A stretch of 64,000 nt of DNA from Raillietiella orientalis (Eukaryota): assembly GCA_036172245.1 (NCBI GenBank), contig JAYWIR010000004.1, forward strand, positions 3,658,001 to 3,722,000, given 5' to 3'. Positions 1 to 64,000 of the stretch are shown in pieces; position 1 is the stretch's first letter; each line of letters starts with the position of its first letter. A program made the translations under genes and the position numbers. The notes beneath the pieces were generated by a model that was not told where the DNA came from, did not search any database, and worked only from the letters and a program-made list of their open reading frames with translations.

Positions 1-3000
1 CAGCAATTATACTGAACCTCCAAGAAAATCTATAGCATTCCATTAAATCGAACTTTCGTGCTGAAACAGCCACAAACGAGACAAGGAAATCACTTTCAAA
101 GTTTGGTCCCCAATCTAACGCATAATTCTTTCGCCCTTTACTAAAGAATTCCGTGGATGGGGACGTGTAAATGAGTCTTTAGACGAATTTTCAGAAGACG
201 TTCATGCATTCCATCAGAAACCGAAAGCTTCCCCCTCTTCCTTGATGCTTCTTGCGCAGAGGGTCCTGTGGTGGTACATTTCCACGGATACCGTAGTGCA
301 GTATTACTTACCTCTTCTTAGCATTGATCGTAAATAAATCATGTCGGAAATTCTCAAAACACGATTTCACACGTTGCAAGCTTGAAATGCTAGGGCCAGT
401 ATGGTCTTTGCTTCCATTAATTGAGTCAGGGAACCTTAGATGTCAAATTACTGGAATCAATATTTACGTAGACTGCACGAGAGAATATTTATGTATTCCT
501 CCTTATTTGCCTACCTTCCGCTAAATCTTTCTTCTTTGCTTTCGACAGTTTTTTCGCGTTGTTGTTGTTGTTGTTTCGTGCCTTGCCGACTGTCTCAGAA
601 TACATACAGTTTTGTGGTACACAACACAAGTTCCGTGTTTAAGTCCACATTGTGACCATCTTTCCATTTGTTTTCTTCCATTGTTCCGTTTCTTTCGTTA
701 AAGTCACGAGTCCTGCTTCTGCAGATGAAACAGCCAGTTTGGCGAGATATACTCGGAAACGATTCTTCCCTGATACTCTGGGTTTTGCAGCTTGCTGCGG
801 TGTTTAAATTATCCATCGCAGGTCTTTTTGATCTGCCACTAGTTCAGTCGCTAATCTTCTGTTTGGTGAACACATGTGAACATTATGAAACTTATGAAAC
901 AAGATCCACCAAGCTCATCACGCATGTTCGTTTCTCGCCAGTCGTCTGCTTTGTTTTCTAATTTTTTCCATAAAGTAAGAGACAAAGATTGTGGAAGCAA
1001 GTAGATGACTACCATAAACAATAAAGTTACCGAGACGAACATCTGTACTATGCGCAGTTAACCCAGATGGTGGTCGATGTCTCAGAATGCCTTGAGTTCA
1101 TCACATTTTAGTAAATTTTATTGCAGCAATCGGATAGAATGCACACATCCTTTCAATTCAGTGTCTAATCCTATTTTGGTTGCCTCTGATATATTCTTTT
1201 CACACACATTCAGAGCGCTCCAAGAGGGAAGGGAGTTCCCTTGGATGAGTTTAGCCGAACGATTATCACTGCAACATTCATGGGTACTCGGACAATTTTT
1301 TGAATGATTTTTTTTTTCATTTTTACACAGATGTCATTGCAACTAGTTTCTCTGACTTTCTGAAGTTTCGAGGTTTTATTAATCCAAAAACTGATTCTTC
1401 AAAAGCAGGTGAATGACATGAAATACGAGATCATCGACTACTATCAAATTACAATAAAGATAATCAGAGATCGTTACTTGGAAATCTCTAGTGCTTAGGA
1501 GCTTGATGACGACTTGATCGTATCCTTTTCTTTCACTCTAGTATCTTGGGTTCCTCTAGTAGTGCCATACCTAGAGGTTGTTCTAGGTTGCTCCAGTTGC
1601 ATCCGTAGATGCATTATGCGTTTCTTACCATAGCTCTCAAATTAAATCCTTGGATGGTGTAGTAGCCTTCTCTTTTGCATGATTGCTGATTTTTAGACGA
1701 GCAAATCAATTTTCATATTGATCGTATGCATTTTACATATGCTTCCACTATCTGGATAGAAATCAGCTTTGTGATCTTTTATTTGGTTTGTTGTTTAGTA
1801 GGAAGCAAGCCGGCTCTGAGGTCTGTTCGGTTGCAGCTACTCCTCGTTAGTTTGTACATTTAGGAAAATTCTGAGGATTTCAGAATTCGGTGAAACTGGT
1901 TCCTGCCGTCATTCCAAGCCATAAAAATCCATAACAAATTTCCATTTAATTATTTAATTATTATTTTGAAAGCAAATATTCGTTTTGATCTTTGAATTTC
2001 TGCCTGTTTCGAGCTCAGAACGTGTTGGAGCGTGAAAAAAAAAAAAAAAACAGCACAGTGTTTGTGATGTCCATGAGTTCGATGCTTCCTTTCTAAAGTC
2101 TCGATCCAACACAGAGGAGAGTTTCAAACACTCTCAAGAAGTTTTCACTGGCAACAAGATTTCAGAAGCAGAGCAGTATTTTCCACTCTTTAAGTGAAGG
2201 GAAAATTATGACTTTGTGAATCACAGTAATTTAATGCACAAGTTACGAGATGGAGGGATGCCAGTGCTTCTTTGTAGCTTCTGAAAATGTTGTGAATAAG
2301 ATATGAGGATGACATCAGGCAACCTTCATGATTTAAGGACGTAAAACCCGAACGGAATGGTGTTGTCATCAGGAAAGCCATGTTGAACTTGGGTTGCTCA
2401 TCTTATGTTGGTCTGAAATGAAAGTAAAAAAAAAATGGACCACGCGAAAATAAAAAAAAAAGGGGGGGGGGGAGGAAAAGTTTCCTCATTTTTACAAGAA
2501 TTTTATGAAGGGCTCCGGATGAAAAATTCGGAGGGAAAAAAGAAAAACTCCAAGTGCAAAAAATGCTAGAAATGATTAGAGAGTATCCTTCGACTTCATC
2601 CTTCAAAAGCATTTTGACCGAGAGCAGTTTATTGTTCCAGATGTTTTTTCTTTGCTATTCGAACAAGAAAAGAAGGCAAAACATTCTTCCGATTGGTACT
2701 CTTCATTTTAGCATCGTGGGTTGTTGATTCAGCAGAAACTTTTGATGCCTTTCTAAAACCGATTAAATCCTAAACCAGGGATGCACTTTCACTACGTTGA
2801 GATGCTTTCTTGTCTGAGAAGGCATCTGATTACAATGAAAGAACCTGAATAAAAAGAAATCTGAAATCTAAATTAGAATTTGAGAAATGGAAATAGATAT
2901 TCACAGATTTAGACTGATCTGGAAAGACTACGGAAAACTGGATCGCTTTAGATTTTTTTTCTCGTCGCTTATACCATTCAAAATATACAACATGCTTTCT

Positions 3001-3872
3001 TTTGTTTTCAGCAAACATCCGCGTTTACGCAGATTTGTTTCTGTTCCGCAGAGGAATCTACCGCTCCAGTGCTGGCAACACTAACGCGTATTTCAACTAT
3101 CATTCTGTAAGAATCGTTGGATGGGGAGTCAAAAAAGGGATCAAATTCTGGGTAAGACTGAATTTTTAAATGGAGCTGTAAAAGTAGAAATTTGCAAAAC
3201 TTTGTGGAGTGTGATATTTTTAGACTTTTGCGTCTCCCTACCTCCCCTCTCTCTCTTCCCGCATCCTATCTGCTTCACCAAGTTATCCTTAGATGCCATC
3301 TCCACAGTGACATCCACACCTAAGAAAACCTACCCGTGCTTGCTTACTGATTTGTTCGAAAATAAATCCTTGGCTGATGTTTCGAAGTATCAGTCGATGA
3401 ACTGCCTAAGACAGCCATTGCGATTTTCTAAATTTCAATTACTGTTTATTGAGATGCTGATAGTACGTGTAGATGTACAACCAAAGAATCAGATGCTGAC
3501 ATTAATTTTGATTAACAATTAATGTTATTGTTTTCATTCTCTTACTAGACGGTCGCTAATTCCTGGGGAGAATCTTGGGGCGAAAAAGGATTCTTCCGAA
3601 TCTTCAGAGGAAATAACGAATGTGACATAGAAAAGTACGTCTTCGCATTCTAGGAGAAAAAAAAAAAAAAAAAAAAAACGCCGTAAAATTCCTGAGCACC
3701 ACTGGAGTCATCTCTTTCTGCTCACCATTGGTTCAAGTCCGCACGTTATGCTAGTCCTGCAAATCTTATGTTTGGTTTGAAGATTCCTTCATTTTGAATG
3801 GCATATTCCCCATATGTCTCGTTTCATTTCTGCTGCCACCATGCAAGTTCGGAATAAAGAGTCTTTGTAAAA

Positions 3873-3874
<2 letters not shown>

Positions 3875-3913
<39 letters not shown>
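3875..3913. repeat. (AC)n microsatellite
   Basis: Uninterrupted AC run of about 19 units. Confidence 0.95.
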
Positions 3914-3914
<1 letters not shown>

Positions 3915-6900
3915 CATCCACGGTATTTTGAATTCTCTTCGAAAAGTAGCATCATCAAATGTGTCTTCCCTCTTTGGAAATGTGCTTTACAGACCTCATT
4001 CCAAGGTCACATTATAAAAATTGGTCAGCATTCCTGAAGCGAAGTGGTAATGCAGCGTTTTCGTGGCTTTTCACTTCCCATTGTTTTACAATATACATCT
4101 AGTCGTGAACAAGTGATTTCTGCACCTTCTGCAAGTCGGCTGCAATCAATCATTGCCAATCATTTACTTCTTGTCCAGAAAGAACCTCATCATTAATTGC
4201 TACGATGATGGAAGGAAGAAGCTGCGCAGACGTACACCCTTTCTGGAGTTCGCAAAGCGCTTGGTCTTCGATAACAACATTTACTTCCTCTTCCCCAAAT
4301 AAATTCATCGACCAGAATCATCAGATCACATTGTCACGATGAACCATTTTATGTGTCATTATTCTTACTTTATTGCACTTTTGAGACGATTAATGTCTGC
4401 AAAATGCATTCACATTTGGCTACCCTTGTAATTCATGCTGAGATAAAAATGATCCTCTTAGTTCAATATCTCGTTGTCTCAATCCTTTGTGTGTATGTGT
4501 TTATCTCCAGATGGATGCATAAATCTTGAGTTCATCAGAATATCGTCATCACTGAATGAACCGTTCTCACAACTGCTATATCCTCCACCTGTCAGGATTT
4601 TACATTTGACCATCGGCTCCCTGGTTGCTTCAGTGGGAGTTTTTATCTGCGTAACTGCTTCAAGTTTTTTTGTTTTTTTTTTACGTATAAAAATTTCAGT
4701 TTTCCTAATGTAAGAATCGTTAAACATTGAATAAATGATCAGCATACTTTTCTGCATTTTAAGTACATGGCCTTTCTCCCGTTGAAATGATGAGTAGAAT
4801 TCCACGTGGTTCAATGACGTTAAATTTGCCATCAGTTTTCTTAGATAAGATTGTCAACCCAACAGTGAGCATGGAAGATTCAATACGTGAAGATACTTGA
4901 ATCCGAGTCTGCTACAACACAAAAAGGGATCAAAGAAAAAAGGAGGCTGCACTGGTATTCTTGATTAAGAACTACTATTTATCAAGCATAAACAGGTCAA
5001 TTAAGAATGCCTAAACAGGTCAATTAAAATTTTCAGGATAATGGAGATGAGAAAAGATTACCCTCAGTTGCTTAGAATATTCATTGAAATCTTGGTGAAA
5101 TCTATTCTCTTTCCCGACTCCCTTGATCGATCTTTCTATTTTTACGTTTCGCTTCTCTATATGCACTCATTTTTATAGATATCTTTTTAGTGAGCTTTAT
5201 ATCTTTTTTTCTTCTCCTTCTTGATAGATTAATGGGTGTTCGGCATTCTCATTCTATATTCATTGCTGACTCTTACGGAAAATATTAATGTACAGTCCAG
5301 AAGAAAAAGTCTATCCTGAAGCAGAATCAGGCGTAATAAAATTTTGGAAAAAAAACTATATTTCAAAAACCTCATCATGTAAAAATAAGTAATACATAAT
5401 GCACACATAATAATTTTTGCAGCTGTTTTGATCAATAAATGATTCGAGGTTTCCTTTCTTCTCTGTACTTTTTATCAATGTCTTCCGTCCTTCTGTTTGA
5501 GTTTCAATACAATTTCCTATTCTCGTCTGTACGTCTCCATAAACTTTGGGATTCAGCGTGCACACTCTGTCGTTTCGGATTATACCATAACGGCTTAGCA
5601 GTTTCATCCTTTGTACTTTCACCACACCTTTCCAGTTTGCTGGCTTGCTTTTCAAGCATTTTCCTTCGATCCAAATAGATTTTAATATTAATAAATATCA
5701 TTAATGTTTATTGATACTGAAGTACGTAGCAAACGTAGTTGCTCCTAGCTGTGAAATAACATCTTGTTTCTGTAATTTGGAGCAAGGAAGTAAACTGAAC
5801 AGGGCCAATTAGATGATGCTGTAATTCCTCATGCAATGCAGAGATCACCTTTTCATTTTCTGAATGACTGCAAATTAACATGATCCAAAAAACTTTCTTT
5901 AAATACATTTTCTGGTATGAAGTCGAGACCGTCGCTGATGATCGGAGCTATGAAAAAAGTTGCCAATCAGTTTATCAATCATTAACGAACTGCTTATTTC
6001 TTCGACGTATTTACAGATTTTTCAATGTTTAGATCTTCTTAAACATTGCAGTGTGCTTGAAATTTACATATAATCACAAATTAATTCTGCTTTTATGGAA
6101 ATGCTGTTTTTACTTCGTATGTTTGTGCACGCATCCTTTTTGTTTTCATTACATGGGATGTTTTTGCAGCTAACGCAAAAATTACTGAGATGACCAATCT
6201 ACTGCAGATGATGAACTGCTGCATGATGATAAACTGATTTGAAATATTTCCGTGAATAAGAAACCTGCATCAAGGAAATCCACGCAATGGGAGAATTAGG
6301 ATAGAAGAGTGAATAGTTAGTTTTAAATGCAAAAAACTCTAAAAACTCTATCTGACCTCAAAGCTTTCGATGTAAATGATAAATTCAATTTTTTTAGAAA
6401 AAAAAAAATGATTGGAAGATATACATCTCCTTTGCATTAAACAAGAAATCGGTAGTATTGTATGACTTACATCGTTCTTTCATTCTCAGATCAGTATTCT
6501 TTGTTCATAAGAAACATAGAACATCTCAACGCCATAAGCGAGAGAAGAAAGATTCTCTAACACGAAAGTTTATCAGTCAGTCCAACTGTAATAACCGATT
6601 AAAGAACTCTTCAAACCCAAAATCTCACGTTTATAGGTGGTGAGATGACGTAATGTGAGAGAGATGTCTGCAAAACCTCTTAGTTTGAAAATGGAAAAAT
6701 ACCTCCTCTAATTCATGTTATTCACAGAACTTGAAACCCGAGAGCCAAGCTGTGCAGAATAGATGTGGCTGAGTTATTCTTCATTCCTGTGATTCACCTG
6801 ATTTTCTGAGTATATCTAGAAGTGCTGCTGCCAACTTGCTCATCGTTTGGACTCTGCTTATGCGGCCACGCAGCATCTCGGAACATGAAAGAAATTCTGC

Positions 6901-8214
6901 AGAGTGCCAGCGGAGCGCGGCATCTATGAAATGGAAATAGATACTGGTTTGGAAAAAATGAAAACTGGAAAATATATTATGGATTATTACACACTACTTG
7001 CCCTTGTGTACAAATGATTGCTTAGGGACATTCATTCATTGGAAATCTGTAACTTTTTCTCAGAAAAGCATACAAGTGTCTTTCATTAATCTTCAAGAGG
7101 ATAAAATATTGGTGAATAATAATTTGAGCAAGTGTTCCAAAAATCTAATGAAACATTTCCTTTCCTTCAGAACCTTACAATATCTTTATTTAGGTAAGTA
7201 CATTAGCATGAATTTCTCTATCTTATTTTCTCATCAAGTTTCCATTTATTTAGTACACTTTCGTTTCCAATGAGCTTCTATAAGTCCCTGATACTTATCG
7301 ATTCCTTCTTGAAATCTCCACATAAGAAATTAATCCATGCATAACTAAATTCTGATGAGGAAGTGCAAGAAAATAGACGATCGATATGTAAGTATTATAG
7401 TCCATGAGAATCGAGCCGTAAAAGGCCTCAGCCTTTCCTATTAATATACAGAAATATCATCTACCGAAAACTACGAGCCTTCATGCGAATCATTTTCTTG
7501 ATCATACTTCCGTAGAGGAAATATTTGCTCTTCTGAGTATGCATTATATTTCCATGGAAAATCAGGAAATGATGGAAATTTTCATAAAATGTGCTTTATT
7601 GCAAACAATTTCATCCGATAAATGGAGTTCCATTAAATGGCTTTATGCATAAGAAATTCAGCCTTGAATTTGTCGGGCAGATGGATTTTACGTGAAATTA
7701 AATGCATTCATGAACTGGTATGCTCTCTTAATGAATTGTTGAGAAATGATTTTGTTAGGCCTCATAAGCGAAGGAATTTCATGGTCTGTAATTGCGTAAT
7801 CCGTATAATTTTCTTATGAGTTGCTTTCGTTGTTTGGCCACTGTTAGGTACGAAACGATTCGTAGCATCTGTAATGTTAATATGCCCTTTGAAATCAAAA
7901 TTGTTCTATCAATCGGTTTGGTCCATCAGTAGTTTACTTCATTTGAAAGCAAGTCTATATGTCATACTTGAACTTGAAATCACGTATGTAACGTGAAAAC
8001 ATGTGTATGATGAAATAATCGATATTGGCAAAAGACGCTGAATATTTAATTTGCCACAGCTATTCAGAGTTTGTTTTCTTGGATGACAATTTGCTGTTAA
8101 GTTCCTTCACAAAATATTAATCCTTTAATTGTGTCACCAATCAGGTGATCTCAAAACACCAAAATATGCATCAAAAAACCAAAATACTTCTTTGGGAATT
8201 ATAAAAACTTGTTC

Positions 8215-11200
8215 ATGATGCTGATGCTACAAGTGCTCGTCTTTATATATGCTGGGTTTCTATCAGCACTTGCTGGAGATTTCTACAGTTTGCTAGGAAT
8301 ATCTAGGGATGCAGATAGCAAAGATATCAGAAAAGCTTTTAAAAAGCTAGCATTAGTAATGCATCCTGATAAGAATACAGTTGAGTATGATATTAATGTT
8401 TCTTTAGATTTCCATCTTTTGCCAGTATGAATAACCAATGCAGTTTATATTATTATAAATTATAAATTCTTGTTTTTAGATGTCATTATATTTCAAGGGT
8501 AATTTGCAGACATAGGATTTAAAGGGTTAAACACAAGCATAAGTAAGCCATGAAAGTTGCAAACTTTTTGTATGTTGTTTTCTGTGGTTCTGGGTTTCCA
8601 ATTTCATTCAGTTTATACTGTCCTCAAGTGTAATTATTATTGTTATTGCATGTGCCTTTTTTTGTGATAAGTACCTGAAAAGTATGTAGTGCTTTTCTCA
8701 GTATTACTTTATCAGTTTGCAGATTCCAAGTCTTCTTTCCGTTTAGCAGTTCTGTCATTTGCAAGTTTTTTTTACACAATTGTTTTGTGTCTTTTTTTAC
8801 AGTGATTTTGCTTATTTGTAGGCAGATCCAGAGGCTCATGAAAAATTTCTACGCCTGAATAGAGCATATGAGACATTAAAGGATCATGAATTGAGGAAAA
8901 AATATGACCTTTATGGTGAAGAAGGTTTAGAGGACTCAGGAAAAACCTATCAGTCTTGGAATTACTACAATGAGAATTTTGGCATTTATGATGATGATGC
9001 TAACGTTGTCACCTTGAGCAGGGTTGAATTTGGTGAGAAAAAACATATTAAGCATCCAGATAATATTCATTAAATCTCTAAGTACATTAAAGTGCAGTCT
9101 ATATCTGAGGACTGTCATTTCTAATTTACGATTTATTAAAAAATCTGTAAATTGAACAAACAATCATCTTGGGTCATTTTTCCCATAGAGGTGGTCACTG
9201 ATTCTAATGTTCCTTGGTTTATCAACTTTTATTCTCCTTATTGCTCCCACTGCCATCATCTGTCACCTGTTTGGAGAAAAGTGGCTCAAGAGTTGCAAGG
9301 AGTGGTTATGATTGCTGCTGTTAACTGTCAAGAAGATGAGTTGTTATGCCATCAAGAAGGCATCCATTCTTATCCAACACTGATTATGTATCCTGAGGTA
9401 TGTAGAATTCGTTTAAGGTTTTATGCTTATTCTAGTCTTTTTTAGAGAAAGTTCTATGTAGGTGATAGGAGTGTTCCAGCCCTAGTAGACTTTGCCTTGA
9501 GTCAGCTAGATCCATTTATACCACAACTCACTTTTCATACATTTGATAATATCTTCAAGGATACAGATCTTCCTTTGCTGATAGTGGCATGCAGAAATGT
9601 ATTTGACTGTCCAGAAGAGGCTACTATTCGAAAATTATCTATAGTGTTGGTTGGTGACGGTATATCACAACATTTTCATGTTTTCCATAGAACTCTTTAG
9701 CATTAGTTGTGCAAGTAAACTGTGAATCAGAGTTTGAAGTATGCCATAAATTGGGTACTCTTGGTACTGAGTTACTACTTTTCCCTAAACATGGAATCCA
9801 TTCTGGACATGGCCAGAAATTAACTACTTTTTCTGCCCAGGAGGTTTTGCAAATGGTTTTCCAAAAGTTCTTCAGTCCTCCTGTCGTGAATAAGGAAAAA
9901 CTTCAGGTTTACTTCACTAATCATGTAGTCCAAGAACTTATTAATTTGTCAGTGGCACATGAGTTCAGGTTATGATGCTTGGTTAGTGAGCTTTAGCAAT
10001 AATTCTACACAAGCATTCCCTCCAGAAGTCATTCAGTTGAGTGTGCAGATTGGTGGCTTAAAACTGGCTTCAGTAGATTGCAAGCAAAGTAGCATCTTTT
10101 GTGAAGAGCTATACTTGAATCAGCTGCCTGCCTACGTGCTATACAAATCTTGGAATGTCTATGAAATATATCATGGCAAAGTAACCATGTATGGTATGGC
10201 ACAATTTGTGCAAGAGTGTGTTCGAGCCACCAGAGTTCAGACACTGACGCCTAAAAACTTTCCTACTAGTTTTGAAAGTGATGTCCTCTGGGTCATTGAC
10301 TTTTTTGCATCTTGGTGTCCACCTTGCTTGCGTTATCTACCTCAGTTACGACAAGCTAGTTACAACCCAGAACTGCCTCATGATACTCAATTTGGGACAG
10401 TAGATTGTGCCCAACATGCTCAGCTGTGTTCCCAATTTGGTATTACTTCTTATCCCACAACAGTAATTTTCTACAGTGGCCAACAACATTCCCATAGTGG
10501 TTGGCAAAGTTCCCAGAGCTTGATTGATTTTATTGGGGATACCTTGAATCCAACAGTTGTAACATTAGGCTTAGAAAATTGGGATGAACTTGTGGTTGGC
10601 AAAGCTCGCACTCATGTATGGGTAGTGGATTTTTTTGCTCCATGGTGCTCTCACTGCCAAAGCTTAGCACCCACATGGCGTCAACTGGCCAAGGTAAATT
10701 TACATATCAGTGTGTGTACAGGATTTGGTGTTTAGGTGATGCAGGAGCATGAGGATGTTCATGTTGGACAAGTGGATTGTACTCAGGAGGCAAGACTTTG
10801 TTCTCGTTTTGCCATTAACTCCTATCCAACCATTGTTCTGATACCAAGTGGAGCTTACAGACACGGACATTTTAAGTATACACAACTCAGGCCGCAAATT
10901 ATTGTTAAATCATGTTTTTTATAGGGAATATCAAGGACACAGAAACTTCAAGTACATGCATCAGTGGATTCTAAGTTATCTTCCCAGTGTTGCACAGGAA
11001 CTTGACACACAAGGATTTGAGTATCTCTTAAGCAGTAAACAGTCATGGATAGTAGACTTTTATGCTCCCTGGTGTGGTCATTGTGTGGAGTATGCACCGG
11101 AATTTGAACAAATTGCAAAGGTCAGTGTACTGATTAAGGTACAGGTAGTATTAATAGGTACAGGCTGTGGAAGGAAAAGTTGCTGCTGGAAAAGTGAATT

Positions 11201-11370
11201 GTCAAATGTATCCTAATATCTGTCAGAGGGCTGGTGTTCGTTCCTACCCCACAGTGCTATTTTATCCTCCCGGTTGGAACCACCCTCAAGGAAAACCTAT
11301 TGGTGATCGCAGATATCGACCTGTGCTTGACTTTTTGACTGCAGCAATCCGCCTTCATGATGAACTGTGA
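8215..11370 (+). CDS. DNAJC10: DnaJ homolog subfamily C member 10 (ERdj5), ER-resident J-domain/thioredoxin disulfide reductase, 9 exons, ~762 aa
   Basis: Exons 8215-8379, 8822-9032, 9189-9397, 9446-9649, 9691-9906, 9953-10693, 10736-10875, 10925-11120, 11164-11370, all GT-AG, total 2289 nt in frame. Hydrophobic signal peptide, J-domain with HPDK and [11 protein letters not shown], four thioredoxin CXXC motifs (CSHC, CPPC, CSHC, CGHC), C-terminal HDEL. Confidence 0.96.
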
Positions 11371-11811
11371 TATTCTCTCTTCACTGCAAGTTTGGACTAT
11401 TTGCAATTAAAGTATTTCCTAACAGTTCCCATAAATATTAAGCTTAATAACATTAGGCCATTGGCAGGGAGACTTGTGAATGTCATTCCTTGATGTACCT
11501 ACCTTTTTGACTTGAGTGGGATATCAGTTTGGTTACATTATAATATGAGGATACAACACTGCATCGATTTTTTTTTTTTTTTTTTTTCCAAGATAAGTAT
11601 GTTGTAGTTGAATTAATTGGCTGCAAAAATAGTCAGATAAGGAGAAATCGTATTGAATGAGCAGTTTATTTGTGGATTAGGGATGGGAGTGATCCATGGG
11701 GGATTTTTCTCACTAGAATTAGAAATGTGGAAGACAGAAGTGATTGAGTTAAAAGTCAGTTGTATTTTTAGGTCATGTGAAGCGATTTTTTTCTTTCTTA
11801 CTCAATGGGTT

Positions 11812-12207
11812 ATGGAGACTGATATTAATGACAAGTTTAATGATATTTTTCTTGTTGAAGACCGAGCTTTTCAACAAGGTTTTGATGAAGGGCATGCTCA
11901 TGGTTTGCAAGAGAATAGTAGTGATACATGGCAGCAGGGATGGCTAGAGGGTACGGATGTAGCTAAAGAATTGGGATTTTGTCATGGAATCATTGCTTTT
12001 TATTCCTCTATCCTATCGACAGAGCAAGCTAGTGAAAGAACACTGCGCTTGTTAAAAGATACTGAAGCCTTGATTAACAACTTAAGGTCTGATGAGGTTG
12101 AAAGTGTGGAAAAGGTCCTAATGGATGTACGAACCAGATTTAAGATGATATGTTCCCTCCTTAAGATCAAGTGTACAAGCTTTTTAAAATGTGAAAACTC
12201 TTTTTAG
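11812..12207 (+). CDS. LTO1: LTO1/ORAOV1-like protein (Yae1/Lto1 family CIA adaptor for ABCE1 maturation), single coding exon, 131 aa
   Basis: First ATG of the ORF at 11812: METDINDKFNDIFLVEDRAFQQGFDEGHAHG...WQQGWLEG...ELGFCHG. Shows the GX3 repeat pattern and the FxxI..(A/E)xRF..G start typical of ORAOV1/LTO1. Size matches the family. Confidence 0.8.
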   Translation: METDINDKFNDIFLVEDRAFQQGFDEGHAHGLQENSSDTWQQGWLEGTDVAKELGFCHGIIAFYSSILSTEQASERTLRLLKDTEALINNLRSDEVESVEKVLMDVRTRFKMICSLLKIKCTSFLKCENSF

Positions 12208-15200
12208 ACTGATGTATTTGAAGTCTATCATATGTAAATATTTGTCTGAGGATAACAGATTCAAATGTTTGAAGACCATTAATGTTTCATACTCTAGGTC
12301 TGCTGTGAAAATTCGCAGATCTCCCAATATGCATACATATTTGCACCAGGAGTATTGTGTATAAACAATGAAAGCTCACTGTTGATTTGTCTGTAGACTT
12401 TACTGGGCTTGTTTGTAATCTAAATTGTAATTGCTTAACACCCTTGAAAGCACCTTACGCGCAAAGCAATGTAATTCGTGCATTTTTATCTTATCTGGTC
12501 GTAATCCAAAAACAACGTAACCCTTTTTGAATCCGGGTACAAGAGGTTAATCATGCATGTCTCCCCATCGGGAGAACTTCCCGGAATTGTGATGTATAGT
12601 TTTCAACTGTGGGAAATTTTTTTTATTCTCCACCGTCAAAACTTGTGGGATTTCTTATCAACATTCAAGTGTGCTGCTATTGCTGTCAAGATATATCAAT
12701 TCATTCAACTTGGAGGATTTTGATTTTTTTTTGGTGTGTGTGTGTATTGAGAAAACAGATTTGTTTTATTTGCTCCTATAAATTTATTCGACCGATGACA
12801 TTGTTTTCGTGAGTGTATGCCAAATATTCTATCACCAGAAAGTTGCATTCTAGATTTTTCACTAATTTTAGGTTTCGAGTGAATTCTGCCAGTGAATTCT
12901 TTAAATTCTGTTCGAGTGAATTTCTGTTTGTTTCAAACTAAGGTTGTTGGGAGCTTGGTTATTTGAACATTCCAGTTAAGTTATTGAGCGTCCGAGATTC
13001 CTACCAAATGCATCTCGTTTTATTTATTTTTATTTTTTTATAAATCTTATTGGATAATCTATGAGAATCTAAGAAAAAGTCTCTAAACTTGTCTTGCTGG
13101 GATTATATTTGCTACTTTGATATGCTTTGTTTTGTCCATAACAAGGAGCATTAATTTTCATATTTTGAAATCAGATTCATATAATCTTAGTATATTTTAT
13201 TTTCATACTGAAAAGTTAATTGATGCATTTAATTAGATATCCTGAAGTTCTTATAATCCCGAAACCAAAATCTTGAGGGTAGCTAAAGACATGCGGCATC
13301 CATTTCGTGGAACGAACATTGCAACGTTTGCACCAATTTTTCGTCATCGGTAAATAGGGCACGAAAAAGGATCTGAGAACTTTGCACAAGAGGACTAGGG
13401 AACCTATAAAGTGTTAAGAAAGTGAGAACTTTGATATTAAAACAGAAAAGTTGCAATGTCAGTGATGGATGCCGATCCTAACTTTTCAACTAATTTCATC
13501 TCCCTATACTATTCAAGGTTTAACAGATTTTTAAATCTGTGCTGTTCTTTTATAGACACTATATTCCCTGGCATAGTCGTCTTACTGAATTAAAAGTAAC
13601 GAAATAGTTTCTTCTAAGAAAAGAGAAATGAGAACTAACAAGTTTTGAAATTATTACTGCGCCAGAATTTAAAAAGTAGTTAGATCATATGCCACCAAAT
13701 CTCACAATAAGCTCAGTTAGTATAGAAAACAGGCATTTGCCATCAAATAAATTTAAAGGAAACTCTATCATTGTATTTGATTCAACTTCACCAGAAATAA
13801 AGTCTCCTGCAGTTCCCATTTTCTTGAGATACATAAATAAAAGAAAAGTCTATATTGGTGTTATTTCAATAAGTGAACAAGCAACTCTTGATATGCTTGC
13901 TTGCTAACTGGTGAGAATCAGCAGGCAGTCCAAAAGTTCGACACGTCCATATTTGAAAAAATCCTCTCCATTCATTGTTGTTTGATTTGACAAATCTAAA
14001 ACTTTTCTCTCACTTAGATTTCGGATTAGATAACTGTGTTGTCCAGAGATTAGTATTAAAGTAAATGGTGTCGAAATATTGAAACTGTATAAAAGTTTAG
14101 ATGATGGTATTGCTTCCCTTAGTTCCTCGCCAACTTAGTTATTTGTTTCATCAAAAAAGTCAATCATTAGAAAACGGAATGGAAATTTCATACCCGTTTA
14201 TCTTTTTCTTCCTTCACAATCGCAAAGGATAGATTCCGTGCACATCCAATAAGGGAAAAGTGATAACAAAGGCAGCTGCCCTTGCAGCGACTGGATCTAG
14301 ACTTAAATCAATTCTTTAAGCATGAAAATTCGTCCAGGAGACAAATGTTTGAGCAACAAAGAGCAATTGCTCTTTGTCTATAAACTGGATACTGGATAAG
14401 TCTGGATACTCTATTTTGAACCCCCCTAGGGTGTTTGTGAACTGAAGACTGCAATATTGAAAACTTTGGATAATGTCATTGAAAGTATGGGACATTTTAG
14501 AATCACGATGTATTGTAAAGATATTTTGCTAAAACCTGTTAGTATATTTGAGATTTCTTTTGCTACACGTAAAGCAGAAATGTGAAAACATAGCTTGAGA
14601 ATTGAATTTCCGGATGTTTTTTTTTTTTTGAGGAAACATTCAGAAAGAAAAAAGATCGCGCCTTTGCATTTTCATTTTCGTCTGAAAGAGTTTCAAGACT
14701 GTGAAAACAGCTGACTGGGGAATGAATGACCAGGTCTGGCTTACCTCCAAATTGCTTACATTTTTTAATCAGTTCGTGGAGGAGATGCGTGAATAAGTGT
14801 TTTATTTGGATACAACTATATGTTACATAAGTTACGTACGATCAAGACATACATGCGTTATAGAATTGTATGGAAGTATCTGTTTGCACAGAAGATTGCA
14901 CCCCCGTATAACACTAAGGCACACAATTTATGTGTACGTTTGCACTTTGCAAATATCCTCATGCTAAGTGCATGTGTAGTAAATACCTGTATAAGCATCT
15001 ACTCAACACAGGTACTGCGTACATATGCGATATGTACTGCGTTTAACATCTCATCTGGAGCAAAGTGTATGCAGTACATGGTTTCATAATTAAGGCCACT
15101 GTTTGGAAGTAAATGTTTGAGCGTACTTCATTTATATGGAAAAATATGTTCATGTTCCATTTGTAATTTGTGGTATTTTCATCATGTGCATGTATAATAA

Positions 15201-15516
15201 TCATCATTGTCTTTGTAGATGCAATTTTGTCTGTTTGCGTCAAATAAGAGAGGTGATTAACGAATATACTCGTTCATTGCCAGATTAAATTATTTTTGTT
15301 TAATTTAGAGTTGATACTTTTCCTTAATTGCGAAGCATTGCCAATTTGTATTTAAGAATCACGATAAATCATGGAGCAGGCAAATAAAGAGTTAATGATT
15401 AAAATGATGTAACGCAATTCATGTAAATATTAGTGACCTTAGTGTTAACTGGATTCCATAAAACCTGGAAGTGTTTTTTTCTTGGATATTCATTTCGAGA
15501 AATTATCATTTGAAAC

Positions 15517-16611
15517 ATGGATAGTAAGTCAAAAGTTTCTTTTGATTCTGTTAATGTACTACTGTATGATCCATGCAGCCGAAAGGAACTTCATTGTAAA
15601 AACTTCCTCGCCGTAGCAAAAATCGAATCATTTTAATTCATTTTGTTTACGATTCTCTTTTGTTGTGCTTAATCATTAACTTTAAAAGTTCAAAGAAAAA
15701 CACACGAAAAGCATGAACCTCAATCTAATGTCTTCAATAAGATTTCCAAAGGTTTTGCAAAAGTTAAACCTAAGTTTTATTCGATTTCATTTCCTACCTT
15801 AAGAGCATTCTATTCAAAAAGGCTTTCTGCTTTTTAATGAATACGAATAATTCAGGGATGAATGTATTACATCTCTGACTTTTGTTTTGGCAGATACTTT
15901 GTTTCAATTAAAGTTTTGCTGCAAACAGTTGGAAAGAATGTCACGAAAAGCTGAAAAAGAAGAAAGGGTGCAACGTTCTAAAATTCGAACAGCACTCAAA
16001 AAGGGAAACTCCGAAGGAGCAAAAATATTTGCAGAAAGTGCAATACGCAAAAAAAATGAAAGCCTAGACTACTTGAGATTGGCCTCCAAAGTTGATGCAG
16101 TGGCCTCCAAAGTACAAACTGCTGTGACAATGAAATCTGTGAGATTATTGATTCCTTACTGAGTAAATGAATTGATCATCAGGTTGCTAAAAACATGGGC
16201 TCTGTTGTTAAAGGTCTGGAAAAAGCTATGGAGTCAATGAACTTGCAAAGTATTTCAGCAATCATGGATCAATTTGAGAAACAATTTGAAGATCTGGATG
16301 TGCGGACTTCTGTATGAATAGTGTTATTGTTACTTATGGCTTTAATGCAAGATTGTTAGGTTCTGGAAGAATCAATGGGAGCTGCTACTACATTGTCAAC
16401 TCCTCAAGAACAAGTGGATAAATTAATTCAGCAAGTGGCAGATGAAGCAGGACTGGAGCTAGCTGGACAGCTTTCTAACATTCCAGCTGGTGAGCCCGCA
16501 GAATCAGTGAGAAGTCGGCAGCAGGATGATGCTCTCAGTCAAAGGTAAACTCGTTTTTTGATCAATTGACTGTTTAAATGCATGAATAGGCTGGCTGCTC
16601 TGCGGAACTAG
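15517..16611 (+). CDS. CHMP1A: Charged multivesicular body protein 1a (ESCRT-III, Snf7 family), 5 exons, 195 aa
   Basis: Exons 15517-15523 (ATG GAT A|gtaagt), 15894-16138, 16183-16311, 16360-16544, 16590-16611, total 588 nt. Protein MDNTLFQLKF...AIRKKNE...[15 protein letters not shown]...TPQEQVD...LSQRLAALRN matches the CHMP1A pattern including the C-terminal MIM motif. Confidence 0.93.
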
Positions 16612-19199
16612 TTGTTAGATATCACACCCACTGGTGATCTGGGAAAGATAGTTTTCAGTCCTTAAAATTGATGAAATGACCTGCATACCACTAGTTGATA
16701 GCCAACTGTGCTGCCTGTATACATCTGAGTAATATAAGATAGTCATTTTTGATATCATTATACTGCTTGTTACATTGGGATGATGAAAAAATTCAATTTA
16801 TGTTGATTTCTATTCACTGCTGTTGTTGAGCCATGTATCACATTTGTGATATAAATGATGGTGTATGGATAAGAAAAAATTTTGGAGTGTTAAAAATAGT
16901 TAAACAATGATCCATTAAAATTTGAGTACAGTTCCAAACAAACAGAATAATAGAAGAGCAAAAGTTTGCCTGTGTATGTGTAATCCATAATGGTTACCAT
17001 AAGAAAACAGAAAAAATGAGTCAGTCTGTGCTTGTGCCTTCAAGCTGATATGAGGGGATAGAGAAAAAGCACCTTCAGGATCGAAAATATTAAATTATGG
17101 TTTCTGCTGTCCTGTGGAGCATTCATTACTGTATGGTGTCTTTTGATGCAATCTGCTGCATTTAATTAAGAGATAGCAAATACTGTTCTCTTCTTGGTAG
17201 ACTTTGTTTATTTATTGAATCAAATGCCATTGATGAGGTACCCATATTTTTGTAGAGAAAATGATTATACTGAATAGGTTAGTTGTGGTGTAAACACGTT
17301 TACATCAAAATAATGATTCAAATCATTTTTATGCAATAGCTAAAAATAATGCCATTTAAATGTGAAAGTTGAACTAGTAAACTAACCAACAAAAAAGTTG
17401 CAACTTTGTGTGCATTGCTTTTCAGTTTTCGTATATCTGTTCATGTTTATTTCAGTATAATGATTTAATAATTTTAATGCTATAATTACATTCTATGTAT
17501 ATAAAACAAGTTTTACGTAGCTTTTGAAATACGTAGCTTTTATTGTCCTTTGTAAAGCTTTTACCTTTCAACTTTAGTGGATGCATTTGATGTAAATGTT
17601 TTAAGATTCTTCAGAAATGCTGTTGCCAAATTTCATTTCTATGAAACTCATTCAAATAGTGATGGCAGCAACTATACAAAATGTAAGAAATTAAAGTGTC
17701 AGTTCTGTGCATGTAGTTCATTTCAAGAGATAGTTTCAGGTGATGCTGGCAAACTGTCCAAATAGTCTGTTAAAGGACAATGGTAAAAGTTCACTTTTTA
17801 CCGATTTTTGCTATCTTACACCCATAGAAACTGTACTGGATTATTTCTAAACATATGAGAAGTAGATCAGGGTTGTTAAAGTATGTGCTTCACTGTGACC
17901 TCATTGTTTGTGTAATGAGAAAACTTCCGAATCCTCTGCACAAAACATAGTTTAGTTTTGTGGCTAGAACTAGTTTTGTGGCTGGAACTAATGCTGTCAT
18001 CACAACACATTGCATAAGAAATTTAGGGTTTGAAGGCATAAAAAAGGAATGCAAGTATTTTGAAATGAAATCAATTCTTTTTGCATTTAGTAGCCATTGT
18101 TAATTATGTTGATTTTTGCTATAAACTGTTTCTCTAAACATACTTTGGAATGTGGAATGTTCAGAGTAAAGAGTTTTCAGATAAGCTGCTTTTAGCAACA
18201 AGCAGTTTATAAGATGGGATGTGACCTCGCTGTGGGTAAAATGTTCACTTTCAGCATAAATTCAAGGTAAAGCCAGACTTCAGGAATGGCATGCAAAGGT
18301 CTAGCAAATATTTGAATTCAACTTTGAAGATAGGAACATAATACAGTGGATTGTGTATTATACATACATCTCTAACATGGATCATAGATCATTTTTTTCA
18401 AGTGCTTCAGCAATGAAATGAGTAGGCTTAGTAGAATGAATGGACTCGGTGAAGTTGAACTGATTTTATTGTTTGTCTTTGATTATTTATTTATTTTCTG
18501 TAATTGTGCAATAAAAGTGACTTTTACGAGAAAATGAAAAAAATCGATGTAAACTGGAGGAAGGTGTTTCGTCACCATATCTACCGTGCCTCCGAATCCT
18601 AAAAATCTGGCAAAATGATCTGAGATCAATATAGTAACAGCATTGGTTGATGCTGTGAAGAATATGTTGTGCACATGTACAGCACATAGAAACTCTGGCA
18701 AGTAAGCAAGCATCGTGTTTTCGTAATTGGAAACAGTAAAAAAAGAAAAAGAAATGATTTGACCCATAATCTTGAAACGTGATCTTCACTTTTCCATGGA
18801 GAAAACGGTTTGCGTGTTATTCGAAGTGAATAGAAAGACTTCATTTCACTGCAAGATTATCTTTACGTGGAATTGCTTTATATGCTATTAAACAAAAAAC
18901 AATTTTTAAAATAAGTATTCAGAAATTTTAGGGTAGGACGAAGTTTCTTAATCTCTCGGTCTTCATATGTATCCTTATGATGAATTGGCCAAATTTTGTC
19001 ACGTGTCTCATTTAAGTTGGTTTATTTCGAGAAAAAAAAATCGGTATAAGAAAATTATCTCTTAAACGATTTTTCGAAGAGTTGAACTCAGGACAGACGC
19101 TATGATAGGAATAGCAGCAGGTATGGAGTCAGGCTCCATTATCATTAACCTTAAAAAGGAATGCATCTTTTGAAACAACACTTTGTTCAGTGTCTCCCC

Positions 19200-19730
19200 A
19201 TCAACCATCTCCATCTGTGGTATTTAGAGATAGATCTTGAAAATGTTGGCTAAGAAACTTGCCGAACTGACGCCTGCTCCTGGCTGGTATCAATGAGTCT
19301 GCTAGTTAGCGTAAAGAGAAAACTCCGGAACACTTCTGTTGGTAAGAGAAACATCCAGAACACATGCCAATGCTGGAGCACAGTTTTCAAGAAGTAAACC
19401 AAGTACAAATTTGAAATGTTTTCCTCGGAGACTTCAAATTAAGATATCATCTACACACGTTTCCCACCGGACGGCCAAATTGGAAAGTATGAATTTTGTA
19501 TGTTAGACATGATTTCCAAGTGTGGAGTCTCTCTGCGAACTACCTTTTCCATTTGTTGAGCTCCTTTCGCTTCAGATGGCTGGTGCTACGATTTCTTGTG
19601 AACGTTCCAAGTGATATCTTTTCATAAGATAGTGTCTTATCACACTTTCAGAGTGATGTGGGTGACACACCCTAGTCAGACCTTGACGATGGATAGCAAG
19701 CAGCGAATGTCTTTTTATTCTTGGCTTGAC
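19200..19730 (-). mobile_element. Possible Penelope-like reverse transcriptase relic
   Basis: Minus-strand DIRCLLSIV, Q..KV...TPHLEIMSNI, WETCVDDILI (19460-19443 core) and VLDVSL, matching the order of PLE RT motifs DVxSLxTNI, GxxMGSPLSPxxANI, WxRYVDDIF and FLDVxI. Very degenerate. Confidence 0.4.
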
Positions 19731-21849
19731 ATATTCTAAGCTGTCAATTTCTTCCTATGTTACCTTTCTTAAGTGGATGTGAAGGTCAAGTTCTCAATTT
19801 CCAGCAATCTTCCATCATATCTCCTGAAATGCAGGCAATGTGATCCTAAGGTAATAATACAGTTTTATAAGCAAATGAGTTATATTAGATGATTTTCCGA
19901 AGTGAACATTATAACATAATTTACTTTTTCCCACATGAAGGGATCTCCGCAAATCGCATTTGTTTAGGGAATGGTAGCTACTCAGGAACTCTACGTGCAC
20001 ACTTGTGCTGGCAGACGACTTTTCAGTATGTAGTTGGTAATTTAAATTACATAATAACGAACGAAAAAAAACATAAAAAAAATGCATGCTTTTGGTGCTT
20101 TGGGTTTAAGCACAATTTCTTCAACCCCAAAATGAAAGGGAACAGGATTTTAGAGAAGATGCACATAATGGATCACAGTTCCTAGGTTCATTTGCCTTTT
20201 CTGTGATGCTTCCTGTTTCCGTAATCGGTTATGATTGCTTACTCATTCTCATCAATGAAAAAAAAAAAAATGAAGCCCCATTCGCAAGTGTAGCTGGTGA
20301 AAAAAAGTAATTTAAAAGGCGGTTTTAATCTCCCTAGTCGATCGAATCAAAGTCACGATATGCCGATAGTGATTGTATCTCACAATGCTCTACATTGCCA
20401 ACTAAATAATCGAAATAGTTTGGATTGTGTTCGTTTTCAGCACATATTTTCTTGCTGTTACTTAGTTTACTTCACTGTTCTTTGGAATTCCTGTCAAAAG
20501 GTTCCTCAACGAATCGATGCACGCGTTCAGGCGTTGCAGTGTTCCTGTAGTTCTTCCTTTGACAACTGTATGTAAGGGTAGTGAGGGCTGCGCTTTTATT
20601 GCACTGAAAGCATTAGGAAATATTGTCATCTGTAAGACTTCCTTTGAAAATTTTTTAACACAGGTTTTTTTTTTTTTTTTAACTTTCACATCTTGTTCAA
20701 CTTTCATGATTGTGGCAACAGTGTGCTATCGTAAGCAGTTCCTTGGCAACTGCAGCTGGGAAGCCCTTACTAGGTGAAAATTATTAATGACTGACTAATG
20801 TGCTGAAAGGCAGCCACAGAACACAGTTGGAACGAAACAAACAGATAACCAGAAAACAGTACTAAAAACAATATTAATTCTTGTGTCATGAATCGACACA
20901 CATGTATCAATAAGCCACTTGCTAAGATATTTTGTTGGATTCATAAGAACCTTCAATACAGAGCGCCAAAGTTGAAAAATCGCAAAAGGCTTTCAGTTTC
21001 CTTTTTACTTAATGTCTAATAAGCTAATATCCTTCAATAGACGGGATGATTAAAGCAATATTAGCAATACTCTTCGGTTTTTTTTTTTCTTTTCTATTGG
21101 TTCTTCCTTTTACAGCAATTAGAATCAATAATAGTTCGTGTTCTCAATTTTCCAAGCCAAAAAGTTCGAAAAAGTTTTCAGCCATTTCAAGAATATACGT
21201 CAATTAGAATTTTCTTTATTCTTCCTCATAATTCTTTGTCTCTATACTTTCACCTCCACTCTTCCACAGGGCATGACAATTCTTTAATCTGCTTTCATAT
21301 TTCTTTACACATGCTTTCAATTTCAGTTGTAATACTGAGCCACTTACCTATGAAGCGGTAGTTTTTTTTTTCTGTTGTCAATCTGATCCGGTTAACATTT
21401 TTACGCTCAATATCCCTCATTTGAAATCTCCATGACAGCAGTGTGCAAGATGTGATCTCAGAAGAAACCAACCACACTCATAAGGAAAGATGAAGGTAAA
21501 CTGCGTTTGTGTGTAGCATGGGATAAAAAAGCAACACGCGTTTTTCATCTTTAAGTAATCGCTTTCCGTCGAGACTGAAATGAGGAATTTTGTTGCGCAT
21601 TTTCGTATTTGTCACAACTACAGAATGCATTGAGCATCACGATGAACAAGAAGGTGATTCTTTAAGTAGGTTTGGAAGTCACTTCGCCCAGGATCCTCAA
21701 TTTTCCCCAGGTCCGGCAAACAGAGGGATGAATTTATGGAAACAAAACCTTTGACTTTTAACAAAGAACTATCAATCTTTTCTGTCTTTTCTATGTTTTC
21801 CACGTTTGCAAGGATCCTCAAAAAAATCCGAAAAACCTTCTACGGTTAG

Positions 21850-22600
21850 TTTACCGGTCATCTTGAATCTATTTAAAGTCATCGGTACGACTGCGGCTTT
21901 GATGGCATTCTGTTACTGCACCTCCTTCGAGTGCAAGCATTCAATTCCAAAGCTTGAACTGCCTCTCTGCGAAAACTTCATGGTTACCAGCGAGACCTAA
22001 CGATGTCTTCGGTCGAGGACAAAAAGCGACAGTAGCAGACGCTCACCGCATAGACATTCACTTGCAGCTCATGCAAGTACTTTGGAAGCATCTTTCAAAC
22101 TGGGGAACCGAGCAGGGCGCTCTCCGGTTCGGATGCACACCAATCGTGTCAACGTGAGATGTGTGCCAGATGTCCTCACAGGTGCTTTGCCAATCCCCTT
22201 TCTTTACCCTACTTCGTGACTGCTGGAGGAAAATTCATTCGCTCGTTCGGCAAAGCAGGAAGAGCTTTGACGCCCCAAAAATGCGCCGTCATTTTGTCAT
22301 TATCAATCAAGTAAGCAGGACGTCCATTCACTACTTTCTGAGCCTCTTTAATGTTCTTTACCGACTCCTATGCCTGTGAAAGCATTTGTCCTGTTCGTGA
22401 GGACAACTTTGTTCCTGTGTGCAACAAATGAAAAGAATCAAGAGGAACTGAGCAGCCTCCGGCATGACGCAAACCGGAGAACCAGGGGTGTGCCTGCTGA
22501 TGCACACCTCACGATTCCGGGTAGCCTTGACCGGAACATTCGCCATTCAAACCAGGAGCCAGCTTCCTGATGGGAAGATGGCGTTGGGTAGGGTCTGTGC
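21850..22600 (+). mobile_element. Decayed LINE RT C-terminal fragment
   Basis: SLNCLSAKTSWL (cf. GLxINxxKT), SCKYFGSIF near 22070 (KYLG) and FVRTTLF near 22390 (VRPxLEY), in the expected order. Confidence 0.35.
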
Positions 22601-22949
22601 ATCTGCTCTCGTCGAAAATGTGCCGCTGGAGTTCTGCTGGAGTCATCTCACTTCAGCCAAGTGTGTGTTGTTTCGTTCTCAAAAAGAGAACACACGAACC
22701 TCTGAGACTGGGGAAGTCAAAAAGCAGAATAATCTAGGAATGTTTTAGAACGCTGAAGAAATCAGAAAGGACTGAAAAACGAAAGAAATAATAATGAATA
22801 AAAACAAAAAACAGGAGTTTTCAGTTTTCCCCCTCTCCATCAGAAGTGCCAAGCAACCAATCAGATAGTGATCAATTAACTGAACATCTCTTTTATCTTG
22901 TTGGACCTTCCTCGTCATTAACACTAATTCCTCTATGTTCTATATCCTC

Positions 22950-23880
22950 CTAATCCTTCAAACCATGATTTCCGAGGTTGATGAGCGTAATTTCCTTCCA
23001 TGAAGCTTGTTTCCCGTCGGCTTAGGGTGTGTTTAAGTGGCTGCTGTTGATTAAGCTCGTTAGGATATCGGTGGGATTAGATCAGAGTGCGTTTCCTGTA
23101 TTAACTGTTCTGCAACTGTCGGCGAACAGTATGATAAGTGAAGGAATATGCCGATGTTAAATTAGAGGAGGCCAGAATAGAAAATTCTCTTTTATAATTT
23201 TCCTTTCTTTCGAGACCTTTGCTTTCCTTCCTCATTTGTTAGGGTGACATTTGGCGTTATGGTATTTGAAGTATTCTTGCTACTTTGCTTTCCCAACTGC
23301 TTTTTGTGCCTTTTAGCTTGCGATATCTTTAAATCAAAGTCTGAGTCTTCTCGCTTAGCATCCTTTCGGAAACATGCCATCCTTTCTTCGATTTTATTGG
23401 TCTGCTTCACCGTCTTCACCATCAGTGTTCTGATGAATTTCTTCTGTTTTGGATCCACTCATCTGGCTCTCGATGCTTTGCGTTCTTCGATCCTTTGTTT
23501 GTGTCTTTCTGTCTTTCGGCTGCTCCGTGTGGGTCTGCATCTCTACTTCATAAGCTCAAGTTTTCTTCACGTCAGATCTTCTCTTCACGACAATTCATCG
23601 GCAATACCAGGCTTTTCCTTATCCAGAAATGAAACCTTTCGTGCTCTTCCTTCGCATGAAAATCTCATCGCTTCACGATCTTCCGTCATGAAGTGACGAT
23701 TCCTCGTTACGCATGTGGGCACGGTCAATTCATTATCTCGAGAAGAGAGCATTAGATAGCAAAGCACTCCAGCTTCACTACCTCCGATATCGTGACTTGT
23801 TTTTTCTTTGCGTTTTCTTTTTTCTAAGCAACAAAAGACAAAATTGGATGTAAGGGAGCCATTCTTTTCGAAAAGCAAAA
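22950..23880 (-). mobile_element. Decayed LINE: K/E-rich ORF1 tail plus start of APE endonuclease
   Basis: K/R/E-rich minus-strand ORFs (23878-23192) followed by LAS.*FNIG and LIQETHSD near 23090, resembling the xNVxG and LQETH motifs of APE-type endonucleases. Confidence 0.45.
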
Positions 23881-24459
23881 AAGGAGAGATTTTCTTTTTC
23901 GATGTCCTTCCTCCCTCTCCTTGTGTTTTTTTTTTTTTTTTGCTGCTAGTTTCTTCACCCTCTTACGGTATGAGCTAATCCGAAAGTAACGACTATCCTG
24001 GAAAAAAATGATTCTTTAAAAATTTCGACTTATTTGATTTTCTCGAAATTTTATGATCCCCCCAAATTCCACCTCTTTTCCAAGTACTGACGCGAAAATC
24101 AGATGCTTCTGACAGCAACTCCGTGTCAAGCTCTGGATGCTACCTTCGTTTGTGTTTCTGAGCAGCCATCTTCTCCCAGAGACAGACACTGGCCGAGGTC
24201 GGTGTTTGCTTCCATTTGTTCTGCATGGACGGACTTCTTCTGTGCCCGGCCAAGTGTTGCGAGAGCGCTTCGAGTTTGTGCCTCGGAAACTGAGGTGTGG
24301 CCTACTTTCTCACTTCCATGGAAAACGCGCCTATTTGTGATCTTGGGCAAATGACGCTCCGAGATTCAATGCAAAAAACAAAAACAAGAGGAAACACATT
24401 CTATTGCAAGGTGTGCATTGGTACGTAAATTCACTCACGGAGGCAATCATTTTAGGAGA

Positions 24460-24800
24460 ACGAAATGTCACGACTCGAACGTCTCATGGGAGTGATTCAG
24501 CTCGATGGACTCCGTGTTGAGAACACTTCCTAGATTTCACTTGTTTACAAGAGGATGCTCACTCAGCATTATGCAGGGTGACAAAGATATTTACTTTATC
24601 AGTGCTAGAAAATGAGATTTCGAACGTATCTATGCAGTCACGCTTCACGATCCTCATCTGAATCTGTATGTATGATCCCAACGACAGAAAATTGGAGAAC
24701 TCGAAGAACAAAATGAATACCACAGAAGTTGAGGAAGCATGCGATCTAAATCAGGGAACCCGTCTTTGGAAAACTGAAGCGAAAAAACAAAAAGAGAGAG
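24460..24800 (+). mobile_element. Decayed LINE APE endonuclease fragment
   Basis: DFTCLQED near 24535 (cf. DIICLQET) and ICMYDPNDRK near 24662 (cf. INVYAPN). Confidence 0.45.
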
Positions 24801-24813
24801 AGAGAGAGAGAGA
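24793..24813. repeat. (AG)n microsatellite
   Basis: About 10 AG units. Confidence 0.85.
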
Positions 24814-25049
24814 AAAGAAACAGTGGACACATTTACGAAACGCGCTTCCTTCTCGCAAATCACTTAATATCGTCAACTTGAAGAAGTTGGTGGACGCACA
24901 TTCTTTTTCCTTCAAGAATAAACAAAAATAATGAACACGCAGACATACTGGACTGACACTATGCTGCTAAAGAAACTATAAATCTTCGGGAGTTGAAAAC
25001 TCCAAAGCAAGAACCCAAACTTTACTTTTGGAGGTTCGGTTCATTTACG

Positions 25050-27000
25050 TGCTCGGTGTGGTCGTGGTTCTTGGAACTGATCGAGCTGAGCAGACAGCTG
25101 GTTGATTCGTTCGATGTTGCCGTCGGGTTATGGAGGGGGGGGGGTCCATCTCACCGTCGTGTGATGTGAGCAAACAAAGCATCGCTACACGCATTAGGCC
25201 AATTGAGAAGTGCAGATAAAACATCCATCTTTTTTGACATGCCAAGTAATGCAGTCATAAATGAGAAAGTAGCAACAAGCACGGGCCCTTCGATACTGAG
25301 GGTTGCTACCATGCTAGCTCCTCTGGCTCACAGGGCTGAAGACTGCTACTCAACAACTTTGAATAATACTGTGTTCTGTAACAGCAGGACACAGTATCGT
25401 TTGAAGAAAACTGAACAAGAAGTTTCCGAGTCCCAGGTTAAGCAACTAGAAAACACTGGATTGGATGAGTTTCGTACCTACTGGTTAACTATTGCCTGGA
25501 ATAGGAGATCGGAGACAGTTTGCATGATAAATGGAAGGGGATCGAAGTTCGATATTCGGCAACTAGACCAGATCTCTGAATCGAATTCGCAGCCTCCCTC
25601 AAGTTTGGTTGCAAAGAACCAAAGTGCGGGAGATATTTTGGACGTTGCCTGCTGTTTGAAAATACAACAGCACAGTTCAGAAGTGTCCTTGAGGAGGAAG
25701 AGAAGTACCATTCTTTTGTCTCTCTCTTTTTGTCCAATACCAAACTACAGAATTCAGATAAAATCATCGTAGTCGGGTCTTTGGGATCATAGGATCTCAA
25801 CAACCGTGCAGTGCTTCGAGAGCTTGATTTTTCCTTGATGTATATGGAGAATATGAGAAAGCTCGTGATCCCATCTAATATCCATAGAGCATGGATCCTC
25901 AAGATCCATGCTCCTCCTCATCCAATAACAAAGGAACAGGACAATTGCTGAAACTCTATCAGCCAGACCACGCATTTGACGGACGTGAAGTTCCGACTCT
26001 TTGAAACGCCGATTCGATATTTTCTACATCTCCTTTAGGATGAACACTACAAGGCTTAGTTGACTCGACTGGACAGATGGTGGAGACTTCATTCCATCAT
26101 TTTTTTCTTATCCTCCATGCTATGTTCTGTAGAGGTCTCGTGCTCTGTTGAAAGAAAACCGCGTTATACGAGGACTGCTGACGTTTTTTTGGTCAACTTA
26201 TGCGAATCCGGTCATGTGGGGCCTACTGTATGAGATTTCGTAAACTGCGACATGTGGCGTATTTTCACAATTGAAAATTTCTGTTTGTTTAGCAAAGTAA
26301 CTTTTCAAGGGAGGTCTTAGAGTCGTTTTCATCAGTCATCATATGTTCTTACACCAGGTGGGAAAACCAAAAAGCTTCTCAGGCTGCTGATCAGCACTGT
26401 CAGTGAAATTCCAGTTATTGAGGAAACGTATTTACAGAATCCGAAATCAGCAGAGTAAAGAATCATCGTATGTTGAACGGGACGAACGAGACAGAATGGA
26501 ATGTGGCATGAAGATGCAATCACCAACGATAAGAACAATAGCGAAGTGAGTAATGGGAAGACCACGTGAAACGGGCACTTGCGGAAGTTGCCGAACGTTC
26601 GGATCCAGATTTCCTGCTTCCTGTTTCTACCTTTGCATTCCTTCACATATCCATGAAGTCACTACGGAAACAAAACCTCATGGGAGAGAGCTGATACCGA
26701 TTCTTCCTCATGGAGTTACTTTCGCTTTGTCAAAGGCCTATCTTCAGGATTTCGGCATACATTGAGGTGCAAAGCATTTCGTTTCTTATCGAAAAACCTG
26801 AGTGTACGGATTCTGAGCTACTGGGAAACCTTTTTGTACATTGAATAATGACACCACTCAGAATTGCTGGGATGGTGTCTTTTAGAAGCCATAGGGAAAG
26901 TAGGAAAAATGTCCTGGTGCCTGCCTTGTGGCTCATTCCGTCTTTCTGCTAATCTGAGAGAACCGACAAGTATCAGCTTCCATCTTCAGACTTACTTTCA
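25050..27000 (-). mobile_element. Decayed LINE reverse transcriptase relic
   Basis: Minus-strand remnants in RT order: AFDKA near 26730 (KAFD), VFPLLTSLLFLSLV (PLSPLLF), ILYSADF near 26450 (YADD). Many stops and frameshifts; boundaries approximate. Confidence 0.55.
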
Positions 27001-29215
27001 TTTGATTTTCTTTTCTATCTTTCGATATCTTTTCTGCTCTCTTCAGACTTCTTGTGGAACAAAGAAAGTGATAATAGACGCAAACTGACGTGTTGTGCTC
27101 ATTCGTGATAGAATTAACCCTTCAGTTGTATGGATGGAAGAAAGGAAGAAGGGATGGAAGGAATCATCAAACCACCTTTTGGTTAGATGATTTTTACCTC
27201 AGGAAAAAAGAATTCTCGAGGTATTTTCACTAGTATTCCGACGTTCATACTCTTCGCTCATTGGACATCTCCACGACTACATCACAGCATTTTTCACCAC
27301 GATTTGCCTGCTTATCCTCTATCTTACGTCTCACATTCCAGCAAGCATCTTTTTTTTTTCTTGATTTAATAACTAGCACAAGGAATCTATCAGGATATCC
27401 GTCTTCCATCCAATCAATCACGATCCTAATTCTATATTTTGTACTTGAATGACGAGAATTTTCTCCCTCTTACCGTCGATTCCATAGTTGTGGTCACACG
27501 AGCATACACATTCTAAACCCATTTATTTGAAACTCTCAGAGGCACCAACCAATGATTTCCATCTGTTTTTTTCTTCTTAATAGTAGAGTTCCGTTGGCAT
27601 GAAGCTTACGAGAAGGTTGATTGAGGGGTAGGTAAGAAAAATAACTGCGCTTGCAAAATCTCTTTCTTGGACTGCCTTTACTAAGAGTCCAGGATTACAT
27701 ATGGCACTTCCGGTACTGGAATTCGGATTTAGAAGGGTAGGGGATCGGATTAAATTTGTGTACCAGTTCTAATGATAGAAAAAAAATTAGGGGAGGGGAA
27801 AAGAGAGAAATCATGGAAACAGAACTGCAACGAATTCTAGAGATCTCTCTAAATAAATTTGTATGAGACCACGTTATCTTATTAGATTTGAAAACCACAG
27901 CAACAAAAGAAACACTCCATCACCTCCGAGAGGGGTATGCAGTAATATCCTTTAGGCTAAAAAAGAGGAACATCCAGACGCCATTAAGAAATATGCTACA
28001 TTGAATTTCAGTGTTGGATGGAATAAACGCATCCCAAAGTTCTCAGCACTCCGAGTCGCAGGCATTATCTTGTGGAAGTTGGGACCTAAGAGTCATTCAG
28101 TCTAAGGATCTGAGCTCCATTCCATTATTTCCTTGAAATTTGTGCGCATCCCTACTTCGGGTCTAAGGTATGCAGCATGAGCGCCATAGTAGGCTCACCC
28201 TTACTCAGAATACCACTTGAGTTTATAAGTCAGTTCTTTCTTTTTCATAATTCTAGCCCTCGATCATTCAATGATTTATCCGACAGCCAGATTCCCAGGA
28301 CGCTTATCCGATGCGAGTTATCACTGCTACATTATCATCCTTTGTTTTTCTGATTCTGACTGTTAACCACGCAAATATTTTGGTTTCCAAGTTTTTACAT
28401 TATGTACCATTCCTAAAGTTGCCGTTCGTTTTCATCTCAGGGTCGGAGGTCACTCGTACTTGGTTTTGGTGGGAAAAGCACTCAAGAAGAATCGAAGAAC
28501 CCCTCAGCAGTCACCGACGCTCAAAGTCTGCTTTTTTTTTTTTTTTTTTTCAGCTTGCTCGATTGGGTGCTCCAGGTGAAACAACTCGTGAAAACAATTC
28601 CTCTCAACTCCACCTACCCTCTTGGACGACTGCGTAGATGCAGCAATTTTCCGAGCATCTTCAAGGATTGCGCCACCTTTTTGCTGAAGTCAATTCTCAG
28701 GAAGATGATAAAAGTCGTTCGACTATAAGCAGACGGGAATGTGATTTCGAAATTCCAGTATCTTTAATTTATTTCTTAGCATAATATCTATAGATACTCA
28801 TGTATACGCTCCTCGGTCTTTCGTTCTTGGCAGAATAACATTAAAAAGAAAAGAAAAAAAAGCCAAAAGGTAAGGCCGCTTCGTGTCTATTGTGAACTGT
28901 TAACTGTTAGGTGTTAGAATACATGGATTGCACTCTTTCCCTACAAGCTGCTATCCCATCTTCCAAGTTTTTAACATCTTGACTCCCCTTCGAGCGCAGA
29001 ATTGTAGAAAGGTCGGTAGTTAGTTTTCCCATTTCTGCCTCTGCCGAAATTGTGACATACATACTGCGCTTGACTCTAAAATCTGAGGCCAGCATTCTGC
29101 ATCTGAAAGATGCTGTGAATGGAATCTTAGTGGACCGGACACCACATTAACAAACAACCTCGGCTCGAGTAAAGAAAGCGGCACCTATGAGCCGTGTTGT
29201 CGTACAAGGGAATGC

Positions 29216-29221
29216 TTTATT
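29216..29221 (-). promoter_or_regulatory. Polyadenylation signal AATAAA after distal aquaporin terminal exon
   Basis: Plus-strand tttatt at 29216-29221 reads AATAAA on minus, just downstream of the TGA at 29260-29258. Confidence 0.55.
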
Positions 29222-29257
29222 ACAGTGTTTGCACAGTCCTTAATCCTATGACGTCAT

Positions 29258-29416
29258 TCATAAATCCGTTATGCGGTTATTGTCGCTATCGTTTCCGATC
29301 GCTTCCTGGTATCTGCTCACACTGAGATCATCGATGTCATCGAAAGATTTGTCGAACGAGTTGTGGTACAAAACAGCTCCGGAAATTCCACCCAAGCACG
29401 GACCAAGCCAATACAC
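29258..29416 (-). CDS. AQP: Aquaporin terminal exon 5b (distal): TM6 plus tail ending ...NNRITDL*
   Basis: catttcag|[52 protein letters not shown]; phase 0; AATAAA about 40 nt after the stop. Confidence 0.85.
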   Translation of the reverse strand: MYWLGPCLGGISGAVLYHNSFDKSFDDIDDLSVSRYQEAIGNDSDNNRITDL

Positions 29417-29639
29417 CTGAAATGTACGGGCAGAGTTCTAACATTCAGATGGTTGCCAACAAGATGGTAGTGATCAGGGACAATGACACAGTAACAGAAT
29501 CACAAAGGACTGCTATTTATTCACACGGCTGTGAATACGAACCATACCAACGTAATTATGCTTATCCTTAGGAATGATTTCATCGGTCCTTTTTCGGTTT
29601 GCAATGTCTTACAATCAAGGTCATCTGCAGCCCAAGTGG

Positions 29640-29670
<31 letters not shown>

Positions 29671-32600
29671 TTTCATGCCTTTCGAAAACAGTCACGAAGG
29701 CATCTTCACATGCCCACTAATTGCCCACAACTCCATCTCAACGGGTGTTCAAAGATTGCTCGAGAATGAAGCTTCTTTCGATTTTCCAGAGAGTACGTGT
29801 CATCATAAGGAGGCACATCTTGTTTCCCAATGAGTGCGGTTTCCATCTTCTGTTCCTGCTCCTCCGTTCGCCCGTCCTCGGCCGAGCACTCGTGGCACAC
29901 GCGGACACGAAGAAAGGGGGTTGCACTGAACGAGCTACCCCAAAGGACCAGACTCCGCATCGCTTTTCGTTTTCGGACGCAGCGCACTTGCAGTCCCTGC
30001 GCGTTCCCGGAAGAAACGGCAACAGGGCGGCTTTGCGCAACGTTTTCGGACGTCAGCTGCAGTGAGGAAATGACGAGAGCAAGATTGAAAGGACGGATCT
30101 GCTGCAATTACAAAGTTGCAGCAGCGTAATAGTACAGATACGGAAGCGGAGTGCTAGGAACCCGGGATTCCGAGAAATGGGTTCTTCTTTTTCGCGTTTT
30201 CGCTGGAGCAGCAGGAGGGGTTCGAGGGCACGAGGCCCTGAAAAAGAGGTACACTAGGAAGAAAGATTTTCCGTTGGATTTTGGAACATTCAGAGGAAGA
30301 CTGGCTCGAAAAAGAGAAGGCATCCTAGGAGAATCCCAAGCCAGGGGTCCAGCTACATCGAGGTTCTTCCTGCTTATGGTTGCATTTGTAAAGATTCGCA
30401 TCAGGAAAGGGTTAATCAATGACGCGTCTTCAAGAAAAAGCACGTTTTCGTGAAGACGAGGCTATTTGTCGGACCACTTCAAGTTGGGAAAACACAACTT
30501 TCGGCTCAAGATCAGGATGATGTGGGTGGTGCCGCAGATGAGATCGGTCAGCGACGTAGAGATAAGCAGCGGAGAGGGTAGACGTCCGCGATCCTACGCC
30601 CGCAATTTCTAATAGCGAAAATGCAGCGGACGTGCGGACGAGCCGGAAGGCTTGAGCGATTATACAGAAGGTCCAAGAAGACGAGAGGGAAGCTCGCTCG
30701 CAGTTTCAGCAATGCAGCTAATCGTGCGATCTTGCTGCAGATCCGGTAGACCGGTTCGAAGAATGCCGGATCCGCGTCGAGAAAGATTTCAGGATCAGGG
30801 AGAGGAGGCGTATGTCAAGCATTGCGCGCCGTCATCGAGCTTGCTGCCACTGTACAGGGAAAGCAGATGCTTGCATCGGAAGCATTCAAGAGGAAGGGAA
30901 GGGTTCGAGGAAACGAGAACATCGCGTTTGCTTCCATCCTCCCGCGAATCGCACCGCGTGGATCCGTTTGGACAGAGAAGCACGGAGGAAGGGAGAGACG
31001 GACCGCTCCCCTCGCTTTTGCGCATTTTCCGACTCACAGCTCCGAGACCAACACCGGGTTCTCTGGACACTGAGTGCACGGAACTCAGCTGAATTTCTGT
31101 CCTTCGACTCTAGAAGTGAGTGGTCAGTCAACGGAAGGATCACACGGAAAAAGACGCGTTCGATTGGTTCGCAGCAGCAGCAGATCACTCATCCCGGGAG
31201 CCAGGATGAACTCCACAACTCGTGCGTGTTTTTTTTTCGGATTTTCTTTTTTTTGTTTGATCCGCTGAGTGCTGAGGAACCGTCCGCCTTCTTGGGGGAG
31301 ACTCACGGAGCTCTTTGACACTGCCCACGCCATCCGAGGGTGCGTGTAGCAACACTTCAAATTAGCGGGCAATTCCGTAGTGATCACCCTATGAATCCAG
31401 GAAGGGTCACGGAAAGAGTCCGTTCCCTTCTTACGCTTGGTTGGGAACCCTGAAAGGAACCCTTGCCATGGTTGTCTCCCAAGGTAACCCCGAAGGGAAA
31501 CCACTTCCTTATTCCCTCCGGAGTGATCTTCCCGGAGGGGGCCACTCATTTCTCCTCCAGAAGGAACCCGGAAAGGATCCTCTCCTAAGTTTCTTCCTCT
31601 GAAGAAACCCGCAAGGGAATAGCTCCTTGTTGCTCCTCTGAAGAGAACTCCGAAGGTAGCTTCCCAATTTTCCTGAAGGCCGCTCCCCGAAGGGAGTGGC
31701 GTGCTTCTTTGCACTCTGGAGAGGCATCAACCAAGCCCGGTGGGTCAACTTCCAATCCCGGCTAGTCAACGGGGCATTTGGAGGTTTCCGGCTTCCATCA
31801 GTGCCCCATCCGAAGCGCACAGACAACCAGTGTTCATCCTGCGGAGGAGTACTCGAAACCCCTGGCGCAAACCCCTTCTCGGCATCAGTCCTTCACGTGG
31901 GGATTCGAACCAACAACGTTTGGTGCCACCACGCGCGGAGACCGCAGCCACACGGCCGCCAGCTTATGTTTGGAAGTTGTGGAGGAGAGTTAACCTTTGC
32001 CTTTGTTGTTGTGGACAAGGCAGTGACTTTCTTCCTCCCAGTGTTCCCCCTTTCCGCATGGGTGCTCGTGAACTCTTGCTTCGTTCGGACCTCTTGGTGG
32101 CTGCCACGACAACCCCACGAAAAGAAAGCGCCCGATGAATTCGTTCCGATTTCACTCTGGTGAAATTCCTTGGATCATCCCAACGGAAGTCGTGGATCTT
32201 TTCTGAGCTTCTCAAACCGTTGGGATTAAGTGACGGGTGGTCCTCTGGACACGACGGGAGAAAAGCAGTGCTGTTTTCCACATCTGTCTCTAGGAAGATC
32301 TGGGAGCCATAGGGATCCTGTAGCAAGGAAGATGTATGCAACTCGAATCAGGTTCTATCCTTTCCAAGGAAAGCAAAAGAGCTGAAGGAGGAGACGGATG
32401 ACGAGCTACAGCTTTTACCTTCATCATCCTGAGCCGCTACAAGACTGCGCAAAGACTTATTCGACCTCTGATGATTATCACTGTGCCTATTGGGTGACTC
32501 TTCCGGCATTAGGCATTTGAGCCCTCTCATAAGAGTCTCTTCAATTTTCTCTTTCCAAGATCCTCTCTCTCATGCAGAAAATCCTCCTTTATTTCTTCCC

Positions 32601-35600
32601 CATTTCTCTCGAACGGATGTCTTCCTGTGCCCAAAACAGGTATAATTTCTTGGGTGGTTCCTTCTCGGAGAATTCGGTTTCCGTTGGTCACGTTTTGTAA
32701 CTGTTTGGTGTTGCCTGGAGTTCTGGAATTTTCTCTTCCAATGTTTTCGACTGCTAGCTGAAAAGGAATGCGGGAATCTCACTCAAGGTCGACTCCATGT
32801 TCCCGTTCCCCTTTCGATTCTTCACGATTTTCATCAGCTGCTTCAAAAGGAGCGAACATCCGGCATGTGCCCTAAGACAGCAGTAACTGAATCGGGATGC
32901 AGCTGCTGAAAATCGAAATTTTCACGGAAAATTTGGCCTTGTTTTATCCTCTCCGAGTTTACTCCTCCACTCTGTTGTCCAGGGCACACTGAGAGTGATC
33001 GAAGGCCGGAGTATCAGATCTTGTCTTCGGCCCTTTTTCTCATCACAATGTGATCGAAGTCTTCCCCTTGTGCAACTGTGCTGCTTTCTTTCTATTTTTC
33101 CAGAGAATCCAGAGCAACATGGAGTTTAGTTCACCTTTAGGTTCATGGGACACGTGTGTGCACTTCGCTTGCATACCACTCCTCTGCGAAGGGAGAGCGG
33201 TTCTCTTAGTGAGCCTCAGCCAGAATAACCAGAATAACTCACTTTTGCTTTCCTTTCCTCCTTGATGCTGCTGTGTGATTCTGTGCATTTATAAAACCAT
33301 CATTAGCATGCTCTTTTTCTGCCATATTACTTCCATGACTGCTGCCCAATGTCCTTTTTCCCTCTGAGAAGTACATCTCGCATGATATTTGCTTTCTTCC
33401 GGTTGATTCCATATTTGTCCACCAGATTAAGCAAAAGCAGCTTTTGAGAGGATCAACACCTGCGTTTCACAAATGGAAAATGAAGATGGGCGTTGGTGCT
33501 GCTTTGGAATCGCTGTAATGAAATCTCCCTCCATACGGAGGTATTTCGGTTTGCTCTGCCTCGCTGTTTCTCACTCTTTTTGTGGTCCGGCACGTCCGGA
33601 AAAACGCCTACTTCTACTGTAACTCTTAACTGGGCAGTTTAACTGTAACTCTTACTGCCCAGTTTCCAAGAGAAGCTCACTGTCTTCTGCCCATTAGAGT
33701 TCCGCATTCTGTTCTTCATCCATTTTTTCTGCAACGTCTCGGACTTCGTGTGCAGCTGGTTTCGATCGCTTTTTTTAAAATTCTTTTTTGAAGGAAGCTG
33801 GTATCTACAAAATTGCAGCCATTCTGAGAGGAACTCTGCTAGCTTCTAGTGCCAAACAGCGCATCAGCACCAGGGAGGAATACGAGAAGAGGTTGTTTGG
33901 ACTTCGACTTGTCTCAAGAAACGAGAGCAATGCCATAGCAAGTGAGCATCTTCAGATCCAAAACAGATGAGATCGATCGGTGAAACTACTGAATGCTGTT
34001 GTAGTTTTCTGAAGTCTTTGAATCACTACCATTAATAATGTTATAGAAAACCATGTATATTAGGTATTATTTATAAGAAGCTATACTATTTGTAATGAGC
34101 AAGTTTCCTCAATAGCGGTAATAGGCATTTTATGTCAGCTTTGGAAATGTTTTGCGGAAATGTATTGAAAAAAAAAAAAAAAAAAATGCAGCCATTCTGT
34201 TGCTCCGCGTGAGAATCCCGTCTTCAATGAACGAGAGTTGACAGTTTCGGACTAATTTTGCAGTAAGGTAGATGCTTATCACACCAGGTGCTCTACTCTC
34301 GGTCATTCTCACTTTTCATCCTTTCCATCTACCACATGTTTATACGCATGTGGTATTGGGTACTGGATGAGCACATTCACGAGCATCACTCACTCATTCC
34401 GGAACCTGAGTTTCAGATAGCACGCAACGTAGCCAAATTCAGATCACGCACAAAACCACGGAGGAAATTCTTGCAAGAGGAATGCTCAAAGATTAAGAAC
34501 GAATTTCCGACCATTCGATCCCGTGCAAAAAGCTCGGTCAACGATCGGTACTTCAGTTTTTCATAGGCAGCGTTTCGCGGGGGTTATTCCCAGGGTCATC
34601 GCGGTTACTTGAACTCACGGTTAAAGTCTTCTCCATACAAAACGGTAACAGCGGAATTTTTTGCCATGTCGTTCTTACAAGATATCTTTCAAGGGAAGCC
34701 TTTCTCATCGAATGGTTCCTCGGCATTATTTGTTCCTGCCATATCATCTTCGCAACTTTTATACGGCTGGAATCGATTACTAAAGATGATTGTATATAGC
34801 GCGGCTGCCACCGTCCCTCCTAACAAAGGACCAAACCAGTACACCTAGAAATACATCCAAGTAATTAAGACAAGTGCTGTTTCTCTTACGCTGTATTTTT
34901 TGAAGAATCGTTTTCGACTTCACACACATCCTGATTTCAATCTGCATTTCTGTGGCAAAATGATAAGCCTTGGTTTACTAAGCAACTACCTTGCAAAATC
35001 TTTGCCTTTTCCCTAATTAGGGAACCCACAAAGACATTTCAGTGTTTTCGCAATGTATTTCCAATAATGGAACGTAACGAGTTAATCTGTTCAACAGGAA
35101 TCTGACCTCTCATTTTGATGTGTGTGTGTGTGCGTGTGTTTTTCTTGCTCATTCATGCCATGAATGAATAAGAAAAAACTTTCTTCATGACATCGTCATA
35201 ACGTCAAACGTGCTCAGAATCCTAACCCTTATCGCTTCTTATCTATAATTGGTGCTCGTGGGAAAATGCAAATTGCAAAACCCTTCTATCAATACGACAA
35301 AGAACTGCAAACGGAAGAAAAAAAAATTAAGATGGGGTTTCGATACCATTTCAGTGGTTACTTAGGATGCTTGACAAGTAGAACAAAGGGTTTCCGTGGG
35401 CATCGTAAATTACGATTCTGAAGATTTTACAAGAGCACAGATTCTCCGAGGGTACGCGAACAACGAACAGGCTCTTCCCAGTGGATTGAGACGCTTAAAA
35501 GACTGAAGGAAAGCTCGATTCAGACTCGGTAACTGCTTACTGTGGAGTACCACTATGGAGCCAACGCGTTCCGTTAATAAGGACTTTCGCCACTTGTGGA

Positions 35601-38600
35601 GGAGCATTGCACGCACGTCTGCTTGTTTTTCATAAATTATCGGACCGTTATTTAACTATTCGTCCAAAGCGTTAAGATTCTCTCTTTAATGTCTTTCACT
35701 GACGGGATGACAGATGTGCAACACACCATTGGTGATTCACATTTCTAGACGGGACCAGTGCGATTCTAAATCAGAACGTCTCACAGCGGAACTCCTAAAT
35801 CCATTTCGGATGAACTTTCGGAGCTCGAAGATTCGTATATTCGGCGAAGGTTCAGCAGCATCCTATCAGCAATTCAGCAAATTTCTTGCTTTTTTTTTTA
35901 ATCCACTTGCTGCCTCGGCGAAAGCTCATAACCCAAAACGGCGGAATTTCATGAAACAAACCAGTCCACCTCTTGCAACTTGACACCCTCCGCTGCACGA
36001 TGCGATGAGTCTCTGTACAACATCCTAAATGGCATCCTGGAGGAGGAGCAGCTCCAGCAGGAAGGAGGTTTCCCTCCGGAGAAGCTTCTGGGATCAGATG
36101 CTACTCTCGTGAAGCTCCCACGTGATTTCTACATTCCTGTCGTTTCGTTCCCTGGCGCCTCCACCCATCTCACCTCATTCCAGCAAGCAGCCAGAAGATA
36201 ACTTGGCTGCTATGCGCGCGGCTTCTTTTTCCGCAGTCGCACCTGCCTCCATCTATCCTTCTTGTTCTTAATTTTTCGCGTAAAAGAGGTCAACCTGCAC
36301 GCCAGACCACCTGCTCCTGTGAGGTCACCACAGGAATGGACCCCTCCGAAACAAGTTTGCAAGGAGAGCCTGGTGGGTGACACGGCACTAAATTTTCCCG
36401 CTAGGCTCGTTCAGGGGAAAAGTTCAAGGCCGTTTTCTTGAATGAGAAGTGTGTTGGCAAGTGTCGTTTGAGTTTCCCAAAGGAAAGGTGAAGACGAAAT
36501 CGGTCGGAGGAAGATGTGAACCGGTCCACATACGTTTTTACGAACGACGACTCACCCAGTGGTTTTTCCAGATGCCCGTCATTACTGCGGGTCCAAATGT
36601 CCTGGCTGGGTTCATGCTGGAACCCGTGAACCTGATCTGAAAATGGAAAAGAGCAAAGTGTAAACTGCAGGCTCAAAACGGAGTACGTTGCGACGCATCT
36701 TGCGACAGGAAGGACAGATCCCAAGTCTCCAGAGTAGTGCTCTCCTCCTCCCCATGTTGTCGGAGAGATGGACAATCTGAAGCAGTGTCCACCTCATTGG
36801 ATTTTGCTTATTTTTCGGCTCTCTTCGATCTGAATTGAATTCAGAGACTAAGAAATGAAATGAAAAGAAACCCATTTAAGAGTGGAAACTTCACTGGAAG
36901 CAGTCATCATGAAACATTCGAAGGGACTCAAGGGACTCCATAAGTAGATCGCTTGTCTGATAGATTCTAGATCACTTTTTCTTTAAGTATTGCTGCTAGA
37001 TGAATCGGTGCTTCTGGAGAAGTCTTCTTTATAGTCATGCCAAAAATTGGATCAAGCATAAGAAAGGAAAAGAAATAGAGAGTTGTTTCCAAAAACAGCA
37101 AGCGGTTCCAAGCTGGAATAATATTTAGGTCCAGTCTTCACTTCAAAAGTGGTTCAATGAGAGATCCTGGACAGAAATTAAGGGACTCCTGGAGTGGGGT
37201 CGTAGATCAACAGCCTAGTCGTCCTGAGAAGAGGAGCCGCGCCATCATACTGGAGACGTGCTGTCCACTCCAAGACACACCAGCAGCATTCGAGGAGGCT
37301 TACAGGGGGAAACAGGGCGAATATCGGACTGGGGCCGCGCACTCTCCCTCGCCCTCTCAGCAGCCCAAGCGCCAGTTCCTGCGAATGGTCGTCGGGTCAG
37401 TGGGAGCTCGGGATCCACAGAACCACGACGTCCTGAAGGGGATGGAAACCCCTTCAGCTCTGAGGGAACGGAGGCAGCACGTTGAATGGAGAGGTCTCGG
37501 ATCCTTCATCGACTTCATGCTCCGTCCATCTTCTGGCGCCCGTGCAGAGTTGCGAAAGTTTCTGTGTTCGCGGAGAAAACCCGCTGGTGTCATCCGCGAG
37601 GACCAAGTGTTGGAAGCGTGCACCAGCCCCATGACTGCCACAGTCATCCGAGTAGCGTTGCCCGATCGAAGTCGCTTCAATGACCCATCAGCGGTTCGGG
37701 CTTGCTACCGTGTGGATCGACGTACGTCTTTGAGGCGAGCTTGCGTCTACTGGCAGGATCAGCCAGCAAGACATCGATGCCGTCCAGCAGATGTCCACTG
37801 GGCACACCCTCCAGGTGACTCAGCTCGGACCTCCGTCGTCGAGTCTCCAGGTTAGACGCGGTTTAGACGCGCGCAACGGCAGAACGCAAGCGAGCCGTCT
37901 TGAGCGAATGGCGGCGACGTCGGAAGTCAAGAGGAAGGCTGCGATTACGAGCCACGGCGAGGCGCTCTCATGTCGCGAAGGAAGAAAGGAAAGAAGAAAG
38001 CCCAGTCCCTGCTTTCGAAAGCCTCATCACTCTGACAAAGACGATTCTGAGACTCTCCAGAAGGTGGGCAGCTGGACGGAACGGATCCGAAATACTGTGG
38101 AGGCTGCGGAAAATCTCTCCCTTGCGTCTCCTTCTCTCAGCAGCCGATCCGGATTGTTATCTAGATCGGCCACTGCTCGAGGTAAATTGCTGAACGAGGC
38201 TGCAATTCTCGAAGAACGGAAGCTGCGACTCAGAAGAGAAACCACAGGAGAAGGAGGGATCGCTTCAGAGTGAAAGTGCTCAACCACTCTTACGAAATCG
38301 GTGGTGCGAGTTCTTTTCCCTTCGAACCGTGCAAGTGAATCTGTAGAAAGTTCTGCGACACGTTGTTGCGCCGATTATTCTCTATGGAGTTCCGTTTTCA
38401 AAAGACTTCCTTCTTGTCCCCATCCTACTGGGTAGCCCTGCCACGGAAGAATGTCTGAAGCTTTCCGTCCACCCAGACAGATGTTTGCCTGCTTCCCTCT
38501 CTCCGGTGGCAACCTGGTACGTCAGAGAACATCAGATTCAGTCCAATGAGGAATTCGATGGGACGGGCTGAATCTTTCGCCGTAAGAAGTGACAAAAGAA

Positions 38601-41600
38601 CCACCCGTCTTGTTCATCAAGGTCCGAGTGGATTTCTTGCTTTCCCCATGCAAGCGATGCACGCGCAGATCTCAGGAATGCAGCTGTGAGCCCTCGCATC
38701 GCACGAGGGAGCGCACGGTGCGATACCTTCCGTTCCTGTGCGAAAGCAACCCGAGATTTCTACCTTGAGCCACAACCTCAAATCACGCCAAGAATCATGA
38801 GTCTTGAGCCTCCAGGCATCGAATTGCACGGATGGTTTTCCCGGTTGACGCCAGTGAGCACGAGCTAGAACCGCCCCGTCCGGTTCAAAGAACGCTACGC
38901 TTTTGGAAGACTCGTGGGGACCCTGCCCATCCGAGCTGTTGAAGTGTCATCATCGTCGATCGCACTTACCGCTGCAAGGTGTCCAGCAGTGACGGATAGA
39001 CCAATAGCCAGCGGTATGGACCCTTTGATGTCGTTCCGATTCTCATCGCAAGCTCCGAACACGACGAATACGAGGAGGAATGTGATGAAAAATTCCACCC
39101 CAAATCCTTGGATAGGGGTTATGCTGGGATCGATCGTCGTCATCCCCAACGATCCATGAAGGCTGCTGGGAGTCACGGCCTGGAAACCATCGCTCGTGAT
39201 AGGAGGCAGAAACAGAGGCAGGAGGAGGAGGAGGAGGAAGAGGAAGCAGGGATCTCTTTCCCTTAGGGATGACCGCTCGAACAACGCTACTGTGTTTGGT
39301 TCGGGCGTCCAGTGATATTGGGAAGGAGGAACGGGCCATCGACAAAACAGGACAAGAGGGAACGGAGAGAGGTGGAGCTCCTTCAGTGTGGAGCTCTGTT
39401 TGTCCGAGGCGTGCCGAGGAGAACGTGGAACGGGAAAGGAGGGGGTTCACTGAAACGGGAACCCCACTTTGGCGTCTGCTTCCAACAGGAAACCACACCA
39501 GCAACGTTGTTTCGCAAGCCTCGTGCGCTTCGCGTCCCAAAGATCGGATCGCTGCCCAGGTGGCGTGGATGTAGAGCTGCGTCTTCATGGGGGACGTGGG
39601 CCTGCGTTCTCGGCTGCTGAGGAACCTCTTCCGTTCTCTCGCGACGTGCTCCCGCGAGAATTTCGTGCTCGCCGCTGCTGCCCCTTCTGCGTTGCTTCCC
39701 CTCTTCCAGACGGCTGTGCGCGTGAGTGCGTCTCGTCTGTCCTGATGAAGATCCTCATCCAGCGCCGCTGGAAACTCTCGGGCCGAAGCCCACTTCCATC
39801 CATCTTCCCAGGATCTCTAATGGCTTCGGCAATAGGCTTCTTCCCAAAAACATCCTTCAAGTGCTGAGATGAGCTTTCGTCTTGTCCCTCCTTTTGCCCT
39901 TGCCGCTCAGGGACTCTTCCTTCCCGCTGTCTTTGCCTGAGACCCCCGAAAAACCGGGTCGACAGAGAGGCAAGGGTTCTAACCCTGCTTTTCCACCCTC
40001 TTCCTCTCCCGTGGCCTGTTTCTTCCTCTCCGTACTATTCCCGAACTCCGTGCGGCCTAAGCCGGGAAGTTCCCTGCATGGAGCAGATTGCAGCAGACTG
40101 GTGATCCTTGCAAGAGCTTTGCGCCTGTAGACGGCTTCCTCGGGAACCGCTTGCTTCCTTGGCTGTTATTCCCTTCTAGTGGTGATGGTGCGCGCGAACC
40201 GCCGAAGAGGGAGCTCGAGGGAAGAAGACGGGCAATTAAGGACGCGGATTCCCTTTCACTCCTGGGTTGATTAGGGGAGCAGGTGCTCGGTAACCGCCAG
40301 AAGGCAAAGAGACGCCCGCTTCTCCCACCTCCTCCCTTCCTCATTTTCGCGACCAGGGGTCCCGGTCACGCGCTAAAAGTGCGGAGAGGTGCAGATGCTC
40401 CGTAGCTCCTCGCGAGTTGTGTGCCATCTAAATGGGAAATGGAGAAAGAAGAGGGAGGGAGGGAACTCGTGTTCGGAATGTGCGCCAGGAGTGGTGAGGA
40501 AGAGATGCGCGTCGTTCGGCTCGGTTCCGGAGGAGATGAGATGTCCAGCTCCCAGGATATCTAAGCGCTCGTTCCTCTCCATCTCACAGAAGGGACCTCC
40601 GAGCCGGATGCCCTTCAGTCGGCATCCGAGACCGACGGATTTTCAGAGGAGGCACTGCCAGTTTCGTCGCGCCGCGGTACCGCCGGATCACCTAGACGGA
40701 AGGAGTAGAGACCGTACGCGATCCAGGAAGACCCCAACAGGGAAGCTTTGAGCACCCAACGGGACCGTCCCACGAAGCTCAATGAGGAGAGGACTGGGAG
40801 GAGAAAGTCAGTCCGGAAGAGATGTCCTGGGGGAGAGAGATTCCTGGAGCTCGTCCCGCATCGGCCGGCGGAGCGAACATATTCTTCTTAGGATCCCGAG
40901 ACTGCAGAGAGGAAGTGTGACTCACATCTGGGATCACACTGACCGCGATTGGTCAAGAAAATAGTGGTCTGCTCCTCCGCCTTCCTCCTCAATTTCCCCC
41001 TCTTTCTCCGCATGAGAAGTCAATCAGCCCTTGTGTTCGTAGGCGAGCGTCTGGGGTCCAAGGGAGGAAGAGATGATGGTCAAAACAGGAAGAAGAGGAG
41101 GGGAGACCTAGAATATGCTTCATCCTCGAAAGAGGTTCCTTCCTTCGGACACGACGCAGGAAAGTCCTCCACCGCACTATCCGGTTCTCCTTCTTCCTTT
41201 TTCAAAGCTCCCAGACTTCGAGGCTCCCAGATCGAGCGGAACTTCTCGGAGATGTCAGGGAAATCGGCCTTCCTGGGACATTCGGGATTCGTGCCCCCGG
41301 TTGTGTCGGAGGTCGAAGGAGAGAGGAGTATGGATCAGGGTCGAGGAACGCGGTGGGCATCGCTACGAGGCATGCTCGAGGCGGAGGAAGGCCGCCTTCC
41401 TTCAGCATTGGCCGTTCCTTACTCCAGCATGTGAGGAGATGGGGAAGAAGAAAAGATGCAGGGAACAGAAGCTCTCCTGAGGCTTCAGGAGGGGTTTCGA
41501 TCGCTCACTGGGCGCGCACCCTACCTTGAGGACAGCGGAACCGGCGATCGCTCCGGAGCATTGAGCCACCACGAAGAGGAAGCCCTGGATTAGGTTGGTC

Positions 41601-44600
41601 TTCCCTGTGATCAGCATACCGATGGTCACCGCCGGGTTGATGTGGCATCCGCTGACGTGGCCTATCACCTAGAAGAGAGAAGACCTTGTGACATGCTTGG
41701 CGCAAAAAGCGAAAAGCGGGTGGTTTTTGCAGCAGTGGTGGAGGTGCCTCAAGTCTCCTCGTACCTGTCGTATGGCTTTGACGCAGAGGGAAAAAAGGAA
41801 GAGTGGACAAGCATCTCTGGGGCACTTCCAGCGACCTGCTCGTAGACTGTGTTGCCCTCTGTTCCCTTTGGTTGCGTTACGCAATGGCCCTTGATGCACG
41901 GATGGACAATCCCAGGGGCGTGATAAAGCGTCTCTCCGTGCGCGATACCCTCTCGCCTGCCGCATTCCTAGCAGCTCTTTGCTGCTGCCTACGCAGGATT
42001 GCGGTGGCCTGAAGCTAAGCGAGAGGAGGACTACACAATAGGGACTCCATTCTGCTCCGTCCTGGGCTTCCTGCGGACGGCAGCAAGATAGCCTCACCTG
42101 GGGCACACTCGGGTGGAACTTGCCGGCATCCCGGAAAGGATGCAGAGGACGCCGTCCAGCGGACAGCGATCCCTTCCCGTGCCCCTCAGATTTTTTTTCA
42201 TTGATATTTTATCTTATTTTTATTTTTGTTTGCCTCTTCTCCCCCCCCCCCCTTTCTCCGCTGTCAAGACGAACATTACCGGCCTGCATGCCGGTTACTC
42301 GGCAGGTTCCAAGCATTTTTGGACAATTTAGGGCCGATGGTCCTACACATGTATGTTTATTAGTTTTATGATAAACGCCCCGGAGCTACCAAGTGTTAAA
42401 CCCAGCGACAGCTCCTCAGAAGGCGACTGGGGACGCCGCGTCAGCCCACCTGCCGTCACTCTCCCATCGCCCACGCTCAGCTTGCCTCTGCCCGGTTCAG
42501 CAACCGCGTTTCGAGGGCAGTGGTTGGAGAAAGAGGAAGGGGGAGAGGATAAAGAAGGAAGGAGGAATATTCCCAACCTCACCAAGTTGATAAGGCTGTC
42601 TGCGTTTAGGGAGATGCTTATCCCGATGCTGCTTCCGAGAGATGCATCTGAAGAAGCGGCGGGGCTGCGTTCAGTGAAGCCTTCCCCTTCCTAGAACTCG
42701 GAAGAGAAGAGTAGTAGTGGCCAGCGCTCCCCCGAGTGCATTGCGCCTGATTCTGCGACGAGTACACGGCTCTGCAGAAGTAGGCAAACTCTTTCTTGCC
42801 CTCCGCATCGAGGCCGCGGGTCTACAAAGACTCACACGCAGACTTCTCGGCAACCTCTCGCCTCGTAATGAGAGCCCCGCCCGAGGACGTGTGCCAGTGT
42901 CGCCCCAGAGGCTACTCCGAGGCAGCGGCGTTCGTGACAAGTGCGACGTTTCTCCCTTCGCCGACGCGCTTAGGAATTTCAAAGCTTGCGAACAGGTCTC
43001 CTTCCGCTTCCTCCCCGAGGCGTGACGTGAAAATCGAGTGGATGCCCAGCCGCCTTCGGGAGCCAGATGATCACATGCGGGACGGCATCCGCGGTCGGAA
43101 GCGCAAGACTCTCTAGGGCGCGCGCGCGCGAACCGTCGCTCGTTCCCTCTCTGGATGCGCTCGTGGTCCCTAGGAAGACACCCTTTTCGCAGAAGAGTGT
43201 CTTCGGCACGATCTCGACCGCGGCGGGTCTCGAGAAGCCATCGATCACTCGCCTTGTCTGTCACTCCGAGTCATTAGCCACGAGTCTTCAGCTGCTTGTT
43301 ACCGGCGGCGCTCGATCGCCTTGCTGGTTCCGGATCGGCGATCGCTGGAAGCAACTCAAGCGACCTGGACTCGTCCTTTCGGGTATGCACGAGTGCGACG
43401 GATCAGGGAACGCATCACGGATCGAGGATCCCAAGACTCTGTAGCGTGGTCGCTGCTGCTGCGCCGGAGGGAGAGGCAGGGGAGGTGGAAGAAGTGGAAA
43501 AACAGGGAGGACAGGGAAAACTCCCTTGAGACAGGCGATCGGAGGATATGCCTGGAGGCATTTTCCGGGATTCTTCCACTTTTTCGCAGCCACTTCTCAC
43601 TACTTTCTCCATCGGCGCTTGCTGGGTGGTGGCGGGAAAGACCACGCCACGCTCCGGATGCGATCTCAAGTAGCCCTGTTCCGGCTCTGTAAGATAGCAT
43701 CCTAGGCGGAAGTGCATCTCTACGATCCCGGGCGGAATGACCCAGAGTCTTTTTTGCTTGAACGTTCGCAGATTCGTCTTCTCAAGGGAGCAGCACTGGA
43801 AGACCCCGCCGAAATTTCCCGCCAAAACTCTGTGCCATGGCTGAGGCTTCGCCGTGTTAATTCTGCCTCTGCATAGCTGCCACTCGAGACTTCGTGCATG
43901 GGAGGGGGGAAGAGGAAAGGGAGGGGGGGGAACAGGCAATGTGAATGAAGATGCCCATCTTGCAGAACGTACGTGTTTCCATCGCGAGAAGAAAACGCCT
44001 CCAAGGCGTTAAAGGTGCTTCTTCCTTGCCATCCAGCAAGACTTCTGTTCCTCTAAATAAAGAAACAAGGAACAGTGTGCTCCCAGGAACGGAACCCAAA
44101 ATGCGAAACCGAGGAGGAAGCGCAAGGGATTCTTCTCCAGCAGCTCGCTGATGCTGATCGAGGACATAGCTAGCGGGCACGAATCGCACATCCGCATGTC
44201 GGCAGCGCAGAGTCGCGCTTGCCTGATCTTGACCGCGATGGGTCCCAAGGAGCCATCAATCACGCGGTTTTGTCGGTCACTCCGAGTCATTAGCCACGAG
44301 TCTTCAGCCGCTTGTTACCGGCGGCGCTTGCTTGCCTTGCTGGTCTCGGATCGGCGATCGCTGGAAGCGACCCAAGCGGTCCGGACTCCTCATGTCTTTC
44401 GATTATTCACGAATACGACGGATCGCTCGCGCTCATCCCTGACGATAACGACGACACTCGCTTCCCTGCAAGCGGCTCGACTGCTGGGGAAGCAGGGAAC
44501 GTACTTCCGCTCGTAGATCAAACCCCCGTCGCACTGCCAGCACTTCTACGGGACTCGCAATGCGGACCCCTTGGATGGCTAGGGACACACAGAGGAAGTG

Positions 44601-44922
44601 CGGCAGCCAAATCTTGGAAGGATCTGGACTGCTGCAGTCGCCCATCGCGGCAGGCACGGGAGAGAGAGAAGGGAGGGAGGGAAAAGACAATAGGAGGGAT
44701 GCTGCTTACCTGTGCAATGGAGGCCACGATCAAGCCGAAGCAAAGGGAAATCTGCGTTTTCGTAGGGGGGTCCCCTTCGGTACTCAGACAAGAGAAACTT
44801 CCGAGAAGAACGAGCAGGAAGGTGCCCACGAATTCCGCGAGCACGGCTCTCCAGAGCTTTCGATTCTTTTGTGACACTTCCTTGTATCCTAAAAATATCC
44901 GGAAGCAGTCCAGCTTTCCCAT
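29258..44922 (-). CDS. AQP: Aquaporin (MIP family; classical water-selective Drip/Prip/AQP4-like), 4 shared exons plus two alternative terminal exons, 267 or 268 aa
   Basis: Minus-strand exons 44922-44710, 41668-41525, 39179-38970, 36636-36556, then 34844-34689 or 29416-29258, all phase-0 GT-AG junctions. Motifs [46 protein letters not shown]. Two NPA boxes; ar/R residues F, H, S, R. Confidence 0.95.
31417..31700. repeat. Degenerate ~39-40-bp tandem repeat (about 7 units); part is homologous to 62075-62184
   Basis: Recurrent GAACCCNGAAG/AGG core near 31444, 31484, 31527, 31563, 31604, 31645 and 31683. Blocks AGTCCGTTCC, TGGTTGTCTCCC and CTTCCTTATTC are shared with 62075-62184. Confidence 0.6.
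33814..34199 (+). mobile_element. 5'-truncated retroposed insertion (~360 bp) with A19 tail and 13-bp target-site duplication
   Basis: TGCAGCCATTCTG at 33814-33826 and again at 34187-34199, directly after A19 (34168-34186). Confidence 0.7.
34689..34844 (-). CDS. AQP: Aquaporin terminal exon 5a (proximal): TM6 plus tail ending ...FDEKGFP*
   Basis: tatttctag|[51 protein letters not shown]; phase 0, compatible with the exon 4 donor. Confidence 0.88.
   Translation of the reverse strand: MYWFGPLLGGTVAAALYTIIFSNRFQPYKSCEDDMAGTNNAEEPFDEKGFP
35119..35138. repeat. (TG)n microsatellite
   Basis: tgtgtgtgtgtgtgcgtgtg. Confidence 0.8.
36556..36636 (-). CDS. AQP: Aquaporin exon 4 (second NPA loop)
   Basis: ccattttcag|[27 protein letters not shown]|gtgagt; 81 nt, not shown in this frame by the ORF track. 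Confidence 0.93.
37157..38330 (+). mobile_element. Decayed LINE ORF1 (Tx1-like, zinc knuckle) inside aquaporin intron 3
   Basis: [14 protein letters not shown]...TGHTLQ near 37740-37815 resembles the YxGQPxxCxxCxxxGH knuckle of Tx1/L1 ORF1, followed by a low-complexity S/R/E-rich tail. Frameshifted. Confidence 0.4.
38970..39179 (-). CDS. AQP: Aquaporin exon 3 (TM4-TM5)
   Basis: tttccag|[70 protein letters not shown]|gtaagt. Confidence 0.93.
41525..41668 (-). CDS. AQP: Aquaporin exon 2 (first NPA loop, TM3)
   Basis: tctctcttctag|[48 protein letters not shown]|gtaggg. Confidence 0.93.
43210..44424. repeat. Pair of ~195-bp diverged direct repeats (43210-43404 and 44225-44424) in aquaporin intron 1
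   Basis: Identical core GTCACTCCGAGTCATTAGCCACGAGTCTTCAGC, then GCTTGTTACCGGCGGCGCT and CGGATCGGCGATCGCTGGAAGC in both copies. Confidence 0.9.
44710..44922 (-). CDS. AQP: Aquaporin exon 1 (N-terminus, TM1-TM2)
   Basis: [41 protein letters not shown]...[14 protein letters not shown] followed by gtaagc donor. Start ATG is inferred; an upstream exon cannot be excluded. Confidence 0.9.
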
Positions 44923-47314
44923 GTCCGCGATTTGTTTCTCCGATGCCAAAGTTCGAATCGCTAAAGCACCGAATTGCCGGAACCGGAGGAATCGGGAATC
45001 TGCTCACAAGCAAGCATCATTAGCATGCGGCGGGAACAAATCACGGAGTAAGCGGCATGAAGGTTACACCTTAGCAAAGTCTCTCTGCGTAACCCGCAAA
45101 CCGTTCGCGCTCGTGATCGCGATATCTTTGTTGCTCGGATACGGAATGCACTTGTGTGATTCCAGCATGCGGGCATTTTGAATGGAGCTCTGGGTTCCTC
45201 TTTTTTTTTTTTTTTTTTTTTTGCTGAAGCTCACGATAATGCAAAGTATGTGGAGTTTGGATAATGGCTGAGTTCTGCGTAAACACTTTTATCTTTCAAA
45301 TGTCTTTGTTTGTACGTGAGCACCTCATGTGACTTATCACATGTGTGCTGTATGTTGTTTTGCTGATGAAAATTTAAGGAAAAAAAATTGCGAAACTAAC
45401 CATATTCCTTTTTTCTCATGGCTTTATCCACGAGCGTTTCTCTTCCTCCGTTTCGTGGGTGCCTTCACATGGAAGATACACACAAGATAATTCTAGGATT
45501 GTGATCGGAATCGGAATTTAGCAGCCATCATGCCACTCCTATTAGCAAACGACGATCGTTCATGTTTTTAGATGGTACACTTTTTCTAAAACGAGTGGCA
45601 GGCATCTTCGGCAGGCAAGGAGGTTTTTGCACAGTCAGCAGTTACGCTTAAGAATGCCGAATGAAGACGAGAATTTCACCTTCATGAGAAAAGTGCAAAA
45701 CATCGTACACCGAAGCTCTGCTTCCCTACCACCTTTTCGCGCAAGCTCCACTGATATAGTTGGCAAATCAAGCTGCAGATTATTTGGATGCAGCAGACAC
45801 ACAGAAAATTCGTTATCATCTCGCCGATTCGAGGATGCTTTTGGTCTTCAAGTCTCTCGAAGCGGAGAGAGATCCAAAAAACTCTCTATTTGCATATTAC
45901 AACGTTTTCTTTCAAATGATCAAAATGCCCAGTACCCAGATGAATAATCCTGATGCTCTCGTAATTGACGGCGGTGAATGTTCAAATGTTTCTTTTATAC
46001 AACAAGAAAAATGAAATGTTTGCCGTGTCCTCCTTGTGCTGACTCATAGTTTTCATGATAGCAACTCGTTCACAAAGAACAGGAAGGGAAATAATCGTCT
46101 ATTTGAAAGTTATAGAATACAGTTCGCTGAAACCCCTGCTATTTTCTCCAAGGAAGGCATCACTCACAATGAGGATACATAAAAATTTGCCTTCTATGCA
46201 TGAATGTTTGGTGACTAAAGGGAATGGAGACAACGGAGAAATTTTTTTGCAATTAAGGAATTCGTTGTGATCTTCAAACTGAGGCAAGAACACGAAAAAC
46301 ATCAGATGCAGCTATATTTGAGGCAACTGAATTTCGGTGTAAGATTCGGAAATAAGTGATGTCGTTTTGTCAACGAAAACGCTTTGCACTTTGTTCGAAA
46401 CGCCGGGTTCCATGTACCATGAGTGGTCCTAGAGCAAGAAAAAAGTAACAGACATTTAATGATACCATTCTGACAACGCAACTGTAATGAGTAAAAGGAT
46501 GCAAAAGGATAGTGAAGTCTTTTAGATCGTAAGCGGATAACCTTCTGATATAATAAAGTGCTTACAATGAAATATGAATAAGAAAAACTGGTCACCATCA
46601 GTTTATCACATGAGTATTACATATCGTCTCACCTTGAAACTGATCATCACTCATACTAATTAAGCCGTACCATTGTCTGTCAGATTTGATTACTTAGATT
46701 TTGCATTCTTTATTGTGAATACGCTGAAGCGTTTCCTCTATTTCACTTTTCGCTATTTGTCAGTTCTTTTTTAATCAAGTTGTGGATTATCTCCCATATG
46801 ACATTTGATATGGTGTTCGATTTCCAAATCTTATACACTCGAAGTGAGTAGTCTTGAGAGTGTGTGACTATTCAGAAGATGAAGAAAAGCGTTGTGCCCA
46901 GGCGGAACAGTCATTCAATTCGAGCTTTCCTATAGTCTCAAAAAAATCAGAGGAATCGAAAAAAAAAAAAATCTCTTAGAATACAATCCTCTTGATTTGT
47001 TTAAATTGCTTACGAAAACCTTAAATTTAAACCGAAAGATAGCCTGTAGATAGGCGTATTTTTGCACTTCTAATGAAGAATTCAGTATTTCACGGGATCC
47101 ATAGTCACAATCTATCGTAATTGCCAGTTTCCTTTCGTGGATGTATGCGAAACCAGATGTGCTTTTTGATGAACACTTGAAGAGTCACTGTGCCCCTATC
47201 ATAACTGGAACTTTTTCCCCGAAAACACTGATCCCTGTGAGAACATTTCTGGTAAGCTGACTAGTAATCAAGGTTAAACAAGAAACTGCTGTTTGTTTGG
47301 TATTTTTACGTCAA

Positions 47315-47362
47315 AACACACACACACACACACAAACACACATACACACACACATACACATA
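47315..47362. repeat. Imperfect (AC)n microsatellite
   Basis: acacacacacacacacacaaacacacatacacacacacatacacatac. Confidence 0.85.
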
Positions 47363-50300
47363 CGTAGTGAAGGTTGGCTGCATTTGCAATAATTCCCGTT
47401 GAAAGATAATTTCCTTGATCTTGAATGACACAAGAGTTTCGTGTGCCCTACTTAACAAGAGCATCCGACACTTCAAAAAACCGTAAAATCTCATTTTTTG
47501 TTTCCTGATGAAAATTTCTGAAATTCTCAGACAGGAAGGTTCTGTATTAATCGGATGTTGTTTGTGATCTTTGTGACTATGCAGAATATAGATAATTGTT
47601 TTGATATAAGATAGTGCTTTGAAGCTGCTTTCTGTTTTGTTGAAACACCTCGTTAATGTTCATAAACTCGAATTTCCAGTCGACCTTTGGATTTCCTTCT
47701 TATTCATAGTTTCTCAGTTCTTGAGCAAAAATTAACTCTTTTCAAGTTTTCGAAACTCGGTCAAGTCACTGTTGTAAATCATTCTTCTTTAAGGAAAATC
47801 TCTTCTTTTTAGAACGTAAAGATAGTAATTATTAAATACACTGCATAATGAGGACAAGTTCGTGTAAATGGAACCTCCAGGAGGTTTATTCAGTAATCTC
47901 AAAGAAAAGTGCAATGTAGATTTCCTTTTTTTAAAAAAAACAAAAATTTCTATTTGGTGGAATAAAGGGTAGAGAACTTCTGAGTAAGTGTGTCTCTAAA
48001 AATAGCCAAGCCGAATGTCTTTTCCGCTAGTGGCTACATATACAGCGTCGCTCAGCAGAAGATCCCAAACTCATTCATCATTGCTTATTATTTGGAAACG
48101 CACATCACTCATTACTCATCGAGTCCTTCCTATTCGTTCTTCACTACTTCAAATCAAAAACTGTTCTTGAAGGAACTCTCATGAAAGTTTTCCTTATTTT
48201 TATCGCTACACGGTGTTAATCCATGAGAAGCTCAACAGATTTTTTATCTCGAAGTCTTAGATGCCATTACATTCCTATTAAAAATAATAGTAAATCTTAG
48301 AAATGACATGCTATCGCATCTTTATAAAAAATGAAGGCGATTTATCATCATGGTTCCTGTCTCTCAGTTCACGGGTTTGAATGCAAATCTCTTACAGCTT
48401 TGGCATAGAGAAGTTAAATTAGAGCTATTTTTCAGGGTAACATCGCTCTAAGAATTTTTAACTGCATTCGCATGGGAAAATGTGAGCAAGTATAATGCAA
48501 TATATTTAAAAATTTAATTAAAGAAGACCAAGTTAAAGAAGATCCGACTATTTAAGCAATAAGAGATGAGTTTAAAAATTTTTTAAAGAATAAATTTCAA
48601 AGATTAAAAGTTAAAGTTTAGGTACGCAAAGATTCAATGATTAGATTCAAAGATTTAATTACTGCCAAAGATGTTTGAGAATGAATGCATATTTTGAGGC
48701 TAAGAGAAGATGATATTCGTCTCATCGCTAGAGGTGCTTTCAGGAATCTCTTGTGATTATGCAATGCAAACTGAAAATCCTGCAGCAATATGACTGACTG
48801 GAAAAGCACAAAATAAAATTTTTACGAGAAGAGAACAGAATAAATCAAACTACAAAATCACATAGAGAATGAAAAAAACAGATTATTTATTCCCTACAGA
48901 TGCATTGTGGAATTTAATCTGTTTTGGACCACTTGGTAGCTGTAAATAAATGTATGAAATAGGTATTTTTTTTTCAACGATGAAAATCCATGGACTGCTT
49001 TGCAAATACGAGCACACGATTTTTATTAGTACAATAACTGGGCATAATGTTTTCATGCATCCATTTATAATATCTCATATTCAAATCTTATGCATGAAGG
49101 TAACGAAATTCTAGAGATTCGTATAACGGAAAAGTGAATGCAGAAACCAGCATATAAATGCTTTTGTACTTGGTGTACGATGTTGGTTCTACGTTCACAC
49201 TAAGAAATTTAGAAATCTTAAACGGCTATTTTATTCGTAATGTATCTAGAAATCCAGAATGGAAAATTTGCTTCCTTGAAAGTTTCTCAAATCTTTTCCA
49301 GGTGCTTGAGCGGCCGCCATTATTCAAAAATCCGCATCAATAATAAGTGGTATTTTGATTTTTGCCACCATCAATAGGCAATGTCTATATAATAGTTTCC
49401 TTTTGTGTACCACAGCCTACACCAACCACTTTTCGGAATGTGGATTGCCTTAGACCGTGGAGTCACTTTCATTTGGAATGGGATGCCTTGCTTGATGATA
49501 GAGAGCTCATTCTCTTTTTAACACGTTCGAGAAAAGAATAGAGAAGAGAAAAGGTGGAAATTGCTTGAGAATTTCATGGATCACCCCCGGCACAAAGTGA
49601 AAAAAATTGTGCACCGCAATCCCAGTGAATCTCTTCCTCTGTTAAGCACTTGCATCAAGTCGGAAATCGGACTTTATCAGGAAGAATAACAAAATAAACT
49701 TGAAGAGAATAATAATATTCTATGCAGTATAAAATATTAAAGATCCTATCAAATTACCCTTCGAATATTGGAAAAGAAAAGAGGAAATCAATTGTGCTGA
49801 TTGCTTAATACATCAGAATCCTTCTGTTCTATACTTAATGCATCTGGTATAAGTGTTTGCATCCATTAAAGACTATGACTTATTTTTTTTTAAAAAACTT
49901 TGCTAAAGGAATAACCTACCCGTGCACACATTTGACTTGAGAGACATTGTGATCCCGTAGAAATTTGAATGTCGGTGAAGCATCTTGCGGTCATTTTTCT
50001 TCCTTTTTTTCCCCTCATTTTTTACGCCCTCAAATTCCAAAACGAGTTGCCTTGAATATGAAGAGTTTAATTAGAAACGAGTTTGAAGCAGAAGTTTTCA
50101 AATGCACTGCTTCGTGTGTTTCCTGAAAAGCTCTATCCTACGGTATGGGAATTTAGAACATAAAAGGAAACAGAGGAAACGTTTGGTGGGCACAAGGAAC
50201 TGGTAACGAACACCCATAAAATATGGAGAGGAGCCTGTCAAAGTAACTCTCTATAAGCTTACTACTGCATTAAAAAATTCCATCCTATGCTCTGGGGACT

Positions 50301-51900
50301 ACAACTAAAAAGTACTCATGATTGGGATATTCCAATATAGCAATGCATTCCATTTAGCAATAATTCCTATCGCTGCTGAATGAAACATGCAAGTAGCTTT
50401 TTGGTGAAACAATTAGTTCCCACTTTAATTTAACGCTCATACAAAAGTATCATTAAGATTTCCACTCCATCTGTTTCCGAACTCTTCCATTGTATAAAAA
50501 AAGATTGAGTGGAACTCACAACCTCACAATAAAAAGCCCACTCACCGCACACATTTCTTGCTAAATTGCTGGCCATCAGGAAATGAGTTAGAGACAGATA
50601 ATGTGTTTAGCTACAGAGTAGCTGTTTCTTCATACTTAACATCCTAATAATCCAACTTCCACTTCGATGAAAATGATAAACATAAGGACAATTAAATCTT
50701 TTACCAATGTAAGTTCATTATTATTTCAAAGGTTTGTTCAGCCATCCATCTCATCTTTTGGATAAAGCCCATTAGAGCTTCAGGAGACTGTAAGTTCCTG
50801 TCGAAAAAAATCAGTATAACGAAAACTGGTTGAAACAATCCATGTGGCAAAGTCGAGGAGTGTCCCCAGGCATCAGCTAGGCAGACTTCTAACACATTCA
50901 TTTCAAGTTTCTTTCAAACAAGGAAGTTCATTTTTCACATGATCATTCTAAATCACACTGAATCTGTTTTGCAGTATATACTTATATTTTAATGAATCTA
51001 TTTCCAAATCTAAGGTCTACCATACAAGTAAAGGGTGCCAAAACTAATTTTACCCTTGCCATTTAGCTTTTAGCTACTGGCACACAATCCACAAGATTTA
51101 TTAGGGACATCATAAAGATTAAATACATTCCACAGTCCCCTCTCAAAATTCCTATCCTTATCATTGCTGTCGTTAAATGCGAGAATTCTACTAATGAAAT
51201 AAATACTGCTCACATTCTGTGATATTGTTCACCGCATACTTTTCCAAATGAATCAAGAGTGGCTATCAAAACCCCATCACACGATTACAGACTCCATATC
51301 CATCGATGAGATTTGCAGTTAACGTCTGCATCCTGGTAATACAAGAAACAAAGACGTATGTGCATAACCGGATGAAAAAAAATTAAAAATTTCCCACACC
51401 TTGTACTACACGCTTGGAGGGTTCCATCCACTCAATCGCTTTCAACGACTTAATAGGCAGCTTGTGATTATCACATGCACTGCAGCCACGATGAATAGTT
51501 GATTAAAGTTTTGCATGGTATACGATTTAATATATAGGGATTATTTTGTTTTAAAGTTGTGTACAGAATTTCGTGTCTCCTTGGAATCCATCGCAAACAG
51601 AAACCCTCTCGGGCGTCTCCTTATATGGCTTGTTTTTTTGTTTCTTTATGTGGCTGAGAAAGCCTTGATGCTCTAACAATGTTCATTCACAGTGCAACGT
51701 AATTGTATGCATGAGCCCACAAAACTGCATGCGGAATTTTTTTTGGCTGACCAGTTTTTTTTGTTTGGCCCGTAGGCACATAATCTGATCTTGTGCACAA
51801 AGACGCAACCGCAGTCCGGATAACACTTGTGCTGAAGTAGCTGCAGCTTTGACGCAACTTCGTTTTCCACGTTCGGAGATTCTGCAAACAGTGACAGACG

Positions 51901-54900
51901 ATGAAGCTGCAGTTTTCCATAGATCGTGGGGGAACTTTTACCGACATTTATGCAAAATGTGTTAATAATACTAATGGTAATTTAAAGGCCCACAATAAAG
52001 AGTATTCATTAAAGTTGCTGTCACGTAATTGTTCCCGTTATGACGATGCACCCACCGAAGGCATAAGGAGAATTCTGGAGATGGTAGTATTCTAAACTAG
52101 TAAATTACATTTGGTCCATGTGATATACTATATTAACATTAATATTGGGAATTCTCAATGCATTGAACTAATGCCTCTATCTTGTTATAAGGCTACTGGC
52201 GAAACAATTCAAAAACATGAGAAACTCAAGGCTGACCTTATTGATTGGATTCGTATGGGAACAACTGTTGGTACTAATGCCTTACTTGAAAGAAAAGGAG
52301 AGAAATTTGCCCTAATTATTACAAAAGGCTTTAAAGATTTACTGTACATCGGAAATCAAACACGGCCAAAGTTGTTTGAATTGGTAATTCAGAGTTGCAT
52401 GAAAACTTTTGTACTTGAGGTGCTAATGAAAATACTGAAGCAAATAAAAGCCCTTTGTATTACAAGTCATATTATTTAGCAAACTTAAAGAAAATTAGCA
52501 TGCACTGGCACAGATAACTTTCTTTAAATATACTGGTTGAATGTGCAAAACAAACCATAGTAAACAAAAGTGCTGATTTAAGAGACATTTTTTTTTGAAA
52601 CATTATTATTCAAAAAAAAATTGCCTTTGTTTTTAGAACATAGCTGAACCTGAAATTTTGTATGAGTCGGTGGTTGAAGTTGAGGAAAGGATTATTCTTG
52701 ATAAAGGCACAGATGATTTATTCAAAGATAAACCACGAATAACAACAGTGAAAGGAGATAAGCTCATTATTTTAAAGAAACCAGACTTGGAATCTCTCAG
52801 AAAGGATTTATCTTATGTACTTTCTCAAAACATTAGAAATTTAGCTGTAGTGCTTGTTCATGGCTATTTGTAAGATGCATTCACAGAATTTGTTTTTGAA
52901 CCATCACTATATATAGATATTCTTCTCATGAGGAATTAGTGGAAGCTTTAGCCAAAGAGATGGGTTTTGAGAATGTTTATCTGTCATCTCGTGTATTGTC
53001 TATGATCAAGATGGTCCCTCGAGGACTTACAACATGTGTGGAGGCTTATTTGACTCCTTGTATTCAGAAATACCTTGGAGTAGGGTTGTGGCAAGATTGA
53101 TAAGAAATTTTAATCTTTCAATTCAGAAATTTGCGTCTGGTTTCCATGATGGTTTGCAGCATTGCAAAGTATTGTGCATGCAAAGTGATGGAGCATTGAC
53201 ACCAATGATGAAGTGAGTAATAGTGGGTCATTTTTTAATAGAGTTAAGTGTGATACTGTAGTTTTGGAGGCTCCCGGTGTGTGCTCTCTGGCCCTGCTGG
53301 AGGAGTTATTGGTGTTGCTTCAGTTTTTCACAAAATCATAGGAGAACAGCCTGCTATAGGTTTTGATATGGGAGGAACATCCACAGATGTGAGCCGTTAT
53401 TGTGGTCAACTTGAACATGTATTTGATGGTACTATAGGAGGAATTCCAATGCAGGTGTCTCAGGTAGAAAAACTTTTTCATTTTTGTATTCCTGTGAAGT
53501 TGAATGAAAGTATCCCTATAGCTAGATATTCATACAGTAGCAGCAGGTGGAGGCTCCAGATTGTTTTATCGATTTGGAATGTTTGTGGTTGGCCCTGAAT
53601 CAGCTGGTGCTGATCCTGGTCCTGTTTGTTACAGAAAAGGTGGACCTTTGACTCTGACTGATGCCAATGTATGCCTGGGTCGCATACAGCCTCAGTATTT
53701 TCCCAAGATTTTTGGACCTAAGGAAAATGAGTCCTTGGATCTTGATTTGGTTCAAGAAAAGTTTCATGAAATGAAAGAAAAGGTTAAAAATGCATTTGAA
53801 GTGTAAATGAACAATGTGTTTCAACAGTTCTGTCCTGAATGGAGTGTGGAAAAAGTAGCTCTTGGCTTTGTTCAGGTGGCAAATGAAACTATGTGTCGTC
53901 CTATTCGTTCTCTGACTGAAGCAAAAGGGTTCCTTTATTCTCAGCATGTATTGGTCTGTTTTGGTGGTGCTGGAGGCCAGCATGCATGTGCAATCGCTCG
54001 CAGTCTTGGCATGCAGCGTGTATTAGTGCATAGATATGCAGGAATTTTGTCTGCTTACGGATTAGCCTTAGCTGATGTAGTTTGGGAAGAACAGGAGCCT
54101 TGCAATCAGCACTTTCAACCAGAGACATTTGCTTTTCTGCTGGAACGTCTGAAAATTCAGGAAAAATGTTGCATCCACAAATTAAGGCAACATGGATATG
54201 AAGATGAGCAAATTTCTCCAGAATGGTTTCTTAACTTGCGTTATTCTCAAACAGACTATTCTCTGATGTGTACCTTAGGAAAGGGGATGTCTGGTGAATA
54301 TAGTGATTATTTGGCCATATTTACGAAAAGGTAAGTGAACTCTGCCAAGAAAACGTTATATGTATTTTAGATACAAGCAAGAGTTCGGCTATATTCTTCC
54401 TGATCGTGTAATTCTTGTTGATGATATCCGAGTACGTTGTATTGCTACACTGGATCTCCCAGAAGAAACTTCTCTTGGTTTGGAAGGCAGAAGCACTGAG
54501 TGTGAAAAAGTTGTTTCTGTTTATTTCGAGAATGGATACCAAGATACACCAGTTTTTTTTGCCAAGAACCTACAAGTGGAATACCATATTTCCGGACCTG
54601 CGCTCATTATAGATGACCTGAGCACTATTCTTATTGAACCAGATTGCGTTGCTTGGCTCAATCCTAAAGGTCATATTGTAATTGATGTGAATAAGTCCCC
54701 AATTAGAAAATGGGATATTCTTGTTGATCCTGTGTTGTTATCCATATTTTCTAATCGTCTAATGAGCATTGCAGAACAAATGGGCAGGTAATTGCTTGTC
54801 ATTTCTTCAAATTTGTTATCAGAATAGCATAAGTTTCTTCTAGGGTTCTTCAGCGGTCCTCAATTTCAGTTAACATCAAAGAACGCCTAGATTTCTCTTG

Positions 54901-56629
54901 TGCTGTGTTTGATAGTCATGGCGATTTAGTATCTAATGCTCCTCACATTCCTGTACACCTGGGATCAATGCAAGAAGCAGTGCAGTATCAGGTTCGCAGC
55001 CTTCAAACTGAGATTCATAAGGGTGATGTTTTGCTCACCAATCACCCGGCTGCTGGAGGCACACATCTTCCTGATCTCACTGTTATTACTCCAGTCTTCC
55101 TTGAACCTCATGCACACCCTATATTTTTTGTTGCCAGTCGAGGTCACCATGCTGACATTGGTGGCATTACTCCTGGTTCCATGCCAGCTAACTCAACCCA
55201 TATTGATGAAGAAGGCGCTGTCTTCAAGACATTTAAACTTGTTGATGGTGGACTCTTCCAGGAAGAGAAACTACTTGCTGCTCTTAATTCACCTTCCTTA
55301 ATTCCTGGATGTTTTGGAGCTCGCAAAATACAAGATAACTTGGCTGATTTGCAGGCCCAAATAGCAGCCAATCAGAAAGGCATTTATTTGGTTAATGAGT
55401 TGATTGTTACTTATGGTCTGGATGTGGTGCATGCATACATGGGTCATATTCGGAAGAATGCAGCCCAGGCAGTGCGTCATGTCTTGAAGCAAATGGGTAA
55501 AACAGTGAGCAAGGTTTTAGAGGCCTCAGATTTCATGGATGATGGAACTGAGTTGCATTTAAAGGTTACCATCGACCCAGTTGAAGGATCGGCGGTTTTT
55601 GATTTCACGTGAGTAAGCAGCATGTTCAGTTCCATGATTGGAAGTATATTAGAGGGACAGGTTACCAGGTTCTAGGAAATTGGAATGCTCCTAAAGCCAT
55701 CACCATGTCTGCCATCATTTATTGCCTACGTTGTCTTGTCAATAAAGAAATCCCCCTTAATCAGGTAACATTTTCAGCAAAGCTCTTTTTACTTATTAGT
55801 CTAGCTTCATAGGGGTGCTTAAGTCCCATAGAACTGATTCTCCCACATGGAAGTATCTTGAATCCTTCAGAAGATGCTGCAGTGGTAGCTGGAAACGTCT
55901 TAACTTCTCAAAGGATAGTAGATCTCATATTCCGCACATTTGGATGTTGCGCTGCCTCGCAAGGATGTATGAACAACATTACATTCGGCAATGAGTATTT
56001 TGGCTTTTACGAGACCATAGGTGGAGGTAGTGGAGCTGTGAGTGTTTTTCTCATGAATGCTGGAGAATGCTTTTTGTAATTTAGGGCCCTCACTGGCATG
56101 GACGTAGTGCAGTGCATACGCACATGACCAATACTCGCATTACTGATGTGGAAGTATTGGAAAAATATTTCCCGGTTATTTTGAAAACATTTGGTATACG
56201 GTATGGGAGTGGAGGTGCAGGAATCTACCATGGTGGAGATGGGATCAAGCGGGAACTTTTATTTCGAGAACCTGTTTTTTTATCGTTGCTGACGGAAAGA
56301 CGTGTTTTCCAACCATATGGCATTTGCGGTAGGTCGTAGGCCATCTGTCAGTATCATGTTTCTGTAGGAGGACAACCTGGAAAACGAGGTTTCAATCATA
56401 TACATAGGAAAAATGGCCAAGTTGTTAACATAGGTGGAAAAGCATCATTACCAGTATTTCCAGGAGTAAGTTTTATGTTCTCCTATATAATAATAAATAT
56501 TCCTATATGATAATAAAGGATGTTCTGAGCATATCAACTCCTGGTGGTGGTGGATTTGGTGAGTCACAAGCTGAGGAAGCCAGCGAAAAAAACTTAGCCA
56601 CCAAGCAGAAAGTCCAGAACACTGTATAA
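51901..56629 (+). CDS. OPLAH: 5-oxoprolinase (ATP-hydrolysing; hydantoinase A + B domains), 15 exons, ~1264 aa
   Basis: Exons 51901-52083, 52192-52383, 52637-52869, 52917-53079, 53127-53212, 53262-53463, 53522-53782, 53828-54330, 54371-54787, 54844-55608, 55653-55764, 55813-56037, 56085-56328, 56368-56465, 56519-56629, total 3795 nt in frame. Motifs [92 protein letters not shown]. Confidence 0.97.
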
Positions 56630-59600
56630 ATGCATGATTTTCGAATACTGTATTATAACCTAGCATTTATCGCAATTACACTTCGCGACTTAAATTGCTG
56701 TGTGTAGGTTTCTGCTGAAGTTTCTGATAAATGACAAATTATTAGACTAATATTTGATTACAGTAAATCGATTGCAGTGAAACCGAAAATAAGGCCAATA
56801 AACTGATTCAATAAAGCGGGTGAATATTTTGCTTTCCGGCTGGTCTTTGAAACAAGTGTGCTTATTTGACTTTATTAGTGGATTGCTAGTTGCTAGTCAT
56901 TCAATCCTGATGTAATGTGTGCTCTTTGTATGTTTGAAGGTTCACAGAAATTAAAAACGGTAATTATTAATAAATAATTTATCAATTGATGAATCAACAA
57001 ATACAAATATCAGCAAGAATCAAAAGCACAGCCAATACATCTACTTGATCATCAGTAGGAGGACAGGATTGTCATGAGGATTGAAATTTGGCGCCGCGCT
57101 CCGTAAGCTTGCAGTGACTCCGTCTGACGCTGTGTATATTCGAAGTAGGTTTTCTGTCTGCAAAAATCTGCATTTCCAATGAATTTTAGAACATCTAGGA
57201 GTTACATTTTTGTGAAAAAGAGGCGCCAAAATATGAAAATATACGAAACACTGAAATAGCTGCCTCCCTTGATTTGAAACAACAGTTTGATTGTTCCATC
57301 ATTTCAAATCTGAAATCTTGGAAACAGGATATCAGGACATTTAAAATATTTGTATTCAAGAATTTAAAGAAGTTCTCACAGAAAGTTTTGACTGACTGAA
57401 CTTTGAGCAAGGAAGCCTAGCATCGAAGTCAGTGTATGGGAACAGAATTCACTCGTTCCATGTTCGTTATTTTTTCATTTTTAACATAGAAATGCAGCCA
57501 AATGATTCCCATAGGTTAAACTTCTTGCTAAACAATGAATACAGTATTCCTAAAATGCTAATCTCTATGTAAAGAAAGCCGAATATACTACTGAAGAAAA
57601 AAAGCTTCACTCATCAAATAAATAGGAAATGGTAAAACTTGTTTCTCCTTGATTCTAACTAGAAGTGATGAGCTCATTAAGCCAATGCAGCCAAGATGGT
57701 CCGAATGCTAATTGCCAGAAGATTGGGTAATTCTAGAGGAATCAGGTGTGGTCACTGTACAGGAACCTTGGAAATTATTGAGGAAAATTTTGAAATCAAA
57801 ATCTACGTTGTCAGCAATATTGATAGTAAGTGAATAAACACAATGATATAAGCAAGATAGGGTATGCTGAAGAAAATAATTTTAACTGAATAATGGAGCT
57901 AATTTTTCTAATTATTATGAATGTCGGTCCTGAACTTGTATTTCCTCTAGGTTCTTGGATTCTACAGGTTGCTGGGTTTTATGCACTTGCTTTTCTGTGG
58001 CTTGGGCCGGTGACGCAGATGCCGTCCGTTGTTGGTGATTACCTTTTTATTATGGCTTTTTATCTAGAATGAAACTACGAGGATTTAAAGAAACCTCGAA
58101 TCGGTTCAAAAACATTACTTTGTATCATTTAATTGCGTCGAGAAAAACTGCGATCACAGTATGGATAACATAACGTCGGCTGGTGAATGCCAAAAACAAA
58201 AAAAACGGTGCTGCTGCAATTATACTCATTTGTTAGAGCAAAAGAGACCGCCGAAAAACCAGGCTTGATACAATTTTGATTTGCAGAGTTCTATCTCGAG
58301 GCAAGAACTTAAAACACAAGAACTTTCATGTACAACTGTGTGCTGGCTTTGTATCAGACCTAGTCAAGTTTCTATGTAGATGATTTCCCAAAGTGATGTT
58401 CAAGTTGGATCTTTTGACGACTTGCTGAGGCAGAAATTCTCATACAGAACAGCATCGCCATGATGTTTCATTAATTGCCATCAATCAGTTTTCAGCTGAG
58501 TATTTCTTTCATTCTTAGTTGTAAGATACGGAAAATTCTTCGAGGGGTGAAGCACTGTGGGATTGCATCGTTGTGGGCTAAAGATGAACTTTACATTATC
58601 CTAGGACAAACAGTCGTTACATAGTAAAATAAATATATAAAGCTGATTTTGTTCCTTTTTTGCAGTAGTTAACATCACCGTTTTGCTGGTGAGTCGGTGG
58701 ATTTCATGTGAGATCTCTTGGCATTGACACTTTGCGCATAGGTCTTATAGAAATTGGAAAATGAAGAATTAATAGAAAATGGTAAAGGTTCATATTAAAG
58801 CAGTTTTAGATTACTTTTGATAATAATCTAAAGCTTGCTTTAATATTAACAATAATTTACAGGATCTCTTCATTCCCACGAATCATCAAGTACAGCAAAA
58901 CAACATGCCTACGCAAATCTCCAATCTAAACTGTTTTGTTCCTGTTTTGCTTGTTAAAGTTATTTTCATTGATTGTCTGTTAGAAAACAAAAGGGTAGCA
59001 AAGGTGATTTGGTCTGTATTAACTCTAGTATAGCATATGCATCTACAGTAGAAAGGGAAGTGACCAATAAAATTCTTCCCTCATTTTTAATTCATACCTT
59101 TTACTTTATTCCTCTGTAGAGTTTCTGACCTGAAATTCACTTGTAGCATTCATGAAAGAGAAATTAATGAACTGTTAGTTGTTTGATTTAAGTGACTGAA
59201 ACTCCTCCAATTTCCATTTCTATGGGGATCCACATCTTTTCTAAAACCTTAAGCGTTTCTGTGAAGAAGAAAGTAATGCTCTCCTTCGTGTTATTTTAAC
59301 GTGCTTTACGTCATAAAGTTAATGTTTTTTTGTTTCAACCCTCATAAATTATTTAAATCATATTTGAATTGACTTTTGAAATGTTGATTTCAAACTCATC
59401 TTGAAGACGAATCTTATCTTATATCTTATCTTATAATCTTGTATCTCGCTACGATAAATCTTAATAAGGTGAAAGAAAGGAATCCTTTATCTAGGAATAT
59501 TTTCTTTTCAATTTGTATGTCCTCATCAGAAAACTGGAGGATAAATATGTTTCTTTAATTTATGGAGGCTCATAGGATATTATCTGAGAAAATCTGGAAA

Positions 59601-61299
59601 CTGTCCCTGGCTTTATGGTTCACATGAATTTTGCAGAAAATTATCCTATTTGTCCAGGTAAAGGTTGTAATTGCCGCACTTATTATGGAAACATTGAAAA
59701 TGGGATCTTTTTGGTATTATCCAAAAGTTAATGCTAACACTATCCGGAGAGTAAAAGGAAGGAGCATCTGGGGCTCCGTTTCTAAGCTTGGAAATCTTTC
59801 TGCTGCCTTATTATTTTATTAAGATGCATCATTTCTTAAAACAAGAAGTCCGAGGGTAGTGATTCGTACCTATATTTTGTGAAACCCATCTACGATGGAG
59901 ATAAAAGAATGAAGCAACAATAGGAAATAAGAAAGAATAAGGAACTTCAATTTACGATTTCTTTTGAAAGTCGATTTAAATATTCCAAACAGGGACCAAT
60001 CACATATTATACCTCTGAATCGTTCCGGAAACTCAACTATAACTGAACGATTTTTATTTACTGTGTCCAATCAGTAATCCTGAAACTGAAAAAGTCATCT
60101 ACCGATGGTTTTTTCCGGCTCTTCAGCTCAGATGGTGAGTTTTCCGTGAGATCCGAGACAAGTAATCTCGAATTTGCGGGTATGGAGGCTGCCATGTTTT
60201 CAAGCATTGCCTGCAGCTTCAGCCCCGAGAAGTACACTCACATGGACGTTAGGGGCATCTTTCCGGGACTAGGCAAACTCATCGAATCAGAGGAAAGTTC
60301 CACGGAAGCTTGAAAGCTCAATTTGAACTACCAGGAAAAGGCGCCTTAGTTTTGATACTTTCTCTTAATCTCAATTTCGAGTGCCACTTTTCTTACATGC
60401 ATTTGCCAGCCAGCAAGGATGAGGAACAGGGTGAGACGTGTCCTGCATAACCACTTTCAATGGATAAAGACGGAGGCGAAGATTTTTCTGCTTCTTGCAA
60501 TTAGTGGAAGGTTTAGTGATTTTCTATGTACCTTCGAAACTGTGTACACTGAAGTGAACACCTTTTTGATTCACCGTACAAATCGCAGAGCATATACCAT
60601 TCCTCATTCATGAAGGCGGAACGGAGAATTTCTTCAGCAGCACAGTGTCGCAGAGATCTTTTGAGCTACCCAAGAAGGGGACGGAAGAGAGATGCTCGCC
60701 GTAGATGTGGAAATGCGTGAAAAAGTTCTTCCAGAGATCATAGGTATTTAGCACCATCAGAGAGAAGACTCACTACATGCAGAAAAATGGCCGAGCCCTT
60801 AATCGCTGCGTTCTTGCCTCCTGCACGCGATTTTCACCATGAAGCGTCAACAACTGTGCGGATCCAGTGAAGAGCAGGTGCATCGTACGCAACGTCTTCG
60901 CTATATGATGCCATCCTGTGATCCCAAGAAACGACATCAGTTGAGTCAAAGTACCACAAAGGATTCAGAGTGTCCCATGAGGTCTCAACTGTCCATCAAG
61001 TACGGTACCCAGCTCTCAGGAAAGGAGTGGCAGTCTTCTTGGAAAAACCGGACACCGTTCTGGACATGGTTGCCGTAGTTCTGTTTGGTACTTGGAGTGG
61101 ATGAATACTTGGATCAGGGACGTTTTTTCTCTCAGTCAATCTGGACCTTTGTTGGAAGACGATACTTACAACAAAGCGGTTGAAATGGAAGAAAGCCATT
61201 TGTCCGCAGAGGGAGGGCAATCCCACTACTTCGGCGAATCCCCTGAGTTAGTCGATGCTCAGGAGCACTTTGCCAGAGAAGTTCACGCAGGGAAAAAGG

Positions 61300-63870
61300 A
61301 GTAGGAAGTGAAGGGAGAGGGAAATAAAGAAAAAATAAATAAACATTCAACCAAAAAAAATCTGAAATATTGGGGGGGCAAAAGAAAATATCACGGTGCA
61401 CTCTCTGGGGTCTCTGCATCCTTTGCAGGATGTCGGCAAGCTCCTCCCCCTGCTGAGAGAGATGCGGAAAGCTCGTGGTCATCCTCAAAAAGGAGATCGC
61501 CAACGGGAAGGTGTCTCTGTTTTTCTGGTGCCCCGTCATCATCCTAACTTTTCAGCTTTTCGCCGCCACAACCACGATCCCGGTTGTTAGGTCCAGAAAC
61601 ATGTGTGGGTTTCCCAGAGAAGGATCAACGCGTGAGAGCCCCACGAGAGCCTCTCAAGAGAAACAGCACATTTAAGGAGATCCTTGCATAGTAGGGCACC
61701 GCAACACCAATCTGAACACCCGTAGCATCGAGACATACGAGGTGGCCAGCATCTATCGGCAACTCGTCTCAGTCTGAAATAGCCAAGTGGAACGCATATC
61801 TGTTATGTCCTGTGAACACATCCTGCCTGTAAGGGTTCCGGGAGATGCAGACAGCTCTCTCGGATCATTTCTTGATTTATTTGTCATTCGAGTGTAGGAC
61901 CTCTCAGGGAGCGCACAGATCTCACCAGCATGTCCGCCTGGTATGAGTCCTAATCGAAGTACCAGAAAGTCAGCGAAACTATCCTGCAACTCAAATCATC
62001 GTCAGAGTGGATGACTGGGACACCACGAAAGTGAACCATTCTGAGCATGAACTTTAATGTCGAACGAGGCATTAAGTCCGTTCCTCTCATACCTGGGGAG
62101 GGATCCCCGGAATGGAGATCGTTTCCACCCTGGTTGTCTCCCGAAAGGGGACCCTGAAGGAAAATCTCCTTCCTTATTCTCTCCTGTGAGAGAGCACCAG
62201 AGAGAGTAAGTACATAAGATGGAGTACATAAAATGGAAAAAGGGAAGAAAAGCGGAAACTGTTATGATGGAGAAAAACATTCAATTTGCACACATCTTCT
62301 GAATCCAGTGCCAATACACAACATGGCAAGCCTCGAAAGACAGATGGATGAGTTGGAGCACTGTTATATGGGGCTTTACCGGAGAAAGGCACTGGGTGAC
62401 ACAGTGAAACACAGGATCCTGCAGTACGCTTGCAAGGAATTGAACAAGCAACAGGAGATGGAGATGAAAGCAGAGAGAAGATGATCGAGGCAGAGTTCAC
62501 GAGACTACACAAGGATGCAGCAGCGGGACCGGATAGTTTCGCAACCAATCACTGCCAGCAGCACCTTCCAGTTTATATCAGCCTGTTCCTCCAGATGGCG
62601 AGAGAATCGAAGGAGAGGCGAAATTAGGAAGTCATGCCAACGTTTTACGATACCATTAGTCTCCCAGAGAAGTGACTTCATCAGAGCCACCCAATGGAGG
62701 TCAATCGCTGATTTAATACGGGTACCAACCGGTTATTAAAGATCTACGCCCAAGAGTTAAGAGCAGTAATGGACTCAGTGATTATTGTCATCCAAAGGTG
62801 CATAGTTTCTGGGCACCACATACGAGCAAGCATCAGTCGGCTCCCCAGCCATCATTAGTTTCCATAGAGACATCAGAAATGACCCGGTTCTGGGTTGCAA
62901 TAGCATTGGAGAAGGCATCGTACACTATGGACCACAGGATGCACCTCGGAATCCTGGAAAAACCATGCTTCCCAGGACAATTATGCGCATGTGTGAAGAC
63001 AGTGATGGAGGAATAAACTTCAAGGTAATGATCAACGGCAAGGAGACAAGTGCACTTTGGATGAAAAGGGGCTCCTACAACGAGATGCCTTCAGTCCATT
63101 GCTATTCGTCCCTCATATAAAAGCCTCGTAGAGCCTTATAAAAGAAGGCACTCGACTCAAATGTTTCCAGTTAGAAAAGGAGTCTATTTATCGTAAGCCG
63201 ATGGTCACCTCCTGCTCATGAGGGATGCGGTAGAATGGCGGAAACAGGAGTGGGAGTGAAAATCTATGCCAAGAGTCCAAACCGCTGACTACAGGAGTCC
63301 TATGGGCACCCAAGAAACGAGAGGATTCAGAGCGATCAGCAAAGTGAACTGCTTGGAGATCGGCATCCACAACCCATCTGAAAGAGACCCACAGGAATGA
63401 GATTAGAAGTGATCAATTAGAACAGATCTGACTTCTGCCAAGAATAAGGCTGATCCATGGAGTTGGTCTTGGTTCTCGAGCTACTGTTTGGAGAGATCTT
63501 CTGTCCAATGCCGGAGAATTTCAAGAAGCGGATGAAATACATCGAGAGAAACTTCATTTGGGAGGAAGTGGAAGCCTGGTCGAAACGGGAATGTTTGTGC
63601 CACCCAAGAGGAGAGAAGGACATTGGGGTGAAGGAATGGCGGCACGCCGTAAAGGACTCTGAAGGACGCCAAATTCTTAGAATTGAGCAAATTTTGGATG
63701 GTTTATCTTATGCAGCTCATAATGTATACTCAAAGGTTATCAAGAGCTCCAACGGCTCAGCAGCAGCACTAGATAGAAGAACTAAACATTTGAAGAAAAT
63801 ACATCCTGGAGTGGCTCAGAAAACAAGAATGGATCATGTAAACAGTCTGAAAGTCGTCTCCAGCAAGTGA
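61300..63870 (+). mobile_element. Decayed non-LTR retrotransposon ORF2 (Tx1/L1-like), EN-RT relic
   Basis: Ordered degenerate RT motifs across frameshifts: AAGPDSF (cf. SPGPDG), QWRSIADL (WRPISLL), ALEKASYTMDH (DxEKAFDxVxH), RGLLQRDAFSPLLFV (GxRQGCPLSPLLF), *ADG at 63194-63205 (YADD), and NFIW...LCHPRGEKDIG (FIW...LxxPKxxGGLG, typical of L1/Tx1). 5' boundary approximate. Confidence 0.75.
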
Positions 63871-64000
63871 AGAACTTTTGAGAAAAAGAAGTGACATCGT
63901 GATTCCCAGTCTTTCCCCTCATTTCATGGTTTCCTTATTTGTCGGAGAATCAGACGCAGTCGCAACTGCCACGGATGAGGTGTTCCTGCGTAAATGGAAG

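Follow-up and report, generated by a model that had tools for sequence, protein, structure and literature searches.

The closest described counterparts of the gene reported here are AQP1 and AQP2 of the barnacle Balanus (Amphibalanus) improvisus, for which Lind et al. (2017, PLoS One, PMC5513457) report, in the passages on these variants, two C-terminal forms, v1 and v2, produced through the use of exon V or exon VI. Exon V, which carries a stop codon, is either included or skipped, and in the latter case exon VI is used; RNA-seq of one individual contained both forms (PMC5513457). The S1 protein file of the same paper demonstrates that the isoforms split directly after the residues NHW and that each alternative part starts VYW.GP..GG. 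The variants are named 'C-terminal' by these authors, and the passages concerned do not discuss an exchange of the sixth transmembrane helix (TM6). In RefSeq, isoform pairs named 'aquaporin AQPAe.a-like X1/X2' are listed for Amphibalanus amphitrite and for the shrimp Penaeus japonicus, with the break after (N/D)HW and a separate TM6 in each isoform. In both species, X2 combines an A-type TM6 with an FRA tail, and in X1 a [VI]YWLGP TM6 precedes a long tail whose end reads ERTT[DV]I. The presence of both isoforms in RefSeq contradicts the expectation, expressed in a preliminary description of our locus, that annotation pipelines keep only one of two such exons.

Tail-only variation is known from Anopheles gambiae, in which alternative 3' splicing of one classical aquaporin gene yields two organ-specific C-terminal variants, AgAQP1A and AgAQP1B (Tsujimoto et al. 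2013, PMC3774814); TM6 is common to both, and the difference is confined to 17 or 11 cytoplasmic residues at the end. The DRIP isoforms of the dipterans Contarinia and Sitodiplosis, which are likewise C-terminal variants of one gene, diverge after ...FQVRKG. In the related pripL gene of the salmon louse, splice variants were not seen (PMC4539701), and the two-exon design is therefore not universal.

The window analyzed here, a stretch of 64,000 nucleotides of Raillietiella orientalis DNA, contains a single MIP/aquaporin gene on the minus strand, and every junction of the gene model follows the GT/AG rule and lies in phase 0 (Table 1). The Pfam MIP profile (PF00230, 222 positions) matched exon 1 over positions 4-56 (24.6 bits), exon 2 over positions 61-107 (59.1 bits), exon 3 over positions 113-177 (46.5 bits), and exon 4 over positions 180-205 (35.3 bits). 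Together, these four exons span positions 4-205 of the 222 and carry the two NPA boxes of the MIP domain, one in exon 2 and one in exon 4. Exon 3 is 70% identical to barnacle aquaporins, and overall identity to the barnacle proteins is ~58-61%. Judged by its sequence, the gene is a classical (AQP4-related, PRIP/DRIP-like) arthropod water channel. A tree of the exon 1-4 core was built from 33 rows, comprising the window gene and 32 of 225 collected proteins, selected because they carry a name or match closely, with 193 omitted. It placed the window gene outside the insect DRIP (100/97) and PRIP (100/99) clades, and within these 33 rows of arthropod classical aquaporins no supported placement was obtained.

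Table 1. Features of the aquaporin gene, in window coordinates
Feature	Positions	Strand	Description
Exon 1	44710..44922	-	ATG 44922; 71 aa; N-terminus, TM1-TM2 start; donor CAG/GTAAGC
Exon 2	41525..41668	-	48 aa; first NPA box HINPAVT; acceptor ...cttctag; donor AAG/GTAGGG
Exon 3	38970..39179	-	70 aa; TM4-TM5; His of ...TAGHLAA; donor GCG/GTAAGT
Exon 4	36556..36636	-	27 aa; second NPA box SMNPART; ends ...KNHW; donor TGG/GTGAGT, phase 0
Exon 5a, proximal alternative	34689..34844	-	51 aa; TM6 + 34-aa tail ending KGFP; acceptor ...tttctag; TGA 34691-34689
Exon 5b, distal alternative	29258..29416	-	52 aa; TM6 + acidic tail ending NRITDL; acceptor ...atttcag; TGA 29260-29258
AATAAA poly(A) signal	29216..29221	-	~37 nt past 5b stop
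Two donor-like sites past 5a stop	34617..34678	-	CTT/GTAAGA (GT 34678-34677); ACC/GTGAGT (GT 34618-34617); candidate 5' splice sites

Exon 4 is followed by two intact exons, 5a and 5b, each with its own AG acceptor and stop codon; their lengths and coordinates were re-read and agree with the preliminary description, the distance from the 5a stop to 5b being 5272 nt. We interpret the locus, with a probability of roughly 0.8, as one gene with two alternative exons for TM6 and tail that arose by an old duplication and are predicted to give splice isoforms. Exon 4 would be joined to 5a, or to 5b when 5a is skipped, giving products of 267 and 268 aa. The four constitutive exons would supply TM1-TM5 and both NPA loops, and each alternative exon would supply TM6 and a cytoplasmic tail. 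The two products would then have a common pore and differ in TM6 and C-terminus, as the preliminary description had proposed; the location of the NPA boxes and the span of the MIP profile covered by exons 1-4 are in line with that proposal.

This layout is that of the crustacean exon V/VI genes: a single gene, exons 1-4 in common, a split after (N/D)HW, and for each form its own TM6 and stop. As in B. improvisus, four common coding exons are followed by a proximal exon with a stop and by a distal exon for the skipped form (PMC5513457). The Anopheles-type design, with a common TM6 and variation in the tail, was not found here; TM6 is encoded separately in 5a and in 5b, and the dipteran DRIP isoforms differ from them in the same respect. 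A design with two TM6 exons is thus already published for barnacles and annotated in shrimp, and it is not new. Differences from the barnacle genes were also evident: distal tails are longer in the barnacle (total isoform lengths of 299 aa for AQP1 and ~296 aa for AQP2, versus 268 aa for the window gene), this design occurs in two paralogous barnacle genes and in one gene of the window, and splicing is proven in the barnacle whereas in the window gene it is predicted (PMC5513457).

To characterize the two TM6 segments, an HMM of 25 residues was built from 33 homologues and scored on the 2689 six-frame ORFs of the window. Exon 5a scored 37.5 bits (E 2e-10) and 5b 31.3 bits (E 2e-8); the runner-up ORF reached 7.8 bits (E 0.47), so that 5a and 5b are the sole matches. 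Both exons thus encode a sixth helix with the [VI]YW.GP..G motif that completes the MIP fold. With Pfam at E<=0.01, MIP was not reported for 5a or 5b alone, only ~17 profile positions being left for each. The two peptides gave no match at E<=10 among the longer proteins of a 5.8-billion-protein set. One metagenome locus matched 5b (53%, residues 5-42); it lies on a GC-rich bacterial contig, its ORF has just one short run of residues in common with 5b, and it was rejected as a chance likeness.

The first 17 codons of 5a and 5b encode 11 identical residues, and 8 of these 11 codons differ synonymously, in exactly the pairs first listed; the tails past TM6 are unrelated to each other, and in BLAST against 199 collected relatives the tails gave no significant match (best E 0.2). 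Over 21 ungapped codons, nucleotide identity between the exons was 16/21, 13/21, and 6/21 at codon positions 1, 2, and 3, respectively (Fisher's test, positions 1+2 versus 3, p=0.003). Nei-Gojobori estimates for the same codons were 0.85 for pS, which is saturated, and 0.31 for pN. These values, together with the TM6 profile scores, indicate an old duplication under protein-level constraint and bear out the earlier claim that both copies are under purifying selection. The pair would have originated by tandem duplication of the terminal exon, selection at the protein level having kept both copies.

One of the exons, more plausibly 5b, might instead be an unspliced remnant, left by an old duplication or by a tandem copy of the gene that has decayed, with a single isoform being made. 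The lower profile score of 5b, the lack of detectable homologues for the tails, and the single-form pripL of the salmon louse would all suit a relic. A long-dead exon would not, however, be expected to have saturated third codon positions while positions 1 and 2 are kept, and 5b retains its AG acceptor and an open frame of 52 codons, with an AATAAA 37 nt past the stop. Its end is a C-terminal motif of relatives that no other ORF of the window carries, barnacle and shrimp use both exon types, and the window holds no remnants of further MIP exons. A relic is accordingly regarded as very improbable, and the reading of two maintained exons is preferred.

We then compared the two exons with the crustacean types; the exon-VI sequences of the barnacle supplement were compared with the window by eye. 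The TM6 of 5a is nearer to the barnacle and shrimp V-type (BLOSUM 69-71) than to the VI-type (58-62). The TM6 of 5b scored 62 and 52 against the exon-VI type and 57-64 against the V-type, which shows no preference, and the attempt to class 5b with exon VI from its TM6 therefore failed. At the protein level, neither the K/R at TM6 position 15 nor the YK of the X1 forms is present in 5b, and 5a has F rather than A at position 4. The distal form of B. improvisus AQP2 ends ...ERTTDI in the supplement (PMC5513457), and 5b ends NRITDL. Orthology of 5b and exon VI would thus rest on exon order and on this C-terminal motif.

The preliminary description had found no second copy of exons 1-4 between 5a and 5b, and this was upheld for the whole window: a tblastn search with both spliced products at E<=50 recovered each exon once. 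The best stray matches in the window had E 0.023 (28216-28299, plus strand) and E 0.17-0.18 (32859-32782). Since other MIP exons are absent from the window, the exons are assigned to one gene. Nine ORFs of 133-257 aa, located in introns or between 5a and 5b, had no Pfam match, nor had the intron ORFs 37079-37852 and 44294-45178 or the ORFs outside the gene at 3085-3519 and 23181-23693. Rfam found no family in 28000-46000, and ARAGORN found no tRNA.

These searches bear on the proposal that 5b is part of another transcription unit, one with upstream exons of its own and a start within the 5.3 kb between 5a and 5b. Several ORFs of 110-200 aa do occur in a GC-rich block of the interval and could be taken as parts of such a unit. 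The interval ORFs match neither Pfam nor any part of the aquaporin, Rfam families are absent, and a lone TM6 with a tail would not make a functional MIP. Upstream exons for 5b, looked for among the interval ORFs with Pfam and tblastn, were not found. A nested gene feeding 5b was dropped as a candidate on the same results, with the lack of a tRNA in addition, and a separate unit is considered the least probable of all the explanations weighed here. Exons 5a and 5b are accordingly treated below as alternative ends of one gene.

The mode by which the two ends would be chosen was addressed from the sequence downstream of each stop. Past the 5a stop, no AATAAA or ATTAAA occurs until 32593 (2.1 kb), and the donor-like sites GTAAGA and GTGAGT lie 10 and 70 nt past that stop. 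Three GT[AG]AG sites fall within 320 nt, compared with ~0.6 expected, which lends the cassette model weak support. Because a poly(A) signal is not close by and donor-like sites follow the stop, 5a may be a stop-carrying cassette. On balance we lean towards 5a being a skippable penultimate exon that carries a stop, in which case 5b would serve as 3' UTR when 5a is included and the AATAAA past 5b would mark the end of both mRNAs, as reported for barnacle exons V and VI. The term 'alternative last exons' used in the preliminary description holds insofar as there are two exons, each with acceptor and stop; it would need amendment if 5a is a penultimate cassette and 5b the common 3' exon.

The alternative, which is the model of the preliminary description, is that 5a and 5b are true terminal exons with their own cleavage and poly(A) sites, the choice between them being tied to alternative polyadenylation and not to cassette skipping. 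Each exon has an acceptor and a stop of its own, the scan for poly(A) signals covered AATAAA and ATTAAA, A/T-rich stretches lie ~500-650 nt past the 5a stop, and the donor-like sites past 5a could be chance. The 2.1 kb without either hexamer after the 5a stop nevertheless differs from the 37 nt that separate the 5b stop from its AATAAA, the two donor-like sites are good ones, and in the barnacle passages the stop-carrying exon V precedes exon VI in the same transcript (PMC5513457). We regard terminal exons with separate poly(A) sites as possible and the less favoured arrangement, and retain the skippable penultimate exon as the working model; under either mode, splicing into 5a or 5b in this organism is a prediction.

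The functional difference between the two products would lie chiefly in the C-terminus. Class I PDZ ligands have the consensus [ST]-x-[ILV]-COOH. Exon 5b ends in T-D-L and fits this consensus both at position -2 (Ser/Thr) and in its last residue, which is hydrophobic; 5a ends in G-F-P. The bare consensus is common, occurring in 102 of the 2689 window ORFs and in 18 of 199 collected relatives, and only the longer pattern R[TI]T.[ILV] is specific. That pattern, which was defined after 5b had been seen, ends 7 of 225 collected relatives and one of the 2689 window ORFs, namely 5b. Among its carriers are barnacle X1 (ERTTDI) and shrimp X1 (ERTTVI), as well as a tick protein (DRTTSI). The ends of relatives likened to NRITDL also include DRTTTI. 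As 5b ends in a PDZ-ligand-like motif common to relatives and 5a is without such an end, exon choice most plausibly alters trafficking or anchoring rather than permeability, the PDZ role of the 5b tail being putative.

A precedent for such anchoring exists in vertebrate AQP4, which belongs to the same fold family and whose structures are, among those solved, the nearest to the barnacle isoform of VI-type (E 6.5e-72). The C-terminus of AQP4 is S-S-V, which binds alpha-syntrophin as a class I PDZ ligand and serves to anchor the channel; the corresponding end of 5b is T-D-L, a putative ligand. The known isoforms of AQP4 differ at the N-terminus (M1/M23), and to our knowledge no alternative TM6 has been described for it.

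In single-form relatives, comprising a tick protein and two further transcripts, an A-type/FRA-like TM6 occurs together with a ...[DE]RTT.I end. We tentatively propose, as a possibility that we would not yet favour, that the exon pair is an ancient module of complementary degeneration common to this lineage, barnacles, and decapods. After the duplication, the proximal copy (5a/exon V) would have kept the conserved TM6 and lost the RTT.I-type end, and in the distal copy (5b/exon VI) the PDZ-ligand-like end would have been retained as TM6 drifted. Inclusion of the stop-carrying 5a would then act as a splice switch that frees the channel from a PDZ scaffold. TM6 faces lipid, and its exchange might also alter membrane domain or array behaviour. 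In our literature searches, neither the C-terminal motif nor the complementary-degeneration reading was found in print. The conserved R-T-T-x-I/L-type end on the distal form suggests a testable idea, namely that a scaffold determines where a water pore that is otherwise the same is placed. This idea bears on crustacean osmoregulation and opens no long-standing question.

The splice design of the barnacle genes, also present in shrimp RefSeq models, is here extended to another arthropod aquaporin, one that is rather divergent (~60% identity). This extension argues that the pair of TM6 and tail exons is old and maintained. For annotation, the locus should be given two isoforms, of 267 and 268 aa, and not one, and 5b should not be labelled an orphan ORF or a pseudogene fragment.

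The aquaporin gene lies on the minus strand in five steps, as established by reading 29000-37500 of the window together with stop-to-stop ORFs over 28500-46000, with exon borders set by script. Every junction is GT/AG and in phase 0; introns 1 to 4 measure 3041, 2345, 2333 and 1711 nt, and the distal final exon 5b lies 7139 nt from exon 4 and 5272 nt from the stop of the proximal final exon 5a. Splicing to 5a would give a product of 267 aa, and splicing to 5b one of 268 aa. Exons 1-4 cover positions 4-205 of the 222 in the Pfam MIP profile (PF00230), leaving about 17 profile positions, corresponding to the sixth membrane helix (TM6), for the final exon. Two intact TM6-plus-tail exons come after a common exon 4.

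Exons of the aquaporin gene in window coordinates
Exon	Coordinates	Strand	Content
1	44922-44710	-	ATG, 71 aa
2	41668-41525	-	48 aa, HINPAVT
3	39179-38970	-	70 aa
4	36636-36556	-	27 aa, end ...KNHW
5a	34844-34689	-	51 aa + TGA
5b	29416-29258	-	52 aa + TGA

A TM6 HMM, built from the 33 of 50 collected homologues with a recognisable TM6 start, was run on the 2689 six-frame ORFs of the window and singled out 5a and 5b alone (37.5 and 31.3 bits, respectively), the third-best score being 7.8 bits. When both spliced products were searched against the window by tblastn, exons 1-4 were matched once each, indicating a single gene with two TM6 exons and agreeing with the preliminary description, which had found no second copy of exons 1-4 between 5a and 5b. 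The best match inside that interval reached E 0.17-0.18, and an opposite-strand match at 28216-28299 had E 0.023. On recount, the preliminary description's figures were exact: 11 of the first 17 residues are shared, 8 of them through different synonymous codons. An ungapped alignment of 21 codons has 16, 13 and 6 identical nucleotides at the first, second and third codon position (Fisher's test, p=0.003), with pS 0.85 (saturated) and pN 0.31. Such a codon pattern marks an old exon duplication with the protein conserved in both copies, as had been proposed.

The same design is found in barnacles. Lind et al. 2017 (PMC5513457) describe six coding exons each for Balanus improvisus AQP1 and AQP2, with two mRNA forms in RNA-seq from one individual: the stop-carrying exon V is included or skipped, and exon VI gives the end when V is skipped. 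In its S1 sequences, the two forms of each gene part directly after NHW, and each alternative part starts VYWAGP... or VYWLGP... and continues with ..GG.., giving each form its own TM6 and tail, as in the window gene. The paper also cites a pair of transcripts from the amphipod Gammarus chevreuxi, as well as Anopheles AgAQP1. Cluster look-ups yielded RefSeq isoform pairs (X2/X1) with the same break point in Amphibalanus amphitrite (P0003, 263 aa; P0217, 298 aa) and Penaeus japonicus (P0211, 261 aa; P0210, 364 aa). It follows that annotation pipelines do retain both forms, contrary to the earlier expectation that they would normally keep one. The window gene exemplifies a design that was published for water aquaporins of barnacles in 2017 and that also stands in public annotations of shrimp and barnacle. 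The feature holds up as real, and its earlier interpretation is sound; by analogy with the barnacle precedent, we infer that exon 4 is joined to either 5a or 5b.

Tail-only variants are analogous to the window gene, yet of a different design: the Anopheles variants (PMC3774814) differ only at their cytoplasmic ends, over the final 17 or 11 residues, and the collected dipteran DRIP isoforms differ only beyond ...FQVRKG. Salmon louse pripL had no variants (PMC4539701), and the word 'splice' is absent from the amphipod survey PMC8699810.

The sequence past each stop hints at how the choice might be made. The first AATAAA/ATTAAA past the 5a stop is at 32593, leaving 2.1 kb with neither, and an AATAAA occurs 37 nt past the 5b stop. 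Donor-like sites lie 10 nt (CTT|GTAAGA) and 70 nt (ACC|GTGAGT) past the 5a stop, and GT[AG]AG occurs three times within 320 nt, where simple arithmetic predicts about 0.6. This arrangement, weak as evidence, fits a model, which we hold at slightly better than even odds, in which 5a would be a skippable, stop-carrying penultimate exon and 5a transcripts would continue into 5b as 3' UTR, as in the barnacle.

Protein searches with the 5a or 5b peptide alone found no relatives. With exon 3 as query, 50 of 129 candidate proteins passed E<=0.001; barnacle aquaporins (Pollicipes, Amphibalanus; 69-70%) ranked first, and insect DRIP/PRIP came next. Over their full length the spliced products are about 52-61% identical to the best collected relatives, and the solved structures closest to this protein group are AQP4. 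A tree built on the exon 1-4 core and 32 relatives, hand-picked from 225 collected proteins, puts the gene within the classical aquaporins of arthropods and outside the DRIP and PRIP clades of insects, which are both well supported, with no finer placement. It follows that the source is an arthropod, and probably not an insect. The top match of a representative search, P0051 (UniRef T1IHJ3, Strigamia maritima, 561 aa), has two separate MIP stretches, explained either by a gene model that fuses tandem genes or by a genuine double aquaporin. An ORF at 396-509 of L001, a bacterial GC-rich metagenome contig matched in a scan with 5b, shares a short word with 5b by chance, an example of pattern scans being misled by short TM-like words.

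Ungapped BLOSUM comparison of the first 24 residues placed 5a nearer the barnacle and shrimp V-type exons (69-71) than the VI-type (58, 62); 5b had no preference (57-64 versus 62, 52). Barnacle and shrimp V score 87-91 with each other, and barnacle and shrimp VI 72. In P0004 and P0202, relatives with a single form, an A-type/FRA-like TM6 occurs together with an RTT.I end, which is suggestive of reciprocal loss: the proximal copy may have retained the helix and lost the end, and the distal copy the reverse. The exon pairs of the window gene and of barnacle and shrimp are probably, at roughly three chances in five, of shared ancestry.

Exons 2 and 4 carry the NPA boxes, and exons 3 and 4 the His and Arg of the ar/R filter (assigned by homology); because these sit in exons 2-4, the permeability of both isoforms should be similar. 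The tails diverge: 5a ends in KGFP, and the acidic 5b tail ends in NRITDL, which we take to be a putative class I PDZ ligand from its match to the consensus. AQP4 is anchored by its own PDZ-ligand end, and exon choice here would decide whether the channel carries a putative anchoring end. An R[TI]T.[ILV] end occurs in 7 of 225 collected relatives, including barnacle X1 (ERTTDI), shrimp X1 (ERTTVI), Rhipicephalus (DRTTSI) and two further transcript families (DRTTTI). Among the 2689 window ORFs it occurs in 5b only, a partly circular test since the pattern was written after 5b was seen; even so, such an end is clearly rare by chance. The tick aquaporin model P0133 (Rhipicephalus microplus KAL3216351.1, 214 aa) has a truncated TM6 (VFWLGPILGGVIAAGG) fused directly to ...EVVADRTTSI, which may reflect either a splicing error in the model or a short variant; its end demonstrates that RTT.I occurs in chelicerates too. 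In open-access text, PDF supplements aside, no paper set out these ideas on mutually exclusive aquaporin exons in arthropods, a PDZ-binding motif of crustacean or tick aquaporins, or crustacean C-terminal splice variants, and the motif strings turned up in unrelated papers only. The one lead that deserves bench work is the PDZ-like end conserved on the distal-exon form.

GC content is sharply uneven: the block with exons 1-4 is GC-rich, at 52-57%, or 49-57% when taken as 36001-46000, against 34-44% for most of the window, and 5a and 5b fall in DNA of lower GC; GC3 is 0.59-0.79 in exons 1-4, 0.43 in 5a and 0.56 in 5b. ORFs in the introns and the 5a-5b interval gave no Pfam match, and no Rfam family or tRNA (ARAGORN) was found around the gene. 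Within that interval, 31440-31990 (minus strand) is a GC-rich stretch with loosely repeated ...CCTTCGGG/GGTTCC... units and a segment resembling a tRNA by eye; ARAGORN found no tRNA there, TRF no array, and Pfam and Rfam nothing. Intron 1 holds a 127-nt direct repeat (43254-43380 and 44270-44396) whose copies are 88% identical and lie 1016 nt apart; a short interspersed element may be present here twice. Among the neighbouring genes, two ORF pieces at 9929-11213 (plus strand) strongly match Thioredoxin (PF00085; E 1e-33 and 4e-11) and resemble exons of a PDI-like gene with several thioredoxin domains. Adjoining the aquaporin gene, exon-like ORFs at 53254-55609 (plus strand) match Hydantoinase_A (E 1e-17, 1e-27) and Hydantoinase_B (E 1e-92) and constitute a 5-oxoprolinase-like gene.
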